Of a stretch of DNA of 64,000 nucleotides, positions 1-64,000 are shown in pieces (position 1 is the first letter of the stretch; each line of letters opens with the position of its first letter). The stretch is taken from contig CAXREJ010000044.1 in assembly GCA_964229765.1 (NCBI GenBank), positions 133,426 through 197,425 of the forward strand, in the 5' to 3' direction. Source of the DNA: Bdellovibrionales bacterium. GTDB taxonomy: Bacteria; Bdellovibrionota; Bdellovibrionia; Bdellovibrionales; JAGQZY01. The position numbers were made by a program, and so were the translations under genes. The notes beneath the pieces were generated by a model, which was not told the DNA's origin, did not search any database, and saw nothing but the letters and a program-made list of their open reading frames with translations.

Positions 1-112
1 CTCTTTTTTATAGGCAAAAAATTCCCTTTCTGGACTCTAGGCTATCTCATAATGATCCGATGAATGAAATGTAAAGAGTTATAAAAGCAACGAACAATAA
101 AAGGTTTATGCT

Positions 113-589
113 ATGAAAAAAATATTTATGAGCTTAGTTCTTCTTACTTTCACTCAGTCGGTGTTCGCGACCCCAGAAGAGGCAGTGATCATCGAAGTGC
201 GCAAAAAAGTAAAGCTTCACGATATGGAAAGAGTTTACGCCGATTATTTTATAAAGGGTGGAGCCAATCTTGGATTGACTAAGGGAACTTTAGTATCTGT
301 GAATCGTCGAGTTCCAGTGCATGACCCATTTGATAATAAGTCCGTGGGAGATTTTTATGTAAAAGTTGCAGATATAGAGATCATTCAATCTGATAGTGAA
401 AAAAGTATTGGCCGTTTAATTGAAATTGATCGTAGAGAAGCTCGTCCAATGCTAACCTATGATGCTGTGATGATTGGTGATCGACTGGATTTAACCTCTA
501 TGAGGAATAAAGTCAGTTATCAGCAGCCACCTTCAAGTGTCTTCGAGCATGACCGCCAACCGGCGAGTATCCCTCTTCCGCAAGAATAA
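113..589 (+). CDS. Hypothetical secreted protein
   Basis: 158-aa ORF with N-terminal signal peptide MKKIFMSLVLLTFTQSVFA/TPEE. No recognisable catalytic motif. Confidence 0.5.
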   Translation: MKKIFMSLVLLTFTQSVFATPEEAVIIEVRKKVKLHDMERVYADYFIKGGANLGLTKGTLVSVNRRVPVHDPFDNKSVGDFYVKVADIEIIQSDSEKSIGRLIEIDRREARPMLTYDAVMIGDRLDLTSMRNKVSYQQPPSSVFEHDRQPASIPLPQE

Positions 590-936
590 TTGAAATTCGA
601 TTTAAGGGCTATTTTGGCAAAATGAATAGGCCTTAAACATTCTCGAATAGAGGAAACTTATCAGCTTGATATCCTAATCCTATGTAGTGCCGTTTATTTA
701 ACTCTCATATTCATTACCTGCGTCCTCATAGTACTTCCCCCCAAATGCTATTCATTCGATACCGCTTTAGTTAAGTTTTATTGTGGCACAAGGAGGAAAC
801 TGTATGAACTGTACTGGCGCCGTCAATGAAACTGGGAGCTTAATTAAACGGTATTAACTTTTTTTCTCCTTTGCCCTCACTGAGAACTTATCTAAAAAGC
901 ATTAGTCTCCTAAATGTTGACAAATGATCGTGGCTA

Positions 937-1839
937 ATGAATGACTGCACTATGGATTCAAATACTTATTTCGAGCTAGAGCTTAAAAATATTCCCGCCT
1001 CGTTGGAAGAAGATATTACGTTATTTCTTTTTGAGTCAGGGGCTGCCGGTGTTCAAGAGAACTTAACTTTTGAACAAAAAGATAAAAAATATTTACCAGA
1101 GGTTGTTGAACAGGAGATTAAAACTCTCATTGCTTTTTTCACGGAAAATCCGGGAGAGAAGCTTTTAGAGAAATTGATACAAAGGTTTCCTGACGTGACT
1201 TTGTTATTAAATCAGGAGCCTGTAAAAGACTGGCTCAGTGAGTGGAAAGCTCAGTGGCAACCTTTTTGTCTTGTTGAAAATATTTGGATTGTCCCAGAGT
1301 GGGAGAAAGAGAATTTTAATAAAGAAGATTCTATTCTAATTTATATTGAACCAGGGATGGCATTTGGGACGGGAACTCATGCAACAACACAACTAGCCAG
1401 TCAGTTTCTCGTCGATTTAAAAGAAAAAGAGATGCAAACTTTTCTTGATGTTGGAACAGGATCGGGAATTCTAGCAATTTTAGCTAGAAAGCTTAATTAT
1501 ACTAAAGGTTACGCCTATGATAATGATCCAGAATCTCACCGTGTTTTTACTGAAAATTTACAAAAAAATAACATTGATAATGTCGATTGGATCGAGAGCT
1601 GGTCACAAGACCTAACAGATAAAGTGGATCTGCTCATTGCCAATATCATTGATGGGGTTTTATTGGATTTAAAAGAAGAGTTTAAGAAAGTTAAACCTCG
1701 TTATTGTATTTTTACAGGTGTTCTTGAGGAGAGAGCAAAAGACTTTGTTAAGGAGATGACGGAAAACTGGAACTTGAAATTAATCAAAGAAGACCAGAAA
1801 GAGGAATGGAAGGGTTACATTTTTGAGGTTCAAGGGTGA
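937..1839 (+). CDS. prmA: Ribosomal protein L11 methyltransferase
   Basis: Has the PrmA hallmark IEPGMAFGTGTHATTQL and the SAM-binding LDVGTGSGILAI. An alternative start is ATG 952 (MDSNTYF). Confidence 0.85.
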   Translation: MNDCTMDSNTYFELELKNIPASLEEDITLFLFESGAAGVQENLTFEQKDKKYLPEVVEQEIKTLIAFFTENPGEKLLEKLIQRFPDVTLLLNQEPVKDWLSEWKAQWQPFCLVENIWIVPEWEKENFNKEDSILIYIEPGMAFGTGTHATTQLASQFLVDLKEKEMQTFLDVGTGSGILAILARKLNYTKGYAYDNDPESHRVFTENLQKNNIDNVDWIESWSQDLTDKVDLLIANIIDGVLLDLKEEFKKVKPRYCIFTGVLEERAKDFVKEMTENWNLKLIKEDQKEEWKGYIFEVQG

Positions 1840-2582
1840 GGCGTTACTGGATTGAGAGTCGTTACCAGAAAGAAGAGGGCTTCGAGTTAAGAGATGAAAC
1901 CTTTCATCATATTTGCAATGTTTGTCGCCGCTCTCTTAATGACAGGTTTGAGCTGATTGTCCAAGGGAAGGCTTACTTAGTTGAGATTGTTGAGTTAGAA
2001 AATAAGTCCGCTTTCGCCAAAATTATTGAGAGTCGGGAGATTCCTCCCCCTCCCCCTCCAGAAATCCATTTGGCCATCTCACTACCTAAATTGCAGACCT
2101 TTGAAAAAGTGTTAGAGAAAATGGTTGAGTTAGGAGTGACAGCGATTCATCCATTCACATCAGATTTTAGCTTCGTGAAATCAGCGTCGAAGATTCCCTC
2201 TAAAAAATTCCAACGTTGGGAAAAAATAATTCTGGGAGCGAGTCAGCAAACGGGTCGTGGGGAATTATTAAAATTAACCGAAATTAAGCCTTTAGGGGTC
2301 TTATTAAAAGAAGAGTTCATGACTTCCGGTGGGCTAGGACTTTTGGCCTATGAGGGGGAGGGTGAAAAAAGCTTCAAAAAACATCTTCAGAGCCATCATA
2401 GCGGCCTTGCGCCAATCTGGATTTTTGTCGGTAGCGAGGGCGGATTTTCTTCCAAGGACTTGAATTTATTTAAAGATTATAAACTCTTACCCATAAGTCT
2501 TGGAGATCAGGTTCTCCGAGTTGAAACGGCTTGCGTGACAATCGTGAGCATCTTAAAGTATGGTCTAGGGCATTTCGACTAA
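1836..2582 (+). CDS. rsmE: 16S rRNA (uracil1498-N3)-methyltransferase
   Basis: GTG start overlaps the prmA stop (GTGA). Has the N-terminal MRRYW motif and the C-terminal GSEGGFS and LGDQVLRVETA motifs typical of RsmE. Confidence 0.8.
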   Translation: MRRYWIESRYQKEEGFELRDETFHHICNVCRRSLNDRFELIVQGKAYLVEIVELENKSAFAKIIESREIPPPPPPEIHLAISLPKLQTFEKVLEKMVELGVTAIHPFTSDFSFVKSASKIPSKKFQRWEKIILGASQQTGRGELLKLTEIKPLGVLLKEEFMTSGGLGLLAYEGEGEKSFKKHLQSHHSGLAPIWIFVGSEGGFSSKDLNLFKDYKLLPISLGDQVLRVETACVTIVSILKYGLGHFD

Positions 2583-2593
2583 AGGAGCGGGAG

Positions 2594-3481
2594 ATGGATT
2601 TGGATAATTTTGAGTTTCGACCTTTGACCGATGGGTTAGGCTTCGACAAGACCACTGAAGAGTCTCAAAGAAAATCCAATTTTAAACCAAAAGCTTATCA
2701 GGAACCTATAAAAAAGGTGGAACTAAGAAAAGAGACTTTTGAGCTTCCAGAGCAGGATTTTAAAAAGCCTAATAATACCCCTGTCAGTCGTTCTTTAAAG
2801 AAAATGTTAGATTCACTCCCACCATCAGTAGATTTCACTGAAGATAAGGAGAGGGAAAAAAATTTTAAAGGTCCTTTAGCTCCAGAGTTAAGAAAAGAGG
2901 CCCCCTTCTATCGTCCAACACCTGACAATGCTCCGCAACCGGTTGTTAGTAATCAAAACTTTGATGTCACACTTGATAATAGTTTATCGCAAGCTTTTCC
3001 TAAGGAAGAAGTGAGTAAAAGATTCTATCATCAAATGGTAGAGCCCATTCCTCAATATAAAGAAATCTCTTCAAGTTTTGCTTCGGCAGTTATTGATTTC
3101 TTAATTGTATTAGGACTTTCTTCATTATTTGTAGTAAGTCTCGTGGCTATTACTCGTGTTGATCTGATTGCGATGTTGACTCATAATCAATTGGGTTTGC
3201 GAACCACAATTGAGATTGGTGTCCTGTTTGCAGGTGTTAACTTATTCTATTATATGGTTTCACGCGGATTGTTTGGATCAACATTGGGTGACTGGGCCTT
3301 TGATGTTCAATTGGGCTCGGCGAAAGAACGTTCTCATCTTATGTACCCACTGCAAGTGATTTTTAGAACCTTTGTTATCATGTTAACCGGTATTTTTATT
3401 ATTCCACTCGTATCCATTGGGTTTGGTAAAGATATTGCTTACTATTTTTCAGGTTTAAAACTTTATAGCCGTCAGTATTAA
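2594..3481 (+). CDS. RDD-family-like integral membrane protein with a long hydrophilic N-terminus
   Basis: ATG 2594 is preceded by the SD AAGGAG (2582-2587). The C-terminal third has 3-4 TM segments and a GSTLGDWAFDVQL block resembling the RDD domain. The ORF-track start at 2531 lies inside rsmE and is unlikely. Confidence 0.55.
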   Translation: MDLDNFEFRPLTDGLGFDKTTEESQRKSNFKPKAYQEPIKKVELRKETFELPEQDFKKPNNTPVSRSLKKMLDSLPPSVDFTEDKEREKNFKGPLAPELRKEAPFYRPTPDNAPQPVVSNQNFDVTLDNSLSQAFPKEEVSKRFYHQMVEPIPQYKEISSSFASAVIDFLIVLGLSSLFVVSLVAITRVDLIAMLTHNQLGLRTTIEIGVLFAGVNLFYYMVSRGLFGSTLGDWAFDVQLGSAKERSHLMYPLQVIFRTFVIMLTGIFIIPLVSIGFGKDIAYYFSGLKLYSRQY

Positions 3482-3486
3482 AAGCG

Positions 3487-3957
3487 ATGTTCTATACAAC
3501 ACTTGAGTCCCTTATAAAGAAAATACAAGATGATCGTGTTGGTAAAAAGTTAGTTTTTACCAATGGATGTTTCGATATTTTACATATTGGTCATGTTCGA
3601 TATTTACAAGAAGCTAAAGCTTGTGGAGACTTGTTGGTTGTTGCCGTTAACTCAGATGCCAGTGTTAAAAGATTGAAGGGACCAGAACGGCCCTTACAAA
3701 AGCAAGAGGATCGCGCAGAAATTTTAGCAGCGCTATCGGCGGTTGATTACACTGTTATCTTTGATGAGGATACCCCCTTACATTATATCGAGGCCATTGC
3801 CCCCGATGTCTTGGTCAAGGGCGGGGATTGGGCCATTTCTCAAATTGTAGGCTCTGAATTTGTTTTAAATGGTGGCGGGGAAGTGAAATCCTTAAATTTT
3901 GTTGAAGGTCGTTCGACCACAAATGTAGTAGAAAAAATTAAAAAAACCGAGGGGTAG
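3487..3957 (+). CDS. D-glycero-beta-D-manno-heptose-1-phosphate adenylyltransferase-like cytidylyltransferase (RfaE domain II type)
   Basis: Has the nucleotidyltransferase signature FTNGCFDILHIGHVRYLQEAK. The size (156 aa) matches stand-alone RfaE-II/HldC proteins. Confidence 0.75.
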   Translation: MFYTTLESLIKKIQDDRVGKKLVFTNGCFDILHIGHVRYLQEAKACGDLLVVAVNSDASVKRLKGPERPLQKQEDRAEILAALSAVDYTVIFDEDTPLHYIEAIAPDVLVKGGDWAISQIVGSEFVLNGGGEVKSLNFVEGRSTTNVVEKIKKTEG

Positions 3958-4059
3958 GGCCCTTTGTTTGAGCCTTATAATACAGTCCTTTATCTTTGCT
4001 TAAGGTTCAAAGCAAAATGGATACGGAGTTCGGATTGAATAGCTAAGCTTTTAAAAGCT

Positions 4060-4806
4060 TCAGAATAAGACTCCTGATTTAAAACTAAAGACGGTGGTTT
4101 CGTAGCGATCAACAGCAAGGCCTATAAAAAGAGGATTAAAGTTATAAGAGGCGCCTAACATAAAGTGAGAACTCTCTACTTTATGATTTTCTTGATTATT
4201 AGAGGCTGTCACTCCATCAATTCCTCCGGTAAATTGACCAGAAGAGTTTGCATATCCTCCTCCAAAAGAAAGTGAAAAATCTCCCAGCATTAATCCGAGT
4301 ATCAAGTCTCCGCCAATATTTTTTGTGGTGAATTTATTTTTTAGGTTGTTTGTGCCTGCGTGTAGAATAAAGGAAAAGTTAAGGGGAAGAAATAAGGCTT
4401 GATAAAAGTTCCAACGGTAACTGGCTCCAAATCGATTGAGCTCTTGAGTTTTGCGAGGAGGGGTGAAGTGAATAAATAAATCACCATTATTGTAGAGCCC
4501 TTTTCCAACAGTTAAAGTGGGGTAGAAAAAGTGTTCTGTTTGAGGACTTGTGGAGCCTAGATTTGATATTTCTGCGGTGTCAATGGATTCGAGGGTGAGA
4601 CTTAATTCCACCCCGCTGTATCCACCAAGGGGATAAGCATTGGTGAGTACTTTAGGTTGAGCTCCCAATCCAATGATCTCCAGCATTCGGGTTTGGTCAT
4701 CTTGACTCAGTTGATTTGGAATCTCAATGGCCAAGAGAAATGAAACGAAGAGATGAACAATAAAAGTCATAGAAAGTACTCCATAAAATTTCAATTTTAT
4801 GAACAA
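4060..4806 (-). CDS. Outer-membrane beta-barrel protein (hypothetical)
   Basis: Hydrophobic N-terminus, alternating beta-strand pattern rich in G/S/N/Y, and a C-terminal ...SFKSGVLF ending in Phe as in OMPs. Confidence 0.5.
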   Translation of the reverse strand: MFIKLKFYGVLSMTFIVHLFVSFLLAIEIPNQLSQDDQTRMLEIIGLGAQPKVLTNAYPLGGYSGVELSLTLESIDTAEISNLGSTSPQTEHFFYPTLTVGKGLYNNGDLFIHFTPPRKTQELNRFGASYRWNFYQALFLPLNFSFILHAGTNNLKNKFTTKNIGGDLILGLMLGDFSLSFGGGYANSSGQFTGGIDGVTASNNQENHKVESSHFMLGASYNFNPLFIGLAVDRYETTVFSFKSGVLF

Positions 4807-5077
4807 TCAGTATGCTTTGCTTATTTTAAAAAGTCATCCATCGTTGAGTTAGATTTTTTCATGTGAATGGGGAGTTTTAAGCTAGTTGACCATTTTATTA
4901 AATAGAGTTAGCTAGTGTCATATCCTGAAATTTTTGTTTCTATTTTATGCGTGATGACGAAAGACTCGTTAATAGCTCTCTGAGAAGGAATAAGCCAATA
5001 GGAAACAATAGAGTCAGATAAAGGGTGAAAAACCACTGAATGAGACACTCAAGTTTCATTAAATAGTAGGAGACTTT

Positions 5078-6343
5078 ATGAAAGCACTGGTTATTGGCAA
5101 GGGTGGTCGTGAGCACGCTATTGTGCATGCACTGTTAAAGAGTCAGTTAATAGAATCTGTCTATGCTGCACCAGGAAGCCAGGGAATGGGTAGTGATGTT
5201 TCATGCCTTAATGTTGCCCTTGAAGTCGATGCTATTGCTGAAGTCTGTAAGAAAAATGAAATTGATTTGATTATAATTGGTCCAGAAGATCCTTTGGTTG
5301 CAGGCCTTGCAAGTGACTTAAGGGACAAGGGTCTTTTCGTTTTTGGTCCTGATAAATCGGGGGCTCGTCTTGAGGGAAGCAAAATCGCTTCTAAAATCTT
5401 TATGGAGTCTCACGACATACCGACAGCGCGTTTTGAAGTGGTTGATAGTGTGGCCCAAACAATGAAGGAGGCTGAAACGTTCACTCCTCCTTACGTACTA
5501 AAAGCCGATGGTTTAGCCGCAGGTAAAGGTGTTTACATTTGTGAAAATAGGGAAGAGCTTGAGAAAGCAGCCAATGACTTGTTTGTGCGAAAAGTTTTGG
5601 GAGTGGCCGGTGAAAAAGCACTTCTTGAGCAGTTCCAACCTGGATTTGAACTGAGCTTTTTTATTCTGACTACAGGTAAGGACTACATTGTGATGCCTAT
5701 GGCCCAAGATCATAAGAAAATCTATGAGAATGAAAAAGGGCCTAATACCGGTGGTATGGGCACTGTCGCACCCATGGAAATTGAGTCCGATCTATACAAT
5801 CAAATTATTTCAAAAATTGTTGAGCCCACTCAAAAAGGAATCTCTGCGGAAGGTTTTGATTATCGTGGGGTTGTGTTTATTGGAATTATGGTAACAGAAC
5901 AAGGTCCTCAGGTCTTAGAATACAATGTGCGCTTTGGTGATCCTGAAACCCAAGTCTTGCTTCCTTTATTGGATGGTGATTGGGGAGAAGTATTTTTTAA
6001 AATTGCAAAAGCAGAACTACCCGAGGTGAAGTGGAAAGATCTTTATACCACTTGTGTTGTTTTGGCTGCTGAAAATTACCCTGACACTCCCGTGAAGGAT
6101 GTTGTTATAGAAGGGGATTTTAAGGGATCTGAATCTCAATACTTTTTGCATGCTGGAACAAAGCAAACAATTCAAGGTCAATGGGTGACGGCTGGTGGAC
6201 GAGTTTTAAATTCTATAGGCTGTGGATCTACTTTACCTGAAGCTATCTCAAAGGCCTATGCACAAGCCGAAAAGGTGCAATGGCCAGGTCGACAGATAAG
6301 AAAAGATATTGGTCAGAAAGGCTTTAAGGCTATTACCAGTTAA
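5078..6343 (+). CDS. purD: Phosphoribosylamine--glycine ligase
   Basis: Starts MKALVIGKGGREHAIVHAL and carries the ATP-grasp motifs LKADGLAAGKGV and EYNVRFGDPETQ. 421 aa. Confidence 0.9.
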   Translation: MKALVIGKGGREHAIVHALLKSQLIESVYAAPGSQGMGSDVSCLNVALEVDAIAEVCKKNEIDLIIIGPEDPLVAGLASDLRDKGLFVFGPDKSGARLEGSKIASKIFMESHDIPTARFEVVDSVAQTMKEAETFTPPYVLKADGLAAGKGVYICENREELEKAANDLFVRKVLGVAGEKALLEQFQPGFELSFFILTTGKDYIVMPMAQDHKKIYENEKGPNTGGMGTVAPMEIESDLYNQIISKIVEPTQKGISAEGFDYRGVVFIGIMVTEQGPQVLEYNVRFGDPETQVLLPLLDGDWGEVFFKIAKAELPEVKWKDLYTTCVVLAAENYPDTPVKDVVIEGDFKGSESQYFLHAGTKQTIQGQWVTAGGRVLNSIGCGSTLPEAISKAYAQAEKVQWPGRQIRKDIGQKGFKAITS

Positions 6344-6941
6344 TTTGATATTGTAATAGCTGTTGTGATTGTGTGCGATCATTGGTGTGGGTAAGTAAAA
6401 TTCTCGATCGACTTGAGAGAGCTTCTTCAATAGAGAAGATGAGAGCCTCTTGGCCAGCTCGGTACTCCAGTTTCGACTTTATAAACCCTTCGTAAATGAT
6501 GCGAGCTTCTTGTTTGAGAGCTTGTAAATCAAAATTGAATTTATGTTCAATGGGCTTTTCAATGGCTGAGCTTTGCTCGGTCTGAATAGCAACGTCCATT
6601 TTGGCTGAGCTTTCTACTTTTTTTGCTGTTTTAAATAAAAAACTATTTTTAATAAAAGGTGTATCCATAAGACTTTGAGCTGACTGAGTCAGAATTTTAC
6701 TGCGAATACTTCGGCCTGTTTCATTTTGTCCGACATGATCGGGTAGTATGGACTCTAAGTTTTCTTTAGTAAATAGACCTTCCCGTCCTTTAATGACTTT
6801 ACGACTGAATGTCACAGGAATACGTTTCGTTTTAGAAACGTATTCCTTCGTAAAAGCTTTTCCCCGTAGGGCGTTGAATGCCAAACAATGGGATTGGCAC
6901 AAAACAATAGCTAAGAATGTTAAAATCAGCTTAATAACCAT
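6333..6941 (-). CDS. Hypothetical secreted protein
   Basis: Internal start MVIKLILTFLAIVLCQSHCLA gives a signal peptide. Converges on purD with an 11-nt overlap of the 3' ends. No family recognised. Confidence 0.45.
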   Translation of the reverse strand: MVIKLILTFLAIVLCQSHCLAFNALRGKAFTKEYVSKTKRIPVTFSRKVIKGREGLFTKENLESILPDHVGQNETGRSIRSKILTQSAQSLMDTPFIKNSFLFKTAKKVESSAKMDVAIQTEQSSAIEKPIEHKFNFDLQALKQEARIIYEGFIKSKLEYRAGQEALIFSIEEALSSRSRILLTHTNDRTQSQQLLQYQINW

Positions 6942-7525
6942 ATAACCCTTAAAGGAGCAAGAACCAGGCCAATTTTGTGCGTTTATTTTCGATTTCAACT
7001 CTTAGTAAGAGCCAAAATTGTTATATTTTAGACAGCTGTCATTGAACCTAAGTTATAAAATAAATTGTATCATTTTGAGATGCTGAGAGGTGATAAGTGT
7101 CTTGAGAATTGGCCTTAGACCTATGCAGACCATGAGTATTTTGGCCTTTGTCCTATGGACGATAGGTGTGTTTCTTTTTGTTATACTTTTTTACGAAGAC
7201 TCCGAGTCACATTTCACTGACTTGGGCATCCCTATTAAACGATTTCACTTCAGCTGGGTGAAGATTTAAGGTTATTCAATCAACTCTGGGTATGATGCCA
7301 TAGCGATGAAAACTTCACTTTTTAGCAAAGAAACTTTCCAATGATTTTAATTAAGGGAGTGCAAATTTTGTAGAACATCTGCCTTTTGTTTGTTTCATTT
7401 GATATCTGAAACAGAGTCTGATCATGATGGAGTTCTCCCCTCTATGTAAAAAACTCTCGATATCTTCAAAAGAAACAGCGGGAGTCTTGACAGAAATCAT
7501 TGTCATCCTTCAATATCAAAAAATT

Positions 7526-8164
7526 ATGAAGTACTGGATTTTTGATTTTGATGGAACTTTAGTAGATACAGATGGGCTTTTTTATCAATGTCTAGAGTAC
7601 ACCTTAAAGCCATTTGAAGTTGAAGTGCAACCGGACTTTATGGAGCAAATTCGTCATAAGCACCCCCATAGAATCTTTGAAGATTTATTGCCCCCATCTC
7701 AGTCAAAAATTGCTATGGAACGTTTGAAGAGAGCTGGGGCCGAGTTGAGTGAGGGAATAGAAGCTTTCCCTGGAATAAAAGAAGTTCTGACAACCATTGA
7801 AAATAATAAAGGTCGTTTAGCTATATGGACTGGGAGAGATGGCGAGTCCACAAGGCGTATTTTGACTCGCTTGGGACTTGTTGAAAGATTTGAGACAATC
7901 ATTACGGGGACTTGTGTTGAGACCAATAAACCAGGCCATGATGGGTTATTGACGATTAAAGACTTTTTTAGAGCTAAACCCCATGAGATGGTTATGGTCG
8001 GTGATCATCACCATGATATAAGTCCAGCCAATGATCTTGGTTTACATTCTGTTCACGCTCGGTGGAAATCACAACCCCAAGATTTACCTAAAGAAGTAAA
8101 ACCTCATTGGAATTTTAACTGCACTCAGACTTTTTTAAAATGGATTGAAGATCAGTTTAAATAA
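7526..8164 (+). CDS. HAD-superfamily phosphatase (phosphoglycolate-phosphatase-like)
   Basis: HAD motif I WIFDFDGTLVDTD lies immediately after ATG 7526. Motif IV-like GDHHHDISPANDLG is present. The ORF-track start at 7424 adds a non-homologous 34-aa extension. Confidence 0.75.
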   Translation: MKYWIFDFDGTLVDTDGLFYQCLEYTLKPFEVEVQPDFMEQIRHKHPHRIFEDLLPPSQSKIAMERLKRAGAELSEGIEAFPGIKEVLTTIENNKGRLAIWTGRDGESTRRILTRLGLVERFETIITGTCVETNKPGHDGLLTIKDFFRAKPHEMVMVGDHHHDISPANDLGLHSVHARWKSQPQDLPKEVKPHWNFNCTQTFLKWIEDQFK

Positions 8165-8218
8165 AAAAAAGCCAAGGAGTCCTTGGCTTTGAAGTTTTGT
8201 GCAATAGTCGTTTATTCC

Positions 8219-9619
8219 CTAGAGTACAGCTTCCTCTGGAGCGAGGCCTTTTTTCTTTATTTTTTCAACCAGAGTGGTTCGATTAAGGCGTAATAAAATA
8301 GCGGCCTGATTACGATTCCAGCCTGTTTTGTTGAGGGCATTAATTATTAATTGATTTTCGTAGGCTGCAATAGCGTTGTTAAAATCAATTCCTTGTTCAG
8401 GGATTTCAATGGGCAGTTGACCATTGGCTGTCATTCCAGTTCCTTCATCGAAGTGTTGAGGAATATCGGAAGGTTCAATCATTCCTTCTTTACGGAGGAT
8501 ACTCACGCGCTCAATGAAGTTCTCTAGTTCTCTAATGTTTCCAGGCCAGGCATATTTTTTAAGTTTATCAAGTGCCATGGGGTGAATTCCAGTAATATTG
8601 ATACCTTTATGTTGATTAAACTTATTAATGAAGTGTTCTAATAAAAGAGGAATATCATCAGCACGTTCTCTCAAAGGTGGAATTTGAATAGGGATAACGT
8701 TGAGTCGATAAAAAAGATCTTCGCGAAAAGTTCCTTCTTTTACAGCTTTGGCAAGATCAACATTGGTCGCTGTAACAATACGTACATCGGATTCAATTGT
8801 TTTTGCACTTCCAACCGGTTCAAATCGTTTCTCTTGAAGAACTCTTAATAGTTTAACTTGTAAGTTTGGGCTGAGGTCGCCGATCTCATCAAGAAATAAA
8901 GTTCCCTTGTTTGCAATTTCAAAACGTCCCTGTCTATTACTAATAGCTCCGGTGAAAGCTCCTTTGACGTGACCAAACAGTTCACTTTCTAGAAGTTCGT
9001 TTGGAATGGCGCCACAATTAATTGGTACAAAAGGTTTATCTTTGCGTGAGGAGTTGTAGTGAATGGCTTTAGCAATTAATTCCTTACCGGTACCACTTTC
9101 TCCACTCACTAATATCGTTGAGTCTGTGTCTGCTACTTTCTCAATCATATTTAAAACATTTTTGATGGGCTGACTCTGTCCGATAATATTGTCAAAGCGA
9201 TATTTACTTTCTAATTTGGATTTCAATTCGGTGTTTTCAAAAACAAGTTTTTTGTGTGAGAGAGCTTTTTCTGCAATGGATACCAACTCTTCAATATTGA
9301 AGGGTTTTGTCATAAAATGGAAAGCTCCCATTTTAGTTGCCTTAACAGCAACATCAATGCTTCCAAAACCTGTCAGTACAATAACAGGTATATTATTAAA
9401 TTTTTGTTTAAGTGTAGCGAGTAGATCAATTCCATCCCCATCAGGAAGTTTAACATCAACAATGGCAAGCTCTAATTCAGAGTTGCTTGTAATTACTGAT
9501 TCAGCTTCACGAATGTTACCAGTAGTAATAACTTGGTAATCTCTTCTTGAAAAAATTCTAAATAAGGCCGCGCGGAGTGTTTGTTCATCATCAACAACTA
9601 GAATTTTTGCTTGATTCAT
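8219..9619 (-). CDS. NtrC-family sigma-54-dependent response regulator (REC-AAA+-Fis HTH)
   Basis: Receiver KILVVDDE...DVKLPDGDG, Walker A GESGTGKE, the GAFTGA loop ([13 protein letters not shown]) and C-terminal [22 protein letters not shown]. Confidence 0.9.
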
Positions 9620-9726
9620 TCAGGGTTCCTTCCTTGGATTTCAATGGTCTTTTTCTTCATGAAAAAGTTAACCGCTTTACTGTTTTCAGGTTAGGCAAAC
9701 ATTTTGACAGTGTCAATTTTTTGAAG

Positions 9727-11622
9727 TCAAAATTCCGATAGACCAGACTGCCCTTCAGACTTGGAAAGTAGGATGTTGATACACAAATTTTTGTCTTTAT
9801 CAGTACTTACATCAATTTGACCTTTGTGTTCTTTGACTATTTGTAGGGCCAGGGTTAACCCAAGACCAGAGTTGGTTTCAGGGTCTTTAGTCGTAAAAAG
9901 AGGATCAAAAATTTTATCCTCAGTCCCTTGCACTAGGCCTTCGCCGTTATCAATTATTTTTATTTTAATTAAGTCGTTTTCGGTACTGACCCCAACCTTG
10001 ATAAACCCTTGAAAATGGCGGTCTTTCTGCCTTCTAGCGATAAGTGATTCTTGTGAATTTTGTAAAATATTGCGGATGGCATGAGTCAATAGGTTAAATC
10101 TTCCATCAATAAAAATCTCATCAAGGTCATGTTCAAAATCAATATTGATTCCAATCGATCGAGTTTTTAATTCTGTGATTTTTATGGCTTGTTCAATGAC
10201 TTCAATAATATTGATTGAACAAATCTCGGTGTTAAAGGATTTTCGTGCAAATCCTAAAAGGTTTTTTACAATGTTTTTACACTTAACAATTCCTTTTTCA
10301 ATTTCTAAAATATCTTCGTAGAAATCTTCGTCACCGCTAAGGTCCATTTTCATTAACTGTACAAAGTTGAGCATGCCACCAATCGGGTTGTTAAGCTCGT
10401 GGGCTATGCTGCTACTGATAGTTCCGAGTTCAGCCATTTTAGCTGTTTCGATAACTTGTCTTTGTAAGTTGAGTTCGTTGGTTACATTTCTGTACATTTG
10501 AAAATAGACTGTCTGATTCTGTTCATCAATGGTATTACTGTACACATCGTAAACTTCAGGTTCTTTCAATTGTGCAGGATTGCGAATTTGGAAAATTTGT
10601 CCACGATTACAAGATTCGCAATGAGTGGATCTGTTAAAAAGTCTTTCGTAACACTTTTTTCCAATAGCTTGTTGATAATGATCAATATTTACTTTTTTTA
10701 GAAAGTTTGAATTCACTCGTAATATATTGTAGTTTTTGTCGGTTAAACAAATAGGGTCGGAGATAGCGTCAAAAGTCGCTTCCCACTGTTTTTTTAGTTC
10801 TTGGCTTTTGATGTATTGAACCGTTCGTTCAATAGATAAAGAAACCGCTTCAGCCACTTGATTAAGAAATCTTTTTTCTTTTTTATCAAAAGTTTGTTGG
10901 TCGAGTTTAGAAAAGAAAATATGACCAAATTCTTGCGGTCCTACTTTTAAACGTGTTTTGTAAAACTTAATTTTCCCTTTTTTATTATTTAAATTGCTTT
11001 GAGATGTTCGACGTATCTGAACCCAGTCGACGTGGAATTCTTTTTGTAAAATTTGAGCCACACTTTGTTCAATCTCGTGTATGGATGAGGCTTGATAAAT
11101 TTGAACTAATATTTCTTTCAGGATTTTTAAGTGACTTTCGGCTGAAATATTTTTTAATCGTGATTCTTCAAGTTCAACTTGTCGTTCATTGATCTTATTT
11201 TCTAAACTAATAGTGAGCTGTTTGAGTTCAAGATTTTTTTCATTAATCATATCGAGCAGTTGTTTTTCTTGTTGGCTTTCATAGTATTTTTGAAATGCTT
11301 TTTCAAACAATGTCAGGGCTTGGTCTTTTTCAGTGGATTGAAGGATTTCCACGGGGTGGAGTTCATTGAATATTTTCTTAAGATCTCCTTTTGGGAGTCC
11401 TTCATAAAAAACGACCACCTGTGTTTCAGGCTGTTGAATTTTAAGTTGAGTTATTTTTTCAAAGACATAGTCGAAGTTTTTAGCATTGATTTCAATGGCG
11501 ATAACAGAGGGACGAGCCTGGTCTAAGAAGGCCTCAATTCCATTTGTGGAAACCCACTCGATACCAAATTCTTTTAAATTAATCTCAGTATCAGATAAAA
11601 AGGCCGCATTCGCAGAAATCAT
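9727..11622 (-). CDS. Sensor histidine kinase (pseudo-receiver-like N-terminus, coiled coil, PAS, HisKA, HATPase)
   Basis: H-box SSIAHELNNPIGGM, N-box ILQNSQESL, G-boxes IDNGEGL and GLGLTLA. A Cys cluster KCYERLFNRSTHCESCNRG lies in the PAS-like region. Sits directly upstream of the NtrC-type regulator. Confidence 0.85.
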   Translation of the reverse strand: MISANAAFLSDTEINLKEFGIEWVSTNGIEAFLDQARPSVIAIEINAKNFDYVFEKITQLKIQQPETQVVVFYEGLPKGDLKKIFNELHPVEILQSTEKDQALTLFEKAFQKYYESQQEKQLLDMINEKNLELKQLTISLENKINERQVELEESRLKNISAESHLKILKEILVQIYQASSIHEIEQSVAQILQKEFHVDWVQIRRTSQSNLNNKKGKIKFYKTRLKVGPQEFGHIFFSKLDQQTFDKKEKRFLNQVAEAVSLSIERTVQYIKSQELKKQWEATFDAISDPICLTDKNYNILRVNSNFLKKVNIDHYQQAIGKKCYERLFNRSTHCESCNRGQIFQIRNPAQLKEPEVYDVYSNTIDEQNQTVYFQMYRNVTNELNLQRQVIETAKMAELGTISSSIAHELNNPIGGMLNFVQLMKMDLSGDEDFYEDILEIEKGIVKCKNIVKNLLGFARKSFNTEICSINIIEVIEQAIKITELKTRSIGINIDFEHDLDEIFIDGRFNLLTHAIRNILQNSQESLIARRQKDRHFQGFIKVGVSTENDLIKIKIIDNGEGLVQGTEDKIFDPLFTTKDPETNSGLGLTLALQIVKEHKGQIDVSTDKDKNLCINILLSKSEGQSGLSEF

Positions 11623-11753
11623 GAATTTTACTCCCTTTTATAGGCTGTCACAGACACTGTGCTTTTTCAACAACAGCCAGCCCAATCAAGGGCCTTAGTG
11701 TTGCTTTTTTCTGAGTGCGATATTAAGTTGTTTCTCTTTGCAAAGGAGTCAAA

Positions 11754-13124
11754 ATGTCAGCATTATCAGCTATCGTTCTTGCCGCGGGAAAAGGGACACG
11801 AATGAATTCTCCACTACCTAAAGTCCTGCATCCGGTGGCCGGTGACCCAATGATTTCCAGGGTGATTGCAAGAGTACGACAGATGGGGGCTGAGGAAGTT
11901 CGAGTGGTCGTTGGTTATGGCGAAGCTTTATTGAGGCAACTGTTGGAGCCTCAAGGTATTGTTTGCTGTAAGCAGTTGGAGCAAAAGGGCACTGCGGACG
12001 CTGTAAAATCAGCGCAGCCAGATACATTAAGCGATGACATTTTAATTATGAATGGCGACCATCCTCTCGTATCTCCTCGCAAACTAAAAGAAGCCTATGA
12101 TGAGTTTAATGAATCCAAAGCGGATTTAATGGTTGTAACTGCGGAACTGGCAGAGCCAGGCTCCTTCGGGAGAATTGTAAGGCATCAAGGAAGTATTAAA
12201 GCAATTGTGGAAGTTAAAGATGCCTCTGAAGAAACAAAAAAGATTAAAGAGGTCAACACTGGAATTTATCTGGTAAAAAGAGATCTCCTAACACAATACC
12301 TACCAGAAATTCATGCTAATAACCAACAAGGTGAGTATTATATTACAGATTTAGTTTCTCTTTGTATTGAGGCTGGCAAAAAAGTTGTGGCTAAAATGAC
12401 TGATCCCACAGTCGCTTTTGGAGTGAACACACAAAAAGAATTAGCCCTGGCAACAAAAGCTATTTTTAGAGAAAAAGCCTTTCAGCTGATGGAAGAGGGG
12501 GTAATGGTTATTGATCCTGAAAACACTTATGTTGAAGAAAGTGTTAAAGTGGGATCAGGTTCAGTGCTTTACCCGGGTTGTTTTATTAAAGGGAATACAC
12601 AAATTGGTTCTTTTTGTGTGGTTGAACCCAATGCATTTATTCAAGACAGTCTCATTGGACAAAGCGTTCAAGTCAGAGCAGGTTCTTATCTCGAAAAAGC
12701 CAAAGTGGGAGATCAAGTGGTTCTTGGTCCTTATGCGCGTCTACGGCCGCAAACGGAAATTGGCCCTGAGGCAAAAATTGGTAATTTCGTTGAAATGAAA
12801 AAAGTGAAATTTGGAGCTAAGTCTAAAGCCAACCATTTAGCCTACCTTGGAGATGCTGAGATAGGAGAAAACACTAATATTGGCTGTGGTGTGATCACTT
12901 GCAACTATGCTGCGGATAAAAAGAAGTACCAAACCAAGATTGGAAATAATGTCTTTGTTGGTAGTGATTCGCAGATGATTGCTCCGGTCGAAATTGAAGA
13001 TGATGCGATCGTGGCATCTGGTTCTACGATTAATAAGAAAGTGCCTAAAGGGTCATTGGCCATTGGGCGGACAAGACAAGTGAATAAAGAAGGCTACGCA
13101 AGCAAATTTAGAGGTAATGAATAA
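11754..13124 (+). CDS. glmU: Bifunctional UDP-N-acetylglucosamine pyrophosphorylase / GlcN-1-P acetyltransferase
   Basis: LAAGKGTRMNSPLPKVLHPVAG at the N-terminus and left-handed beta-helix hexapeptide repeats in the C-terminal half. 456 aa. Confidence 0.9.
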   Translation: MSALSAIVLAAGKGTRMNSPLPKVLHPVAGDPMISRVIARVRQMGAEEVRVVVGYGEALLRQLLEPQGIVCCKQLEQKGTADAVKSAQPDTLSDDILIMNGDHPLVSPRKLKEAYDEFNESKADLMVVTAELAEPGSFGRIVRHQGSIKAIVEVKDASEETKKIKEVNTGIYLVKRDLLTQYLPEIHANNQQGEYYITDLVSLCIEAGKKVVAKMTDPTVAFGVNTQKELALATKAIFREKAFQLMEEGVMVIDPENTYVEESVKVGSGSVLYPGCFIKGNTQIGSFCVVEPNAFIQDSLIGQSVQVRAGSYLEKAKVGDQVVLGPYARLRPQTEIGPEAKIGNFVEMKKVKFGAKSKANHLAYLGDAEIGENTNIGCGVITCNYAADKKKYQTKIGNNVFVGSDSQMIAPVEIEDDAIVASGSTINKKVPKGSLAIGRTRQVNKEGYASKFRGNE

Positions 13125-14977
13125 TGTGTGGAATCGTCGGTTACTTTGGGCCTCAATCTCCCAAAAAAGTCTTATTAAATGGTTTAAAAAAATTAGAATA
13201 CCGTGGTTATGATAGTGCGGGGATTGCCATACATAATGATTCTGGATTTGCGGTTTATCGAGCGGCTGGGAAGTTATCTCAACTTGAAAACAAAGTTGAA
13301 AATGTTGATTTCTCAGGAAACCTTGGGATAGGCCATACTCGTTGGGCAACCCATGGACTACCTACAGAAAACAATGCCCATCCTCACAAGGTCTCTGGAG
13401 TGAGTCTTGTTCAAAATGGTATCATCGAAAACTATGCGGAATTAAAAAAAGAATTAATCGCAAGTGGCGCTATTTTTACATCGGATACGGATACAGAAGT
13501 TGTAACTCACTTGATTGCAAGAGAGTTGAATCATCAAGATGATTTAGTGACTGCGATTCGCTCGGTTATTCCAAAGTTGCGCGGAGCTTACGCGATTCTT
13601 GTTGTCAGCGAAGATGAACCTGATACGATTGTAGCTTTTAAAGCTGGTCCTCCTTTGATCTTAGGTTTAGCTGAGGGCGAGGTATTTCTCGCCAGTGATG
13701 TTCAGGCCTTTGTTGAACATACCAATCGAGTTGTCTACTTGAATGACTTTGATATCGTAAAAGTTAAAGGCTCAGAGTATGAGATTTCTAACTTGCAAGG
13801 GAAAGTGATTAAACTGCCTGTTGAACAAGTGGATATTCGGGTCACAACATCAGATAAAAAAGGATTTAAGCATTACATGCTTAAAGAAATGTTTGAACAG
13901 CCAAGAGCTGTTGCAAATGCATTAAACCCCTATCTTAACGTTGAAACCAAAGAAGTGGATTTTTCCAAAATTGGTTTAGATGGGGGAGACACAAATCAAG
14001 AAGCGCTTGAAAAACTTCATCAAGCGGAGAGAATTTATATTGTAGCCTGTGGCACCAGTTACTATGCGGGACTTTATGCTAAGTATTTAATTGAGCCACT
14101 GGTGAAAATCCCAGTGGATGTCGATGTGGCCAGCGAGTTTCGCTATAGGGACCCGGTATTAGATAAGAACTCGGTTACACTTTTTATATCACAAAGTGGA
14201 GAGACGGCTGATACATTGGCTGCACTCAGGTTAGCAAAAGAAAATGGCCTTACAACAATGAGTCTTTGTAATACCCGTCGTTCAACAATTGATAGGGAAG
14301 CGGATCTGCATTTTTATATGAACTCTGGGGTTGAAATTGGTGTTGCCAGTACAAAAGCTTTTTTAAGCTCCTTGGCTATTTTGAACACGATGGCCATTTA
14401 TTTGGGTAAAAAAACTAAAACAATTTCACAAGAGGAAGAACGTCATTTTGTAGAATCATTATTAGCCCTTCCGAGTCTGATGGAAGGAGTTTTGTCTTAT
14501 GATTCCTTTTTTGATAAGGCCGCTGATACTTTAAAAGATTATCGTGGATTTTTATATTTAGGCCGTGGACAGAGCTTTCCGATTGCTATGGAGGGGGCTT
14601 TGAAAATGAAGGAATTAGCTTACCTTCATGCTGAGGGTTATGCCGCTGGTGAAATGAAGCACGGCCCCCTTGCTTTAATAGATAATAGAATGGTTATTGT
14701 GGTTATTTGTCCTAAAGATAAATTTTACGAAAAAACCATTAGTAATCTTGAAGAGGCTAAAGCTCGTGGTGGCGTTATTATTAGTATTGGTACAGGACAA
14801 GACGAAGATTTGGAAAACATGAGTGAGCACTACCTATCCATCCCAGAGTGTCATTGGATGGTGTCAGGTTTACTCTCCGTCATTCCAGTTCAGCTTTTGG
14901 CTTATCATGTTGCCGACCGCTTGGGGCATGATGTGGATCAGCCTCGTAATCTTGCCAAGTCAGTCACTGTTGAATAG
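13124..14977 (+). CDS. glmS: Glutamine--fructose-6-phosphate aminotransferase
   Basis: MCGIVGY N-terminal nucleophile, two SIS domains and the C-terminal ...LAKSVTVE. The start overlaps the glmU stop (TAATG). Confidence 0.95.
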   Translation: MCGIVGYFGPQSPKKVLLNGLKKLEYRGYDSAGIAIHNDSGFAVYRAAGKLSQLENKVENVDFSGNLGIGHTRWATHGLPTENNAHPHKVSGVSLVQNGIIENYAELKKELIASGAIFTSDTDTEVVTHLIARELNHQDDLVTAIRSVIPKLRGAYAILVVSEDEPDTIVAFKAGPPLILGLAEGEVFLASDVQAFVEHTNRVVYLNDFDIVKVKGSEYEISNLQGKVIKLPVEQVDIRVTTSDKKGFKHYMLKEMFEQPRAVANALNPYLNVETKEVDFSKIGLDGGDTNQEALEKLHQAERIYIVACGTSYYAGLYAKYLIEPLVKIPVDVDVASEFRYRDPVLDKNSVTLFISQSGETADTLAALRLAKENGLTTMSLCNTRRSTIDREADLHFYMNSGVEIGVASTKAFLSSLAILNTMAIYLGKKTKTISQEEERHFVESLLALPSLMEGVLSYDSFFDKAADTLKDYRGFLYLGRGQSFPIAMEGALKMKELAYLHAEGYAAGEMKHGPLALIDNRMVIVVICPKDKFYEKTISNLEEAKARGGVIISIGTGQDEDLENMSEHYLSIPECHWMVSGLLSVIPVQLLAYHVADRLGHDVDQPRNLAKSVTVE

Positions 14978-15126
14978 AAAATTATTAGTATAATACCCTT
15001 TAGTTAAGCTCTCAATGTCCTTGACTGCGTCGTCGCAGTTCGTACAGCTTCCTCCTTGCGCCTCATTGCGAGCTTAGCTCAACGGCATTAAATAGAATCT
15101 TTAACTTAAGTGTATTTATCTTACGT

Positions 15127-15495
15127 TTATAAGTTGAGCCATGCCCTTGCTTTATCTTCGTCATTTGTGTCGAAGAATTTAATTTCAATGTCGATCAATG
15201 GGTCGAATATTTTGGTTACATATTCAATCCATTTGGTGTCGGCAACTACGGCCGCTTTCCCAATTTTTTTATTAATAGTTCTAAATTCTGTTATGGCAAA
15301 TTTAATATCTTTCCAGAGAGCAAGAGCCTCAATGCCTTTCCAGTGATTAACGATTTCGATCACATTAACATTCTCGACTTTCTTTAAATCTTCTTTGAAT
15401 GAGTTGATGACTTGATCATACTGTTCGGCTGTGATCTTTTCACCAATGTGGAATTCCATTAATTTATTGTCTTGATCAAAATGATAGGTCAGCAT
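15127..15495 (-). CDS. STAS/SpoIIAA-like (DUF3478-type) small protein
   Basis: ATG 15495 is preceded by the SD GGAGGA. The 122-aa protein resembles the SpoIIAA-like STAS fold family (assignment by eye only). Confidence 0.5.
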   Translation of the reverse strand: MLTYHFDQDNKLMEFHIGEKITAEQYDQVINSFKEDLKKVENVNVIEIVNHWKGIEALALWKDIKFAITEFRTINKKIGKAAVVADTKWIEYVTKIFDPLIDIEIKFFDTNDEDKARAWLNL

Positions 15496-15528
15496 GTTTC
15501 CTCCGTAAAAGAAAAACTCTAGCACACC

Positions 15529-16908
15529 CTACAGATTTTTTAAATCATCTGCCATATCAACAATAAAGGGCTGTGATTGGTAGGCTGCTGGATTTTCTTT
15601 AATCCAGTTAGAAAAAAACTGGCGAGCCCTTTGCACAATTAAATCTCTTTTTTCTCTTTTCTTTACTTTTTTATCCAAAGGTGGAAACAGACCTAAGTTA
15701 ATATTTGTTGGTTGAAAGTGATCTTTCTTTTCCCCAGTCAGTGCGCCATAAAGTGCACCAAGAGCTGTTTCTGGCGGAGGAGGTAAGAAAGAAGTCTGCT
15801 TAAGGTGCGCTTCCATAAAAAGTGCAGACAGCAAGCCTATGCAAGTGCTTTCAAAATAACCCTCAACACCGGTAATTTGCCCTGCAAAGAAAAGGTCTTT
15901 ATTCTTAATACTACTCAGGTTTGAGTTGAGTTTTTGGGTTGGATTTATATACATATTTCGATGGATACTACCAAGTTTAAGAAAGTTGGCATTCTCAAGG
16001 CCAGGAATCATTTTAAAGATCCGCTTTTGTTCAAAATATTTAAGTTTCGTTTGAAAACCCACCATGTTGTGAGAGGTACCATGTCGGTTTTCTTTACGAA
16101 GCTGTACGACGGCGTAAGGTTTGTCCTCCCAATGGGGACAAGTAAGCCCTTTGGGAGAAAGAGGGCCAAAACGTAAAGTTTCATCACCTCGACGAATCAT
16201 TTCCTCAATGGGCATACAGCCTTCAAAGTAAGGAGTGTTTTTTTCAAATTCTTTACTCTCAGACTTTTCAGCATCTTTAATGGCATTGATGAATTGGTAA
16301 TATTGTTCTTTTGTCATGGGACAATTGATGTAGTCACCATGGCCTTTGCCGTAACGATCAGCCACCCAAGCGGTCTTCATGTCAACCGTATCACTTTCAA
16401 TGATAGGTGCGATAGCATCGAAAAAATAAAGAAATTCATCTTCAAAATGTTTTAGTAGTGATTGAGATAAATTGTCGCTGGTAAGTGGACCAGTTGCAAT
16501 TATTGCAGGAGTTCTGAGTTCATCAAGAGACTCAATCTGTTTTGGAATGCGTTCGATAAGTGGATGGTTCTCTATTTTTTCAGTAACTCTTTTAGCAAAT
16601 TCAATGCGATCAATTCCTAAAGCCTGTCCAGCTGGCACGCGAGACATTCCAGCACTTTCAAGAATCAGTGATCCTAGTTTTTCTGCTTCCCATTTTAACT
16701 GACCCGAGACGGCATGATGAGCAACGCTTCCAAAGGAATTGGAGCAGACAAGCTCAGCCAAATCACCCGTTTTGTGGGCCGGAGTGTTGATTTGGGGTCT
16801 CATTTCAAAGAGTTTTACTTGAAATCCTCTTTGTGCGAGTTGAAAAGCGGCCTCAGAGCCTGCTAAACCGCCGCCTACAATGGAAATTGTCTCGTATTGT
16901 TGTTTCAT
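15529..16908 (-). CDS. trmFO: Methylenetetrahydrofolate--tRNA-(uracil54-C5)-methyltransferase
   Basis: FAD-binding ISIVGGGLAGSEAAFQLAQRG and CSNSFGS. Length (459 aa) and overall pattern are typical of TrmFO/Gid. Confidence 0.9.
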   Translation of the reverse strand: MKQQYETISIVGGGLAGSEAAFQLAQRGFQVKLFEMRPQINTPAHKTGDLAELVCSNSFGSVAHHAVSGQLKWEAEKLGSLILESAGMSRVPAGQALGIDRIEFAKRVTEKIENHPLIERIPKQIESLDELRTPAIIATGPLTSDNLSQSLLKHFEDEFLYFFDAIAPIIESDTVDMKTAWVADRYGKGHGDYINCPMTKEQYYQFINAIKDAEKSESKEFEKNTPYFEGCMPIEEMIRRGDETLRFGPLSPKGLTCPHWEDKPYAVVQLRKENRHGTSHNMVGFQTKLKYFEQKRIFKMIPGLENANFLKLGSIHRNMYINPTQKLNSNLSSIKNKDLFFAGQITGVEGYFESTCIGLLSALFMEAHLKQTSFLPPPPETALGALYGALTGEKKDHFQPTNINLGLFPPLDKKVKKREKRDLIVQRARQFFSNWIKENPAAYQSQPFIVDMADDLKNL

Positions 16909-16922
16909 GTTATAGCTACCTC

Positions 16923-17237
16923 ATGTCAGATGACGAGAGAAATAAAAAACTAGATTCTGCTGCACAAGTCCTACAAGGACTCTTTCAAAATAGCAAGTCA
17001 CCGCTTTCGGAAGGCTTTCAACGCTATCGCTTGGAAAGAGAATGGCCTCAAGTGATAGGGGGGAGTGTGGGGCAGTTAACTCGTCCTCTGGACTATCAAG
17101 ACGGTGTTCTCGTTATTGCCGTTCGCAATGCGAGTTTGCTAACAGAACTGCAATTTTTTCAACAAGAGATTATGACTAAGGTTAATACTCATGTTGGTCG
17201 AGTCTGGGTCAAAAAAGTCCGATTTGTTTCTGAATAA
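16923..17237 (+). CDS. DUF721 (DciA-like) protein
   Basis: The block YRLEREWPQVIGGSVGQLTRPLDYQDGVLVIAVRNASLLTELQF matches the DUF721 pattern. Sits divergent to trmFO, 14 nt away. Confidence 0.6.
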   Translation: MSDDERNKKLDSAAQVLQGLFQNSKSPLSEGFQRYRLEREWPQVIGGSVGQLTRPLDYQDGVLVIAVRNASLLTELQFFQQEIMTKVNTHVGRVWVKKVRFVSE

Positions 17238-17311
17238 CGTCAAAGCTCTGACTCTTCTGCCATATTTTCTTGGTCCTGAATTGACTGAAATGGAATGTGA
17301 TCGAGCCTAGT

Positions 17312-17327
17312 TGGCACTTTCTGTGCT
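17312..17327 (+). promoter_or_regulatory. Sigma-54 (-24/-12) type promoter upstream of the flagellar operon
   Basis: TGGCACtttctGTGCT has GG and GC at the canonical 10-nt offset (consensus TGGCAC-N5-TTGCW). It lies about 40 nt upstream of ATG 17368. Confidence 0.6.
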
Positions 17328-17367
17328 TTATATAGATGTGGGTAACCCGTACTAAAGCGCAGGAACT

Positions 17368-20124
17368 ATGAAAGTAATATTTTATAAAATTGTGATCTCA
17401 ATCCATCTGATTGCAAGTTTGTGTGTACAAACAGCAATGGCGCAGGAGCTACCTAAAAGTCCTGTTCAAATGAAGATTGAGCGTGTGGGTGGTATGACCC
17501 ATATCGAGTTTATGGGCCAAAATGAATGGCAGTATGACCTTAAGCAAAGCGGTTCTCTTCTAGAACTCACTATGCCTCTTGTCGATGAAGTCAGTTTGGA
17601 GAAAGTTAAAGAATTTCAAAGTCTTTTAGTTGAACGTATCGAAGTGGAGAATCTATCGGCGAATAAAACTCAGTTTAAAATTTACTTAAATGACGATCGT
17701 ATTGAAAACTTCGATTATCTCACGCAAAAGCCCAATAATCTGGTGATTGACCTTTTTGTAAATTCTGAACAGGTCTTAGCTGATATTAGAGATAGAAAAG
17801 AAAAAGAACTTGTAGCTCAAAGAAAAAAGGAGCAGGAAGCTTTAGCTAAAATTAATAAAACAAAGGGCAATCGAACTCCAGCTTTTGCCGAATATGTGAC
17901 CGTTGACAAAGAGAAGGTGGAGCCCAGAAAAATTAATAATAGAAGTACTGAACTTCCCTTGGCTCCAGAAGGTCCTATTGAAGATCTGTTTGATTTTGGC
18001 GGTATAGTGAGTAGTGGCTTTAGTGATGATGACCTTGAAGCTAAAGTTATTGAAGCAAAAGGAAACATATATCTTCGTTATCCTCTCTTAAAACTAGAAA
18101 ATACTCATTTAAGAGAACTTCAAAGTTTTCATCCTGACTATGAAATTAGAAGTTCGTTTTCAGATGAGAATAAGCAAGCTCGGAACCTGTTGAAGTTGTT
18201 TAATCAAAAAAGTTTTGCATCCTTTTTAAAGGCTAAAAAGATTTATAAAAAAACTTTCCCGCAATCAATTTATGATGAAATTCTTTACTATGTAGAGGCC
18301 GATACTTGGGTTGAGTTGTGGAAAATCAATCAAAGACCTGAGTTCTTAAAAAAAGCTATGGATATCTATAAAATGCTGATTGAGCGATATCCAGATTCAA
18401 AAATAGCAGAAAGAACATTAATTTATTCAGGTTTATTAGCTCATAATGTGGGTGAATTTTTTGTGGCAACAAAAATGTTGCGACGATACTTAAAAACCTA
18501 CCCACATTCGCCATTTAATAATCATATAAAAATATATCTTGCTGATTCTTTGGCTCACCTTAATAATTTTGATGGTGCACGCAATGTTCTTAACGATGTG
18601 ATTGCTGCGGGTGAAAGGGATACTGCTGCTGAAGCATCTTATCGTTTGGGTGATATTGAGTTTTTAAAGCAAAGGTTTCGTCGTGCTGAGAGAGCTTATG
18701 ATGATGCTGTAAAAAAATATCCCAACTATGTGAGCCGTTTTCCAAATGCGGTATTTAATAAAGCGGAAGCTCAATTCAATTTGGCGGAGTATCCTAAAAG
18801 TTTAGAAACATACAAAGAATTCTTCCAAAAATATCCTCAACATTCCTATAGTGCATTTGCTCTAACAAGAATAGGTGAACTCGTTGATCTATTAAAAGAG
18901 GATAAGCGTAAAGCCCAAGGGTTCTACAATGAAAGTTTCTTTCGTTTTCGTAACTCAGTCGGAGGAACGATTGCGAGAATTAGAAGCTTAAGCCAACGTT
19001 TTAAAGACATGAAAGAAAAAGAACTGGAAGCTTCTGTAGCTGAGATTAAAAAGAGAGAAAAGGCTATTGATCTTCATCAAGTCGATGAGTTTTCTGCTTT
19101 TATGATATCTGATGGCTATTATACAAGAGGTGAGTATCTAAATGCTGCGAACACGCTTATCAATTATTTTCAAGTGAATCCAAAGCCAGTCAATATTAAG
19201 AAATTTGAGAAAAGAATTTCAAGGGCAATAGCGGGAGAGGTGCGAGAGCTTCTTAATACTGGTGACACTGTTAAAGCCCTTCATATTATTGAGAGCCATC
19301 AAAAAAGTTGGTTGAGTAAGTCTCGTCGTGTGGATGTACAGCTTTTCCGAGGGATGGCTTACGAGAAAATGGATTTATTTGATGAAGCGCTTGATTCTTA
19401 TCAGAGAATTGAGCAACGAATGAAAGACATAGCGGGAACAAAAGAAGAAAGAGAACGGAAAGTTTTTGAATATTATCCGACTTTTGATCAAATTAACCTA
19501 CGACAAGCTGTCGTTCAGTACCAAATGGGTGATAAAAATAAATCTTTGGCTTTTCTAAATAAAGTTAAAAAAATTAATGAACTTGATCCTGACTCTAAAG
19601 TAGATTTTCATTTTACACTCTCCCAAATTGCTTTTGATAATAAAAAGTACAAAGAATCTTTGCAGACGGCCAATTTGGTAAATAAGTCAGCGATTATTGA
19701 TGCGGACAAAAGACAAAAGTTTAATATATTTCTTTCTAAGGTTTATGAGAAAAATCAACAATTTGATAAAGCTATTTCTATCTTAGAGGAATTTCATAAA
19801 AAATTTAAAGGCGAACAAGATCAAGTTTACGTTCTTTCAAGACTCTTTCAGCTTTATCGCAGTAAAGGTTTGAAAGAAAAGGCAATAAAAACGGGTGAAG
19901 AACTAATAGCCAGTTATGGCAACTCTAATAACTTAGATAAAGAGCGTTATTATTTAGGAGAACTTTACTTCAATAATAACAATGAAAAAAAAGCTCAGCG
20001 AACCTGGAAAGGACTAACAAAGAAATCCATGTGGGAAGAGCTCGCAAATAATAAAATGGTTAGTGGTAACTGGAAAAAACAAACTGAAGAAAAAATGAAT
20101 AGAATTCCAGCAATGGCGAAATGA
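17368..20124 (+). CDS. Secreted AMIN-domain / TPR-repeat protein
   Basis: Signal peptide ...LCVQTAMA/QE. An N-terminal ~100-aa AMIN-like block runs from VQMKIERVGGMTHIEF to NNLVIDLF, followed by many TPR-like helices (918 aa). Confidence 0.65.
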   Translation: MKVIFYKIVISIHLIASLCVQTAMAQELPKSPVQMKIERVGGMTHIEFMGQNEWQYDLKQSGSLLELTMPLVDEVSLEKVKEFQSLLVERIEVENLSANKTQFKIYLNDDRIENFDYLTQKPNNLVIDLFVNSEQVLADIRDRKEKELVAQRKKEQEALAKINKTKGNRTPAFAEYVTVDKEKVEPRKINNRSTELPLAPEGPIEDLFDFGGIVSSGFSDDDLEAKVIEAKGNIYLRYPLLKLENTHLRELQSFHPDYEIRSSFSDENKQARNLLKLFNQKSFASFLKAKKIYKKTFPQSIYDEILYYVEADTWVELWKINQRPEFLKKAMDIYKMLIERYPDSKIAERTLIYSGLLAHNVGEFFVATKMLRRYLKTYPHSPFNNHIKIYLADSLAHLNNFDGARNVLNDVIAAGERDTAAEASYRLGDIEFLKQRFRRAERAYDDAVKKYPNYVSRFPNAVFNKAEAQFNLAEYPKSLETYKEFFQKYPQHSYSAFALTRIGELVDLLKEDKRKAQGFYNESFFRFRNSVGGTIARIRSLSQRFKDMKEKELEASVAEIKKREKAIDLHQVDEFSAFMISDGYYTRGEYLNAANTLINYFQVNPKPVNIKKFEKRISRAIAGEVRELLNTGDTVKALHIIESHQKSWLSKSRRVDVQLFRGMAYEKMDLFDEALDSYQRIEQRMKDIAGTKEERERKVFEYYPTFDQINLRQAVVQYQMGDKNKSLAFLNKVKKINELDPDSKVDFHFTLSQIAFDNKKYKESLQTANLVNKSAIIDADKRQKFNIFLSKVYEKNQQFDKAISILEEFHKKFKGEQDQVYVLSRLFQLYRSKGLKEKAIKTGEELIASYGNSNNLDKERYYLGELYFNNNNEKKAQRTWKGLTKKSMWEELANNKMVSGNWKKQTEEKMNRIPAMAK

Positions 20125-21101
20125 GGAGAAGAATGGAATCTTGGACCAAGAACATCAAAGACGATGAAATGAAAAAAGCCATCCAACTTGCGCGCAATGT
20201 CGCTGTGAGAAAAGCAACAATCCTTATTACTGGTGAAAGTGGTGTGGGGAAAGAATTAATGGCTCGTTTTATTCACGAAGAGTCTCAGAGAAATTCTCAA
20301 CCCTTTGTAGCAACAAATTGCGCAGCGGTACCTGAAAACTTATTAGAAAGTGAACTGTTTGGATATAATAAAGGCGCATTCACGGGAGCTGATAGGGAAA
20401 AGCCTGGTAAGTTTGAATTAGCTGATAAAGGTACATTCTTAATGGATGAGATCAGTGAGATGCCGATTTCATTACAGGGAAAACTTTTAAGAGTCATTCA
20501 AGAGTCTGAGATTGAAAGGTTAGGTTCAACACGTCCTAAGAAAATTGATGTGCGATTTATTTGTACAACCAACAGAAGCTTAGTGGATATGGTTAAAAAA
20601 GGTGAGTTCAGGCAAGATCTTTTTTACAGACTGAATGTTATACCTATTAATATTCCTGCACTCAGAAATAGAAAAAAAGATATTTCTTCACTTGTTGATT
20701 ATTTCTTACAGAAGGTGGCTTTAGACAATAAAATGCGTATCAAAAGACTAGATACAACAGCCATGCAAAAGATCCATAACTGGTCATGGCCCGGAAATGT
20801 GCGTGAGCTTCAAAATGTAATCGAACGCTCTTGTTTGATTAGCTTAAAAGAAACACTGAGTGCTGAAGACATTAATATTGAAACCTCTCCTATGCAACCT
20901 GTTGAAATATCAGCCCAAGAAGGTGATGGTTTTGTTCAAACAGGAATGACAATTCAGGAAGCAGAAAAAAGACTTATTTTAAAGACATTAGAGCATACGG
21001 GAAAAAATAGAACACAAGCTGCAAAAATTCTTGGAATTAGTATTCGTACTCTAAGAAATAAACTTAATGAGTATAAAACGTCGGATAATCTTGTCATTTA
21101 A
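20121..21101 (+). CDS. Sigma-54-dependent transcriptional activator lacking an N-terminal regulatory domain (AAA+ and Fis HTH only)
   Basis: Walker A GESGVGKE begins about 30 aa from the start. Has GAFTGA (ELFGYNKGAFTGA) and the C-terminal NRTQAAKILGISIRTLRNKL. The start overlaps the upstream stop (ATGA). Confidence 0.85.
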   Translation: MRRRMESWTKNIKDDEMKKAIQLARNVAVRKATILITGESGVGKELMARFIHEESQRNSQPFVATNCAAVPENLLESELFGYNKGAFTGADREKPGKFELADKGTFLMDEISEMPISLQGKLLRVIQESEIERLGSTRPKKIDVRFICTTNRSLVDMVKKGEFRQDLFYRLNVIPINIPALRNRKKDISSLVDYFLQKVALDNKMRIKRLDTTAMQKIHNWSWPGNVRELQNVIERSCLISLKETLSAEDINIETSPMQPVEISAQEGDGFVQTGMTIQEAEKRLILKTLEHTGKNRTQAAKILGISIRTLRNKLNEYKTSDNLVI

Positions 21102-21107
21102 GGAGTT

Positions 21108-21524
21108 ATGATGGGACAGATTTTTGATAAAACAATAAAATCATTAGCGACCTCGATTCAAATGCGTCAATTGAGGCAAAATGTTATTAGTGCAAATATA
21201 GCTAATGCTGAAACTCCTAATTACCATGCAAAGAAAATGGATTTTGAGGGTGCTTTAGCCAGCGCTATTGATCGTGAAGATTTAGGAAAGATGCATGTTG
21301 AGCATAATGATCATTTTTTAATGGGACAAGGATCCATTGGGCGAGTAAGAGCTGATGTTTATGATAATCCAGAAATTAATTATTCAAATGATGGTAACAC
21401 TGTGGATTTAGAAAAAGAAATGGCTAAGCAGTTACAAAACTCAGTGATGTATGATGCTGCCACCAAGTTGATAAATAAAAAATTAGCCGCTTTGAAGTAT
21501 GCAGCTAGCGAAGGAGGTCGATAA
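21108..21524 (+). CDS. flgB: Flagellar basal-body rod protein FlgB
   Basis: N-terminal rod motif RQNVISANIANAETPNY, plus size and position upstream of flgC. Confidence 0.85.
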   Translation: MMGQIFDKTIKSLATSIQMRQLRQNVISANIANAETPNYHAKKMDFEGALASAIDREDLGKMHVEHNDHFLMGQGSIGRVRADVYDNPEINYSNDGNTVDLEKEMAKQLQNSVMYDAATKLINKKLAALKYAASEGGR

Positions 21525-21961
21525 TGGATTTTATGACAGGTCTTCGCGTAAGCAGTAGTGGTATGACGGCACAACGTCGTCGTATGAATGCTATCTCAAG
21601 CAATATTGCTAATATCAATACAACAAGAACTCCTGAAGGAGGTCCCTATCGTAGAAAGTCGGTACAACTGGAGGCAATGCCAGATGCAAAGTCTTTTGCT
21701 GACATGATGTTAACTAATCCAGAAAAGAATGTGAATCGTGTTCAAGTCACTGATGTCGTTTCTGACCGTAGTGCTCCTCTATTAAAGTATGAGCCGGATC
21801 ATCCTGAAGCGGATGAAAATGGCTATGTTGCTTATCCGAATATCAATCTAATGGTCGAGATGGCAGACATGATTCAGGCCAACCGTACCTACGATGCCAA
21901 CGTTTCGGCATTAAATGCGACTAAAGACATGGCACTAAAAGCCCTGGAAATTGGTCGTTAA
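21524..21961 (+). CDS. flgC: Flagellar basal-body rod protein FlgC
   Basis: SSSGMTAQRRRMNAISSNIANINTT and the C-terminal ANRTYDANVSALNATKDMALKALEI. Confidence 0.9.
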   Translation: MDFMTGLRVSSSGMTAQRRRMNAISSNIANINTTRTPEGGPYRRKSVQLEAMPDAKSFADMMLTNPEKNVNRVQVTDVVSDRSAPLLKYEPDHPEADENGYVAYPNINLMVEMADMIQANRTYDANVSALNATKDMALKALEIGR

Positions 21962-22015
21962 ATGAGGAAAAACTGACAGAACTAATGTAGAATGAATTAA
22001 TAACAAGAGGGTGCC

Positions 22016-22342
22016 ATGGACGGCTTAACAGTATCAACAGCAAAAGATTTGCTGAAAACAGGTAAAACATTTTCCGAACTTTCAAAACAGAGAGTTGCTC
22101 CTGAGTCCACTCAAGCATCTGGAAAGTCTTTTGGAGACACGCTGACAGAGGCTGTCGATAAAGTGAATGCTCTTCAAAAAGACGCTGATGTAAAAATGCA
22201 GAAGATTGCATCGGGAGAGTCTACTAATATTTCTGAGGTCATGATTGCGGCAGAGAGAGCTGATATTGCTCTCAAACTTATGATGTCTGTGAGAAATAAA
22301 GTTATTGATGCATATCAAGAAGTTATGAAGATGCAAGTGTAA
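22016..22342 (+). CDS. fliE: Flagellar hook-basal body complex protein FliE
   Basis: C-terminal VRNKVIDAYQEVMKMQV is the FliE signature. Confidence 0.85.
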   Translation: MDGLTVSTAKDLLKTGKTFSELSKQRVAPESTQASGKSFGDTLTEAVDKVNALQKDADVKMQKIASGESTNISEVMIAAERADIALKLMMSVRNKVIDAYQEVMKMQV

Positions 22343-24013
22343 TTGAGGGGGCGGGAGTTGCAAAACTTTTTTAAAACATTTATTGCTCAGATTCAGGATT
22401 TTTTTGGTGGATTAACCCCAATAAAAAGAGCGTCTCTTATGGCAAGTATCGGGGTGGGACTTGCTGCCATCGCGACTATTTTATTTATGTCTACAGGTAG
22501 TGACTATGCACCATTGCTGACCAACGTACCACCTGAACAAGTCTCCACAGTATTAAATACATTAAGAGCTAAAAACATTCCTCATAGATTGGAAGATAAT
22601 AGTGGAACAATACTAGTACCGAAAGCTTATTTACATTCCACTCAGATGACTATTATGTCGGAAGTGGGCGCTGGCAGAATTGGACAAGTAGGATTAGAGT
22701 TATTTGATAAACAGGATTTTGGTACGACTTCTTATGCGCAGAGAATTAACTTTCAGAGAGCTTTGCAAGGAGAGCTTTCTCGTGCAATCAATAGTATGGA
22801 GGCTGTTAATCGAACTAAAGTTATTCTTGCTATTCCAAAGAAAAACATCTTTTTAGATGCGAATGAAGAAAAACCATCAGCCTCTGTGGTGGTCGAGCTA
22901 CACAATGGCCACACTCTCAATGAAGATCAAGTAAAGGGCATTGTATATCTGGTTTCAAATGCTGTTGAGGGCATGGAAGAAAGCGGTGTTTCTGTTGTCG
23001 ACTCCAGAGGTAAAGTTCTTTCTAAAAAATATGATCCGAGTTTTGCTGGCTCAGCTCAACTGATGGATATAAAAAAGAAAGTGGATTCTCATCTTGAGCA
23101 TAAAATTGAGTCCATTTTGGCTCGTGTTGTTGGTGAGGGAAAAGTTATAGCTCGTGTTAATGTCACTTTAAACCCGCAACAAGTTTCAATGGTTAAAGAA
23201 GAGGTTGATCCTGATCGGACGGCTATCAGAAGTATCCAAACGGAAGCTGAAAGGTCTCAAGGGAATCGTAGTAATCCTACAGGTGTTCCAGGGGCAAGGG
23301 CAAATATTCCAGGTGCAGATGAAGCTGGACGAGTTAATTTTAATCAAGATGTGAATCGAGAATTAAAAACGACAAATTATGCTGTTCCCAAAACGGTTAG
23401 AAATATTGTGGAATCAGCTGGAACGATTAGTCGAATTTCCGTGGCTGTTATGGTTGATGGAGTATATCAAAATGTAACACCGACAGAAGGTGGTGAACCA
23501 ACAAAGCAATGGTCTCCAAGAGAAGAAGAAGAATTGCAGCGTTTTGAAACACTTGTCAAAAATGTTATTGGCTTTGATTCCAGTCGAGGTGATTCTATAA
23601 GCATGGAGTCTTTCCAGTTCAAAGAGGAAAACTTTGTAGAAGCGGATAAGCTTGTAAAGACCATTCATCGAGAGAAACTATTAAGATTCTTGGCGAGTTG
23701 GGCTTTAGCTGGTTTTGGATTAATTCTCATTTTCTTCTTAATGGTGAAACCTTTTGTCCGTTGGGTGACAGATAGTTTCCATGACTCTATTGAAGATATG
23801 TTGCCAAAAACGATTGAAGAGCTTGAGGAGCTACATGGTGTTGATAATGCTTTACCTGGTATGAGTGCAGCTATGCCAATCTTAGAAGAGCCTGTCGATC
23901 CTGAAAAAGCAGAAAGTGAAATTTTAAGAGAGCGCATCATGGCAATTATGGATGAGGATGAAGAAAAAGCCTCTGGCGCCTTTAGTTTATGGTTAATTAG
24001 GAGAGATTTCTAA
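22343..24013 (+). CDS. fliF: Flagellar M-ring protein FliF
   Basis: 556 aa with an N-terminal TM, a YscJ/FliF-type periplasmic region, a C-terminal TM and an acidic tail. The TTG start is uncertain (22343 or 22358). Confidence 0.9.
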   Translation: MRGRELQNFFKTFIAQIQDFFGGLTPIKRASLMASIGVGLAAIATILFMSTGSDYAPLLTNVPPEQVSTVLNTLRAKNIPHRLEDNSGTILVPKAYLHSTQMTIMSEVGAGRIGQVGLELFDKQDFGTTSYAQRINFQRALQGELSRAINSMEAVNRTKVILAIPKKNIFLDANEEKPSASVVVELHNGHTLNEDQVKGIVYLVSNAVEGMEESGVSVVDSRGKVLSKKYDPSFAGSAQLMDIKKKVDSHLEHKIESILARVVGEGKVIARVNVTLNPQQVSMVKEEVDPDRTAIRSIQTEAERSQGNRSNPTGVPGARANIPGADEAGRVNFNQDVNRELKTTNYAVPKTVRNIVESAGTISRISVAVMVDGVYQNVTPTEGGEPTKQWSPREEEELQRFETLVKNVIGFDSSRGDSISMESFQFKEENFVEADKLVKTIHREKLLRFLASWALAGFGLILIFFLMVKPFVRWVTDSFHDSIEDMLPKTIEELEELHGVDNALPGMSAAMPILEEPVDPEKAESEILRERIMAIMDEDEEKASGAFSLWLIRRDF

Positions 24014-25065
24014 TGGCAAGTGAAGCAGCGATTAAACTTAAGAAGATCAGTGATATTACCTATGATAAACTACGTGGTTTTGAAAAAGCCGCTATCTTGG
24101 TGAATTACCTCGGGCCAGAAGCATCTAAGCGATTACTAGTAAAAATGGATGATGCTGATATTAGAAAACTAGTAACAATGATGCAAAAATTTAGAATTGT
24201 ACCTATTGAAGTTACTAAAAAGGTCCTAGAAGAGTTTTATGATCTTATTAGCGAGTCTGAAGACTATATATTCTCTGATAAATCAGCCTCGAAAGAAACT
24301 ATTATGGATGCTCTTGGTGAAGAAAGAGCTAGAGGTATATTAGGGCATTTGAATGCTGCGACCAGTTCTACAAGATCTTTAGAAAGTTTGGAGTTAGTGG
24401 ATGCTAAGTCATTAGCTAACTTTTTAATTAACGAACATCCGCAAACAGTCTCAGTGATATTAGCCCACTTGGAGCCTGAGAAAAAAGGTGAGGTTTTAAA
24501 ACGTTTACCTGAAACTTTACAGGCGGAAGTTGTACTAAGAATGGCTAATCTTGATCATGTTGCTCCTGAATTAATTTCAGAAGTGGATCGAGTTCTAAAA
24601 GATGAACTAGCAAATATTGGAACTGTTGAGCAATCTCAACTGGGCGGTGTGCAAACTGTTGCTGAGATGCTTAACGTTATGGATAAAGGTGCCGAGAAAG
24701 CCATTATGTCTCGTGTCGAAGAGAAAGATCCTCTTCTTGCTGAAGAGATTAGAAAACTTATGTTTATCTTTGATGATATCGTTAAAATTGATGACAAAGG
24801 TATTCAGGCCCTTCTTAAAGAAGTGGCCAATGATAAGCTTCTTCTTGCTCTTAAGACAGCTAACCAAGAAATTAGAGATAAGATATTTAAAAATCTTTCT
24901 AAGAGAGCTGCAGATCTTCTTAATGACGACCTGTCAACTATGGGGCCAGCCCGTGTTTCTGATGTTGAATCGGCTCAGATGGAAATCGTCAATGTGGCTC
25001 GAAGACTTGAAACCGAAGGTAAGATTATTATAGCTCGCGGTGGTGCAGAAGATGCCCTTGTCTAA
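24013..25065 (+). CDS. fliG: Flagellar motor switch protein FliG
   Basis: GFEKAAILVNYLG, the EHPQTVSVILAHL block, MFIFDDI and the C-terminal torque-helix region KRAADLLNDDL. Confidence 0.9.
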   Translation: MASEAAIKLKKISDITYDKLRGFEKAAILVNYLGPEASKRLLVKMDDADIRKLVTMMQKFRIVPIEVTKKVLEEFYDLISESEDYIFSDKSASKETIMDALGEERARGILGHLNAATSSTRSLESLELVDAKSLANFLINEHPQTVSVILAHLEPEKKGEVLKRLPETLQAEVVLRMANLDHVAPELISEVDRVLKDELANIGTVEQSQLGGVQTVAEMLNVMDKGAEKAIMSRVEEKDPLLAEEIRKLMFIFDDIVKIDDKGIQALLKEVANDKLLLALKTANQEIRDKIFKNLSKRAADLLNDDLSTMGPARVSDVESAQMEIVNVARRLETEGKIIIARGGAEDALV

Positions 25066-25798
25066 AAATATTATTGAAAAAGAGTCGGCTGAAGAATTAG
25101 CCATTAATTATCAGCCAAGGAATATTGACTCTATACTGAGTGAACAAGCACTGGAATATGTTCGTAATCAAAAAAATCGTGGAGATTTTAGGGTTGATAA
25201 AATTGTTTCGGAATTTACGGGAATCGAAGAAATTGAAAAGCTAAGTCAGCAAAAAGAAATTGCGGATCAAGCTTTAAAATTGAGTCAAGATGTACAAGAA
25301 AAAGCCTATAAAGAAGCTTATCAGCTGGGTTTAGAAGAGGGAAGACAAAGTGCCTACAATGAGGAGATGGGACGCATAGAAAAGGAGATGTCTCATTTTG
25401 CTCAGTTAATTGCTGAAATTAAAAAAAACAAAACTGATCTTGAGAAAGAAAATGAAAAGCAAATTGCGAGACTCTGTTTTTATTTAGCTAAACGCTTACT
25501 GATGAAAGAGATTGAAGAAGATGAGGTTTACATTCAGACCTTGATTAAGAAAACCTTAGAAATGGTTCAATCCGATCAACAGTTAACGATAAAAGTTTCT
25601 ATTGAAGATAAAAAGTGGATTGAAGAAAACCGTAAAGACTTCTTTCATGAAATAGACATCGAAACCTCTACAAAGATTGAGGAAGACCCGAATATGCAAA
25701 GAGGTGGTGCTATTATCGAAACTCAGTTTGGGGTGATTGATGCCACCGTTGAGCAAAGGTTAGAAAAACTAGAAAAAGTCATTAACGATCATAGCTAA
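25040..25798 (+). CDS. fliH: Flagellar assembly protein FliH
   Basis: Sits between fliG and fliI. Has a coiled-coil middle and the C-terminal GGAIIETQFGVIDATVEQRLEKL. The start may instead be ATG 25052. Confidence 0.7.
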   Translation: MVQKMPLSKNIIEKESAEELAINYQPRNIDSILSEQALEYVRNQKNRGDFRVDKIVSEFTGIEEIEKLSQQKEIADQALKLSQDVQEKAYKEAYQLGLEEGRQSAYNEEMGRIEKEMSHFAQLIAEIKKNKTDLEKENEKQIARLCFYLAKRLLMKEIEEDEVYIQTLIKKTLEMVQSDQQLTIKVSIEDKKWIEENRKDFFHEIDIETSTKIEEDPNMQRGGAIIETQFGVIDATVEQRLEKLEKVINDHS

Positions 25799-25809
25799 GA
25801 GGGAATTGA

Positions 25810-27138
25810 TTGAGCGCTGTCGATTTTGAAAAATATATTCAGACATTAGATAGACGAGTTTTGGTCAAAGATATTGGTAAAGTCACAGATGTAGTTGGAC
25901 ATTTGATTGAGGGATATCTTCCAGGTGCAAAGCTTGGGAGTATCTGTGAGATTCATTCAACTGGTCGTAAACCAATAGTGACAGAGGTCATAGGTTTTCA
26001 AGATCAAAAAGTTCTTATGATGCCACTATCTGAAATGACATCTATTGGCTTTGGTAGTCGTATAGAGCTAGTGAGGACAACAGCCACTATAAAAGTGGGT
26101 AATGCTATGCTTGGTCGAGTGATTGATGGACTAGGGCAGCCAATAGATAAAAAAGGTGAAATTGATTATAATAAAGAAGCTTATCTTTATCGTTCATCTT
26201 GTAATCCTCTAGACCGTACTCCCATTGATACTCCATTAGACCTTGGAGTTAAGGCGATCAATTCTTTTTTGGCAGTGGGAAAAGGGCAAAGAGTTGGTTT
26301 TTTAGCAGGTTCTGGAGTCGGGAAATCCGTTTTAATGGGAATGATGGCTCGCAACACCCAATCAGATGTAAATGTCATAGCTTTGATTGGAGAGCGTGGT
26401 CGTGAGGTTCGTGAATTTGTTGAACATATCTTAGGAGAAGAAGGGCTAAAAAAATCTGTCATTATTGCTGTTACGAGTGATCAAAGTCCATTGATACGTA
26501 TGAGAGGTGCTTTTATAGCAACAGCTATTGCAGAATATTTTTCTGATCAAGGTAAAGATGTCATGTTGATGATGGATTCTTTAACTCGCTTTGCTATGGC
26601 CCAGCGAGAGATTGGTCTAAATGCTGGAGAGCCTGTGACGACAAAAGGTTACACACCGAGTGTATTTGGCTTACTACCCAAACTTTTAGAAAGAGCAGGA
26701 CGCTTTGATAGTGGAGGCTCGATTACGGGTCTTTATACCGTCCTGGTTGAAGGCGATGATATGGACGATCCTATCGCTGACTCTGTTCGCTCTATTGTGG
26801 ACGGCCATATCGTTTTGGATCGAAGATTAGCACAAAGAGGTCATTTCCCTGCTATTGATGTTTTACAGAGCGCTAGTCGTGTAATGTCCAACGTGATAAC
26901 AGACGAACATAAAAGAGCTGTAAGTATTGCAAGGGCTCGACTGGCTTTGTATCGGGAAAATGAAGACTTAATTCGTATTGGTGCTTATCAACAAGGTAAT
27001 GACCAAGAGTTAGATCAAGCCATAGCGATGAATCGCCAATTGGATCGCTTCTTAAAGCAAGAAGTGGGGGAAACGTGGACTTTTGAGCAAGCCATCAATG
27101 AGCTAAGAATGATTACTGAAGGCCATGAAGAAATTTAA
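25810..27138 (+). CDS. fliI: Flagellum-specific ATPase FliI
   Basis: Walker A AGSGVGKS, Walker B MLMMDSLTR and overall F1-beta-like pattern. TTG start with an upstream AGAGGGA. Confidence 0.9.
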   Translation: MSAVDFEKYIQTLDRRVLVKDIGKVTDVVGHLIEGYLPGAKLGSICEIHSTGRKPIVTEVIGFQDQKVLMMPLSEMTSIGFGSRIELVRTTATIKVGNAMLGRVIDGLGQPIDKKGEIDYNKEAYLYRSSCNPLDRTPIDTPLDLGVKAINSFLAVGKGQRVGFLAGSGVGKSVLMGMMARNTQSDVNVIALIGERGREVREFVEHILGEEGLKKSVIIAVTSDQSPLIRMRGAFIATAIAEYFSDQGKDVMLMMDSLTRFAMAQREIGLNAGEPVTTKGYTPSVFGLLPKLLERAGRFDSGGSITGLYTVLVEGDDMDDPIADSVRSIVDGHIVLDRRLAQRGHFPAIDVLQSASRVMSNVITDEHKRAVSIARARLALYRENEDLIRIGAYQQGNDQELDQAIAMNRQLDRFLKQEVGETWTFEQAINELRMITEGHEEI

Positions 27139-27562
27139 GTATAAAACGGAATCTTATTTAAAGTTTGTAAAATTTGAGCGTAGTAAAGCGCTTAAATCTT
27201 TAAATGAAGCTGAAAGTTATAAAATGTCTTTGATCAAGAGGTACCAATATTTGGAGAACGAAATGAGTAAAGCTTATGGAACTAATTCAAACTTGGGGAA
27301 AAGTATAAAAGACGTCAACTTTATAAATGATAACAATATGTTTATTCTCAAAATTAAAGAGACGATGGAAGATTTGTCACAAGAGATTATGATGGCTGAA
27401 GCTGAGTTCCAAAAAAGAATGGAAAAACTTAAGGAGGTTCAGTTGAAGGTGAGAAAAATTGAACTTCATAAAGAGTTAGAGAAAGAAAAATACGACAAGG
27501 CTTTGAAGAAGAAAGTGCAAAAACAGTTAGACGATATAAATTCCAGTCGGAAGTGGGGATAG
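27125..27562 (+). CDS. fliJ: Flagellar export chaperone-like protein FliJ
   Basis: 145-aa all-coiled-coil protein immediately after fliI, overlapping it by 14 nt. Assigned by position and composition. Confidence 0.65.
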   Translation: MKKFKYKTESYLKFVKFERSKALKSLNEAESYKMSLIKRYQYLENEMSKAYGTNSNLGKSIKDVNFINDNNMFILKIKETMEDLSQEIMMAEAEFQKRMEKLKEVQLKVRKIELHKELEKEKYDKALKKKVQKQLDDINSSRKWG

Positions 27563-28327
27563 ATGCAAAATCCATACAATCGCTATCAGCAAAACCAAAA
27601 AACAGAGAAGAAACCACAAGCGGCTAAGATGCAGAAAAAGCAAACAAACACAAAAACAAGAAGAGCCGTTCTTAAAGCAAACACAAAATCGAGCCATAAA
27701 ACACAGTGGTCTTACATTGGTCTCAGTGTACTGGGCCTTGGCATGTCTTTTTATATATTTATGTACACGGATCAGTTTCTTGACACCGTTGGAAAGTTTG
27801 AGCTGAGTTTTAGCTCTGTTCTTGCTGATGATGGGGAAAAAGCTGCCCCAAGAGAGGAAAATAGTGATGCCAATAAGAGCTCTTTGCCTGTGGGTAGGGT
27901 TTCACAACTTAAGTCAGATGCTGATCATTTGACGATGAAAAATGCGAGTGTTTATAAAGCTTTAAAGAAAAAAGAAGAAGACCTTGAGAAGAAAGAAAGG
28001 CGCTTGGCACAGTTGGAAGAAGAGTTGCAAGTACAAAAGGAAGAGATAGAAAAGCAGTTAAAAGAAATGAATGAGATGAGAAGAAATATTTCATCAAAGT
28101 TAGACAAGAAAGTAACTGCCGATCAAGAGAGTTTAGAAAAGCTAGTAGGAGTTTATTCAAGTATGAAACCACAGAATGCCGCTACCATAATTTCACAGAT
28201 TGATGATGAGTTAGCGGTGAAGGTTTTAGGACAAATGAAGAAGACGAATGCGGCAGAAATTTTAAACTATATAGAACCAAAGAAAGCCAGAATGCTTTCT
28301 GAGAAATTTACTGGATTAAAGAAGTAG
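27563..28327 (+). CDS. MotE/YlxF(FlbB)-family flagellar protein with an MgtE_N-like C-terminus
   Basis: One TM, a coiled coil, and the C-terminal MKPQNAATIISQIDDELAVKVLGQMKKTNAAEILNYIEPKKA. Occupies the same slot as ylxF in the Bacillus fla/che operon. Confidence 0.55.
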   Translation: MQNPYNRYQQNQKTEKKPQAAKMQKKQTNTKTRRAVLKANTKSSHKTQWSYIGLSVLGLGMSFYIFMYTDQFLDTVGKFELSFSSVLADDGEKAAPREENSDANKSSLPVGRVSQLKSDADHLTMKNASVYKALKKKEEDLEKKERRLAQLEEELQVQKEEIEKQLKEMNEMRRNISSKLDKKVTADQESLEKLVGVYSSMKPQNAATIISQIDDELAVKVLGQMKKTNAAEILNYIEPKKARMLSEKFTGLKK

Positions 28328-28337
28328 GGGCATTTAG

Positions 28338-29720
28338 TTGTTTATACAAAGTGGGATTCAAAATTTAAATAAACAATATTCTTCGTCAGAGCGTAAAGAT
28401 AAGCAAGCTTCTGATAAAGAGTTTAGTGATATTTTGAAAAATACTGATGATAAAAAATCGGAGAGGAATAAGCAGACTTCTTCAGCTGTGCCTTCTAAAA
28501 AAGACAAACATAAAAAGTATATTTATGGAGATGGCGAATCGGCTCCAGTGAAACAAGAACAATATTATAAAAAAAATGAGCAACATGATGATAAAAAAGT
28601 AGAAAGCCAAGTTGTTCAAAATGTTAAAAGGGACGAGAGTCAAGTTTCACAAAATAATAATAGTCAGAGCGAAAAGGTTGAGACGAATGCGAATACATTA
28701 AGTGAAAATGATGCTTTACTTAGTAATATTCAAAATTTGACAGATGAAAATGTAGAAACAAATCAACCCCTATCGACTTACTCTTCGGTACCATCAAAAA
28801 TTACTTTAGAAGAAAATCAAAAAAAGATTCAACAGATGGAAAATGCTCTGGCAGACATGATGACACAATCTAAAGAGTCTAAAGGATTGCTAGAGAGTAC
28901 AATAACTCAAAATACCGATTCGCAATGGCAAGAATCTAACTTATTGAAGCAGGTGCAGCCATTTACAAATGATGGACAAATTAAAATAGATAAAGATATG
29001 AAGTTGAACACCGAGCTGGAAACTCTTCAAAACTCAGGCGGAGAAGAGAATATTGCTAAGAACCTCATTGAAACAGATGGAAAAAGTGATTCTGACCAAG
29101 ACCTTTCTTCTTTTGAGCAAATGTTGAGTTCAAATACTGATATCCAGTCTTCAAATGATTCTGCTGGTAGTATTTTTTCTGAAGAACTAAATTTGGCACA
29201 AGGTGAAAATCGCTCACAAAAAATTGAGAATATGCAATCTATTATAAAGCAAGCTCGCGCGGTGGTTGATGATGGTGGTGGAAGTATGGAAATTCACCTA
29301 CAACCTGAAGGTTTAGGTAAGGTGCATTTAAAAGTGGCTGTTAATGATGGTCAAGTGAATGTTGAAATGATGACGGATAATCATTTAGCAAAAAAAGCAC
29401 TCGAAGAGGGAATACTGGATATCAAGCAAGCCCTTGAAGGTCATAAATTACTCGTTGAAACAGTTAAAGTTGAGATGTCACCAGATTATCAAAAAGACTT
29501 TACAGATTTACAAGATCATATGAGAGAGCAAGAGAACAGAAATTTTGCTGAACAGTTTTTAGGTCAATTCCAGAGAGAAAGAGATGAGAGATTGGGAGGA
29601 ATGTTTGATTCCTTCAGAAATTTTCAAAGAGAAACAAGCGAACCAGAATTAAGGTTGGGCAATCACAGAAATCCTTATACAGAAAATGGTAAGGGTCGTT
29701 CCATTAATTTGGTCGCTTAA
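28338..29720 (+). CDS. fliK: Flagellar hook-length control protein FliK
   Basis: Low-complexity Q/N/S/E-rich N-terminal part and a C-terminal Flg_hook-like block MEIHLQPEGLGKVHLKVAVNDGQVNVEM. TTG start. Confidence 0.7.
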   Translation: MFIQSGIQNLNKQYSSSERKDKQASDKEFSDILKNTDDKKSERNKQTSSAVPSKKDKHKKYIYGDGESAPVKQEQYYKKNEQHDDKKVESQVVQNVKRDESQVSQNNNSQSEKVETNANTLSENDALLSNIQNLTDENVETNQPLSTYSSVPSKITLEENQKKIQQMENALADMMTQSKESKGLLESTITQNTDSQWQESNLLKQVQPFTNDGQIKIDKDMKLNTELETLQNSGGEENIAKNLIETDGKSDSDQDLSSFEQMLSSNTDIQSSNDSAGSIFSEELNLAQGENRSQKIENMQSIIKQARAVVDDGGGSMEIHLQPEGLGKVHLKVAVNDGQVNVEMMTDNHLAKKALEEGILDIKQALEGHKLLVETVKVEMSPDYQKDFTDLQDHMREQENRNFAEQFLGQFQRERDERLGGMFDSFRNFQRETSEPELRLGNHRNPYTENGKGRSINLVA

Positions 29721-29730
29721 AGGGTAGGGT

Positions 29731-30696
29731 ATGCAAGCAAGAGTTGGAGCAAATTCATTTCCTCAAAGATCGTTAAAGGTTCGCGAGCAAAGTACTGGCA
29801 AGCAAACAACAGATCCATTAGCTATGAAAAAAGAGTTTGGTGAAAAAAATCTAGCTGAGATTTTAAATACCGTTGCTGATCCCAACTACAAGGCGAGTCA
29901 GAGAAAAATTCAGGGTGTTGGTAATGCTGAAATGGGTAAAGATGCTTTCTTTAAGTTGATGTTAACCCAATTAAAGCAACAGGATCCTACTAATCCCTTA
30001 AAGAGTCATGAGATGGCAGCGCAATTAGCTCAGTTCTCATCGGTTGAGCAATTGACTAATATCAATGAAACTTTGGGGAAAATGAGTCAAAAAGATCAAG
30101 GTAAGGATCAATATGATGTTCTTAATCTGATTGGAAAGAAAGTCAGTGGTGACTCTGGACAAATTGATCGTATTAAAGGTGATAAGGAGCATAAAGTTGA
30201 GTTCCAATTAGCTTCTAATGCCGAAACTGCGACAGTTGAAATTAAAGATAATAAAGGAATTGTTGTAAAAAAATATGAGTTAAAAGACCTTAAGAAAGGT
30301 AAAAATCAAATTGTCTGGAATGGTTTACATGCTGATGGTAAAGATGCGCGTGTTGGTCAATATTCAGCTCATATTTCTGCGATGTCACGAGGTAAGAAAA
30401 TCACCGGTAGCACTGAGTTTAGTGGAGCTGTGGACGGTGTTAAGTTTACTAACAAAGGACCTGTCCTTATGGTTGGTGGAAAATCGCTTAACTTACGTGA
30501 TGTTAAACAAATTGAAGAGAGTAAAAAAGAAGCTCAAGTGCAACATGTTTCTGAGCATCGTCTTGATACTCAAAAATCTCAGGGGGCTATGGTTGCAAAT
30601 AAGGACATGGCCAATCTTGATACCGCAAAAATGGATCAAGAACTGAGACAGAAATTAACAGGTAAAGTTAAAGGTATAAATACAAAAATTAAATAA
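29731..30696 (+). CDS. flgD: Flagellar hook capping/assembly protein FlgD
   Basis: DAFFKLMLTQLKQQDPTNPL and AQLAQFSSVEQL motifs, with a C-terminal Ig-like FlgD domain. Confidence 0.85.
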   Translation: MQARVGANSFPQRSLKVREQSTGKQTTDPLAMKKEFGEKNLAEILNTVADPNYKASQRKIQGVGNAEMGKDAFFKLMLTQLKQQDPTNPLKSHEMAAQLAQFSSVEQLTNINETLGKMSQKDQGKDQYDVLNLIGKKVSGDSGQIDRIKGDKEHKVEFQLASNAETATVEIKDNKGIVVKKYELKDLKKGKNQIVWNGLHADGKDARVGQYSAHISAMSRGKKITGSTEFSGAVDGVKFTNKGPVLMVGGKSLNLRDVKQIEESKKEAQVQHVSEHRLDTQKSQGAMVANKDMANLDTAKMDQELRQKLTGKVKGINTKIK

Positions 30697-30724
30697 TTAA
30701 GTTTTCTTATAATGGGGGGATATT

Positions 30725-32011
30725 ATGGCAGTACTAACTTCGATGTACTCAAGTGTGACAGGTTTAAAATCGCATGGTCAAGGCTTGAGTGTTGTAGCGG
30801 ATAACATAGCGAATGCTTCGACCAATGGATTTAAAGCCAGTCGAGCGGAGTTTCAAGATTTGCTTTCTCGTAGCTTAAAAGGAGCTTATGGAGGTAATCA
30901 AATCGGTCGTGGTGCTAAACTTGGAGCAGTGAATCCGATTCTTGTCCAAGGTAACGTTGATAATACTGAGCGTGTAACTGACTTAGCTATTAATGGAAAA
31001 GGTTATTTCATTGTAGAGGGTTATGACGGGCGCGCTTACACAAGAAATGGTGAGTTTCACTTTGATAAAGAAGGTTATCTTGTAACAAGTGATAACTATA
31101 AGGTAAAAGGTTTTGAAGCTGATCCCAATGGTGACATAACAAATAAAGTAGAAGATATTAAACTTCCTAGCGCCTTGGTTAATGCTAAAGCCACTCGTAA
31201 CCTTAAAATTGATATCAATCTTGATTCCAGAGTTCCAAAAGGAAAAGTTTTTGATCCACAAAACCCATACGATTCAGCTGACTTTACAACAGGTGTTGAA
31301 GTTTACGATTCACAAGGGGCTAAGCATCTTATTACCATGGCTTTTAACAAAGCGGCTGATGGTGTTTGGGAGTACCGTGGATTAGCCAATGGTGCTGAAG
31401 TACAGGGTGGTCAGCCTGGACAGTATCAACAGGTTCTTTTTGGACGTTTAACTTTCACTCCACAAGGCTTATTGAACACGGAAGAAGTTTTAGAGAAGAA
31501 TTTTAGCTTTAACAATGGTGCTATCGCCAACCAAGATATCGTTATTGATTTTGGTGACTCAATTACAACAGATGGTGGAACTGGATTAAAAGGTGCTAAA
31601 CAGTATGGTGCTAAATCGGATTTACTTTCTTGGTCACAAGATGGAGCCGCCGCAGGGCGATTAACCGGTCTTTCATTTGATGATACAGGAGTTTTAACAG
31701 CCTTGTACTCTAATGGTGAAACCAAAGACATGTTCCAAATTGCCATGGCTAAATTCCAAAGTCCTGAAGGTTTATTTAAATCAGGGTCAAATAAAATGCG
31801 CGAATCCAGAGAATCAGGATCTCCAGCTATTGGAAGACCTTCTGAAGGTGGAAGAGGGCAGGTTTTTGCAAAATCGGTTGAGCGTTCAACCACAGATATT
31901 GCAAAAGAATTTGTTAATATGATTCAGTATCAAAGAAACTTCCAGGCCAACGCTAAGGGAATCTCGACAGCTGATGAAATGTTAGCAGAAGTTATTAATA
32001 TGAAAAGGTAA
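30725..32011 (+). CDS. flgE: Flagellar hook protein FlgE
   Basis: N-terminal GLSVVADNIANASTNGFK and C-terminal MIQYQRNFQANAKGISTADEML. Confidence 0.9.
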   Translation: MAVLTSMYSSVTGLKSHGQGLSVVADNIANASTNGFKASRAEFQDLLSRSLKGAYGGNQIGRGAKLGAVNPILVQGNVDNTERVTDLAINGKGYFIVEGYDGRAYTRNGEFHFDKEGYLVTSDNYKVKGFEADPNGDITNKVEDIKLPSALVNAKATRNLKIDINLDSRVPKGKVFDPQNPYDSADFTTGVEVYDSQGAKHLITMAFNKAADGVWEYRGLANGAEVQGGQPGQYQQVLFGRLTFTPQGLLNTEEVLEKNFSFNNGAIANQDIVIDFGDSITTDGGTGLKGAKQYGAKSDLLSWSQDGAAAGRLTGLSFDDTGVLTALYSNGETKDMFQIAMAKFQSPEGLFKSGSNKMRESRESGSPAIGRPSEGGRGQVFAKSVERSTTDIAKEFVNMIQYQRNFQANAKGISTADEMLAEVINMKR

Positions 32012-32071
32012 CTTTAAATAGATTTTAAGTCATTTTTAGTGAGTGTTAGTTAATTTTATCCCAAACCCATG

Positions 32072-32101
32072 CAGCCTGGTTTTTGCCAGGCTGTTTTTTT
32101 G
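32072..32101 (+). terminator. Rho-independent terminator closing the flagellar operon
   Basis: cagcctgg-tttttg-ccaggctg followed by T8. Confidence 0.8.
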
Positions 32102-32109
32102 TAAGAACG

Positions 32110-33561
32110 CTATCGGTTTACACCCACTTTTCCTTCTTTTACTTTTTGAAGGTATTCGTTGAGTTCTTTTTTAACTCTCGGAACAAGAAAGTAAACGCCT
32201 AGGATATTGGGGAAAGCCATACCTAAAATCATAAGATCACCAAATTCGAGTACATTGGTGGCTGTTGTTATGGCTCCTAAAAAGATCACCACACACAATG
32301 CTAATTTATAATAGATGGAATACTTTTCACTGAAGATATAGGCGAAACATCTTTCTCCGTAATAAGACCATGAAATAATTGTGGAAAAAGCAAAGAGCAC
32401 AACGGATAAAGACAGAACCATTGGAAACCAAGGAATAATTTCACCCATGGCACGAGAAGTGAGGGCTGCTCCTTGATTGGCATTGATGAGGTCCATGTAA
32501 TTGGGGTTGTTGTAAGCGCCGGTAATAACAATCACTAGGGCTGTCATGGTACAGACTACAACGGTATCAATAAAAGGTTCTAGTAGAGCGACGATTCCTT
32601 CTTGTACGGGGTATTGTGATTTCGCAGCAGAGTGAGCAATGGCAGCGGAACCAACACCGGCTTCATTTGAAAAAGCAGCTCGTCTTAATCCAACGACCAT
32701 AACTCCGATAACACCACCATAGCCAGCTTCAGGGGTGAAGGCACTGCTTAGAATAATAGAAAAAGCTTCGGGAATGTGGGTGCTATAAAGGGAGAGAATA
32801 TAAAGACAGGCGAGAACATAGATACCGCACATAGCTGGAACAATCTTTTCTGCAACCCCTGCGATTCTTTTAATACCACCAATGATAACAACTCCCACAA
32901 GAAAGGCCATAATAAGTCCAAACACCCAGCGATGTTCACCAAAAAAGGGGATGGATTCTGAAATGGCATTAAGAGATTGATTCACTTGGAAAGAACCTCC
33001 TCCTCCAAAAGATCCGCCAATTGTTAAAAAGCAAAAAATAATAGCAAGAGTTTTTCCTAGTTTTGGATAGCCCTTTTCTTTGAGTCCGACAGAGAGATAC
33101 TCCATTGGACCTCCCATCATGTGTCCATCAGTCCTTCGGCCTCGATAGATCATTGCTAGTGAGCACTCTGTAAATTTAGAATTCATTCCAAGTATTCCTG
33201 CAACAATCATCCAAACCGTTGCTCCTGGGCCTCCCATTGATATCGCAATGGCAACACCAGCAATATTTCCTAACCCGACGGTGGCTGATAATGCTGTAGT
33301 GAGAGCTTCAAAGTGGGAGACTTCTCCATCTGAATCGGGATGATCATACTTTCCTCGAACAATATCAATAGCGTGTTTGAAAAGTCGAAAGTTAGCGAAT
33401 CGAAAATAAAAAGTAAAAAACAAGGCTCCAATAACCAACCAAGCGACAGTGAGGGGGAGAGTTATAGCCTCGGTGAAAAAGAAGATATCAAAGAAAAACA
33501 CACTGGCTATGAGGTGATTAATGACACCAAAGAAGTCATTGATCATTTCATTGATTCCCAT
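32110..33561 (-). CDS. Alanine/glycine:cation symporter (AGCS family)
   Basis: GGPGATVWMIVAGILGMNSKFTECSLAMIYR and about 11 TM segments. The likely start is MGINEMINDFF (33561) rather than the ORF-track start at 33633. Confidence 0.85.
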   Translation of the reverse strand: MGINEMINDFFGVINHLIASVFFFDIFFFTEAITLPLTVAWLVIGALFFTFYFRFANFRLFKHAIDIVRGKYDHPDSDGEVSHFEALTTALSATVGLGNIAGVAIAISMGGPGATVWMIVAGILGMNSKFTECSLAMIYRGRRTDGHMMGGPMEYLSVGLKEKGYPKLGKTLAIIFCFLTIGGSFGGGGSFQVNQSLNAISESIPFFGEHRWVFGLIMAFLVGVVIIGGIKRIAGVAEKIVPAMCGIYVLACLYILSLYSTHIPEAFSIILSSAFTPEAGYGGVIGVMVVGLRRAAFSNEAGVGSAAIAHSAAKSQYPVQEGIVALLEPFIDTVVVCTMTALVIVITGAYNNPNYMDLINANQGAALTSRAMGEIIPWFPMVLSLSVVLFAFSTIISWSYYGERCFAYIFSEKYSIYYKLALCVVIFLGAITTATNVLEFGDLMILGMAFPNILGVYFLVPRVKKELNEYLQKVKEGKVGVNR

Positions 33562-33875
33562 GTTGGGAATAAAAAAGAGATCTGAAATAACTTTTAGATT
33601 GATATAGAACAATTGAGCCCCCCGGTTGCGCATCTATATAACTGAAACAATGGTCCAAACACTAGCCAAAAGTCGAACTCCTGTCAGGGGTGAGTCCCTT
33701 GGTAACGTGGAGCATCAAGCTAAGAGTCAAGTGAGTCCTAATAGGAGCACAATAGTGCTTAAAGTTTCTTTGATTGTTTTAAGTGAAGAGTCGTTTTGTC
33801 AGTGTGATTATGGATACTGTGGAGGACTGACTGAGAGTTTTTTTACTTTAAATTTTAGAGAAATTAGAATGAGGC

Positions 33876-33906
33876 AAAAAAAACCGAGACGCGTGTCTCG
33901 GTTTTT
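33876..33906 (-). terminator. Rho-independent terminator of the HU gene (bidirectional hairpin)
   Basis: A8-ccgagac-gcgt-gtctcgg-T5. On the minus strand the stem is followed by T8. Confidence 0.8.
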
Positions 33907-33933
33907 CTAATTAAAAGTAAAGACAGTTAAGTC

Positions 33934-34206
33934 TTACTTAAGCATAGACTTGAACTCAGATCCTGGACGGAACTTAGGATACCAAGCTGCAGGAATTTTA
34001 ATCTCTTTACCAGTTTGAGGATTTCTTCCTTTACGAGCTTTTCTTTTTTGCTTTGTGAAAGTTCCAAAACCAACGAGTTTAACTTCGTCACCTTTTTTTA
34101 CAGATTTGCGAATGATGTCGATTGTTGCATCCAAAACGCGCTCTGTGTGAGCCTTAGTTGAATCAGTAGTGGTAGCAACTTTCTCGATAAGCTCTGCTTT
34201 ATTCAT
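33934..34206 (-). CDS. hup: HU-family DNA-binding protein
   Basis: MNKAELIEKVA..., GFGTF and RKGRNPQTGKEIKIPA. 90 aa. Confidence 0.9.
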   Translation of the reverse strand: MNKAELIEKVATTTDSTKAHTERVLDATIDIIRKSVKKGDEVKLVGFGTFTKQKRKARKGRNPQTGKEIKIPAAWYPKFRPGSEFKSMLK

Positions 34207-34460
34207 GCGTACTCCTTATAGTTGTTGGTGTGCATTTAATTGCCTTCCCTGAAATTGAATCCTAAGGCGGAAAAGGGGTCAAGTTAAAAACAATAAAAAA
34301 ATTTAAATTTAGTGGTAATTGTCAGCAGACTTCAGATTATTTTCCAATGTTTGAGACTAAAGGGGAATAAATGAATCATTTTTAAGCATAAATCGACAAT
34401 TTAGAAAAGCCGTAGGGGATTCACTTTCAATGGCCTACCATCATAGAGTGATTAACATAA

Positions 34461-34496
34461 AAACAAAAAGGCACAATTGAAAGCAATTGTGCCTTT
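34461..34496 (-). terminator. Rho-independent terminator after the lipoprotein gene
   Basis: A 13-bp stem aaaggcacaattg/caattgtgccttt with an aaag loop. A T-rich tract follows on the minus strand. Confidence 0.75.
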
Positions 34497-34528
34497 ACTT
34501 TTAAAAAGTGTGAGGTTCTTTTAATTTT

Positions 34529-35221
34529 TTAGAGGTAAAAATATCCGACTAAAACACCGCTGTTAACAAGTTCAAGACGACCGTTGCGGTTATAAAGAAG
34601 AATATTTGAGTTTGTGCGACTTTCAAAAATGTTTCCATTGGATGTGCCTTCAAAGACCATTTGGTCTGTACCAAGACTTGATTGAATCGTTAGGCGAATG
34701 GCTTCCACTTGGTTTTGATAGATCGCAAGTTCAACAGTTGCACTTGGAGTCGTTGATCCAATGTCTTGCGTATTACCATAAAAGGAATCTCTTAAGCTGT
34801 ATTCGTCATTGATAACCGAACACTCGATATCGACATCATCAATACCAAACAATCGGGCAATTCCTTGTGTGACATAAATTTGAGTTCCACAACGAACGGC
34901 ATTCATTACAGGATCAGCGATTGAGAAGGCCACTTCTCCAAGAATTTGTTGGAAAAAGTTATCTCCGAAGGCACTTCCACCGTTATTTGAATAACCGAAA
35001 GTATTAAGGTACTCGTCCGAGTTATTGATTCTGAATGTACCAGAGTAGTCCTGCTCACAAGAATTTGAACATCCGTAGTTAGTGTCTGTAAAAGTATCTG
35101 GGATAGGAGCTGGTGCTGCAGCTGGTGTATTATTAGAGCTTTCTTTTCCTCCGCAGGCAGCCATAAAAGCGCCAAGGATAAAAATTAAAAGTCCTAATGT
35201 GACTTTGTTTTTATTTTTCAT
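34529..35221 (-). CDS. Hypothetical lipoprotein
   Basis: Lipobox LGAFMAAC/GGKESS. 230 aa with no recognised domain. Confidence 0.55.
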   Translation of the reverse strand: MKNKNKVTLGLLIFILGAFMAACGGKESSNNTPAAAPAPIPDTFTDTNYGCSNSCEQDYSGTFRINNSDEYLNTFGYSNNGGSAFGDNFFQQILGEVAFSIADPVMNAVRCGTQIYVTQGIARLFGIDDVDIECSVINDEYSLRDSFYGNTQDIGSTTPSATVELAIYQNQVEAIRLTIQSSLGTDQMVFEGTSNGNIFESRTNSNILLYNRNGRLELVNSGVLVGYFYL

Positions 35222-35285
35222 TTTAAAACCTCACTGTGTACGTTGTACGTTAAAAATTCTATACAGCCTTAATGTATTCATAGAC

Positions 35286-35302
35286 TGTGCCAAATTGGCA
35301 CA
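35286..35302. promoter_or_regulatory. Perfect 8-1-8 palindrome, candidate operator
   Basis: TGTGCCAA-A-TTGGCACA lies about 65-80 nt upstream of the lipoprotein start at 35221. Confidence 0.3.
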
Positions 35303-35394
35303 AATCAACATCAGTGAATTCAGGTACTTATATTTATAAAAAGAATGGGATTTAAAATAAAAGCGTAAGTTGTCACTCAAGCTGTTCAACTTTG

Positions 35395-35735
35395 ATACAC
35401 CCAATGGAGAACCCCGCAGGCACGTAAGTGCCGAGGAGTGAGGCTCCATTGGGCTATTAATCTCGAAGAGATTAATAGGGCCCAGGCGGCCCGAGCCGAG
35501 AGAACCCTACACCGCTTGGAGATATGCCGAAGGCATGAGGCTCCAAGTGGACCGCGGAGCGGAAAGTGCGAGGAGTGAGGCTCCATTTCCCAACGGGGCC
35601 CTGGGGCTCTGTTGATAGACAGTCTTCAAGTCATTCTGAGTGGACTGAAGAATCTGTGTTAAAGGTTCTTCCCATGGGCCCTTTAAGACTAATTTTTGAT
35701 TTAGGGGCTGATGAATTATCAACAGCCCCTAGTTA
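35395..35735. repeat. GC-rich hairpin-dense intergenic island with internal direct repeats (candidate structured RNA or REP/MITE-like cluster)
   Basis: A near-identical 24/25-nt repeat occurs twice: aagtgc(c)gaggagtgaggctccatt at 35426-35450 and 35564-35587. A third partial copy is at 35535-35550. Nested hairpins sit at 35401-35452, 35454-35478, 35515-35547 and 35703-35730. Local GC is far above the surrounding sequence. Confidence 0.6.
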
Positions 35736-35820
35736 GAAAGACAAGTTTGTACTTGGCTCAGTATAAGATGCTTTTAACTTTTCTTGGGAGGAAAAGCTCC
35801 CGATTAAGTTTTGATGAAAA

Positions 35821-36090
35821 TTATGGTTGTTGATCGGATTTACAGTTCTTGACTCCGGCTCCATGAACTTCACAGACCATGGCTTTTCTTAAAGAACCAA
35901 AGAGAAGACCATCATTCTTTAAAATAAGAACTTTATTTTTACTCACTCTGGTAACGCCAGAGTAGGTGGCACAACCTGTGAATGTAAGACTGAATAAACT
36001 AAATAGTAGAATGATACTTAAAGATTTAATGGTGTCCTCCCTGGTGACTTTGGTATTGGAATGTTGAAGCTTAAAAAAATGAAGAACCAC
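35821..36090 (-). CDS. Small hypothetical lipoprotein
   Basis: Lipobox LTFTGC/ATYSG. 89-aa ORF downstream of the ECF/anti-sigma pair. The start is uncertain. Confidence 0.4.
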   Translation of the reverse strand: MVLHFFKLQHSNTKVTREDTIKSLSIILLFSLFSLTFTGCATYSGVTRVSKNKVLILKNDGLLFGSLRKAMVCEVHGAGVKNCKSDQQP

Positions 36091-36228
36091 AAATATGTAG
36101 TCTGTATTTATGAGCTATCAACTAGACCTATTCAATCACTAAAGCCAAACCAATGCTAGATGAGGGAGAAAGCTTGGATTTAAGTCTAGAGCTAAAAGGA
36201 AAGCAATGGGGACCGAAGATTCTTAGAG

Positions 36229-36867
36229 TCATCTCACCTTATTAAAAAGAGAGAATAAAAAACCAAAGAATAGACCAAATAATATGGGGCCATAATGAAG
36301 GAGGAGTCCATGGGTTGGAGAGTACATACAGGCCAACTGCATTAAGAAACCTGGAACGAGCATCGTTCCCGCTCCAATAAGTAAGTAGGACTTTCGAGAG
36401 AGAGGGAAGTCATTCCTTTTGATAAAGTAAAAGCAAGAAAAAAGACCAATAAGGCCGTATAGTAGGACCTCTTCAACGCAGAAGGCTCTTGCTCCTAAAG
36501 TAGAGCTTTCAGGGGAGGGGAGCGAAAAGCTAAAATATAAGGATAAAATAAGTACGGCACTAAACAGAGAAAAGAAGAGCTTCGTAGAAAGTGTTATTTT
36601 TTTTCCTGGGATAAGGTCACTAAGGCTAAAATAAAAAATAAGAAAGATCAGTCCTGTGGCTGCAATGATTTCAATGGCAAGGCGTGGGTAATTTAAAAGG
36701 TCGTTTAAAAAGCCTGGGCGAAACTGTTGGTAGAGTAGAAAAGCGAGGGAATTTAAAACAAGTAAAACGATAAGCCAGCTGAGGGCACGCCACTGGCTTG
36801 GCCAAAACCGTTTTGGTTCCAGTTGATTCACTAAGTCTTCAATCAGGTTCTCATTATTAATATTCAA
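36229..36867 (-). CDS. NrsF-like (DUF1109) membrane anti-sigma factor
   Basis: About 6 TM segments and an N-terminus NENLIEDLVNQLEPK resembling DUF1109. The TTG start directly abuts the sigma factor's TAA stop. Confidence 0.6.
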   Translation of the reverse strand: MNINNENLIEDLVNQLEPKRFWPSQWRALSWLIVLLVLNSLAFLLYQQFRPGFLNDLLNYPRLAIEIIAATGLIFLIFYFSLSDLIPGKKITLSTKLFFSLFSAVLILSLYFSFSLPSPESSTLGARAFCVEEVLLYGLIGLFSCFYFIKRNDFPLSRKSYLLIGAGTMLVPGFLMQLACMYSPTHGLLLHYGPILFGLFFGFLFSLFNKVR

Positions 36868-37482
36868 TTAAATCTCCATCCCTTTGGTAACAACTTGGCG
36901 AATCTTAGAGAATCCTCGCGAAATTCTTTTTCTAAGGGCTGCCTCATTGATCCCTTCCTTTTGTGCTGCCTCTTCATAGGATAACCCTTTGATATGAGTA
37001 AGCTCTATAGCACGTCTTAGCTTCTCGGGAACTTTATCTAAAATCTCTACGGCGTCCTTATGGTGAGCCTCATCATATTCATTCGGTTCTTCGGCAACAT
37101 TTGTGACATCAAGTTCTAGATTTGAGAACGTTTGCTCTTTTTTTCTAGCAAGGGAACGAAAGTGATCGGCTAGTTTATACCGAATAATGGCTGAAACCCA
37201 TGGTTTTACCGGTTTTCCAGGTTGATAAGTGGCTAAATTTTTATGAATCCCAACCAAGCACTCTTGGGCGAGATCTTCCTGATCCACTAAAGAACCTAAT
37301 TTTTGTCGAAGTGCACTTTGAATATAAGGATAAATAGACTTTAGAAACTCACGATAGGCTGAGGAGTCACCCGCTTGGGCTCTTTCAATAAGCTCTTCTA
37401 AAGAAGTCTTTTGATTTTGAGCGGAAATGAAAATCTCCTCGTTTACTTTTGTGGAGAGTGGGTGTCGCTTGGTTCCACGCAA
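36868..37482 (-). CDS. ECF-type RNA polymerase sigma factor
   Basis: Region 2 DLAQECLVGIHKNLATY and region 4 HTH LSYEEAAQKEGINEAALRKRISRG. Confidence 0.85.
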   Translation of the reverse strand: MRGTKRHPLSTKVNEEIFISAQNQKTSLEELIERAQAGDSSAYREFLKSIYPYIQSALRQKLGSLVDQEDLAQECLVGIHKNLATYQPGKPVKPWVSAIIRYKLADHFRSLARKKEQTFSNLELDVTNVAEEPNEYDEAHHKDAVEILDKVPEKLRRAIELTHIKGLSYEEAAQKEGINEAALRKRISRGFSKIRQVVTKGMEI

Positions 37483-37802
37483 CTAATTCTTAATATTAAA
37501 TAGCATCAAAAACAACAAGACTCTTGAAAATATCCTCAAAGCTAAATTCACTGTTTTTAAGTTAAAAGACAAACTCATTAGTTTCGGTTATGGCATGAGG
37601 TCTTTATTTCTTTGTGGAAAGCATGGGTTAAGACGATGGAGCTAAAGTTATATAGAATTGGGTTAAGGTGAGTGCAGATCAAGAGACCAAAGGAATCGTA
37701 AGATGATATATCAAAGAACCTTTAATGATAATTTATTGTCTATACATCTGAGGACTTATCATCCTATTGAATTCTAAAATTCAAAAAAATAGAAAAAAGA
37801 AT

Positions 37803-37827
37803 GTCACAAATAAAAAATCACAGCGAA
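37803..37827 (+). promoter_or_regulatory. Candidate ECF-type promoter upstream of the spondin_N-like gene
   Basis: GTCACA-N15-CGAA resembles the GTAACC-N16-CGAA type promoters reported for SigF/NrsF-group ECF sigmas. It lies about 38 nt upstream of ATG 37865. Confidence 0.3.
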
Positions 37828-37864
37828 TGAAGTAACAACAATTTAAACCTTCAAAGGGGGAGAT

Positions 37865-38500
37865 ATGAAGAAAGTAATATTAACAACAATTGTGATTTTT
37901 TTATCGAGTTTAGCTATGGCGGCTGAGAATAACTATAAGATCACAATACAAAATTTAACAAAAGGTCAGCCGATCTCACCATCGGTCTTGGCGGTCCACA
38001 ATTCAAATTTTAAACTTTTTCAAATCGGTGAGGAAGCCAGTCAAGGACTACAAGCGCAAGCAAAGGATGGAGCCACTGACTTATTGATTGAGGAACTTGA
38101 AAATAATAATGACGTGATGAAGGTTGTGAAAGCGTCCGGTGGGATCATGCCTGGTCAAAAAGTTTCTATTTCTTTAAGTGCTAAGCCAGGGAGTCTTTTT
38201 TCACTGAGTTCTATGGTTGCCAGAACCAATGATGCTTTTGTATCGGGTAAGAATATTCCGCTAATAGCCAACAAAAAACATAAGGGTGTTTATTTACTGA
38301 AAGTTTATGATGCCGGAGCAGAGATGAATACAGAGTCTTGCGAACATATCCCAGCTCCTCCCTGTGGTTCACCAAACCTGGGATTAGAGGGCGAAGGTTT
38401 TGTACACTTTCATCCTGGAATAGTGGGAGTCGGTGATCTTGATCTACTTACAGATACTTTTGGATCTGTCGTAGCAAAGGTTGTTGTTGAAGCTCTTTAA
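37865..38500 (+). CDS. Secreted spondin_N-like domain protein
   Basis: Signal peptide ...SSLAMA/AEN. The block YKITIQNLTKGQPISPSVLAVHNSNFKLFQIGEEAS resembles bacterial spondin_N proteins (by eye). Confidence 0.5.
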   Translation: MKKVILTTIVIFLSSLAMAAENNYKITIQNLTKGQPISPSVLAVHNSNFKLFQIGEEASQGLQAQAKDGATDLLIEELENNNDVMKVVKASGGIMPGQKVSISLSAKPGSLFSLSSMVARTNDAFVSGKNIPLIANKKHKGVYLLKVYDAGAEMNTESCEHIPAPPCGSPNLGLEGEGFVHFHPGIVGVGDLDLLTDTFGSVVAKVVVEAL

Positions 38501-38558
38501 GAATTCATATTGTGACAGTCACTATTGGGTTACACACTGCATACCCCAAAGGTGACTG

Positions 38559-39359
38559 TCACGAAGCTTCTTTTTTTCGTTTGAATAAAATAACTGCGCT
38601 GACTGAAAATAAGATTATAGATATAATCATAGATAGTGAGATGTTGGCATAAAAACCGCCTCTTGGATCATCCCTAAAAATCTCCATAATAAAGCGATTG
38701 GTGCTATGAAGAAGCAACCATAGTAAAAAAACATTGCCTAAGGCTGGTTTTTTCTTTTCGTATAAAAGTAAAAAAATAAGAATCAAAAACTCAGAAGCCG
38801 AGGCATAAATTTGAGTGGGATGGCGTAAGACAGAAGTTATCATTCCAGTATGAATGTTCACTTGCTTTAATGGAACAGCCCAGGGCCAATGGCAAACTTT
38901 CCCATAACAGCATCCGACTAAGAAACAAGCCAGTCTTCCCATGGCATAACCAAAAGCGACAACAGGGGCCAGAGTATCGTGCCAAAGCCAAAAGGTGAGT
39001 TTGAGTTTGCGCACATATAAAAAGCTGCACAGATAGGCTGTGATAAACCCACCGTAAAAAACAAAACCACCTTGCCAAAAGTAGAAGGCTTCTATGGGGT
39101 TATTTAAATAGTAACTAGGAAATTCAAATAAAATATGGAAAAGTCTGGCTCCAACAAAACCGCTGATGAGCGCAATAAGACAAATATCGAGAGCATTTTT
39201 TGTGGGGAGATTCCGGTTCTCACAACGTTTATAAAACCAAAAAATTCCAATGCAAAAAGCTAAACTAATAATAAAATAATAGGTTGGAATTTCCATAGGG
39301 CCCAAAGAAAATTGCGGCAATGGGCCCAAAGTGTAAAAATCGGGGAGCTTTTGGCTCAT
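38559..39359 (-). CDS. lgt: Prolipoprotein diacylglyceryl transferase
   Basis: GARLFHI, GGFVFYGGFI and HPTQIYAS motifs. The start MSQKLPDF at 39359 follows the lspA stop. Confidence 0.85.
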   Translation of the reverse strand: MSQKLPDFYTLGPLPQFSLGPMEIPTYYFIISLAFCIGIFWFYKRCENRNLPTKNALDICLIALISGFVGARLFHILFEFPSYYLNNPIEAFYFWQGGFVFYGGFITAYLCSFLYVRKLKLTFWLWHDTLAPVVAFGYAMGRLACFLVGCCYGKVCHWPWAVPLKQVNIHTGMITSVLRHPTQIYASASEFLILIFLLLYEKKKPALGNVFLLWLLLHSTNRFIMEIFRDDPRGGFYANISLSMIISIILFSVSAVILFKRKKEAS

Positions 39360-39364
39360 AAACC

Positions 39365-39856
39365 CTACTTTGCTTTTTGTGTCGGTGTGAGTAACTCTAG
39401 GATAATAAGGACGGTAACACCACAAACGATGGCCATATCGGCAACGTTAAAAGCCGGCCAAGCATAGGCTTGTTTATAATGGAAATCGAGAAAATCGACC
39501 ACATAACCAAAACGCAGACGATCTATGTAATTTCCTAAAGCTCCAGCAAAGACAGAGCAAAGCGCAACTTTTCGAATAGTCTCATTGTTAGGAGACATTT
39601 TTAACATGATTAAAATAACAGCCATAGCCAGTGGTGGCATTAATAAGAAGAACGTGTCTCTTGTAGTGGCCTCAACAGTACTTAACATTCCAAATGCGGC
39701 ACCATAATTGCGAACATAAGTAATGTTGAAATAATTTTTAATGACGTCGATGGATTCACCGTAACGGAAAGCCTCTAAAATATAATTTTTAGTGATTTGA
39801 TCAATCACGATCACGATGATGGATACACCAAGAAGAGTTATCAACTTATTTTTCAT
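39365..39856 (-). CDS. lspA: Lipoprotein signal peptidase II
   Basis: VRNYGAAFG and FNVADMAI motifs with 4 TM segments. Overlaps the ileS stop by 4 nt. Confidence 0.9.
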   Translation of the reverse strand: MKNKLITLLGVSIIVIVIDQITKNYILEAFRYGESIDVIKNYFNITYVRNYGAAFGMLSTVEATTRDTFFLLMPPLAMAVILIMLKMSPNNETIRKVALCSVFAGALGNYIDRLRFGYVVDFLDFHYKQAYAWPAFNVADMAIVCGVTVLIILELLTPTQKAK

Positions 39857-42609
39857 TTTAGAGCCTCGTTACACTTTGAACAAACTGGACCATATACTTC
39901 AGTGTCCTTAAGTGTATCGTAATTCCAACAACGAGGACACTTATCTCCGTCGGCTTTTTGCACTTTGACATCAATTTCTCGACCTTCGGACAAATGAATA
40001 TTTGAAATGATAAAAAACTCTTTCAATTCTCTGGCAGAGAATGATTGAAAAGTTTTTAAATCATTTTCAGGTAAGGTTAGTTCAATCTGTGCCTCAAGAC
40101 TAGAGCCAATGATTTTTTGATTGCGAGCCTCTTCTAGTTTTTTAGAAGACTCGGTGCGAACAGAGAATAAAGAAGAAAATCTTTTGCGAATTTCCTCATT
40201 GTTCCATTGAGCATCCGCTTTTGGATAACTTTCTAAGAAAACAGAATCTTCCGTTTTTCCTGGAAAATAATTGTAGGACTCTTCGCTGAGAAAAGAGGTG
40301 AGAGGTGCCATTATTTTGATAAGGTTTTCTGTCAAAATATAAACCACAGTTTGGCAAGATCTTCGCTCAAGGCCATCTGTTTTCCACGTATAGAGTCGAT
40401 CTTTGATAATGTCTAAATAGTGTGATGAGAGATCAACAGTGAAAAAGTTATTTAAGGCATGATAAACTTTGTAAAATTCAAAGTTTTCATAGTGCTCCTC
40501 TACAGTCGTCATGAATTGGTAAAGTCGGTCTAAAGCCCACTGGTCGAGAGCCGGCATTTTTTCGTAAGAGATTTTGTCCTTCTCATAGTTAAAGTCACCA
40601 ATGTTACCCAGTAAGAAGCGCATTGTGTTTCTTAGACGACGGTATGTTTCGGTTACTCGTTGAAAGCCCTCTTGGCTGTAATTCATGTCTTGGCCATAAT
40701 CTTGAGACGCGGCCCACAGTCGTAGTAACTCTGCTCCTGATTTTTTAATTAAATCAAGGGGGTCGACAACATTGCCGAGACTCTTAGACATTTTTCTTCC
40801 TTTAGAGTCATTGACAAAGTTATGTGTAAGAAGAGTTTTAAAGGGAGCCTCACCATTGGAGGCAATGGAGGTTAGAAGACTTGTTTGGAACCAACCGCGG
40901 TGTTGGTCACTGCCTTCAAGATAAAGGTCCGCTGGAAACTTTAGGCCCTCTCGTTTCTTTTGAACGGCCGCATGACAAATTCCACTATCAAACCATACAT
41001 CAAGTATGTCTTTTCCTTTTTTAAACTTTTCACTTTCGCATTGAGAGCATTTGTGACCGCTGGTTAACTCTTCAATTGGTAAATCATAGTAGGCTTCAAT
41101 GCCGAGACCATTTTCCATAGTGTCAGCGATTTTATCCATAATTTTTTCATCAATCAGAGGATGGTCACAATTCTCACAATAGAGAACAGGAAGAGGAACG
41201 CCCCAATTTCTTTGTCGACTGATACACCAGTCGGGACGATTTTCAATCATTGCTGTAAGACGCTTCACTCCCCAGTCCGGTACAAAATGGATATCGTCGA
41301 GTGCCTTTAGGGCTTTTTGACGAATATTATAGCTCTCATCATCCATAGCGATAAACCACTGACTGGTGGCCCTAAAAATGACGGGTGTTTTTGTTCTCCA
41401 GCAATGGGGATAACTGTGTTTGATGTCTCGACGGGCAAGTAAGAGTCCTAATTGAGTTAAGTCTTCAATGATAGGCTCGTTAGCTTTAAAAACATTCATG
41501 CCTTCGTATTTTGGGAACTCGTTGGTGTAGGCTCCATTAGGCCCAACAGGACTGAGCAATGGAAGATCGTATTTCATCCCAACAATATAATCGTCTTGTC
41601 CATGGCCTGGGGCTGTGTGAACCACGCCACTTCCAGCTTCTAAAGTCACATGGTCACCTAAGATGAATAAAGAATCTCTATCAATGAAAGGATGTTTGGC
41701 TTTTTCTCTTTCAAACTCTGTGCCGAGAAAATACTTTTTCGGATCTTGTAAACTAACCTCTGTTGCCTCTTCAAACTTTTCTTTGATTTCTTTAGCAATC
41801 AGTAGATAAGAATCGCCAGAGTCAAAAAAACCATATTCATAATCAGGATTAAGTGCCACGGCTTGGTTAGCTGGTAAAGTCCAAGGAGTGGTTGTCCAGA
41901 TAACACAATAAACAGGTTTATCAAAAGAGCCAAACTTCTCACTCGGGTTATAAGGAAACTTAACATAAATGGAAGGGCTGGTGTGATCGTGGTATTCAAT
42001 TTCTGCCTCAGCCAATGCTGTTTGCAGTGGTATGCACCAGTAAACCGGTTTTTGTCCTTGAGTGATAACACCATTTTTATAGTTGCGAGCAAACTCACGC
42101 ACTTCTTCGGCTTCATAGGCGGGGTTGAGAGTGAGATAAGGATTTTCCCATTCCCCTAAGATTCCAAGTCGAATAAACTCTGACTTTTGAGTATCCACCC
42201 ACTTTTGCGCCTCTTCACGACAGAGCAAGCGAATTTCTTTATCTGTTTTTTCACGAACTTTAGGCCCTAGTTTTTTGGTAATATTGTGTTCAATAGGAAG
42301 GCCGTGACAGTCCCAACCAGGAATATAAGGCGCTTCAAATCCAGACATGTTTTTATATTTAATAACGAAATCTTTAAGGCACTTATTAAGGGTGTGCCCC
42401 ATATGGATGTGACCGTTGGCATAAGGAGGGCCATCGGGCATTGTGAAATTCTTTTGTCCCTTATTTTTCTCAACCATACGTTTATAAATATCTTGGTTGG
42501 TCCATTGGTCGATCATTTCGGGTTCCCTTTGTGCCAGGTTGGCTTTCATTGGAAACTGGGTTTGGGGTAGATTGATTGAATCTTTTATGGCCTGTTTTTG
42601 GTCTGACAT
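39853..42609 (-). CDS. ileS: Isoleucine--tRNA ligase
   Basis: HIGH-type PYANGHIHMGH, KMSKS, and a C-terminal Zn-binding CPRCWNY...CSKC. ATG 42609 is preferred because AGGAG lies 7 nt upstream. Confidence 0.95.
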   Translation of the reverse strand: MSDQKQAIKDSINLPQTQFPMKANLAQREPEMIDQWTNQDIYKRMVEKNKGQKNFTMPDGPPYANGHIHMGHTLNKCLKDFVIKYKNMSGFEAPYIPGWDCHGLPIEHNITKKLGPKVREKTDKEIRLLCREEAQKWVDTQKSEFIRLGILGEWENPYLTLNPAYEAEEVREFARNYKNGVITQGQKPVYWCIPLQTALAEAEIEYHDHTSPSIYVKFPYNPSEKFGSFDKPVYCVIWTTTPWTLPANQAVALNPDYEYGFFDSGDSYLLIAKEIKEKFEEATEVSLQDPKKYFLGTEFEREKAKHPFIDRDSLFILGDHVTLEAGSGVVHTAPGHGQDDYIVGMKYDLPLLSPVGPNGAYTNEFPKYEGMNVFKANEPIIEDLTQLGLLLARRDIKHSYPHCWRTKTPVIFRATSQWFIAMDDESYNIRQKALKALDDIHFVPDWGVKRLTAMIENRPDWCISRQRNWGVPLPVLYCENCDHPLIDEKIMDKIADTMENGLGIEAYYDLPIEELTSGHKCSQCESEKFKKGKDILDVWFDSGICHAAVQKKREGLKFPADLYLEGSDQHRGWFQTSLLTSIASNGEAPFKTLLTHNFVNDSKGRKMSKSLGNVVDPLDLIKKSGAELLRLWAASQDYGQDMNYSQEGFQRVTETYRRLRNTMRFLLGNIGDFNYEKDKISYEKMPALDQWALDRLYQFMTTVEEHYENFEFYKVYHALNNFFTVDLSSHYLDIIKDRLYTWKTDGLERRSCQTVVYILTENLIKIMAPLTSFLSEESYNYFPGKTEDSVFLESYPKADAQWNNEEIRKRFSSLFSVRTESSKKLEEARNQKIIGSSLEAQIELTLPENDLKTFQSFSARELKEFFIISNIHLSEGREIDVKVQKADGDKCPRCWNYDTLKDTEVYGPVCSKCNEALK

Positions 42610-42824
42610 TGATAGGCTCCTCATCCTTCAATTTGTCCAGTCGTGACTCGTTTTGATCTCAACGCTGTAACTCCGGTTTTTGGGAATAGAAAATTTTTTC
42701 CCTTTATTCAGAGTGACAGGGTATTTCGTTCAGAAAGATATTGTGAATCGACTGGACAGCAATACTCATTCTTCAGAACAATACATCAAAATAGATGAAT
42801 TATCATGGGTGAAGATAGGGTCAA

Positions 42825-43463
42825 TTAATTTATGTCGGAAAGCTTCTCAAATCCGAGTGTGATAAGCACTCTCAGGGCTTCTTCTTGACTACTGAGATTG
42901 AGTCGCGATTGGGTTTTTTCCAGTCTTTCTAGAGATAAGGGGTCAAGATTGTCGAGTGTGTCTGTGGCGGGACTATTGATCTGAAAATTGGTTTTTTCAA
43001 ATTGAAAAAGAGGCTTAGATTTTTGATTTTGGTATTTCACCACGGACTCCATTGGAGAGGGTTCTTCCAAAGTGGCTTTGCGTGTGGCTTGGGCCACTTC
43101 CTCGGTTCTTTGAGCGGGAGGCGTGCTGAGCGGTTGAGAACTCTCTGTGTGATAACTGATTGACTGATTTCCACTGTTAAATTCATCAAGACTGGTGGCC
43201 AAGTTTTTTAAGTCCGAAATAAACTGCTTAGAGCTTACAGGAGCATCATGGTCATTCAATCGTTGAGATTTGCGGTAAAGACTGACTAACCTTTCGGGAG
43301 TGTGGACGCTGTTTCGCACGGGCTCAGGTTGGTTTTGTAACCAATTAAAGGCCTGTTGTAAAATGTCTCGCGTGTAGGCCTCGGGAGGCAGGTCAGTGCT
43401 CATAGGGGCACAGATACTAACGATAACAAGACCGTTGGAGCAATCGAAAAAATAAAAACTCAC
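42825..43463 (-). CDS. Hypothetical protein
   Basis: 212-aa ORF with no recognisable motif. The start is uncertain (alternative MSTDLPPEAY at 43403). Confidence 0.4.
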   Translation of the reverse strand: MSFYFFDCSNGLVIVSICAPMSTDLPPEAYTRDILQQAFNWLQNQPEPVRNSVHTPERLVSLYRKSQRLNDHDAPVSSKQFISDLKNLATSLDEFNSGNQSISYHTESSQPLSTPPAQRTEEVAQATRKATLEEPSPMESVVKYQNQKSKPLFQFEKTNFQINSPATDTLDNLDPLSLERLEKTQSRLNLSSQEEALRVLITLGFEKLSDIN

Positions 43464-43626
43464 ACGTTGCCTTTTATAAAAGCAAAATAAAATTAGGTAA
43501 CTGGCCGAATATCCTCGATTTTGTAATTTTTAAGGCACAGACCAGGATAATTTTTCAAAGGTTGCATTAAGTTTAAGAACAAAAAATTACGATTTGCGTC
43601 ACTACTTATAAGCTTTGGGGGCAGCC

Positions 43627-45924
43627 TTAGTCATCAATACCCGATGAGTTTTTAAAAATAAGATCCGTGTCTTTGGCTTTTTCTTCTGGAATTTTCAAAT
43701 CCAGTAAGTCATCCGCTGAAATGGTTTCTTTGTGAACAGTGCTTGGAAAGTCGAAATCGCGATTGGAATATATTTTTGCAATTTCCCTCATATAGCGACT
43801 CCAAATGGGGAGAGCCCCTGAGGCTCCAGTTAAATTGTGAGGAGTGCCATTGTCGTAGCCAACCCAAGTGATAGCGGCGTGAAAAGGAGTGAAGCCAGCA
43901 AACCAAGCATCTTTGGTGTCAGAGGTGGTTCCTGTTTTTCCAGCAGCAATATGGCGAAATCCCATCTTGCGAGAGAAGGCGCCGGTGCCAGAAATCAGAG
44001 TTTCTTTCAACATCCCGATAAGAACCCCATAGTCATCGCGATTTCCCACTTGTTCTGTTAAGGGGTCGTGCTCATAAACAATTTCATTTTTTTGATTTTT
44101 TATAGATTTAACGATTTGTAATTCTTGTTTCACGCCCAGTTGAGATAGGCTGTTGTAAACTTTTAAAACTTCCAGAGGATTAAGTTCAAAAGCACCGAGA
44201 GCGAGTGAGGGATACTCTTTGAGTTTGGAAGTCACTCCCAAGTTTCTAGCTGTTTCGATGACTTTATCTAATCCGGTTTCCATGGCAAGTCTGGCTGTAG
44301 GAATATTTTTAGATTCTTTCAAGGCATAGAACATAGGGAGTGGGGCTGAAAACTTTCCGTCGTAATTGCGAGGTTCCCAAACTTGTCGATCATATTCTAA
44401 TTTTAAAGGTGAGTTATCAATCAAAGTCATGGGGTTTCGTTCAAGCCCCCCTTCGGTGAGATTTTGTAGAGCAGACAGGTAGACTAGGGGCTTTATGATC
44501 GAACCCACTTGTCTCTGGGATTCCACTGCACGATTGTAAGGACTTGTTTTAAAATCTCTCCCACCAACAATAGCCACAACTTCTCCAGTGATGGGATTGC
44601 TTGCTAAGAGGGCTGCTTGTAAATCTAACTTTTGTTCTTTTTTAATTTTAACGATAGAGGGGAAAGAGGTTTCAAAAGATTGAATGCTGTCTTTTACCGC
44701 TTTCTCAGCCAGATTTTGAGCGACAGGGTCAAGGGCTGTATAGATTGATAGCCCTGAGCGGTCCTCAAACCCCTTGGATTTTAAGACTTTATTAACGGCA
44801 TCCACATAATAAGGAGCTGATGCGGATAGACCTGGTTTAATCTCTGTGGGAAGAGGGGATTTTTGCGCTTCTTCTTTTTCGCTGACGCTAATAAGTTCGT
44901 GTTCCACCATTTTTTCAAGGACCCGTTCTCTACGGTCTTTTGCTTTTTCAGGATGGCGCACGGGATTGTATCGCCCGGGATTGTTTACGATAGCGGCCAG
45001 GAGGGCACACTCTGGTAAATTGAGATCATCAATCCTTTTTTGAAAATAAAACTCAGAGGCTGACCCGTATCCTCGCACTTCAAAGACACCACTTTGTCCA
45101 AGGTAGATAATATTGAGGTAAGTTTCTAGTATGTCATCTTTAGAAACTCGAAACTCAAAGATGAGAGCCATGATAATTTCTTTGAGTTTTCTTGTGATGG
45201 TTTTTTCAGGAGAGAGAAAGTAGTTTTTTACCAACTGCTGAGTGATGGTGCTGCCACCCTGGGAGTAGCCTGCTTTTCTAATATTAGCAAGAACAGCCCT
45301 AATAAAACCTTTGGGGCTGAACCCACTGTGCTCTAAGAATTGCGGATCTTCTATGGCAATGATGGCATCCAAACAGTAGCGAGGAATATCTCCGATATCT
45401 GTTTGGATCTGTTGAGTGGGTTTATTTCCTAAATATTGGGCAAATAATTCAGCTTCACCATGAGCCACAAGGGATGGGAGAAAGTCTTCTCCCTTAAAGA
45501 TGCTGGTTATTTGGTCAAGCTCGTTGAGATTGATAAGATTGAGTTCATTTTGTTGATTGGAGCGATAAAGTAAGCAGGAAAAAATCTCTGTGGTTTCATC
45601 TGTGAGAGAGCTGCATTGCTGAGAATTGCCAAGGCTGTAATCTCCTTTTTGTAGAGGAGAACCAAAGGGTCGTTCTCGATAATCTTTGTTCTCAAAATAA
45701 GATTGAAAACTTTTGGGACTGCGAAATTGGCCCACAAAAAAAGAATCGGGACTGGAATAGTATTGGGTGGGTGATAGAAATCTTTTTTCTCTCACTAAAC
45801 TTTGAATTTTGTGGTCAGTGTAGGCCACGATCAACAAAGCAATGATGAAAAGCGTCAAAAGACCGAAGAGTAAAAGCTTTATTCTTGAAAGTTTCATCTT
45901 ACTTGACATTAGGCGCACACCCAC
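43627..45924 (-). CDS. Class A penicillin-binding protein (PBP1A-type transglycosylase/transpeptidase)
   Basis: GT51 motifs EDPQFLEHSGF, GGSTITQQL and RKLKE. Transpeptidase motifs SIIKP and KTGTT. N-terminal TM anchor. Confidence 0.85.
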   Translation of the reverse strand: MGVRLMSSKMKLSRIKLLLFGLLTLFIIALLIVAYTDHKIQSLVREKRFLSPTQYYSSPDSFFVGQFRSPKSFQSYFENKDYRERPFGSPLQKGDYSLGNSQQCSSLTDETTEIFSCLLYRSNQQNELNLINLNELDQITSIFKGEDFLPSLVAHGEAELFAQYLGNKPTQQIQTDIGDIPRYCLDAIIAIEDPQFLEHSGFSPKGFIRAVLANIRKAGYSQGGSTITQQLVKNYFLSPEKTITRKLKEIIMALIFEFRVSKDDILETYLNIIYLGQSGVFEVRGYGSASEFYFQKRIDDLNLPECALLAAIVNNPGRYNPVRHPEKAKDRRERVLEKMVEHELISVSEKEEAQKSPLPTEIKPGLSASAPYYVDAVNKVLKSKGFEDRSGLSIYTALDPVAQNLAEKAVKDSIQSFETSFPSIVKIKKEQKLDLQAALLASNPITGEVVAIVGGRDFKTSPYNRAVESQRQVGSIIKPLVYLSALQNLTEGGLERNPMTLIDNSPLKLEYDRQVWEPRNYDGKFSAPLPMFYALKESKNIPTARLAMETGLDKVIETARNLGVTSKLKEYPSLALGAFELNPLEVLKVYNSLSQLGVKQELQIVKSIKNQKNEIVYEHDPLTEQVGNRDDYGVLIGMLKETLISGTGAFSRKMGFRHIAAGKTGTTSDTKDAWFAGFTPFHAAITWVGYDNGTPHNLTGASGALPIWSRYMREIAKIYSNRDFDFPSTVHKETISADDLLDLKIPEEKAKDTDLIFKNSSGIDD

Positions 45925-45939
45925 GTTTAGTCAAAGCCT

Positions 45940-46218
45940 ATGAAAATGACATCCAATATGATTGAAAGCCTTGTACGTCGAACCCTTGGTAATCTTGAGA
46001 AAAAAAAATTAGTGACCTTCAATAAGTCTAAGGAAGCTATTTTTGCTCGTGCCAAAGAAATCATCGAAAAAGACTTCCAGAAGGAGTCAAAGCTCGATGA
46101 AGAAGTGATGAGAATGCTTGATGATATTGAAAAAGAACAAACTGATCAGTTTGAACGTCATCGCATGTTTAAAATGTTAAAGAAGAAAGTGGCTGACGAA
46201 AGAGGTATTGTCTTATGA
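45940..46218 (+). CDS. DUF507-like small protein
   Basis: 92-aa charged helical protein whose pattern resembles DUF507. Overlaps a paralogous second copy by 4 nt. Confidence 0.5.
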   Translation: MKMTSNMIESLVRRTLGNLEKKKLVTFNKSKEAIFARAKEIIEKDFQKESKLDEEVMRMLDDIEKEQTDQFERHRMFKMLKKKVADERGIVL

Positions 46219-46496
46219 TTTTAAGTGAAGATCGTCAGAAACTATTCGCGCACTTACTAATAGATGGTCTGTGGGGCGATGAATTTATTGATTTCGATGA
46301 AGACTCTGAAGAAGTGATCATCCGTGAAACAAAGAGATTGATTGCTGAATGGGTGAATGAACAAGGTGACATTGATCAAGAGGTCAGAAACAAAATCAAT
46401 AATCTCAAACGTGATGTTCCTGAAGGTAGTTCAGAATATCGAGTCTTATATAAAAAATATTACGATGAAGAAATGTCTCGTCGAGGCTTTAAATAA
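46215..46496 (+). CDS. DUF507-like small protein (second copy)
   Basis: 93 aa, MILSEDRQKLFAHLLIDGL.... Translationally coupled to the previous ORF. Confidence 0.5.
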   Translation: MILSEDRQKLFAHLLIDGLWGDEFIDFDEDSEEVIIRETKRLIAEWVNEQGDIDQEVRNKINNLKRDVPEGSSEYRVLYKKYYDEEMSRRGFK

Positions 46497-46517
46497 TTAA
46501 AATTAACTTTATTACTA

Positions 46518-48023
46518 TTGAATAAAACAAAGAGGAGGCCCTCGTTGAAAAAAACTTTTATCACTTTGATCACTGTCTTGACTTCGCAAGCACTTTTGGC
46601 TGGAGACATTAAGTGGGAGGGAACTTACCGCTTTGAAGCTTTGAAAGTCTTCAATCCTAGCATGGCCAATGGGGGAACTGATAAATCTTATATGCTTCAC
46701 CATATGACTTTACGCCCTCAGTTCCAGGCATTTGATGGCTTAAGAATTCATGGTCGCTTTGATTTGTTTAATAGCAATCGTTACCCAAATGATCAGTTGG
46801 GACAAACCTTTGGGCAAGGGGTGAACTCGACTCCAGGAACCATTGCAGGGCCTGGTGCTGGAGGCACTCCTCAAAATGGTGGTTTAGGTTCACAAACAAA
46901 TGGTAGTAATTCCAATACCATTAGTGATCAACAAGCCGCTGGTTTTATGGCTATTAATGAACTTTATGCTAACTGGATTCATGAGTTCGGTGTTTTAACT
47001 GTTGGACGTGCTCCGATGCATTTTGGTTTGGGAATGCAGTTTAATGGTGGTTTTGGCGTTTTTGATCACTGGTTAGAAAACCGTGATTTAATTGCTTACA
47101 AAATTGTTATGGGTAACTTTAGTGTTATGCCTGTTCTTGCGAAAACCTATGAGGGGTATTTAGATCAAGAAGATGATGTGAATGATTACATTCTTCAACT
47201 AAATTACAATAACCCTGAAACCGAACTTGAAGTTGGCTTTATATATCAAGCTCGAAGATCCACTAGTAATGCAAATAGTAACGATACCCCAATAGCTCCC
47301 ATTGGAGATGCTGGAACAGTATTGTCTGATAACTATGAAGTGGATTCTTACAACGTTTTTGTTTCTCAGTGGGTGGATGCTGTTAAAGTGGCCTTTGAAG
47401 TGGGCTTTATGAGTGGAAACACGGGCTTATCAACAGGTGGTGCTGAGATTAAGCATGATGCTTTTGGAGGAGCTGTTGAGATCTCGTGGATGCCTGAAGG
47501 TTCAAGTTGGGGCACGACTTTTGACCTGGGTTATGCCAGTGGTGATGATCCCTCAACACCTAATGTTTACGAAGGTTATGTGTTTGATCAAAACTATGAT
47601 GTGGCCTTTCTTTTGTTCAATCATCCCATGGGAACAGCCGATTTTTTTAGAACAGCTTATATGAGAAACATCAGCAACGGCGCGCCTGCTGCGACTTTTT
47701 CCGCTGGAAATTCTTTTGATACGGAAGCGATCAGTAATACAATTTATGCTTCCGGAGCTTTTCATTACAAATGGTATCAGAAATATCACTTAGAAACGCG
47801 CTTAACTTATGCGCAATTAAATAAGGATCCATTGAATGCAGGTGTGGACTCCAATGCTGGCCTTGAGTTAGACTTGAGTTTGAAATACGAACCTTTTAAA
47901 GGTTTTCAATGGGTTAACCGCGCTGGAATATTTATGCCTGGTGCGGCCTTTGAAGGAGGAACTAACAATCTTCCAATTAATAATGCATTTGGATTTGAAA
48001 CCAAAGCCGCCATCAGCTTTTGA
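46518..48023 (+). CDS. Porin-like outer-membrane beta-barrel protein
   Basis: TTG start and signal peptide ...TSQALLA/GD. G/N/S/Y-rich amphipathic strands and C-terminal ...ETKAAISF. Confidence 0.55.
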   Translation: MNKTKRRPSLKKTFITLITVLTSQALLAGDIKWEGTYRFEALKVFNPSMANGGTDKSYMLHHMTLRPQFQAFDGLRIHGRFDLFNSNRYPNDQLGQTFGQGVNSTPGTIAGPGAGGTPQNGGLGSQTNGSNSNTISDQQAAGFMAINELYANWIHEFGVLTVGRAPMHFGLGMQFNGGFGVFDHWLENRDLIAYKIVMGNFSVMPVLAKTYEGYLDQEDDVNDYILQLNYNNPETELEVGFIYQARRSTSNANSNDTPIAPIGDAGTVLSDNYEVDSYNVFVSQWVDAVKVAFEVGFMSGNTGLSTGGAEIKHDAFGGAVEISWMPEGSSWGTTFDLGYASGDDPSTPNVYEGYVFDQNYDVAFLLFNHPMGTADFFRTAYMRNISNGAPAATFSAGNSFDTEAISNTIYASGAFHYKWYQKYHLETRLTYAQLNKDPLNAGVDSNAGLELDLSLKYEPFKGFQWVNRAGIFMPGAAFEGGTNNLPINNAFGFETKAAISF

Positions 48024-48096
48024 TATCACCAAGGACATCATCTTAGTCAAAACAATTTACTAGCAACTTTGGCACAACTTTGAGGCGGAGCAGGGG

Positions 48097-48126
48097 CCCC
48101 GAGGGTAAAACCTCGGGGTTTTTTAT
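48097..48126 (+). terminator. Rho-independent terminator
   Basis: ccccgagg-gtaaaa-cctcgggg followed by TTTTTTATTTTT. Confidence 0.8.
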
Positions 48127-48140
48127 TTTTATAACCCTAC

Positions 48141-48245
48141 AAAATTGTTTTTCTGAACATTAGATTGTTTGTCTGATTATAAAATTGTCATTCTGAGGGT
48201 AGCGAAGAATCTTAGAGCAGATCCTTCCCATGCGTTCAGGACGAC
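48141..48245. repeat. Three 20-nt tandem units running into a ~60-nt imperfect hairpin element (TCATTCTGAG family)
   Basis: Units are aaaattgtttttctgaacat, tagattgtttgtctgattat and aaaattgtcattctgagggt, at 48141, 48161 and 48181. The arms gtcattctgagggtagcgaagaatc and gatccttcccatgcgttcaggacgac form an imperfect inverted repeat. A related copy lies at 35640-35700. Confidence 0.55.
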
Positions 48246-48458
48246 AGTCTCGATATAGGTTTAGGGTTTGGTATGAAATAGTGTTCATACTCATGGTGAC
48301 ATGGATTTGATGATCAGAACGACATAGTGTTCACACATAGGATGATAGATCACAATCAATAAGTCGAGTAAAGTACGACTGTGCAGACAAATAAGCCGCT
48401 ATTTGTGATTTGAGAAAGAAGGTCTCTACCTCTGTCTCAGAACTGTACGAAAGTCGTC

Positions 48459-48486
48459 TCAATTTGGTTGGATTGATAGCCGAATA
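48459..48486 (+). promoter_or_regulatory. Candidate sigma-28 (FliA)-type promoter
   Basis: The -10 GCCGAATA (48479-48486) matches consensus GCCGATAA. The -35 is a weak TCAATTTG versus TAAAGTTT. The SD AAAGGAG and ATG 48509 follow at an appropriate distance. Confidence 0.35.
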
Positions 48487-48508
48487 GTTACATGCAAAGG
48501 AGTGCATA

Positions 48509-49108
48509 ATGATAAGGTTCTCAATATTATTTGTTGCGGTTTTAGTGACACTTAGTTCCTGTTCGACTTTAAAAATACAAGTGGATTCCGATCCCTCTGG
48601 GGCGAATGTTTACCTGAAAGAAGGTAAGAAGCTAAAAAATATTGGTGTTACGCCTGTTGAAATCAATCCCTCGATGATCGCAGGAAAAGACGATGTTCAA
48701 CTGCTTCTAAAAAAAGAAGGTTATCAAAATCATAGTATTTTGATGGCGAACACTTCATTAACGAGTCAGGCTGAAGTTTTTGCTAGTTTACAAAAACTTG
48801 AAAAAATGGAATCAACAATGGTTGCAGAAGGGGCTTCAATCGAGACCCAAAGAAGTCTGGCAAGTATTCAAACTGAGCTCATAAATAAAAATTACCAGCA
48901 AGCAGAGGTCTTAGCAAAATTCTTTTTAGATAAATCTCCTTACTCGCCAGTGGGTTGGAATTTATTAGGCAATGCTTATCTTTTACAAAATAAGAATCAA
49001 GAAGCTCAACAAGCTTATGAGCGGGCTTTGCAATATGATCCCGAAAATAAAGAAACACAGATGATTTTAAATCACCTGCAAACTCAACCAGGAAGGAGGA
49101 ACAACTAA
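48509..49108 (+). CDS. PEGA-domain / TPR-repeat lipoprotein
   Basis: Lipobox VTLSSC/STL. PEGA-like KIQVDSDPSGANVYL and C-terminal TPR-like AEVLAKFFLDKSPYSPVGWNLLGNAYLLQNKNQEAQQAYERALQYDPEN. Confidence 0.55.
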   Translation: MIRFSILFVAVLVTLSSCSTLKIQVDSDPSGANVYLKEGKKLKNIGVTPVEINPSMIAGKDDVQLLLKKEGYQNHSILMANTSLTSQAEVFASLQKLEKMESTMVAEGASIETQRSLASIQTELINKNYQQAEVLAKFFLDKSPYSPVGWNLLGNAYLLQNKNQEAQQAYERALQYDPENKETQMILNHLQTQPGRRNN

Positions 49109-49899
49109 TGTACAATCTTCTTGGTTTTGCTTTGGCATTCTTTCTTATTCAGACGGCTCTTAAAATATTAGGAGTGGGTTCAGAATTCTATTTCGATGAA
49201 GTGGCTTTATTAATTGTTTTTGGTGGAACATTTTCGGCCATGATTATTTCGTTTCCATCAAAATTTTTAATGCGCTTTATTCAAGCTCCTTGGAAAATCT
49301 TTCGCAGCAAAAGGAATTTTCAAAAATACACGATCGAAGAACTTATACAAACAGCCATGAAGGGGGACACTCAGCGAGTTTATCTACAGTCTCTTCTCCG
49401 TAATAATAAAATTGATAGTTTTTTTAAAGAAGGTATTGAACTCTATTTATTAGATTTGGATAGAGAAGAGTTTAAAGATATTTTGACGGAAAGAATTTAT
49501 CGTTCACGGCAAAGAGATGAAGAGTGGGTGAGTCTTTTTAGAAGACTTTCAAAGTACCCTCCGGCATTTGGACTTGTAGGAACGGTTTTGGGTCTTATTA
49601 GTTTGATGCGATCTGTGGGAGAGGGAGCCAATGCCTCTCAAATTGGTTTGAGTATGGCGATTGCACTTGTGGCCACACTTTACGGATTGGCCTTTTCAAA
49701 CTTTGTATTAGCCCCTATTGCAGAGAATTTTCAGAAAACAGCAGAGGATCAAAAAGTTTATAGAGAATTGATGTTAGAAGGCTTACTTTATTTGTTTGAT
49801 CGAAAAAGTGCACTTTCTGTACAGGAAATGTTGAATTCTTATCTCGAGCCCAATCAACGCATTGATCTGCTCGGTTTGAATGAAAGGGTTAGCGCTTAA
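49108..49899 (+). CDS. motA: MotA/PomA-family stator proton(ion)-channel protein
   Basis: Four TM segments, a large charged cytoplasmic loop, and the conserved PAFGLVGTVLGLISLM and MAIALVATLYGLAFSNFVLAPIAENF. The start overlaps the upstream stop (TAATG). Confidence 0.75.
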   Translation: MYNLLGFALAFFLIQTALKILGVGSEFYFDEVALLIVFGGTFSAMIISFPSKFLMRFIQAPWKIFRSKRNFQKYTIEELIQTAMKGDTQRVYLQSLLRNNKIDSFFKEGIELYLLDLDREEFKDILTERIYRSRQRDEEWVSLFRRLSKYPPAFGLVGTVLGLISLMRSVGEGANASQIGLSMAIALVATLYGLAFSNFVLAPIAENFQKTAEDQKVYRELMLEGLLYLFDRKSALSVQEMLNSYLEPNQRIDLLGLNERVSA

Positions 49900-49900
49900 T

Positions 49901-50905
49901 ATGCAGAAAAATAAACTAAGAGCCCCATTTTCTAGTGAAGAAGTCGAGAATAGCTGGGCGATCAGCTATGGCGACATGATCACATTGCTTTTGGGCTTTT
50001 TTGTTATTTTCTTTAATATTAAAAGTGAAACCATGAATATGACTCTCATTCAAAAAGACTTAGACAAGTATTTTAAGAATCAAAGTCAGATTGAGGAAGG
50101 TCGTAAGGTCGCCCAAGTTCAGGATAAAAATGCCGGCCCAGGTGTACCTATTGCCTCTACACAATTAGTTAACTCGTTGAAGTTAAAATCTAATTTGGAA
50201 GGTGAGAGAATTTTAGTGGAGTTCCCGGGAGTGAGCTTTTTCAACTCAGCCTCTCATCAACTCACTGAAAGTGGTAAAGATGTTTTAAAAGATTTCTCAA
50301 GAGCTATCGAGGGTCATTTAGGACAATTTCGCTTAGTCGTTAGAGGTTACACGGATGGAATTCCTGTTTCTAAAGGCTCAAGGTACAAAGACAATTTAGA
50401 GCTTTCCGCTTTTCGCTCCATAAGTGCAATTCGTTTTTTAGCTAATCAAGGATTAAACCTTAGTCAGATGAGAATTGCCGGCTATGGAGAATCTTCATTA
50501 AGTAGGCAAGCAATAAACTCTAAAGACAGGGGTGATGAGAGAAAAATTGTCATTGTGATTGAACCTTTAGACCATACAGAAAAGGTAGAGTCGCAAGGGG
50601 CTTACCTTATGCCAGATAAAGGCATTGAAGAGATTGAAAAAACCAACTTAAATGACCGAAAGATTAGTTCATTAAATACTAAGAATCCTCTTTTGGTTGG
50701 AGCTGAAGAACTATTAGGTGACGAGCTTTCCTGGAAAAACCTAGAGTATAAAAGTAATGAAGCTTTATTTTATATAGATGACCTAATTTCTAAAAATAAA
50801 TTGTATCAGAAATATTTGAATTACCTTGTGGAAAGAAATCTTAAGAAACAAGGCTACTCACAAAAAGAAATTGAGAAAATAAACAAACAAAGGACTAAGC
50901 AATGA
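49901..50905 (+). CDS. motB: MotB-family stator protein with OmpA-like peptidoglycan-binding domain and C-terminal extension
   Basis: WAISYGDMITLLLGFFVIFF carries the conserved channel Asp. OmpA-like VVRGYTDGIPV...NLELSAFRSISAIRFL...RIAGYGES. About 100 extra C-terminal residues. Confidence 0.75.
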   Translation: MQKNKLRAPFSSEEVENSWAISYGDMITLLLGFFVIFFNIKSETMNMTLIQKDLDKYFKNQSQIEEGRKVAQVQDKNAGPGVPIASTQLVNSLKLKSNLEGERILVEFPGVSFFNSASHQLTESGKDVLKDFSRAIEGHLGQFRLVVRGYTDGIPVSKGSRYKDNLELSAFRSISAIRFLANQGLNLSQMRIAGYGESSLSRQAINSKDRGDERKIVIVIEPLDHTEKVESQGAYLMPDKGIEEIEKTNLNDRKISSLNTKNPLLVGAEELLGDELSWKNLEYKSNEALFYIDDLISKNKLYQKYLNYLVERNLKKQGYSQKEIEKINKQRTKQ

Positions 50906-52578
50906 AATGGTTGTTGGTGTTCATAGTATGCCTCTCTGCTATCCCAAGTTTTGCATCGAGACTGCTCGAAGTAGAAGATTATTATCAGAGAAAGACAAGT
51001 GACTTTATAAAGAGTCGATATCCTCATCGAGCTTTTTCAGTCAATATTATTGTGCAGGCAGAAGAGCAGCCTGACTTGAGACAACCGGCATCGAATAGGT
51101 CCGGAGAATCTATAAGTTTACCTTACTTGAATCAGGTCACTTCCCCATCAGTTGGCTTTTGGGAGAGAAAAGATCTTTCTTTAGGGACAATGATTTCCTA
51201 TCTGAAGGGAATTTTTGTAAATGTTGAGATCGAGGGGCAGCTGTCTGAAATTGAACGAGAGAACTTTAAGAAAGATCTTTTTAAGTATTTAAAGCTATCT
51301 GAAATATATGACCGTATTGAAGTTAAAAATGGATTGTGGGGAGAGCGAAGTGAGCTATGGCAGGAAATAAAAGGTGGGGTTCTGGTAGCCTTGGCTTCCG
51401 TCTTGTCTTTAGGTTTTATATTGTTTGCTATTTTTCATCTTGGTGTGGGACGTCTAGTTAATGGATTGGCGAAACCTTTGTCTGAAATTGGTAAGTCAGC
51501 TGAAAGTGTCGCGAACTCCTCAGGAATCTCAACATCTTCAATGCCAAAGTCCTTTGTCGATTTAAATTCTCAAAATCAAAAAGATATTTTAGGGGAAGAT
51601 AAAGTCAATTGGATTGAAAACGAAATGAAAGAACTGTCCACTTTCTTTTCAGAGCCCAATTCTCAGCTTCTTCATTTGTTAGAGAAACATGGATATGAAA
51701 ATCCACATGCCGTGGGATCTTTGTTAAGTTTACTAAGTATTGAGACTTTAAAAGAACTGCTCGTTTGGTCACAAGGTTCTTGGTGGAGAACGGCTGTGAC
51801 TCAGCCAAGTCAATTAACGACAGCTTCAATGAATGTATTGTCAGAAATTATTCACCTTAAGAGAAGACAAGATCTCTTGCGTGAGAATGATGAAAAACAC
51901 AGAGAATTGGAACTGGCATTAACCCGTTTAAATAAGAAAGATTTTGGCACGATACTAAAAGGCTATGAGTTTGAAAAAGCCGAGCCAATATTAAATTTAC
52001 TTCCTTCTGATTTAAAAATGTCGGTGGGAAAATATTTGTATCCTGGAGAATGGGCTCGCTTATTAAAGGCTAATAACCAACCATTAGATGAAAAAATGGC
52101 TCAAACAATTCAATCTCAATCCTTAAAATTAGCACCTAGAAAAAGCACAGAAGAAATCAATCAGTACTTTAAAGACGCTGATTTGTTAAAAGTGCTCGAT
52201 CACTCTAATACTAAGGATGAAAGAGAAATTTATAGAACCTTAGATCAAGACTCTTGGATCGTTAAGAGTCGACAACCTTTTTACGCTATCTTTGATTCCA
52301 ATGAATCTGTATTGGAATCATTGATATTGACCATCCCGCTAGAGTCCTGGGCTATGGCGATCACACATTGTGACAGGGAAGAATGTGACACTTTGTTTAA
52401 GTACTTTAATTCAAGGCAGAAGTATATTCTACGCAACTTTAAAGAGCATTTTAAAAAGCAAAAGTTAGCTTCCTCTTTTGTGGCGCAGGCAAAACGGGAA
52501 ATAGTGATGCGAGTTGCACATCAAATAGAGCAAAATAAAAACTCAGCAGAGGAAAAAGTTCATGAGCAGGCTGCTTAA
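50902..52578 (+). CDS. Membrane-anchored protein with a cytoplasmic FliG-like (N/M/C motif) region
   Basis: Signal/anchor at aa 1-18, a TM at about aa 159-182, then blocks resembling the window's own FliG. These are FEKAEPILNLLPSDL, ENPHAVGSLLSLLSIETLKELL, and FYAIFDS...ECDTLFKYFNSRQKYILRNF...AQAKREIVMRVAHQIE. The start overlaps the motB stop (ATGA). Confidence 0.45.
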   Translation: MKWLLVFIVCLSAIPSFASRLLEVEDYYQRKTSDFIKSRYPHRAFSVNIIVQAEEQPDLRQPASNRSGESISLPYLNQVTSPSVGFWERKDLSLGTMISYLKGIFVNVEIEGQLSEIERENFKKDLFKYLKLSEIYDRIEVKNGLWGERSELWQEIKGGVLVALASVLSLGFILFAIFHLGVGRLVNGLAKPLSEIGKSAESVANSSGISTSSMPKSFVDLNSQNQKDILGEDKVNWIENEMKELSTFFSEPNSQLLHLLEKHGYENPHAVGSLLSLLSIETLKELLVWSQGSWWRTAVTQPSQLTTASMNVLSEIIHLKRRQDLLRENDEKHRELELALTRLNKKDFGTILKGYEFEKAEPILNLLPSDLKMSVGKYLYPGEWARLLKANNQPLDEKMAQTIQSQSLKLAPRKSTEEINQYFKDADLLKVLDHSNTKDEREIYRTLDQDSWIVKSRQPFYAIFDSNESVLESLILTIPLESWAMAITHCDREECDTLFKYFNSRQKYILRNFKEHFKKQKLASSFVAQAKREIVMRVAHQIEQNKNSAEEKVHEQAA

Positions 52579-53101
52579 AGTTGTACTAATTTGCTTCTTA
52601 TTATCAAGTTATGCTCAAGCGGCCACTCAAGTGGGTGTTAAAGCCGGAACTTGGACTTTTTCTCGAAATGGTCAGTCCACTAGCGGTGTGGGAGCCTATT
52701 CTCTTGAAGTGAATCAACCGATTAGACCCTCCATCAGTCTTTCTGTTGGTATTAGTTTTCTTTATGAAAATGGTTTCAGTGGAAGTTCAGGTTATGGCTT
52801 TGATTTTGGTGCCAGGTATTTTCCTTGGACTTTTGCAAGTCATCATCAAGCCGGATCAGAAGACTCATCAGTGGCCTATTCTGAAAAGTTTCGCCCTTAT
52901 GCGGGACTTTTTTTAAGGCAAAGACTTTTTGGATTATCACAATCTGTCAGCTATCTAGGGCCTGGCGTTTCAGCGGGATTAGACTACTCACTCTATGATT
53001 CTTTTTTGCTCAATGCTGAAGCTCGTTATGATCAGTTGCAAGGAAGTGATTCAACAGCAACACAAATAAACCTATTATTTGGTTGTACTTGGGAATTCTA
53101 A
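52562..53101 (+). CDS. Small outer-membrane beta-barrel protein
   Basis: Signal peptide ...SSYAQA/ATQ, about 8 amphipathic strands, and C-terminal LLFGCTWEF. Overlaps the upstream gene by 17 nt. Confidence 0.5.
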   Translation: MSRLLKVVLICFLLSSYAQAATQVGVKAGTWTFSRNGQSTSGVGAYSLEVNQPIRPSISLSVGISFLYENGFSGSSGYGFDFGARYFPWTFASHHQAGSEDSSVAYSEKFRPYAGLFLRQRLFGLSQSVSYLGPGVSAGLDYSLYDSFLLNAEARYDQLQGSDSTATQINLLFGCTWEF

Positions 53102-53165
53102 ATCCCTTTATTCTTTAAATTAAAGAGTTTATTTCTCTTAGAATACGAGTAAAATCCTTTATTGT

Positions 53166-53756
53166 ATGAAAAAACCTCAATGGCTTTCCCATTATGATTT
53201 TGGACCTGTGGTTGAAATGCCAAAATCTTATCATGTTTATGATTTCTCAAAAGAGAAGAGTTCATCCACTTATATTTACAGTGTGGGACGTTATAATGAA
53301 AAACGTCCGCAAATGTACACCACACCTTTATTTAAAAATCAGCACAGAGATATTCATATGGGGATTGACCTAGGAGTTCCTAAGGGATCTCCTGTCTTTA
53401 ATTTTTATAGGGGTGAGTTGATTTATAAAAAAAATAATCAAGGGGAGGGTGACTACGGTCCTACTTTGGTTTTTCGCTATAAGTTTGAATCAATCTATCT
53501 CTATGCTTTGTATGGTCATCTTAGTCTTTCTTCTTTAGATTTACACTCCGTCGGAGATGTTGTTGAAAGAGGGGGGAAGATAGCTTTTGTCGGAGATCAA
53601 ACAGTTAATGGTGGTTGGTTTCCTCATGTGCATTTTCAATTAAGCCTCAAAGATCCTCAGGAGGCGGACATGGCGGGAGTGGTTGCAAGTAAGGATCATA
53701 AACAAGCCTTAGAGCTTTACCCTGATCCACGTTGGGTACTTGGTTCGATTTATTAG
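53166..53756 (+). CDS. M23-family (LytM-like) metallopeptidase-domain protein without an obvious signal peptide
   Basis: HMGIDLGVPKGSPV (HxxxD) and GWFPHVHFQL (HxH) motifs. The N-terminus is hydrophilic. Confidence 0.65.
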   Translation: MKKPQWLSHYDFGPVVEMPKSYHVYDFSKEKSSSTYIYSVGRYNEKRPQMYTTPLFKNQHRDIHMGIDLGVPKGSPVFNFYRGELIYKKNNQGEGDYGPTLVFRYKFESIYLYALYGHLSLSSLDLHSVGDVVERGGKIAFVGDQTVNGGWFPHVHFQLSLKDPQEADMAGVVASKDHKQALELYPDPRWVLGSIY

Positions 53757-53946
53757 CACACAATAAACTTTTTATGAGAATAAGATTTCATCCTACCTTA
53801 TAGAGTGTGGCTTCAATTTTTCTTTATTAATTTTTTGATTCACAATTTGAAGAGATAGGTTTTAAGTAGTTTATTCGTTTTAATCTTCTTTGAAGTCTGA
53901 AAATTTCTTAAGGAAAATAAAAGTTTGGTTTTACAAGTGTAATACA

Positions 53947-53969
53947 GCGTTGCGATATTATCGCAACGC
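53947..53969. terminator. Perfect 10-bp palindromic hairpin downstream of the 430-aa lipoprotein gene
   Basis: gcgttgcgat-att-atcgcaacgc. No clear U-tract on either strand, so it could be a terminator or an operator. Confidence 0.3.
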
Positions 53970-53996
53970 CCTTAAAAATTCCTTCATCACAGATGA

Positions 53997-55238
53997 TTAA
54001 GGTTCCGTGCTTGGATTTGCTGTTAGGACATCAGTTTCATTGCTAAAATTGAGGGTCGTGCTGGCTGAAACGGAAGCAAAATCAGCTCCATTATATCCAG
54101 AAAGAAATGTTCCAAGAAATGCTGATCCGCTCACATTTCCGCCAGCTAGAGCAGTAGCAGAAGCACTGCATAAGCTACCATCAATGGCTATATTCCCATT
54201 GCTTCCATTGACACAGGCTCTGAATTCACCGGCTCCACCAAGTTCATTTTCAGATTCTAAGCTGAGTGAAAACTGGCCTCCTGTTGTATTTGGTTTCCCA
54301 GCAAGAACGAACAAAGTCTCACGATAGTCCTCTCCAGCTGTTTCATCATCATCCATTCCTCTTGCACTTAAAATATAGCCATTGTCTTCATTGGCGTCAT
54401 AAAAGAGTCTGTAAAAGCTGGCATAAGGCCCATCATTATCAGCAGTAGTATCATTCATAGATCCAGCCTGGGGTCCTGAAACGTATTCTCCTTTTAAGAT
54501 ATCGTTAGTCACGTCATAATAGACCACTGTTCTGGAAGCTCTCGGTATACTGTCATAGGTATAAGTTTCTGCTGTTGCAACGTTGATAGATGTAGAGCTT
54601 GCACGAAAATAATAAACTTGCTCTCCACCGTTCATTTCACTGAGATCAATAGTCGCCTTTTTATCAAAATTTGTTGTATCTTCTGCATCTTCAATGACGA
54701 TTGTCATAGAAGTACCGTCTGGAATGTCATCAACATCTTGAAAGTTACATTGAGACTTCATGCCAGCTTTAACACTTGGAGAAAATGAAAAAGTTTGCCC
54801 TTCTGCTCCAGTGTTTTCAGGGTAGCCGCTAGAGTTGCCTAGAGCAACTCCCATAGCACACATTATTTTCATAGCGCCTTGAACTCGACCTACGACGGAA
54901 ATATCGGATCCGTTGTCTCTTTTGGATTCGGCATCAATTTCATTTCCCATATAATCTTTTGTTGATATAAGAGAACAAGATTGTCCTGAACAAGCTTGGT
55001 CTGGCCAATTCGTGTCGACCTCCCAAGCATTTGAGAAATTGGGGGCAGCTGTTGCTTTAATTGCTGACCCTGATTCTCCTTGTATGAAATCAATTTGACT
55101 TAATTTTGTTGATAGCGTTCCAAAGGAAGATGTCATTGGGTTAACGACTTCTGAACTGGTAGTAGCACTATCATCGTTACTACTACAGGCCATTAATGAA
55201 AGAGATAAAACTGCAAAAATAAGATATTTCATTTTCAT
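53997..55238 (-). CDS. Hypothetical lipoprotein (D/S/T/G-rich)
   Basis: ATG 55238 with GGAG 9 nt upstream. Lipobox LSLMAC/SSNDD. No recognised domain. Confidence 0.55.
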   Translation of the reverse strand: MKMKYLIFAVLSLSLMACSSNDDSATTSSEVVNPMTSSFGTLSTKLSQIDFIQGESGSAIKATAAPNFSNAWEVDTNWPDQACSGQSCSLISTKDYMGNEIDAESKRDNGSDISVVGRVQGAMKIMCAMGVALGNSSGYPENTGAEGQTFSFSPSVKAGMKSQCNFQDVDDIPDGTSMTIVIEDAEDTTNFDKKATIDLSEMNGGEQVYYFRASSTSINVATAETYTYDSIPRASRTVVYYDVTNDILKGEYVSGPQAGSMNDTTADNDGPYASFYRLFYDANEDNGYILSARGMDDDETAGEDYRETLFVLAGKPNTTGGQFSLSLESENELGGAGEFRACVNGSNGNIAIDGSLCSASATALAGGNVSGSAFLGTFLSGYNGADFASVSASTTLNFSNETDVLTANPSTEP

Positions 55239-55481
55239 GTAAATGCTCCGTTGAGAAAATATTAATAATTTGTATTTTTCTATCGACAATTTTTTTGAAT
55301 GGTATTAACTATTTTTGATCAACTTCAAATTGAAGCTCAATTCATCTTAAAACTATTTTAAAGTATTGATAAAAGACTACATTAAAAACAACTGTTCTTA
55401 TTTAGTATTCTCGTTTTTCATGATGTTTTCATTCTATGAAAAGAGTCCTTAATTGTATGGTGCTAATAAAGGACTGTGTGC

Positions 55482-58400
55482 TTAAGGAGAAAGTTTTACT
55501 TTACGGATAACGTGATTGTAGGTGTCTCCAATATAAAGATCACCGTTTCCATCAAAAGTCACTCCAGAAGGGTATAGGAGTGTTGCCGATGTGGCTAAAA
55601 TCCCCTCTTGTGAAAAATCGAATGTTGATCCTCCACTGGGTGAGTTTTCACTTCTTCCAGCGACAGTGTTGACAAAACCGGTTGTTGTATCAATACAGCG
55701 AACGTTGTGTCGGTTTCTTTGTGCATAACAAAGTTGGTTGTTGTACAATGCAAGACCTACAGGTTGGTTACAGCGAGCCGAGGTGGCAAGAACATTTTCG
55801 TTTGGTGAGCCACCTGTTCCACTGATGCAAGCAATGACTTTTACACGATTGGCATTGATTGTCGTAGGACCAATATTCACTGGAGCCGCTGTACGGTTCC
55901 AGTACCAAATATGATGATTGCTAAAGTCTGAAATAAAAAGATTACCAAGGCTATCTATGGCAATGTCTTTGGGTCGATTAAAACGAGCAGCGGCTTCTGC
56001 GACGTCGAACCCTGGATTACCCGATGTACCACAAAGTCCAAGGACAGTTGTTACATTTCCAGTATTATCCAACTTTCTTATACAGTGATTGTTTGAGTCC
56101 GCTATAAAAACCTCTGGATTGCCACCGTTATCGTAGAAACGGGCAGAGTTAGGGTGATCCATTTGAGCACTCACACCGTTACCATCACTTGTTCCAGGGG
56201 AAGCATAGTTTCCGGCGAGTGTTGTAATTCTATCAGAGGTGATATACTGATTAAAATAAGTATTACCAGTTTGAGTGCGATTCCAAAGTCTTAGATTGTG
56301 ACCATCACTATTTAATTGCAGAAGACTTCCATCGGGTAATAAATCAAATGCCGTTATCGTAGTGTCATTTCCGTTAAAGGTTGTGCGCATGGGTGCGCCC
56401 CCTGGAAAGTCATCATCAATAATGGGATCTCCAGCAGCATCACCATTACCAACGACTGTTTTTAAAAGTCCATATGGATTAACGCTCCTAATAGTTTGAT
56501 TATGTTGGTCTGCAATGAAAAGAGTATTGGTGCTATCTTCATAAGTAATGCCCGTCGGATAGTCGAGAAGATGTTGAAAGTGAGGTTTTTCGGCATCATT
56601 GGTAAAGCCGTTTTTACCACTGCCAGATCCTAACAAGTTAGCAATACTTCCGCTCGCAATATCAACGGCTCTTACGCGGTAATTGGTGTAATCAGCAATT
56701 AACAATTCACTATTGTTAATCGGATTAATAGCAAGATGGTAGGGTTGATTAAAGCGTGTGGAGTTAACACCAAAATTAACACCATTGTAGCCACCACTAA
56801 TACTACTGAAGCGACCGAGCTGTCCGTTGGGAATTGTTTGAGCATCAATGGTAATAGGAGCAGGGGAATTATTGCCTAAAACAAGGTGATGTCTTTGGCG
56901 ACCAGATACATAAATTTCATTAAGGTTTCTAACAAAAACACTGGTTGGCAAGCCGATTGGAGAGCTGAGTGGATTACCAGTGGCAGGAGTATTACCTGTA
57001 CCACCATCACCCATAATAGTGGCAACATTGCCGTTACTGACAGTAAGGGCGTCAGGATTTCCTGCCCAAAAGTTAATGGGACCTCCAGAATGATTTACAA
57101 ATCGGACGACATCGAGATCATATAAGGTGACATAGATTCCGTTGGTATCAACAAATAAACCATATGGTCTACGCATTCCACCAGAAGTGGCGGCAATATT
57201 TTCACCAGCGCCGTCTGCACCACCATCACCAGCAACAACATAAGCAAGGTCTGTTGATAAATCCCATCTTTTAACTCGGTGGTGGTCATAACAAGTGACA
57301 TAAAGGCTGCCGGCATAACCAAATAAATCCACAGGACGATTGCAGTCATGATTGTAGGCTGAGTCACCATCGACATGAGAGTTTGATCCTCCCATTCCAG
57401 TAAAGACAACTCCTGAGCTATTTACAAATTTAACTTGATGTCCATCGTATTCGGCAATGAAGAGTCGATCTCCAACTTCATCGTACCATAGACCATAAGG
57501 ATTATTAAGAGGAGATTGAGTGGCTGGGATTCCGATTGCACCTGTTGCATCTTCACCTGTACCAGCGACCACTTGAATCACTCCGGCAGGGATTGTTTGC
57601 CCAATGCGAGTCACGGGGGCACCGGTTTGGTTCCAGTACCATACGACCATACTATCAAGATCTGATATAAAAAGATTTCCGTTGGACTCTTGATGGAATT
57701 TAAAAGGTCTAAAGCGCAATGGAAATTGGGTATTATTTGCTGCTAGTTGGTTTCCTTTATGAGCGCCACCGGCAAATGTACAAATTTGACCTGTCTGTAA
57801 TTGATTACATGCTTGGTTGAAGTAATTAATTTCAACATTCCAAGTGTACTGACTTGAACGTGTTCCATCACTGACATTGAGAGTGATGGTTGCATTTCCA
57901 ACTTCTGTGGGATCGCCAGTTAAAGTTCCAGTGCCGCTAACTCCAGTGAGTAGAGAAGAAGTGGCTCCATTAAGAAGCCAAGTGTAGGTGAGAGAATCGC
58001 TGTTAGGGTCGCTGGCTGTAGCATTAATATTAAGTGTTCCGTCGTAAGCCACTTTTGGTGTGCCTGTGGTAACAGGTGTAATAACGGGTGGTCCATTGAT
58101 CTTAATATTCCAGGTTCGCGATTTAGTGGTTGTATTGTCTGAGGCTTGAGCGACTAATGTATAAGAGCCAACATTGCTCACATCTCCTGTTAAGGAGACA
58201 ACATTGGTTGCGCCAATCGGCTGTCCATTGAGTGTCCACGAATAAGTGAGTTGGGCAGGGTAAGGAGATATTGCCGTGATAACAAAGTCTTTAGTTTCAT
58301 TAATTTCTATAATGATATTGTTGCTACCAGGTATGTAGCTAGTAATTTCTAAGTCACCACCAACAACAGTAGTTGTACCACCTTCTCCGGCTAATATGCC

Positions 58401-58487
58401 GAGTCCATCATCACCTTGTTTACAAGAGTTAGACAACAATGCAAAAGTAACTAAAAATAAACAATAAAACGTACGACGTGAAATCAT
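55482..58487 (-). CDS. Large surface lipoprotein with N-terminal Ig/PKD-like modules and many NHL-type beta-propeller repeats
   Basis: Lipobox LLSNSC/KQG. Repeated ...YTWLLNG.../...TWNVEINY Ig-like modules. More than 10 NHL-like units such as PYGLFVDTNGIYVT, PTGITYEDSTNTLFIADQHNQTIRSV and PSGVTFDGNGDLYIGDTYNHVIRKV. Confidence 0.65.
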   Translation of the reverse strand: MISRRTFYCLFLVTFALLSNSCKQGDDGLGILAGEGGTTTVVGGDLEITSYIPGSNNIIIEINETKDFVITAISPYPAQLTYSWTLNGQPIGATNVVSLTGDVSNVGSYTLVAQASDNTTTKSRTWNIKINGPPVITPVTTGTPKVAYDGTLNINATASDPNSDSLTYTWLLNGATSSLLTGVSGTGTLTGDPTEVGNATITLNVSDGTRSSQYTWNVEINYFNQACNQLQTGQICTFAGGAHKGNQLAANNTQFPLRFRPFKFHQESNGNLFISDLDSMVVWYWNQTGAPVTRIGQTIPAGVIQVVAGTGEDATGAIGIPATQSPLNNPYGLWYDEVGDRLFIAEYDGHQVKFVNSSGVVFTGMGGSNSHVDGDSAYNHDCNRPVDLFGYAGSLYVTCYDHHRVKRWDLSTDLAYVVAGDGGADGAGENIAATSGGMRRPYGLFVDTNGIYVTLYDLDVVRFVNHSGGPINFWAGNPDALTVSNGNVATIMGDGGTGNTPATGNPLSSPIGLPTSVFVRNLNEIYVSGRQRHHLVLGNNSPAPITIDAQTIPNGQLGRFSSISGGYNGVNFGVNSTRFNQPYHLAINPINNSELLIADYTNYRVRAVDIASGSIANLLGSGSGKNGFTNDAEKPHFQHLLDYPTGITYEDSTNTLFIADQHNQTIRSVNPYGLLKTVVGNGDAAGDPIIDDDFPGGAPMRTTFNGNDTTITAFDLLPDGSLLQLNSDGHNLRLWNRTQTGNTYFNQYITSDRITTLAGNYASPGTSDGNGVSAQMDHPNSARFYDNGGNPEVFIADSNNHCIRKLDNTGNVTTVLGLCGTSGNPGFDVAEAAARFNRPKDIAIDSLGNLFISDFSNHHIWYWNRTAAPVNIGPTTINANRVKVIACISGTGGSPNENVLATSARCNQPVGLALYNNQLCYAQRNRHNVRCIDTTTGFVNTVAGRSENSPSGGSTFDFSQEGILATSATLLYPSGVTFDGNGDLYIGDTYNHVIRKVKLSP

Positions 58488-58670
58488 AGTACTTTATCGG
58501 TTAATTACTGGAACAACTTAACTATTCTCATTTTAAGAAACCGGCTAGAAATCAAAGAGGATAGTTATCTTGAGTCAACAATGGCTTACTTGAGAAAATA
58601 ATTTTCATTCAGTGCATATGGTTCTCAATTTGAGAGAATGATCTCTCATCCTGAGCGAGGAAAAAGGAGT

Positions 58671-58700
58671 ATAAATCTCCTCTTCCCAGAGAGGAGATTC
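58671..58700 (-). terminator. Hairpin terminator after the 567-aa lipoprotein gene
   Basis: aatctcctct-tcccag-agaggagatt. The T-tract on the minus strand is weak. Confidence 0.45.
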
Positions 58701-58706
58701 ATCGTA

Positions 58707-60365
58707 TTACTTGCACTTTCCTTGATAGTACCACTTTTGTCGTCCTCTCAAATAAGCTTTCTTTGAGTCTGACATTTTCTTGTAACAAGCGGCTCGACGT
58801 TCTGCGCCTGCGGTGTCAAAGATCTTCTTTAAATCCAAGTTAAGAAGTGGATTGGGTTTTTTGTGTTTTTCATTGTGGTCAAGAATGGCCATTTTGTCGG
58901 CATGTTCTTTTTCCCTTTGATCTCTTTCAGCCCAATTAGATGCCATATTGGCAGCAACTTTTTTGCGAATTCTTTCGGATTCCTTTTTATAAGCTTCTTC
59001 TTTTGCCATTCGTTCTTGTCTTGCCTTTTCGTTGGCAATCATTTTATTTTGTTTTTGAATCAAGACATTTTGGGCTTTTTCTATAGAAGAAAAGCTATTG
59101 TTTTTTTCATAAGAAGAAAGGCTATGCTGCTTCCATTCTTTTTTATGAAAGTAATAGTCTTCATTAAGGCCTTGGAAAAGAGTAACCTTGGTTTCAACAA
59201 GTTGGCCTTTACTATCAGTGGCTCCTGTGAATAATGGCAAAGCAATCATTTCACGATGAAAATTGGTTGGATCTTTTTTCAATTCCGCAATTACTTTTAA
59301 GGGATCCCCTGGGTGAGCGTGAAAGTCATACCAATTGGTCGATTTATAGTTTCCTTTTTTATCTTGAAATAAAAAAGTTGTTGATCGGTGAAGTGGAACT
59401 GTCTTGCCAGGAGCATACTGATAGCCGGCAAAAACACCCGAGTGCACCTTATTAGGGTCAGGTTTGACGATAACTCCTAAAAAATCTCCATGATCTTTTG
59501 TCGCATCAAACAGCTGATCTTTTCCGTAATGCACGATGGGCATATAGACATCATCCCCTTTGTGAATCCATGGTCTAACATCATAAGGGAATTTTCCAGA
59601 TCCATAATGTGTTTTTTGATAAAAATAGTGTACTTTTTCAAAAGGAATAGAGGATCCGACTTTATTACCATCAGCACTATAAACTTGATAAAAAATCTTA
59701 TCTCCCATTTTATGACGAACCATACGGGTTGAGTTGTTGGCAAGAATAGTGTGTGTTGAGGTCAGTGTATGAACGGGAGGAAAAAGGGCTTTTCTTTTGG
59801 GATCATTATCTACATTTTCAACCTTTTTTATAATGTCGAGATTGCTCGAAAGAATATAGTAGGTTTTCATGGAGTCTGAAAAAGCTCCCGAGTAATAGCG
59901 TAGGTGAGCCGGAACATTTTCTGTGATGGGTGAGCCATTAAAAACCTTACCAGCCTCTAAATACTCTATAGGAGTTTGGGTTGTTACATTTGTTTTTAAA
60001 TTATAAATGCTATAATTTTTGTCTCCGTATTTTTTGAATAGAAAAGTATGGTTACGAGAATAGCGTTCAATCCAAATATGCTCATAGATAGGATCGAAAG
60101 AAAATTTACGGTCCAAAGTACTTACACCCATATAGGTTTTTCCCTCCTGCCAAGAGGGATAGAGTTTTGGCATTCCTTTTTTATAAGTAATACTACATGT
60201 GAATAGCTTTTTTTCATCTCCCTGTTTGTAGGAGAAACTATTGTTTTGGCATTTTGCCGACTTTTCCCAATTTAATTTTTCAGGAACGGTGTAGCCTCCA
60301 TAGCCATTGCCCATGCAGCCTGATAAAATAAAAAAAAGTAAATAGAAAAGACTGTAATTTTTCAT
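58707..60365 (-). CDS. Hypothetical lipoprotein with a K/E-rich C-terminal coiled coil
   Basis: ATG 60365 with AGAGGA upstream. Lipobox FFILSGC/MGNG. The C-terminal ~110 aa are a charged helix (ANEKARQERMAKEEAYKKESERIRKK...). Confidence 0.55.
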   Translation of the reverse strand: MKNYSLFYLLFFILSGCMGNGYGGYTVPEKLNWEKSAKCQNNSFSYKQGDEKKLFTCSITYKKGMPKLYPSWQEGKTYMGVSTLDRKFSFDPIYEHIWIERYSRNHTFLFKKYGDKNYSIYNLKTNVTTQTPIEYLEAGKVFNGSPITENVPAHLRYYSGAFSDSMKTYYILSSNLDIIKKVENVDNDPKRKALFPPVHTLTSTHTILANNSTRMVRHKMGDKIFYQVYSADGNKVGSSIPFEKVHYFYQKTHYGSGKFPYDVRPWIHKGDDVYMPIVHYGKDQLFDATKDHGDFLGVIVKPDPNKVHSGVFAGYQYAPGKTVPLHRSTTFLFQDKKGNYKSTNWYDFHAHPGDPLKVIAELKKDPTNFHREMIALPLFTGATDSKGQLVETKVTLFQGLNEDYYFHKKEWKQHSLSSYEKNNSFSSIEKAQNVLIQKQNKMIANEKARQERMAKEEAYKKESERIRKKVAANMASNWAERDQREKEHADKMAILDHNEKHKKPNPLLNLDLKKIFDTAGAERRAACYKKMSDSKKAYLRGRQKWYYQGKCK

Positions 60366-60522
60366 GTTGTATCCTCTTAAGATGCTATTTTCTGATTCTA
60401 TTTGAGCCATTAAAACCTCAATAGACCTAAACTTATCGGACTATTAAAGAGGGAAGTGTAGTGAAACATCTCTTATTATTTATTGATCTGGTGATTAGTC
60501 TGTAGACTCTTTAAAGAATGAT

Positions 60523-63500
60523 TTATTTTGATAATAGTTTTTCAATAGCTTCAAGACGCAGCTTGAGTTCATCAATTTGTCGATCTTTTTCTTTAATTGT
60601 ATTTTCTAGTTTTTTATTTACTGTGGCCAATTGACGATCATTTTCTTTCTTTATTTTTTGTATTTGACGATTTTGTTCGTGATCGGCTGAGCTTAGGTTA
60701 ATATAAGCATGACCATTTGCTAGTAAGTATCCAACTGGGAGATGATCATTGGTATAAATTTGACCATTTTTTATAATCACTTGAGAGTTATCAAAAGGAA
60801 CTTGTCCTGTCAGTGCGACAAGGACTGAGTGCTCATGGTTGGCCAATTCAGAGTTACCGATTACGCCAGGATTGGTAGAAACAAAACCGATAAGATTATC
60901 TCCCGCTTTATAATGTCGTACTTTTCCAGTTTTAATGTTGAGGCCCACTAAGTCGCCAGGTACAAGAACTTCTTCGGCTTCAAAATACTCAGCATAGTCG
61001 GCTCCAGTATTTAATGTTGTTTCCGCTGATATTTGACCACCACTGGGAATAGCACTACAAGTACCATCACTGGTGACACAAACACCACCACCAGCACCAG
61101 AGCCATCTACATGAAACTTGGAAGAAGGTGTTGTTGTTCCAATCCCCACATTACCACTGTTATCAATTGTCATTACAGCATCGGCTGAAGTCGCATCGGC
61201 ATTGTTATCAGCACTATTTTGCAGAAAATGCATTTTACCTCGACCATTGGAATTTGTACGGGAGTAAATTAGACCTCCCTTACCAAGATTACCTGTCGTT
61301 CGCGACGAAGCATCCACTGAAAACAGAAGGCCTGTTGCTGTCGAAGCAACATCAGAACTATTAGATAACCTTAAGGCATAGGCCGTATTTCCAGACGAAC
61401 TACTATCCACACTGAGTTTTGAAGTGGGAACGGTATAACCAATTCCAACGTTACCGGAATTTAACACCGTCAGTTTTGCATCGGTGGCCCACCATGATGT
61501 ACCAAACCCAACATGATAAGAATCAGTTGTACCGATGCTTCCTAGAAAGCCGGCCCCACCCTGACGTGTTCCTGAGTTTGTTGCCACAAGACCACGCGCC
61601 CAGCCTCCTGTGACATTGTCATTCTCAATAACAAATCCTTGATTGGTATCTGCAACCAAATTCACATTGGATGCACTTCCATCGGCTCGAATCGATCCAA
61701 CAACATGAAGTGCTGTTGCTGGTGCCGTTGTTCCAATACCAACATTGCTACCGTCAAATACCATGGTTGGTGCATTCGATTCTTTTTGAAATTTAAGCTT
61801 GTCTGCATCACTTACATCATTATAAATACCCCAGTCCACATTTGTCTGTTCATTGCGGAAGGATATACCAGCATCTTCACCAGTCGCATTATCTCCACCA
61901 ATCATTAGAATTGATGAGGCGCCAGCACTAAGGGATAAATCACCAGGAGAGTTGTTACCTATAAATACACCACCATCATCACCAGGTAATTTGATATGAA
62001 GTATATCACTAGGGTTAGTTGTTCCGATCCCCACATTTCCTGCAGAACTTATAGCAAAAAATGCATTTGCATTTTGAGCTGTCGCTGGATCATGAGTTGC
62101 CGACGGACTACGACTAATAATGTATTTATCAGTACTAGAATAAGGCGTTCCAGCAAACCACTCTTGTGAACCTAGAGTATCTAGCATAAAAACACCTTGA
62201 CCACGAAAGTCAGCGCTACCTCGACTTTCTAAAACAATTTCAGCCGCTGTGTAATTTGAACCAGCGCCAGAAATTCTTAGTCGTGATACACTTGAATCTT
62301 CATAAACCTCAAGCTGCGAAGATGGATTTGTCGTTCCAATTCCCACATTACCGTTCCCATGAATACGCATTGTTTCGGTGTAGCTTGTATTACCATCGCG
62401 ATGTCCAAAGACAATATGGGGAGAATAAGCAGTACTAGAGTTTGCAACGGCACCAATGTATGAAAACTGACGATTGCCAGCTGTGGGTGAAGCGATGAGA
62501 TTTAAAAAAGCTGCTGTGTCATCGAGACTGTTGGTATTTTCAATCATTATAGATGTATTTTGCGTAGCACTTCCAGGGTAAGCAGAAGCTCCTGAGGGTG
62601 TGTAAGCAAAACTTGAGGACTTTTTCAATGTAAGTAATTCTTCCGCTGATGTCGTACCAATCCCGACATTGCCCCCATTGGATACATATAGATGGGGAGC
62701 ATCCGCACTTGAATTGCTTCCACTTAAAGCCAATCCACCATTTTTACCAAAAATAGAGGACATATGAGAATTACTTCCATTGTTATTATCAGATAAGTTG
62801 ATAGCTCCATTACCACTGGCGCTAGCTCCGTCTGTGACCGAAACTAAACCATGACTATGAAATTTAGAAAGAGGACCCGATGTACCAATAGCTATATTTC
62901 CTCCATTAGCAATTCTCATGTATTCAGTAAATCTTGGAGTGTCTGCACTATGATAGCGTCCCAGTCGTATGTGTGAGTTGTGGGCAGCGATGATAGCATT
63001 TTCATTGGACTGAGAGTCTCTTCCCAGTATAAGAGAGCGACTAGCGGATCGGCGACTTAGGGAAAACATGGGCACCATTTCTGTCGCGTCACTTCCACTA
63101 AGATCAGTGCTATCCCAAACTGTGAGAAGGTCAGATGGATTATTAGTTCCAATACCTAAGCTACCAGAAGTAATAAACGTATGACCCGTGCCTTTAGGTG
63201 TGAGATTTAAATCAACATTAGCATCACTTCCTGCAGCGGCTATGGTAGGACCATTGCCAGTCGCCCCTGCTTTAATTTCAACATAATTTACTCCACTGGC
63301 AGTATGTGTAATTCTCAATCCTTCTACGCCATCGGCAACAAAGCCTACAGCTCCATTTGTTGGACGAAACATTCCAGTATTAGAATCACCTTGGAAGGCA
63401 AAAGAGGGAGCATTGTTTGTTCCTGTTGTAGCATGCATTCGTCCGTTTTCTGTGACTTCGGCTACTGTTGCACCATCGTTTTGAAAAAGTACTCCGCCAT

Positions 63501-64000
63501 CACCAGTGGAACCATCCGCATCCGTATTGATTACATAATTAGAGTCCGAACTATTTGAGGTCGATGTCATTGTCCCTTCAAAAGCGGTGGCTTTAACAGT
63601 ACCAACAACTTCTAATTTTTCTGTCGGATTAGTAGTTCCAATCCCAATGTTACCATCTGAGTTAATTCGCATTCGTTCAGCAAATGTTCCTGCCCCAGTT
63701 TGTTGAACCCAAGCATAAGAAGGTGAGTAGGAGCCAGCACCGGCTGTCGAGAAAGCACCAACGTAGAACTTTTGGGCATTGGCATTTCCATTGACAACGT
63801 TGTAATTGATAAAAGAAGAATTTCCATCAACACCCCAGCCGTTATTAATGTTGATCAAATTATAAGGTTCTGTGTTAGGTGTGTAGGTTGAATTACTTCC
63901 ACTGGAAAAACTAAAAAAACCACTTTTCAAATTAAAGTCCATATTACCAGGACCCCAGCCTCCAGCGCCATCTCCCACTTCCATGTAAATACTTCCACCA
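60523..64000 (-). CDS. Phage-tail-fibre-like giant surface protein with a C-terminal Peptidase_G2-type intramolecular-chaperone-like domain and coiled coil (5' end outside the window)
   Basis: The frame stays open to the window edge. Nine copies of the motif G(N/S)(V/I)(G/A)IGT(T/S)xP(S/T)xxLxV are spaced about 75-100 aa apart. GADYAEYFEAEE is encoded at 60973-61005, followed by a beta-rich segment and a terminal coiled coil (KKLENTIKEKDRQIDELKLRLEAIEKLL). Confidence 0.7.
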   Translation of the reverse strand, partial: GGSIYMEVGDGAGGWGPGNMDFNLKSGFFSFSSGSNSTYTPNTEPYNLININNGWGVDGNSSFINYNVVNGNANAQKFYVGAFSTAGAGSYSPSYAWVQQTGAGTFAERMRINSDGNIGIGTTNPTEKLEVVGTVKATAFEGTMTSTSNSSDSNYVINTDADGSTGDGGVLFQNDGATVAEVTENGRMHATTGTNNAPSFAFQGDSNTGMFRPTNGAVGFVADGVEGLRITHTASGVNYVEIKAGATGNGPTIAAAGSDANVDLNLTPKGTGHTFITSGSLGIGTNNPSDLLTVWDSTDLSGSDATEMVPMFSLSRRSASRSLILGRDSQSNENAIIAAHNSHIRLGRYHSADTPRFTEYMRIANGGNIAIGTSGPLSKFHSHGLVSVTDGASASGNGAINLSDNNNGSNSHMSSIFGKNGGLALSGSNSSADAPHLYVSNGGNVGIGTTSAEELLTLKKSSSFAYTPSGASAYPGSATQNTSIMIENTNSLDDTAAFLNLIASPTAGNRQFSYIGAVANSSTAYSPHIVFGHRDGNTSYTETMRIHGNGNVGIGTTNPSSQLEVYEDSSVSRLRISGAGSNYTAAEIVLESRGSADFRGQGVFMLDTLGSQEWFAGTPYSSTDKYIISRSPSATHDPATAQNANAFFAISSAGNVGIGTTNPSDILHIKLPGDDGGVFIGNNSPGDLSLSAGASSILMIGGDNATGEDAGISFRNEQTNVDWGIYNDVSDADKLKFQKESNAPTMVFDGSNVGIGTTAPATALHVVGSIRADGSASNVNLVADTNQGFVIENDNVTGGWARGLVATNSGTRQGGAGFLGSIGTTDSYHVGFGTSWWATDAKLTVLNSGNVGIGYTVPTSKLSVDSSSSGNTAYALRLSNSSDVASTATGLLFSVDASSRTTGNLGKGGLIYSRTNSNGRGKMHFLQNSADNNADATSADAVMTIDNSGNVGIGTTTPSSKFHVDGSGAGGGVCVTSDGTCSAIPSGGQISAETTLNTGADYAEYFEAEEVLVPGDLVGLNIKTGKVRHYKAGDNLIGFVSTNPGVIGNSELANHEHSVLVALTGQVPFDNSQVIIKNGQIYTNDHLPVGYLLANGHAYINLSSADHEQNRQIQKIKKENDRQLATVNKKLENTIKEKDRQIDELKLRLEAIEKLLSK

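Follow-up and report, generated by a model that had tools for sequence, protein, structure and literature searches.

A motA-motB pair set among genes for envelope proteins, away from the main flagellar operon, raises the question of whether it forms part of a flagellar accessory or powers a machine of its own. Such a locus lies in a 64,000 nt stretch of Bdellovibrionales DNA (hereafter, the window), and the original prediction left the choice open. The evidence now leans towards an independent machine, without settling the matter. Our best explanation, to which we would give about an even chance, is that the genes specify a self-contained stator-rotor machine derived from the flagellum and apart from the flagellar basal body; any function assigned to its output is pure inference.

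Locus organization and conservation

Five co-directional genes (48509-53101) encode a PEGA/TPR lipoprotein, MotA, MotB, a 558 aa membrane protein and an outer-membrane barrel (Table 1). Re-checking of the ORFs bore out both this gene set and the junctions originally described: a TAATG with a 1 nt overlap at 49108 (lipoprotein/motA), a 1 nt gap at 49899/49901 (motA/motB), an ATGA overlap at 50902 (motB/558 aa protein gene) and a 17 nt overlap at 52562 (558 aa protein gene/barrel gene). The MotB start was placed at 49901 and not at an earlier ATG in the ORF list (49880) because all homologues begin at the corresponding MxxNKL. Position 48459, which had been given as the start of the unit, belongs to a putative -35 element; it is not a gene start, as the first gene begins at 48509. 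The window also contains a flgB-flgE operon (21108-32011), which lies 16.5 kb from the module and has no motAB inside it.

Table 1. Features of the stator locus and its surroundings (window coordinates)
Feature	Position	Strand	Details
Intrinsic-terminator-like hairpin closing the upstream OMP gene	48092..48123	+	13-bp stem with 7 GC pairs, then T-run
FliA (sigma-28)-type promoter candidate	48459..48486	+	TCAAT-N16-CCGAAT(A)
PEGA + 2xTPR lipoprotein	48509..49108	+	199 aa; Pfam PEGA, TPR_1/2
MotA/PomA-like stator A subunit, flagellar-type	49108..49899	+	263 aa; PF01618 (1.5e-22)
MotB-like stator B subunit	49901..50905	+	334 aa; plug, TM Asp, OmpA-like domain, C-terminal extension
Candidate rotor protein	50902..52578	+	558 aa; AF2 models, Foldseek, family profile
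Small outer-membrane beta-barrel	52562..53101	+	179 aa; weak Pfam OMP_b-brl, Opacity
M23 gene	start 53166		Pfam Peptidase_M23 (2e-11); 64 nt downstream of barrel gene
NHL-repeat beta-propeller/Ig-like lipoprotein	55482..58487	-	1001 aa; Pfam NHL (6e-23), TEN_NHL, Big_9

The terminator-like hairpin separates the module from upstream transcription. In the promoter candidate, the -10 octamer GCCGAATA (48479-48486) is found 22 nt before the ATG, and TCAAT-N16-CCGAAT has a single match in the window. The earlier call of a FliA-like promoter is backed by a CCGAWW element 20-35 nt upstream of the ATG in six of eight orthologous loci, by identical TCAAT-N16 spacing in loci L003 and L005 and by the same N16 spacing in the FliA consensus determined by experiment in B. 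bacteriovorus, TTAAG-N16-CCGATA (PMC3627812). FliA in B. bacteriovorus controls many non-flagellar attack-phase genes and is not specific to flagellar genes (PMC3627812). A conserved FliA-type promoter is a mark of attack-phase genes in Bdellovibrio, not only of flagellar ones. No Rfam match to a riboswitch or known RNA was found in the 385 nt upstream spacer or elsewhere.

The same gene order was found in every related locus retrieved (8 genome or assembly loci, 1 gene table and 28 metagenome loci), with order judged only in loci long enough to show it and with identity of the 558 aa protein falling to about 24%. In every locus motB is directly followed by the gene for this protein, and most of the other loci show a start/stop overlap like the one in the window. 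Apart from the five-gene core and the usual NHL/Ig gene described below, no neighbour is conserved, and the other loci show no linkage of the module to flagellar genes. Because the five-gene order is kept in all informative loci while other neighbours change, the grouping is more than chance. Conservation of gene order had been proposed as a check on this locus, and it gives strong support to the description of a stator-centred, envelope-spanning, translationally coupled unit apart from the flgB-flgE operon. Every source that has a name is a MAG of Bdellovibrionales or Oligoflexales, and the module is restricted, as far as sampled, to Bdellovibrionota. In the rows shown of the HD100 gene table, motAB1 is followed by hypothetical proteins of 370, 311 and 739 aa, sizes unlike those of the module. 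The family of the 558 aa protein comprises 207 representative clusters at 50% identity, with named members annotated only as hypothetical; the 30 clusters looked up were all very small, came from metagenomes or MAGs and bore the name "hypothetical protein". A profile search of a 5.8-billion-protein index with the first, broad alignment returned only nine close relatives, as the word index limits its reach. The metagenome loci were found with a narrower alignment.

A sixth conserved gene, overlooked at first reading, encodes the NHL/Ig lipoprotein. It is present in 8/8 loci with DNA, with a conserved SC-K lipobox and a size of 1000-1700 aa across loci, and is a usually adjacent member of the module. 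The gene adjoins the barrel gene in L001 and L003-L005, follows it co-directionally in L006 (overlapping), L009 and the P0037 locus, lies upstream in L002 and is missing from the immediate neighbourhood in L015, L018, L020 and L026. In this window alone, the barrel gene and the NHL/Ig gene, which is inverted, are held apart by inserted genes for the M23 protein and a 430 aa lipoprotein. The M23 gene was rightly placed just downstream of the barrel gene, but it is no conserved neighbour: no other locus has it beside the module, and it was ruled out as a member, being a window-specific insertion outside the module. A PBP1-type gene is also found near the module in this window, and it too is not a conserved neighbour.

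For the PEGA/TPR lipoprotein, PEGA scores above the Pfam cut-off (22.8 bits), the lipobox is LSSC with Cys18 invariant in eight orthologues, and only generic TPR matches were obtained in the PDB. The barrel protein, whose gene is conserved in all loci, has a signal peptide and a C-terminal ...WEF beta-signal; its profile aligns with the 8-stranded barrels NspA and Opa at E-values of 0.08-0.3. Neither the TPR lipoprotein nor the barrel has profile similarity to MotX, MotY, FlgT, FlgO/FlgP or PflA/PflB, and profile matches were limited to generic TPR, PEGA and weak OMP_b-brl/Opacity/AcfA. The analogy once drawn with the MotX/MotY T-ring is left without support by these searches, and identity with a MotX/MotY/FlgT/PflAB-type scaffold was rejected.

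Stator pair and candidate rotor protein

The stator is identified from its sequence as a flagellar-type MotAB with a plug, a channel Asp and an OmpA-like peptidoglycan anchor, the comparison group being flagellar MotAB/PomAB (the 'FIT' clade of PMC12505986). MotA matches flagellar MotA/PomA structures in the PDB (E-values: 3e-30 to 8e-17) and the NCBIfam flagellar motor protein (1.8e-36, versus 5.9e-5 for TolQ). MotB matches Pfam MotB_plug (3.3e-8) and OmpA (5e-10) as well as MotB structures (9e-12); its TM helix carries a conserved Asp (YGDMITLLL), with WAISYGDMITLLLGFF invariant across orthologues. The best NCBIfam scores, 125.5 bits for MotA and 87.8 bits for MotB, do not reach the curated equivalog cut-offs (237 and 283, respectively). 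The C-terminal extension of about 100 aa reported for MotB is real (334 aa versus about 240 aa) but only clade-specific, as L002, L006, L009 and most metagenome loci lack it.

The charges through which MotA contacts FliG were read from a gapless alignment of eight module MotAs anchored on FLKEG. The position equivalent to R90 (E. coli numbering) is D, G, K, G, G, H, Q and N in these proteins, while that equivalent to E98 is S, S, K, K, P, R, E and T; the canonical R90/E98 pair is therefore not conserved among them. The canonical torque helix (R..DD..R) is intact in the flagellar FliG encoded in the window, and this contrast argues for a module stator adapted to a partner of its own. Charges in MotA and in the FliG-like torque helix showed no consistent covariation, the number of pairs being too small.

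This partner would be the 558 aa protein, members of whose family are 555-600 aa in length across loci. It has a signal peptide, a periplasmic alpha-beta-beta-alpha-beta domain (residues about 20-145), a TM helix (about 158-183), a linker and an all-helical cytoplasmic region (about 228-557). In flagella, FliG_C is the domain that is pushed by MotA. Taken alone, the window's protein falls below the Pfam FliG_C threshold (1.7e-3; 19.1 bits versus a cut-off of 23.3), but homology to FliG_C is significant by sequence comparison at the family level: 30/70 members match (best E-value: 1.5e-10), and the family profile matches T. maritima FliG_C (1qc7) at 6.8e-5. MgtE_N/FliG-type repeats were detected in 15/70 members. 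When the protein was compared with Foldseek, full-length FliG gave the best matches (residues 228-557; 306-340 aligned columns; E-values: 5e-4 to 1e-2), with a low global TM-score (0.26-0.30) that reflects either a different arrangement of the domains or a poor prediction of it. The FliG_C part superposes on 1qc7 and on 8ucs_H, the FliG_C chain of a MotAB-FliG complex, with an rmsd of 1.4-1.9 A and a TM-score of 0.68-0.80. An hhalign comparison of the family with the window's FliG aligned the C-domain alone, at a low probability that is attributed to the use of a single sequence as template. The cytoplasmic part is homologous to FliG in its FliG_C domain and may match FliG over its full length. 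In its torque helix, the equivalent of E. coli R281 is kept as R/K, that of D288 is E in the broad family consensus and N/Q/S in the window's clade, and that of D289 is not conserved.

The periplasmic part, a single domain of about 125 aa, resembles the ring-building RBM3 of FliF, a likeness that is structural only and rests on an AF2 model (pLDDT 82), in which the order of secondary-structure elements agrees with that of an RBM fold. FliF RBM3/S-ring structures account for 17 of the top 20 Foldseek matches (probability 0.94-1.0; E-values: 2e-3 to 3e-2; TMq 0.46-0.57), and the OsmC fold ranks second. The insert between beta1 and beta2 is conserved, with W87 invariant. RBM1 and RBM2 are absent. 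None of the 70 family members has a Pfam or NCBIfam match to YscJ_FliF or YscJ_FliF_C, and hhalign against the window's FliF gave no sequence signal (probability 0.1%), so sequence homology to that protein was rejected. No FliM or FliN gene occurs in any of the loci, and no export-gate gene is found near the module. The earlier term "FliG-like membrane protein" is thus apt but incomplete; by joining an RBM3-like domain to a region that resembles full-length FliG, with a TM helix between them, this protein becomes a candidate rotor and not an accessory.

Interpretation of the locus

In the proposed stator-rotor machine, the fusion protein would oligomerize via its RBM3-like domain to give an inner-membrane ring with a FliG-like ring on its cytoplasmic face, while MotB would fix the stator to peptidoglycan. 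Ion flow would rotate the MotA pentamer, which would drive the FliG_C-like domains and so turn the ring or drag its subunits. A short periplasmic collar may then hand this motion to the proteins on the outer-membrane side (the TPR/PEGA lipoprotein, the barrel and the NHL/Ig lipoprotein). As the module has no genes for an export apparatus, rod, hook, filament, FliM or FliN, its output is inferred to be not a filament but an envelope or surface process; our preferred guess is movement of a surface lipoprotein or adhesin, as in gliding-type motility or prey contact. Expression from the FliA-type promoter would fall in the attack phase in this phylum, and the C-terminal -AA/-VA conserved on both MotA and the rotor protein (-AA in the window) suggests that they are removed by regulated proteolysis. 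Neither experiments nor structures show the 558 aa protein forming a ring or touching MotA. A bolder version, which we think unlikely though not to be dismissed, is that the module is an unrecognized rotary nanomachine of Bdellovibrionota that kept the torque pair (MotAB on a fused FliF-FliG ring), discarded type III export and the axial filament, and powers gliding, adhesin transport or prey attachment/entry via the outer-membrane barrel and NHL/Ig lipoprotein.

A serious rival is a flagellar accessory, in which the genes would provide alternative stators for a polar sheathed flagellum together with a periplasmic and outer-membrane scaffold, by analogy with MotX/MotY/FlgT or PflA/PflB, with the FliG-like membrane protein in charge of recruiting, parking or regulating stators beside the basal body. 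We consider this possible but doubtful. The FliA-type promoter, which is conserved, and the flagellar-type stator (PomAB/MotCD-like, with plug) fit a flagellar role equally well, although FliA promoters of B. bacteriovorus are not specific to flagellar genes. The flgB-flgE operon in the window is 16.5 kb away and lacks motAB, but linkage to flagellar genes is conserved in no other locus. BALOs have 1-4 stand-alone motAB pairs, and Morehouse 2011 reportedly describes, to judge by its title, several such pairs acting on one flagellum. Several pairs per BALO genome have been reported to act in this way (PMC11323537). The TPR protein, OmpA-like domain, lipoprotein and barrel recall parts of the T-ring, H-ring and basal disk, yet they lack the profile likeness noted above, and the partner protein repeats parts of the rotor, with its likeness to FliF RBM3 and to a complete FliG, and not parts of a scaffold. 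Moreover, the module's MotA lacks the R90/E98 charges with which to meet the canonical torque helix kept by the genome's true FliG.

Tol-Pal-like envelope maintenance, in which a 5:2 motor would energize outer membrane-peptidoglycan tethering or remodelling (e.g. in division or predation), seems improbable. The TPR lipoprotein would correspond to CpoB, the NHL propeller to TolB and the peptidoglycan-binding domain on MotB to Pal. These parallels, which extend to the motor pair and an inner membrane-anchored transducer, are joined by a weak TPR match to tol-pal YbgF and by the nearby PBP1-type and M23 genes. The YbgF score is, however, far below its cut-off (20.4 versus 90.1 bits), as is that of MotA against TolQ (5.9e-5, 22.9 bits versus 221, against 1.8e-36 for flagellar motor proteins), and the M23 and PBP genes are not conserved neighbours. 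The transducer is mostly cytoplasmic and FliG-like and does not span the periplasm like TolA/TonB, no TolA-like periplasmic protein was found, and the propeller is of the NHL and not the TolB type. An ordinary flagellar motAB pair with unrelated, tightly packed neighbours is scarcely conceivable; short gene overlaps are common in compact bacterial genomes, but constancy of the five-gene order over deep divergence refutes chance neighbours. Zorya or another defence system was also rejected, with no ZorA match and only generic MotB/ZorB similarity.

In the literature, we found nothing on a FliG-like partner of a non-flagellar MotAB and no description of this module. The gliding motor of Bdellovibrionota is still listed as unidentified (PMC13104615), and a 2026 review states the same of the gliding machinery of Bdellovibrio. 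If the stator-rotor reading is true, the locus would be the first natural case of flagellar-clade MotAB and FliG/FliF-derived rotor parts reused without a flagellum. It would bear on flagellar motor evolution and modular re-deployment, provide structural and single-molecule studies with a minimal stator-rotor pair in a compact genetic form, and be a concrete candidate for the source of motor-driven behaviour that lacks an explanation in predatory Bdellovibrionota. Even as a flagellar accessory, the module would add a novel type of motor component, namely a FliF/FliG-like protein that is anchored in the membrane and encoded beside a stator of its own.

Comparison with known motor systems

A close likeness is to the flagellar motor core (MotAB/PomAB, the FliF MS-ring and FliG). 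The module shares with it a MotA with four TM helices (PF01618; nearest to PomA/MotC/MotP), a MotB with plug, channel Asp and OmpA-like anchor, a FliG_C-like domain behind FliG_N/M-like helical repeats, an RBM3-like periplasmic domain and a sigma-28-type promoter as in late flagellar genes. In contrast to flagella, where FliF and FliG are separate proteins, the two parts form one polypeptide in the module: flagellar FliG is soluble and cytoplasmic, binding the FliF C-terminus non-covalently as well as FliM, whereas a signal peptide, a periplasmic domain and a TM helix mark the module protein as a membrane protein. FliF has RBM1/RBM2 and a central channel for the export gate, and the module has neither these domains nor export-gate genes nearby. 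It is also unlinked to flagellar loci, without genes for FliM/FliN, rod, hook or filament, conserves neither MotA R90/E98 nor, in the clade of the window, the acidic residue of the torque helix, and adds the PEGA/TPR lipoprotein, small barrel and giant NHL/Ig lipoprotein. If read as a nanomachine that kept the torque pair and discarded type III export, the module would in that respect mirror the injectisome.

The stator scaffolds of the high-torque motors of Vibrio (MotX/MotY/FlgT/FlgO/FlgP) and Campylobacter/Helicobacter (PflA/PflB/FlgP) resemble the module in placing a TPR-type periplasmic protein, a lipoprotein, an outer-membrane protein and extra peptidoglycan-binding around the stator. 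Unlike the module, they have no FliG- or FliF-like component and no fixed operon with their own motAB. Tol-Pal, ExbBD-TonB, the AglRQS-Glt gliding complex of Myxococcus, Bacteroidota GldLM/T9SS and Zorya ZorAB, like the module, couple a MotAB-superfamily motor to dedicated envelope partners that lead to the outer membrane or surface. In other 5:2 ion-motor machines, force exits via an arm in the periplasm, namely TolA, TonB or GldM, or via the long cytoplasmic tail of ZorA, whereas the module's motor is of the flagellar clade and its partner offers a cytoplasmic FliG-like domain.

Gene content and conservation of the locus

The five core genes begin 16.5 kb past the flagellar operon in a window of ~38% G+C, and this operon lacks motAB. 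A 385-nt spacer separates the first of them from the hairpin upstream. All of the junctions in the original prediction (TAATG, 1-nt gap, ATGA and 17-nt overlap) were correct; homologue alignment places the MotB start at 49901 and not at the ATG at 49880. The flagellar operon is preceded by a receiver-less sigma-54 activator with AAA+ and HTH domains, immediately upstream of flgB. Together with the 918-aa TPR protein, this activator is possibly a master regulator pair for the operon.

Features of the window
Feature	Position	Strand	Remarks
918-aa multi-TPR protein and 326-aa sigma-54 activator	17368-21101	+	TPR protein overlaps start of activator
Flagellar operon, class-II-type	21108-32011	+	flgB, flgC, fliF, fliG, fliH, fliI, fliJ, fliK, flgD, flgE
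Small ORFs (DUF507 halves)	45940-46218, 46215-46496	+	Overlapping; model positions 1-93 and 95-182
501-aa OM protein	46518-48023	+	TTG start; TIGR04551 family, weak Alginate_exp match
Terminator-like hairpin, strong	48092-48123		Upstream of module
GCCGAATA	48479-48486		22 nt before ATG of first module gene
PEGA+TPR lipoprotein	48509-49108		Co-directional with other four core genes
MotA	49108-49899		TAATG junction with lipoprotein gene
MotA C-terminus	49891-49899		
MotB	49901-50905		1-nt gap after MotA
MotB C-terminal extension	50605-50905		Residues ~235-334
558-aa membrane protein	50902-52578		ATGA overlap with MotB gene
558-aa protein C-terminus	52570-52578		
OM barrel, 179 aa	52562-53101		17-nt overlap with 558-aa protein gene
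M23 metallopeptidase	53166-53756	+	64 nt after barrel gene; HxxxD/HxH intact, no signal peptide
Lipoprotein, 430 aa, Ser/Thr/Asn-rich	53997-55289	-	No family match
NHL/Ig lipoprotein	55482-58487		Convergent with module
1153-aa protein	60523-63984	-	Peptidase_G2/intramolecular-chaperone autoproteolytic domain near C-terminus

With the 558-aa protein as query, a word-indexed search gave no more than nine close relatives. An exhaustive profile search recovered 207 representative clusters (50% identity), almost all 540-600 aa in length and matching end to end; 150 had E<=1e-30. Gene-order conservation in relatives had been named originally as a test of the unit, and the order was kept. The five genes occur in this order, at protein identities of 37-69%, in five GTDB genomes, each of them a Bdellovibrionales or Bdellovibrionia MAG; the order is unchanged in three further assemblies of a distant branch (~24% identity). 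A metagenome scan added 28 loci, ten of them complete, in which the lipoprotein-MotA-MotB-558aa-barrel order held wherever the contig reaches. Coincidental packing of unrelated genes is ruled out by this synteny.

When every ORF in 21 loci was clustered all-against-all, no gene family besides the core was common to at least three loci, with the single exception of the NHL-repeat/Ig-like lipoprotein. This 1000-1700-aa protein is encoded in all eight DNA loci first examined and in most of the longer metagenome loci, and is usually a module member. In the distant branch its gene follows the barrel gene co-directionally, overlapping it in one related locus (L006). The M23 and 430-aa lipoprotein genes are inserted between the barrel and NHL genes in this genome only. 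The M23 gene, noted originally as following the five genes, was thus rejected as a module member, the clustering having shown no conserved M23 neighbour. No flagellar genes were linked to the module in loci other than the window.

Several neighbouring features were also recorded. In NCBIfam, the M23 protein best matches an internal part of a 1015-aa "hypothetical" family. The 501-aa OM protein gene, directly upstream of the module here, is not kept there in other loci. The two small ORFs before it, each matching one half of Pfam DUF507, represent a naturally split pair or one gene broken by a frameshift. The Peptidase_G2 domain of the 1153-aa protein is like those of phage tailspikes and some surface fibres. 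At the end of metagenome contig Ga0169931_10016247 (locus L036), a fragment (bp 9001-9324) resembling the periplasmic domain of the rotor-like 558-aa protein adjoins a 2360-aa NHL-type gene. No MotAB was detected upstream of it; the locus may have a different architecture, or its assembly may be at fault.

Promoter and outer-envelope components

The FliA-like promoter proposed originally is supported by its spacing and by comparison. Ahead of GCCGAATA, TCAAT lies exactly N16 from CCGAAT, and the same bipartite element is common to two related loci (L003 and L005). A CCGAWW motif occurs 20-35 nt upstream of the ATG in six of eight loci, against a background of ~0.0009 per nt. The FliA consensus mapped in B. 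bacteriovorus reads TTAAG-N16-CCGATA (PMC3627812). Because this consensus drives two-thirds of B. bacteriovorus attack-phase promoters, including those of many non-flagellar genes (PMC3627812), the promoter supports attack-phase expression in this phylum rather than a specifically flagellar role. No Rfam family was found in the leader of the module.

In the product of the first gene, the lipobox Cys is invariant and is accompanied by a PEGA domain and two TPRs. The barrel protein carries a signal peptide, ends in Phe and weakly resembles the 8-stranded NspA/Opa barrels. The NHL protein, in which the SC-K lipobox is conserved, combines two or three Ig-like domains with several NHL propeller repeats. 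An analogy with the MotX/MotY T-ring had been suggested, but profile searches found no likeness to MotX, MotY, FlgT, FlgO/P or PflA/B in any of these three proteins.

The 558-aa protein and the stator

In the AlphaFold2 model of the 558-aa protein (ten homologues, mean pLDDT 76), a signal peptide is followed by a domain spanning residues 20-145 and then a long TM helix, which a disordered linker joins to an all-helical region (228-557). When the whole model was compared with the PDB using Foldseek, full-length FliG structures (8wiw, 3hjl, 9n49 and others) ranked first, with E-values of 5e-4 to 1e-2 over 306-340 aligned columns. Isolated FliG_C superposed at 1.5-1.9 A, and the FliG_C chain of a MotAB-FliG complex (8ucs_H) at 1.4 A. 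The window's own protein matches Pfam FliG_C only marginally (19 bits); this domain is found in 30 of 70 family members (best 1.5e-10), and the related MgtE_N in 15 of the 70. In the PDB, a 137-sequence family profile matched T. maritima FliG_C at 6.8e-5. FliG homology is therefore established.

FliF RBM3/S-ring structures followed FliG in the Foldseek list, matching the N-terminal domain. Modelled separately (40 homologues, pLDDT 82), this domain matched FliF RBM3 or S-ring in 17 of the top 20 structures (probability 0.94-1.0, TM ~0.5), with an OsmC fold at rank 2. Its predicted topology is alpha-beta-(disordered conserved insert)-beta-alpha-beta. The insert between beta1 and beta2 (LPY...W87, with W87 invariant) is placed where, we assume, FliF RBM3 has its beta-collar. 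Comparison of 70 family members with FliF gave no sequence signal, so this resemblance is structural only and moderate. With a ring-building-type domain in the periplasm and a FliG in the cytoplasm, on either side of a TM helix, the protein has the layout expected of a FliF without RBM1-2 fused to FliG. Its original description as a FliG-like membrane protein holds at the family level, but misses the FliF-RBM3-like periplasmic part.

Against solved structures of flagellar MotA/PomA, MotA scores 3e-30 to 8e-17; NCBIfam flagellar motor families match it at 1.8e-36, as opposed to 5.9e-5 for TolQ. MotB has the plug, channel Asp and OmpA-like domain; neither protein reaches an equivalog cut-off. 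PADLOC found no ZorA, and Zorya was rejected. In E. coli MotA, R90 and E98 are two residues contacting FliG (PMC12505986); equivalents are conserved in none of eight module MotAs in a gapless, well-anchored alignment. The window's genuine FliG retains the canonical R..DD..R torque helix. The FliG-like helix of the module retains the basic residue and, in the window's clade, carries N/Q/S in place of the first acidic residue. To us this suggests that the stator has been re-tuned to its own partner, although covariation was not shown because there were too few pairs. The ~100-aa MotB C-terminal extension noted originally does exist (predicted helical, with a conserved motif YQK..D.LV....L...GYS), but it is clade-specific, occurring in five of six members of the window's close clade and in none of the distant module MotBs (~240 aa).

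The final residue of the rotor-like protein is Ala in 126 of 137 family members (-AA 93, -VA 21, -SA 8; alignment A2), after a tail that varies and is acidic or polar. The eight cognate MotAs all have -SA, -AS or -AA as their last two residues, and both C-termini are cytoplasmic. These ends are like an ssrA-like ClpXP/FtsH degron and, by this analogy, could permit quick dismantling of the machine.

Possible functions and relation to known systems

The co-inheritance of the stator and the FliF/FliG-like protein is best accounted for by a stator and rotor that serve each other and descend from the flagellar motor, an explanation to which we give about even odds. This reading rests on the adjacency of the stator and 558-aa genes in every locus (with translational coupling here), the lack of linkage to other flagellar genes outside the window and the absence of FliM/FliN, export or axial genes from the module. 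Force would pass from MotA to a FliG_C-like ring, a periplasmic collar and finally the OM lipoproteins and barrel. As output we favour, by inference, surface or adhesin movement, because an OM barrel and two lipoproteins, one of them very large and made up of propellers and Ig domains, consistently accompany the motor. The main alternative, which we hold less likely, is that the module is a flagellar accessory, providing the sheathed flagellum with another stator and organising it; stand-alone motAB pairs number 1-4 in BALO genomes (PMC11323537), and the promoter and stator type are consistent with such a role. A Tol-Pal-like envelope system would match the parts list, but the sequence affinities and the cytoplasmic FliG-like transducer do not fit, and we consider it improbable.

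All named family members looked up are annotated "hypothetical protein" and come from metagenomes or from MAGs of Bdellovibrionales or Oligoflexales, and there is no NCBIfam model for the 558-aa protein. The clusters looked up for it were all tiny, and the module's presence in cultured B. bacteriovorus is not established. We found no description in the literature of a FliG/FliF-like partner of a MotAB outside a flagellar locus; a recent MotAB phylogeny treats flagellar-clade stators as flagellar (PMC12505986). In the part of the HD100 gene table that covers Bd0144-Bd0148 (PMC3627812 supplement), motB1 (Bd0145) is followed without gaps by three hypotheticals of 370, 311 and 739 aa. As far as these entries go, the model organism therefore also has a stand-alone motAB pair with tightly joined partners of no known function; they differ in size from the module's genes, and kinship was not shown. 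Since a 2026 review lists the Bdellovibrio gliding machinery as still unidentified (PMC13104615), the putative stator-rotor module is an attractive but unproven candidate for it, and we place it among the machines driven by flagellar-type 5:2 motors.

Follow-up and report, generated by a model that had tools for sequence, protein, structure and literature searches.

A membrane-anchored protein with a FliG-type C-terminal domain encoded beside a flagellar-type MotA/MotB pair in a conserved Bdellovibrionota cassette

A six-gene envelope cassette around motA and motB

The window, the whole 64-kb stretch of DNA analysed here, contains a cassette of six genes that encode, in order, a PEGA/TPR lipoprotein, MotA, MotB, a protein referred to below as X, a small outer-membrane β-barrel and a ~1000-1300-aa NHL/Ig lipoprotein. 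All six products are envelope proteins, carrying signal peptides, lipoboxes or transmembrane (TM) segments. An intrinsic-terminator-like hairpin at the end of the preceding gene (48092..48123, + strand; 13 bp stem with 7 GC, and a T-run) appears to mark the upstream boundary of the predicted cassette transcription unit.

The first gene (48509..49108, + strand) encodes a 199-aa lipoprotein with the lipobox LSSC, in which PEGA is followed by TPR repeats (Pfam PEGA, TPR), and which shows weak NCBIfam similarities to YbgF and Tgl. Its stop codon abuts or overlaps the start of motA (49108..49899, + strand), whose 263-aa product is of the flagellar type over its full length (Pfam MotA_ExbB, PF01618, E 1.5e-22; flagellar MotA in the PDB, E 3e-30). 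This protein fits the flagellar MotA/PomA/MotP models of NCBIfam (1e-30 to 1e-36) far better than those for TolQ (6e-5) or ExbB. The third gene (49880..50905, + strand) encodes a MotB with a plug, a TM Asp within SYGDMITLL that aligns to B. subtilis MotB, and an OmpA-type peptidoglycan-binding domain (Pfam MotB_plug and OmpA; PDB MotB); as judged from the orthologues, translation probably begins at the ATG at 49901 (MQKNKLRAPF…).

X is encoded by the fourth gene (50902..52578, + strand), the 558-aa reading frame and motB overlap of which had already been recognized in a preliminary description and were confirmed: its ATG (50902-50904) shares the sequence ATGA with the motB TGA (50903-50905), and AAGGA is found 8-12 nt 5′ of the start. 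The end of this gene is overlapped by 17 nt by the fifth (52562..53101, + strand), whose product, an outer-membrane β-barrel protein of 179 aa, carries a signal peptide; the Pfam match to OMP_b-brl is weak in the window and passes in orthologues. The sixth gene (55482..58487, − strand) specifies a lipoprotein of 1001 aa in which Ig-like (Big_9/cadherin-like) domains are combined with NHL β-propeller repeats (Pfam NHL, E 6e-23; TEN_NHL). It is convergent with the others in the window, co-directional and directly after the β-barrel gene in a distant clade, and divergent and upstream in one further locus (L004).

The window also carries a genuine fliF-fliG-fliH set (22343-25798) within a flagellar cluster located 19-30 kb upstream of the cassette. 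The FliG encoded there (24013-25065) is highly conserved, has the canonical torque-helix charges and is separate from X. No motAB pair other than that of the cassette was found in the 64 kb. For comparison, three motAB pairs, all serving the flagellum and swimming, are reported for Bd. bacteriovorus and only one for B. marinus SJ (PMC3526173). A PADLOC search for Zorya returned only a generic similarity of MotB to ZorB; no ZorA was detected, and MotA, X and their neighbours had no matches.

Topology and domains of X

From its N-terminus, X consists of a signal peptide and a periplasmic domain like FliF RBM3, then a single TM helix and a FliG-like region in the cytoplasm. The signal peptide occupies aa 1-18 (50902..50955, + strand) and is predicted to be cleaved (…IPSFA/SR); N-termini are type-I-like in all family members, each with an AxA-type site (…SFA/SR in X) after a hydrophobic N-terminus. 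The periplasmic segment that follows measures ~130 aa (~140 aa in the preliminary description). The sole TM helix (aa 159-182; 51376..51447, + strand) has its hydropathy peak of 2.76 at aa 160, and a long helix runs through it in the AlphaFold model. One strong hydrophobic segment at aa ~160-180 is present in all 133 aligned family members, with a median TM position of 162, in agreement with the order of N-terminal signal/anchor, periplasmic segment, single TM helix and ~375-aa cytoplasmic region that had been proposed. AlphaFold models of X are confident, with a pLDDT of ~90 for the cytoplasmic region.

AlphaFold secondary structure, Foldseek comparison and conserved motifs delimit an α-β-β-α-β domain at aa 19-148 (50956..51345, + strand), which the preliminary description had missed and which resembles the ring-building fold of FliF RBM3. 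The best structural matches of this region are RBM3/S-ring chains of FliF, with modest scores (~157 columns, probability 0.92-1.00, E 0.13-0.35, TM-score 0.4-0.5), and hhalign pairs it collinearly and non-significantly with residues 395-489 of the FliF encoded in the window (E 0.06). Between strands 1 and 2 lies a 47-aa insertion that is modelled with low confidence and holds a conserved LPY…[DE]W… motif. FliF RBM3 and SpoIIIAG carry an insertion at the same place; both the order of secondary-structure elements in the AlphaFold model and the position of the insertion agree with RBM3 (PMC4768692). No match to PF01514 (YscJ_FliF; the RBM1-RBM2 region) was obtained in X or the members scanned. 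With its insertion-bearing α-β-β-α-β domain followed by a TM helix and then a FliG-like cytoplasmic part, X therefore looks like a C-terminal FliF half joined to FliG. It differs from FliF in having neither RBM1 nor RBM2, in an insertion of ~47 aa rather than a β-collar of ~110 aa, and in beginning with a cleaved signal peptide where FliF has its first TM helix.

The C-terminal ~115 aa of X (aa 431-545; 52192..52536, + strand) are a genuine homologue of the FliG C-terminal domain, as established by Pfam, the family profile, Foldseek and column statistics. While the window protein scores 19.1 bits against FliG_C (PF01706; E 0.0017), below the cut-off of 23.3, orthologues reach 42.1, 41.7 and 26.5 bits, and seven of ten close members are matched (best E 1.1e-10). 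The six top matches in the PDB to a profile of 133 members are all FliG (best 1qc7, E 1.3e-4), and Foldseek superimposes the domain on 1qc7_B, the T. maritima FliG_C, with a TM-score of 0.81 and an rmsd of 1.9 Å. In hhalign, aa ~430-545 pair with FliG 217-335, including PFYAIF against MFIFDD and the torque-helix region; the C-domain block noted previously is thus borne out, together with the hinge position and torque helix.

The remainder of the cytoplasmic region is less clearly related to FliG. Residues 228-430 (51583..52191, + strand) form two helical-repeat subdomains joined by long helices (pLDDT 91.7), for which the top seven Foldseek matches are all FliG, yet at E 0.15-0.84. For the cytoplasmic region as a whole, full-length FliG chains are the best PDB matches (~330 columns, E 7e-4), and the E-value weakens as the query is shortened: M+C gives 6e-3, and the C-domain by itself 0.35. 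No Pfam match to FliG_N (PF14842) or FliG_M (PF14841) was found in the window protein or in the members scanned (for PF14841, none at E<=1), and weak MgtE_N matches occur at aa ~330-420. The models thus suggest, weakly, that the N/M region is FliG-like, and at the level of fold only.

In the preliminary description all three FliG signature blocks had been read into X, which was overstated, as sequence statistics back the C-domain only. The proposed N-domain block (X aa 357-371 against FliG 23-37) includes the FEKA segment, which hhalign pairs in a different register (E 0.03). The proposed EHPQR block (X aa 266-287 against FliG 141-162) corresponds to a sub-optimal, non-significant alignment (E 0.13); the EHPQR motif is absent, and within the ‘ENPHA’ of X only the Pro is conserved in the family. 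Because the two blocks occur in reversed order along X, both cannot be part of one collinear alignment, and they most likely reflect the generic helical-repeat signature of FliG and MgtE_N.

Several residues of the putative contact surface depart from those of the flagellum. The MFXF equivalent of X is R457-x-P-F-Y, with a Pro at the hinge that is a Pro-Pro pair in the majority of the family, and the torque-helix equivalent is R505 … R511-N512-F513. Position 505 corresponds to R281 of E. coli FliG and is basic (K/R) in 132 of 133 members, whereas N512 and F513 stand at the positions of D288 and D289, confirming that the torque-helix charges differ (RNF), as had been pointed out. Glu is found at position 512 in 76 of the 133, the acidic residue having been lost in the window clade, and column statistics reveal further conserved charges on this helix across the family. 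On the stator side, the canonical R90/E98 motif (E. coli numbering; A-R-R-E-G-L-L-x-L-E) is absent from the cassette MotA, and this region is variable in it and 20 related proteins (HMMER, and MAFFT alignment with C. sporogenes and B. subtilis MotA). X lacks both a FliM/FliN partner and the EHPQR motif and carries a Pro at the hinge, so that any device it forms is probably non-switching.

X further differs from FliG, which is soluble and held by FliF, in its signal peptide, periplasmic domain and TM helix, in its length (558 aa against ~340, or ~330-350, aa), and in its setting of lipoprotein-motA-motB-X-OMP without FliM/FliN/FliF neighbours, where FliG lies in a fliF-fliG-fliH context. Shared with FliG is the association with a flagellar-type MotA/MotB, here encoded alongside.

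Spread of the cassette across Bdellovibrionota

X is a real gene and not a chance reading frame. It is matched by 207 cluster representatives at the 50% identity level, and nearly all of the best 150 of these have lengths of ~550-600 aa and match from end to end; every family member found is labelled “hypothetical protein”. Residues W87, D137, W295, W384, E440 and Y444, spread over all domains, are invariant.

The cassette, which the preliminary description had also missed, was traced in the window and 32 related loci, with X identity down to ~18-20%, and is conserved in 30 of the 32. These loci come from across Bdellovibrionota (Pseudobdellovibrionaceae, Bdellovibrionales, Bacteriovoracaceae and Halobacteriovorax). 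Throughout the family the gene for X comes directly after a flagellar-type MotA/MotB pair, in which channel Asp, plug and peptidoglycan-binding domain are all retained; this pair invariably accompanies X. A gene 1 homologue is in the same place at every locus whose upstream flank is present, the β-barrel gene follows X in nearly all loci, and a gene 6 homologue adjoins the cassette at most of the loci whose flank is long enough. No flagellar genes were detected within ±9 kb of the cassette in these 32 loci (382 kb). A literature search returned no paper describing the cassette.

A candidate rotor partner for a dedicated stator

We favour, with a probability of about 0.5, a reading of the sequences and models in which X acts as the rotor-like (force-receiving) partner of a dedicated MotA/MotB stator in a self-contained, non-flagellar, envelope-spanning machine. 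MotB would anchor a MotA5B2 unit to peptidoglycan; ion flow would turn MotA, the cytoplasmic face of which would push the FliG_C-like domain of X. The RBM-like domain may oligomerize X into an inner-membrane ring or arc, and a single polypeptide would then do the job of FliF (the MS-ring) plus FliG. Force or motion would be relayed by the conserved periplasmic domain and so reach the lipoprotein and outer-membrane partners, possible outputs being surface gliding, prey attachment or invasion, and envelope remodelling. Of the interpretation first given to this locus, the membrane anchoring, the cytoplasmic FliG_C-type domain and the tight coupling to MotA/MotB stand, while the three FliG blocks do not; its idea of a dedicated stator partner is the best-supported reading, and a stator-sequestering or brake role for X is conceivable, though not favoured. 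Points counted against the best-supported reading are the weak N/M similarity (E 0.15-0.8), the modest RBM3 match (E ~0.15), the lack of another motAB in the window, the reported flagellar role of all three Bd. bacteriovorus pairs, the single pair reported for B. marinus SJ and N512 in the window clade.

The cassette could instead serve the flagellum, its MotAB being one of several stator sets that feed a single motor, as is reported for Bdellovibrio. X, as a FliG mimic anchored in the membrane, would then dock, store, recruit or brake these stators, or form an extra basal-body ring, with the lipoproteins and β-barrel as a periplasmic and outer-membrane scaffold. Scaffolds of this kind, PflA/PflB/FlgP or MotX/MotY/FlgT, exist in other high-torque or sheathed motors, and TPR proteins, like lipoproteins, commonly act as stator scaffolds. 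The clearly flagellar type of MotA and MotB, with plug and peptidoglycan-binding domain, the reported swimming role of all three Bd. bacteriovorus pairs, the flagellar cluster upstream in the window and the lack of any other motAB there are likewise in its favour. We consider it less likely than the favoured reading: flagellar genes are absent within ±9 kb of the cassette in the 32 other loci, MotA lacks the R90/E98 torque-helix contact motif although the genuine FliG keeps its canonical charges, and a decoy or brake has no obvious need of a ring-building domain, an outer-membrane barrel and a 1000-1300-aa NHL lipoprotein, strictly co-inherited. Still less probable, in our estimate, is a non-rotary energizer, in which MotAB works like ExbBD or TolQR and X, as a TonB/TolA analogue that is energized and not spun, transmits conformational work to the TPR lipoprotein, the β-barrel and the NHL lipoprotein; its purpose could be protein surface exposure, outer-membrane tethering or uptake. 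An inner-membrane motor and anchored adaptor with a TPR lipoprotein, an outer-membrane barrel and a large outer-membrane lipoprotein do parallel Tol-Pal, Ton and Agl-Glt, and the similarity of gene 1 to YbgF and Tgl fits this idea. However, Ton, Tol and Agl couple through an adaptor TM helix within the A-subunit ring, and their motors are of the ExbB/TolQ type with small cytoplasmic domains, whereas the cassette motor is flagellar-type with a large cytoplasmic torque domain and X carries a cytoplasmic FliG_C; this combination points to coupling at the cytoplasmic face, as in the flagellum. At ~130 aa the periplasmic part of X is also short, and its fold is akin to a ring-building one and not that of an extended linker spanning the periplasm.

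We give hardly any credence to the view that X is a degenerating FliF/FliG-derived relic, without a function of its own and carried along with a spare motAB. The sub-threshold FliG_C score of the window protein (19.1 against 23.3 bits) and the loss of canonical acidic torque-helix residues in its clade would fit decay. This view is effectively refuted by the conservation of X: the ~207 largely full-length representatives with residues invariant across all domains, alongside a gene order kept across the phylum and confident models.

Partial precedents for this architecture exist. Bioinformatic work has described a naturally occurring fusion of FliF and FliG in Chlamydiaceae (Bergeron 2016, PMC4768692), so that a self-anchored FliG module, of which no characterized example had been known in the preliminary description, is not entirely new. 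That protein differs in TM helices, length, FliG domain and context: it has ~330 aa, two TMs, an RBM2-like and another RBM and a FliG_M-like cytosolic region, and is thought to work with the injectisome with no MotAB partner (PMC4768692). By this description, X stands apart in its single RBM3-like domain, its obligate MotAB and a FliG-like region that is full-length and includes the torque-generating C-domain. FliF-FliG fusions have also been engineered in Salmonella and in Vibrio (PDB 8z4d/8z4g), the latter assembling into an MS-ring whose S-ring structure was solved (PMC11481574). Like X, these fusions place one or more ring-building motifs in the periplasm, an anchor in the membrane and a FliG-like part in the cytoplasm, all within one polypeptide; they show that a covalently fused MS-ring/FliG unit is viable.

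ExbBD-TonB, TolQR-TolA, AglRQS-Glt, GldLM and ZorAB resemble the cassette in that one conserved gene cluster encodes an A5B2-type ion motor together with a force-receiving partner of its own and components of the outer envelope. Their motors are of ExbB/TolQ-like (‘generic ion transporter’) or Gld/Zor types without a FliG-like partner, in contrast to the flagellar-type motor of the cassette, with its MotB plug and large MotA cytoplasmic domain. As far as we know, no MotAB-FliG stator-rotor pair has been described outside flagella, and every other 5:2 ion motor that we are aware of (Ton, Tol, Agl, Gld, Zor) works with a different partner.

A more specific proposal, which we put at somewhat short of even odds, is that Bdellovibrionota possess, besides the flagellum and independent of it, a second motor that is rotary or processive. 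In this motor a flagellar-type MotA5B2 stator would drive a ring of one polypeptide uniting the FliF S-ring motif and FliG, linked to a TPR lipoprotein, an outer-membrane β-barrel and a giant NHL/Ig surface lipoprotein; it would have neither a switch complex nor a rod, hook or type III export apparatus. The cassette does look like a compact motor apart from the flagellum. If it is one, a flagellar-type stator with a self-anchored FliF/FliG-like protein would constitute a new class of ion-driven envelope machine and, having one rotor protein, no switch complex and no export gate, would offer a minimal, compact rotor-stator for structural and biophysical work. It would also bear on how an MS-ring/C-ring/stator core might have existed before or apart from type III secretion, as a living example of the minimal ‘MS-ring + C-ring + stator’ module proposed for pre-flagellar evolution. 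Were X a flagellar accessory instead, that would likewise make it a stator-docking or regulating component of a new kind. Because the cassette is found phylum-wide in the predatory Bdellovibrionota, it is also a candidate to account for pmf-dependent steps in surface motility or prey entry that lack an explanation.

Gene, topology and family of the membrane-anchored protein

The predicted 558-aa ORF at 50902-52578 (+), whose product is here called X, is present in the sequence. Its proposed overlap with the upstream gene was confirmed, with the X ATG at 50902-50904 and the motB TGA at 50903-50905, and AAGGA lies 8-12 nt 5' of the ATG. A profile search retrieved 207 proteins among 1.84 billion representatives, 196 of them at E<=1e-10. 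Among the best 150 of these matches nearly all were ~550-600 aa and aligned over their whole length; judged from these matches, the X gene is real. A word-indexed homologue search with the broad X alignment returned the same 10 proteins only, an exact look-up of the window protein gave no record, and the metagenome collection was scanned with a 20-sequence subclade alignment. The 133 aligned members are 18-44% identical to the window protein. Sources with a name are Pseudobdellovibrionaceae, Bdellovibrionales, Bdellovibrionia, Bdellovibrionota, Bacteriovoracaceae and Halobacteriovorax sp., and wherever a member is annotated it is entered as 'hypothetical protein'. Assemblies that carry the gene together with its cassette include GCA_964351315.1, GCA_048269245.1 and GCA_041587335.1.

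The topology proposed in the preliminary description, an N-terminal signal and a single TM, holds, as signal peptides, hydropathy and an AlphaFold helix agree. A type-I signal peptide with an AxA-like site is present at the N-terminus throughout the family, all 133 aligned members contain one strong hydrophobic segment (median position 162), and the model of X places a long helix there. X proteins end in Ala-Ala in 90 of the 133 members and in [A/V/S/I]-Ala in 121, preceded by ~15 variable residues; in the window the last two codons of X are at 52570-52575 (+). Such a conserved ending on a cytoplasmic C-terminus is similar to an ssrA-like ClpXP/ClpAP degron, and turnover of X might then be regulated.

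FliG-like and FliF-like parts of X

The C-terminal part of X is FliG-like by several independent tests, and the C-domain block proposed earlier was thus borne out. Pfam FliG_C scored 42.1, 41.7 and 26.5 bits in the orthologues P0007, P0009 and P0008 (cut-off 23.3) and 19.1 bits, under the cut-off, in the window protein; 7 of 10 close members matched, with a best E of 1.1e-10. The six best PDB matches of the 133-member profile were all FliG (top E 1.3e-4 over X 462-543). A 10-sequence profile also ranked FliG top, at E ~0.1 only, so the larger profile was needed for significance; a PDB search with the single sequence found nothing meaningful. Using hhalign, X 427-545 paired with positions 217-335 of the window's genuine FliG (24013-25065), and against both this protein and a 26-sequence FliG alignment the C-domain alone was matched. 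The FliG template profile added little because the retrieved homologues were 78-100% identical. The AlphaFold model (pLDDT ~90 in the cytoplasmic region) superposes on Thermotoga maritima FliG_C with TM 0.81 and rmsd 1.9 Å.

Upstream of the C-domain the evidence for FliG likeness is weaker. The best PDB matches of the full model were full-length FliG chains (~330 columns, E 7e-4), with E values worsening stepwise to 6e-3 for M+C FliG and 0.35 for C alone, indicating a positive contribution from the upstream part. When aa 228-430 were modelled separately (pLDDT 91.7), the top seven structural matches were FliG chains (E 0.15-0.84), followed by generic armadillo repeats; local hhalign of this segment with FliG gave only non-significant, mutually non-collinear solutions. 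Pfam FliG_N and FliG_M matched no X member scanned, MgtE_N matched weakly at aa ~330-420, and the EHPQR motif is absent from X. All three FliG signature blocks had been claimed for X, of which only the C-domain block stood. The N-domain block (X 357-371) and the EHPQR block (X 266-287) lie in the reverse of FliG order, and their pairings in hhalign were sub-optimal, non-significant and mutually exclusive; they probably reflect a helical-repeat signature shared by FliG and MgtE_N.

Column statistics over the 133 members show that the torque-helix equivalent is conserved in part. Position 505, equivalent to E. coli FliG R281, is K/R in 132 members, and position 512, the D288 equivalent, is E in 76. 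In the window clade (the closer relatives of the window protein) position 512 is N, with R511 instead, so the torque-helix charges do differ from those of the genuine FliG, as noted previously. Positions 515 (K/R in 100), 518 (D/E in 101) and 531 (R/K in all 133) also retain charge, and at the MFXF hinge position (X 457-461) a nearly invariant R-P-P-F-Y is found, R-Q-P-F-Y in the window protein. X is not a member of the FliG family in the strict sense: the N and M profiles do not match, EHPQR is absent, the protein is membrane-anchored rather than soluble, and both its gene context and its acidic torque residues differ from those of FliG. What it does contain is a FliG_C homologue, and it probably functions as FliG does.

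The ~140-aa periplasmic segment had been recognized in the preliminary description; its resemblance to the FliF RBM3 fold had been missed. Residues 20-145 are modelled as α-β-β-α-β, strands 1 and 2 being separated by a 47-aa insertion of low confidence, and the best Foldseek matches of this region were FliF RBM3/S-ring chains, from Vibrio as well as Salmonella (TM 0.4-0.5, E 0.13-0.35 and prob 0.92-1.00 over ~157 columns). FliF RBM3 and SpoIIIAG are 'split' ring-building motifs with an insert at the same position (Bergeron, PMC4768692). X 116-199 aligned collinearly with residues 395-489 of the window's own FliF (the last α-β of RBM3 and the second TM helix), at a non-significant hhalign E of 0.06. 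The insertion holds the most conserved periplasmic motifs: LPY/F, and an invariant Trp that lies within DEWDDP in the majority of members and within FWxRKD in the window clade. From the periplasmic fold, the FliF alignment and the FliG-like part, X resembles 'FliF RBM3 + TM2' fused to a FliG-like protein; by sequence it is not a FliF family member, and its predicted RBM3-TM arrangement is like that of FliF. As precedent, the Chlamydiaceae FliF-FliG fusion comes nearest; in contrast it is shorter, has two TMs, contains a FliG_M-like part only and occurs without MotAB (PMC4768692). That a covalently joined protein of this design is able to form a ring is shown by engineered FliF-FliG fusions (PDB 8z4d/8z4g; PMC11481574).

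The cassette and its stator genes

Loci (the window and 32 others) were gathered by four routes: from genome and metagenome collections, and by exact look-up of near members and of very distant ones. The co-occurrence proposed for survey was found: MotA and MotB accompany X throughout, and all but two loci share the same cassette. It encodes a PEGA/TPR lipoprotein (~190-220 aa), MotA (257-279 aa), MotB (218-341 aa), X (553-591 aa), a small OM β-barrel (~180-200 aa) and an NHL/Ig-domain lipoprotein (1000-1300 aa). The orientation of the NHL gene varies: in the distant clade (the far members of the X family) it follows the barrel gene directly on the same strand, in the window clade it is convergent, and in the related locus L004 it lies upstream and is divergent. 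Both barrel and NHL genes are missing from locus L010, and the NHL gene from L017. In the window, barrel and NHL genes are separated by genes for an M23 peptidase (53166-53756, +) and for a 430-aa lipoprotein with lipobox LMAC and of no clear family (53997-55289, -). Neither was found there in other loci, identifying them as lineage-specific insertions; in the related loci barrel and NHL genes are immediate neighbours.

Ahead of the cassette lies a strong terminator (48092-48123); a promoter scan was uninformative (18 sites, 18.9 expected). The gene ending at this terminator (46518-48023, +) encodes a 501-aa predicted outer-membrane protein with a weak Alginate_exp-like β-barrel match (E 1e-3) and is not kept beside the cassette in other loci. 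A gene for a 567-aa protein without family match (58707-60410, -) comes immediately downstream of the NHL gene, and at 60523-63984 (-) an 1153-aa protein carries near its C-terminus a Peptidase_G2 intramolecular-chaperone autoproteolysis domain, which occurs in tailspike or endosialidase-like fibres. The ileS-lspA-lgt run (38559-42624, -; isoleucyl-tRNA synthetase, signal peptidase II, prolipoprotein diacylglyceryl transferase) is ordinary housekeeping; the cassette itself encodes two lipoproteins.

The upstream neighbours of X are MotA and MotB, as previously assigned (Pfam, NCBIfam). MotA matched PF01618 (E 1.5e-22) and the flagellar MotA/PomA/MotP models end to end (1e-30 to 1e-36), compared with 6e-5 for TolQ and 0.013 for ExbB. 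MotB comprises MotB_plug and OmpA domains, with the channel Asp within …SYGDMITLL…. E. coli MotA R90 and E98 contact FliG D288/D289 and R281, and the near-universal A-R-R-E-G-L-L-x-L-E motif carries both residues. This motif is replaced by variable sequence in cassette MotA, the window protein having D87 and S95 at the R90 and E98 positions. Read at its longest, the motB ORF begins at 49880 and overlaps motA by 20 nt. Orthologous N-termini (M-x-x-NKLRAPF) fit the internal ATG 49901, two bases after the motA stop, so the real window MotB is probably 334 aa. Past the OmpA domain, window-clade MotB (mostly 313-341 aa) has a ~100-aa Lys/Glu-rich C-terminal extension (50590-50905, aa ~230-341) that is missing both in L004 (240 aa) and in the distant clade, where most MotB proteins have 218-263 aa and that of L010 has 300.

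Function of the cassette

In the loci X is obligately linked to envelope partners and to a MotAB of the flagellar type that is apparently channel-competent. Homologues of FlgB/C, FliF-K, FlgD/E and σ54 activators were absent within ±9 kb in all 32 loci (382 kb). The genuine FliG has retained the canonical torque helix and shows 78-100% identity among relatives; its gene belongs to an ordinary fliF-fliG-fliH-fliI-fliJ…fliK-flgD cluster. The lack of flagellar genes near the loci, the separate FliG and the MotA without the contact motif are in favour of an independent system. In the window, a gene for a multi-TPR protein of 918 aa and one for a σ54-dependent activator (Sigma54_activat + HTH_8; 17368-21101, +) lie directly 5' of the likely flgB-flgC and of fliF-fliG-fliH-fliI-fliJ-fliK-flgD; a 428-aa ORF 3' of flgD, presumably flgE, is followed not by motAB but by a Na+/alanine symporter gene on the other strand. 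Between fliJ and fliK (27563-28327, +), a 254-aa protein with a C-terminal MgtE_N-like (FliG-related) match (E 5e-5) is, on this match, a further predicted FliG/MgtE_N-fold protein of the window.

We give about even odds (roughly 0.5) to X being a dedicated rotor. The stator cytoplasmic face would act on its FliG_C-like domain, X would oligomerize through its RBM-like domain, and force may be transmitted outward to the lipoprotein and OM components by way of the conserved periplasmic insertion. FliM/FliN genes and EHPQR are absent and the hinge carries a proline (Pro-Pro in most of the family), which together suggests a device that does not switch. In 2011 Morehouse et al. reportedly described three motAB pairs in Bdellovibrio; searches by locus tag for the HD100 pairs gave nothing relevant. 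The independence of the cassette is weakened by the absence of a second motAB from the 64-kb window and by the three flagellum-contributing pairs reported in Bd. bacteriovorus and the single pair reported in B. marinus SJ (PMC3526173); X could be a flagellar accessory for stator docking, a brake or an extra ring, a clearly less probable reading. A non-rotary, TonB/TolA-like energised adaptor appears unlikely, and a pseudogene or relic, rejected on the conservation of the family, highly improbable. Zorya anti-phage defence was also considered and rejected.

Our search of the literature on FliG-like non-flagellar partners of MotAB found no paper describing the cassette, and a recent survey of MotAB evolution treats only Exb/Tol/Agl-type non-flagellar relatives (PMC12505986). 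There is a substantial chance that the cassette encodes an autonomous non-flagellar motor.
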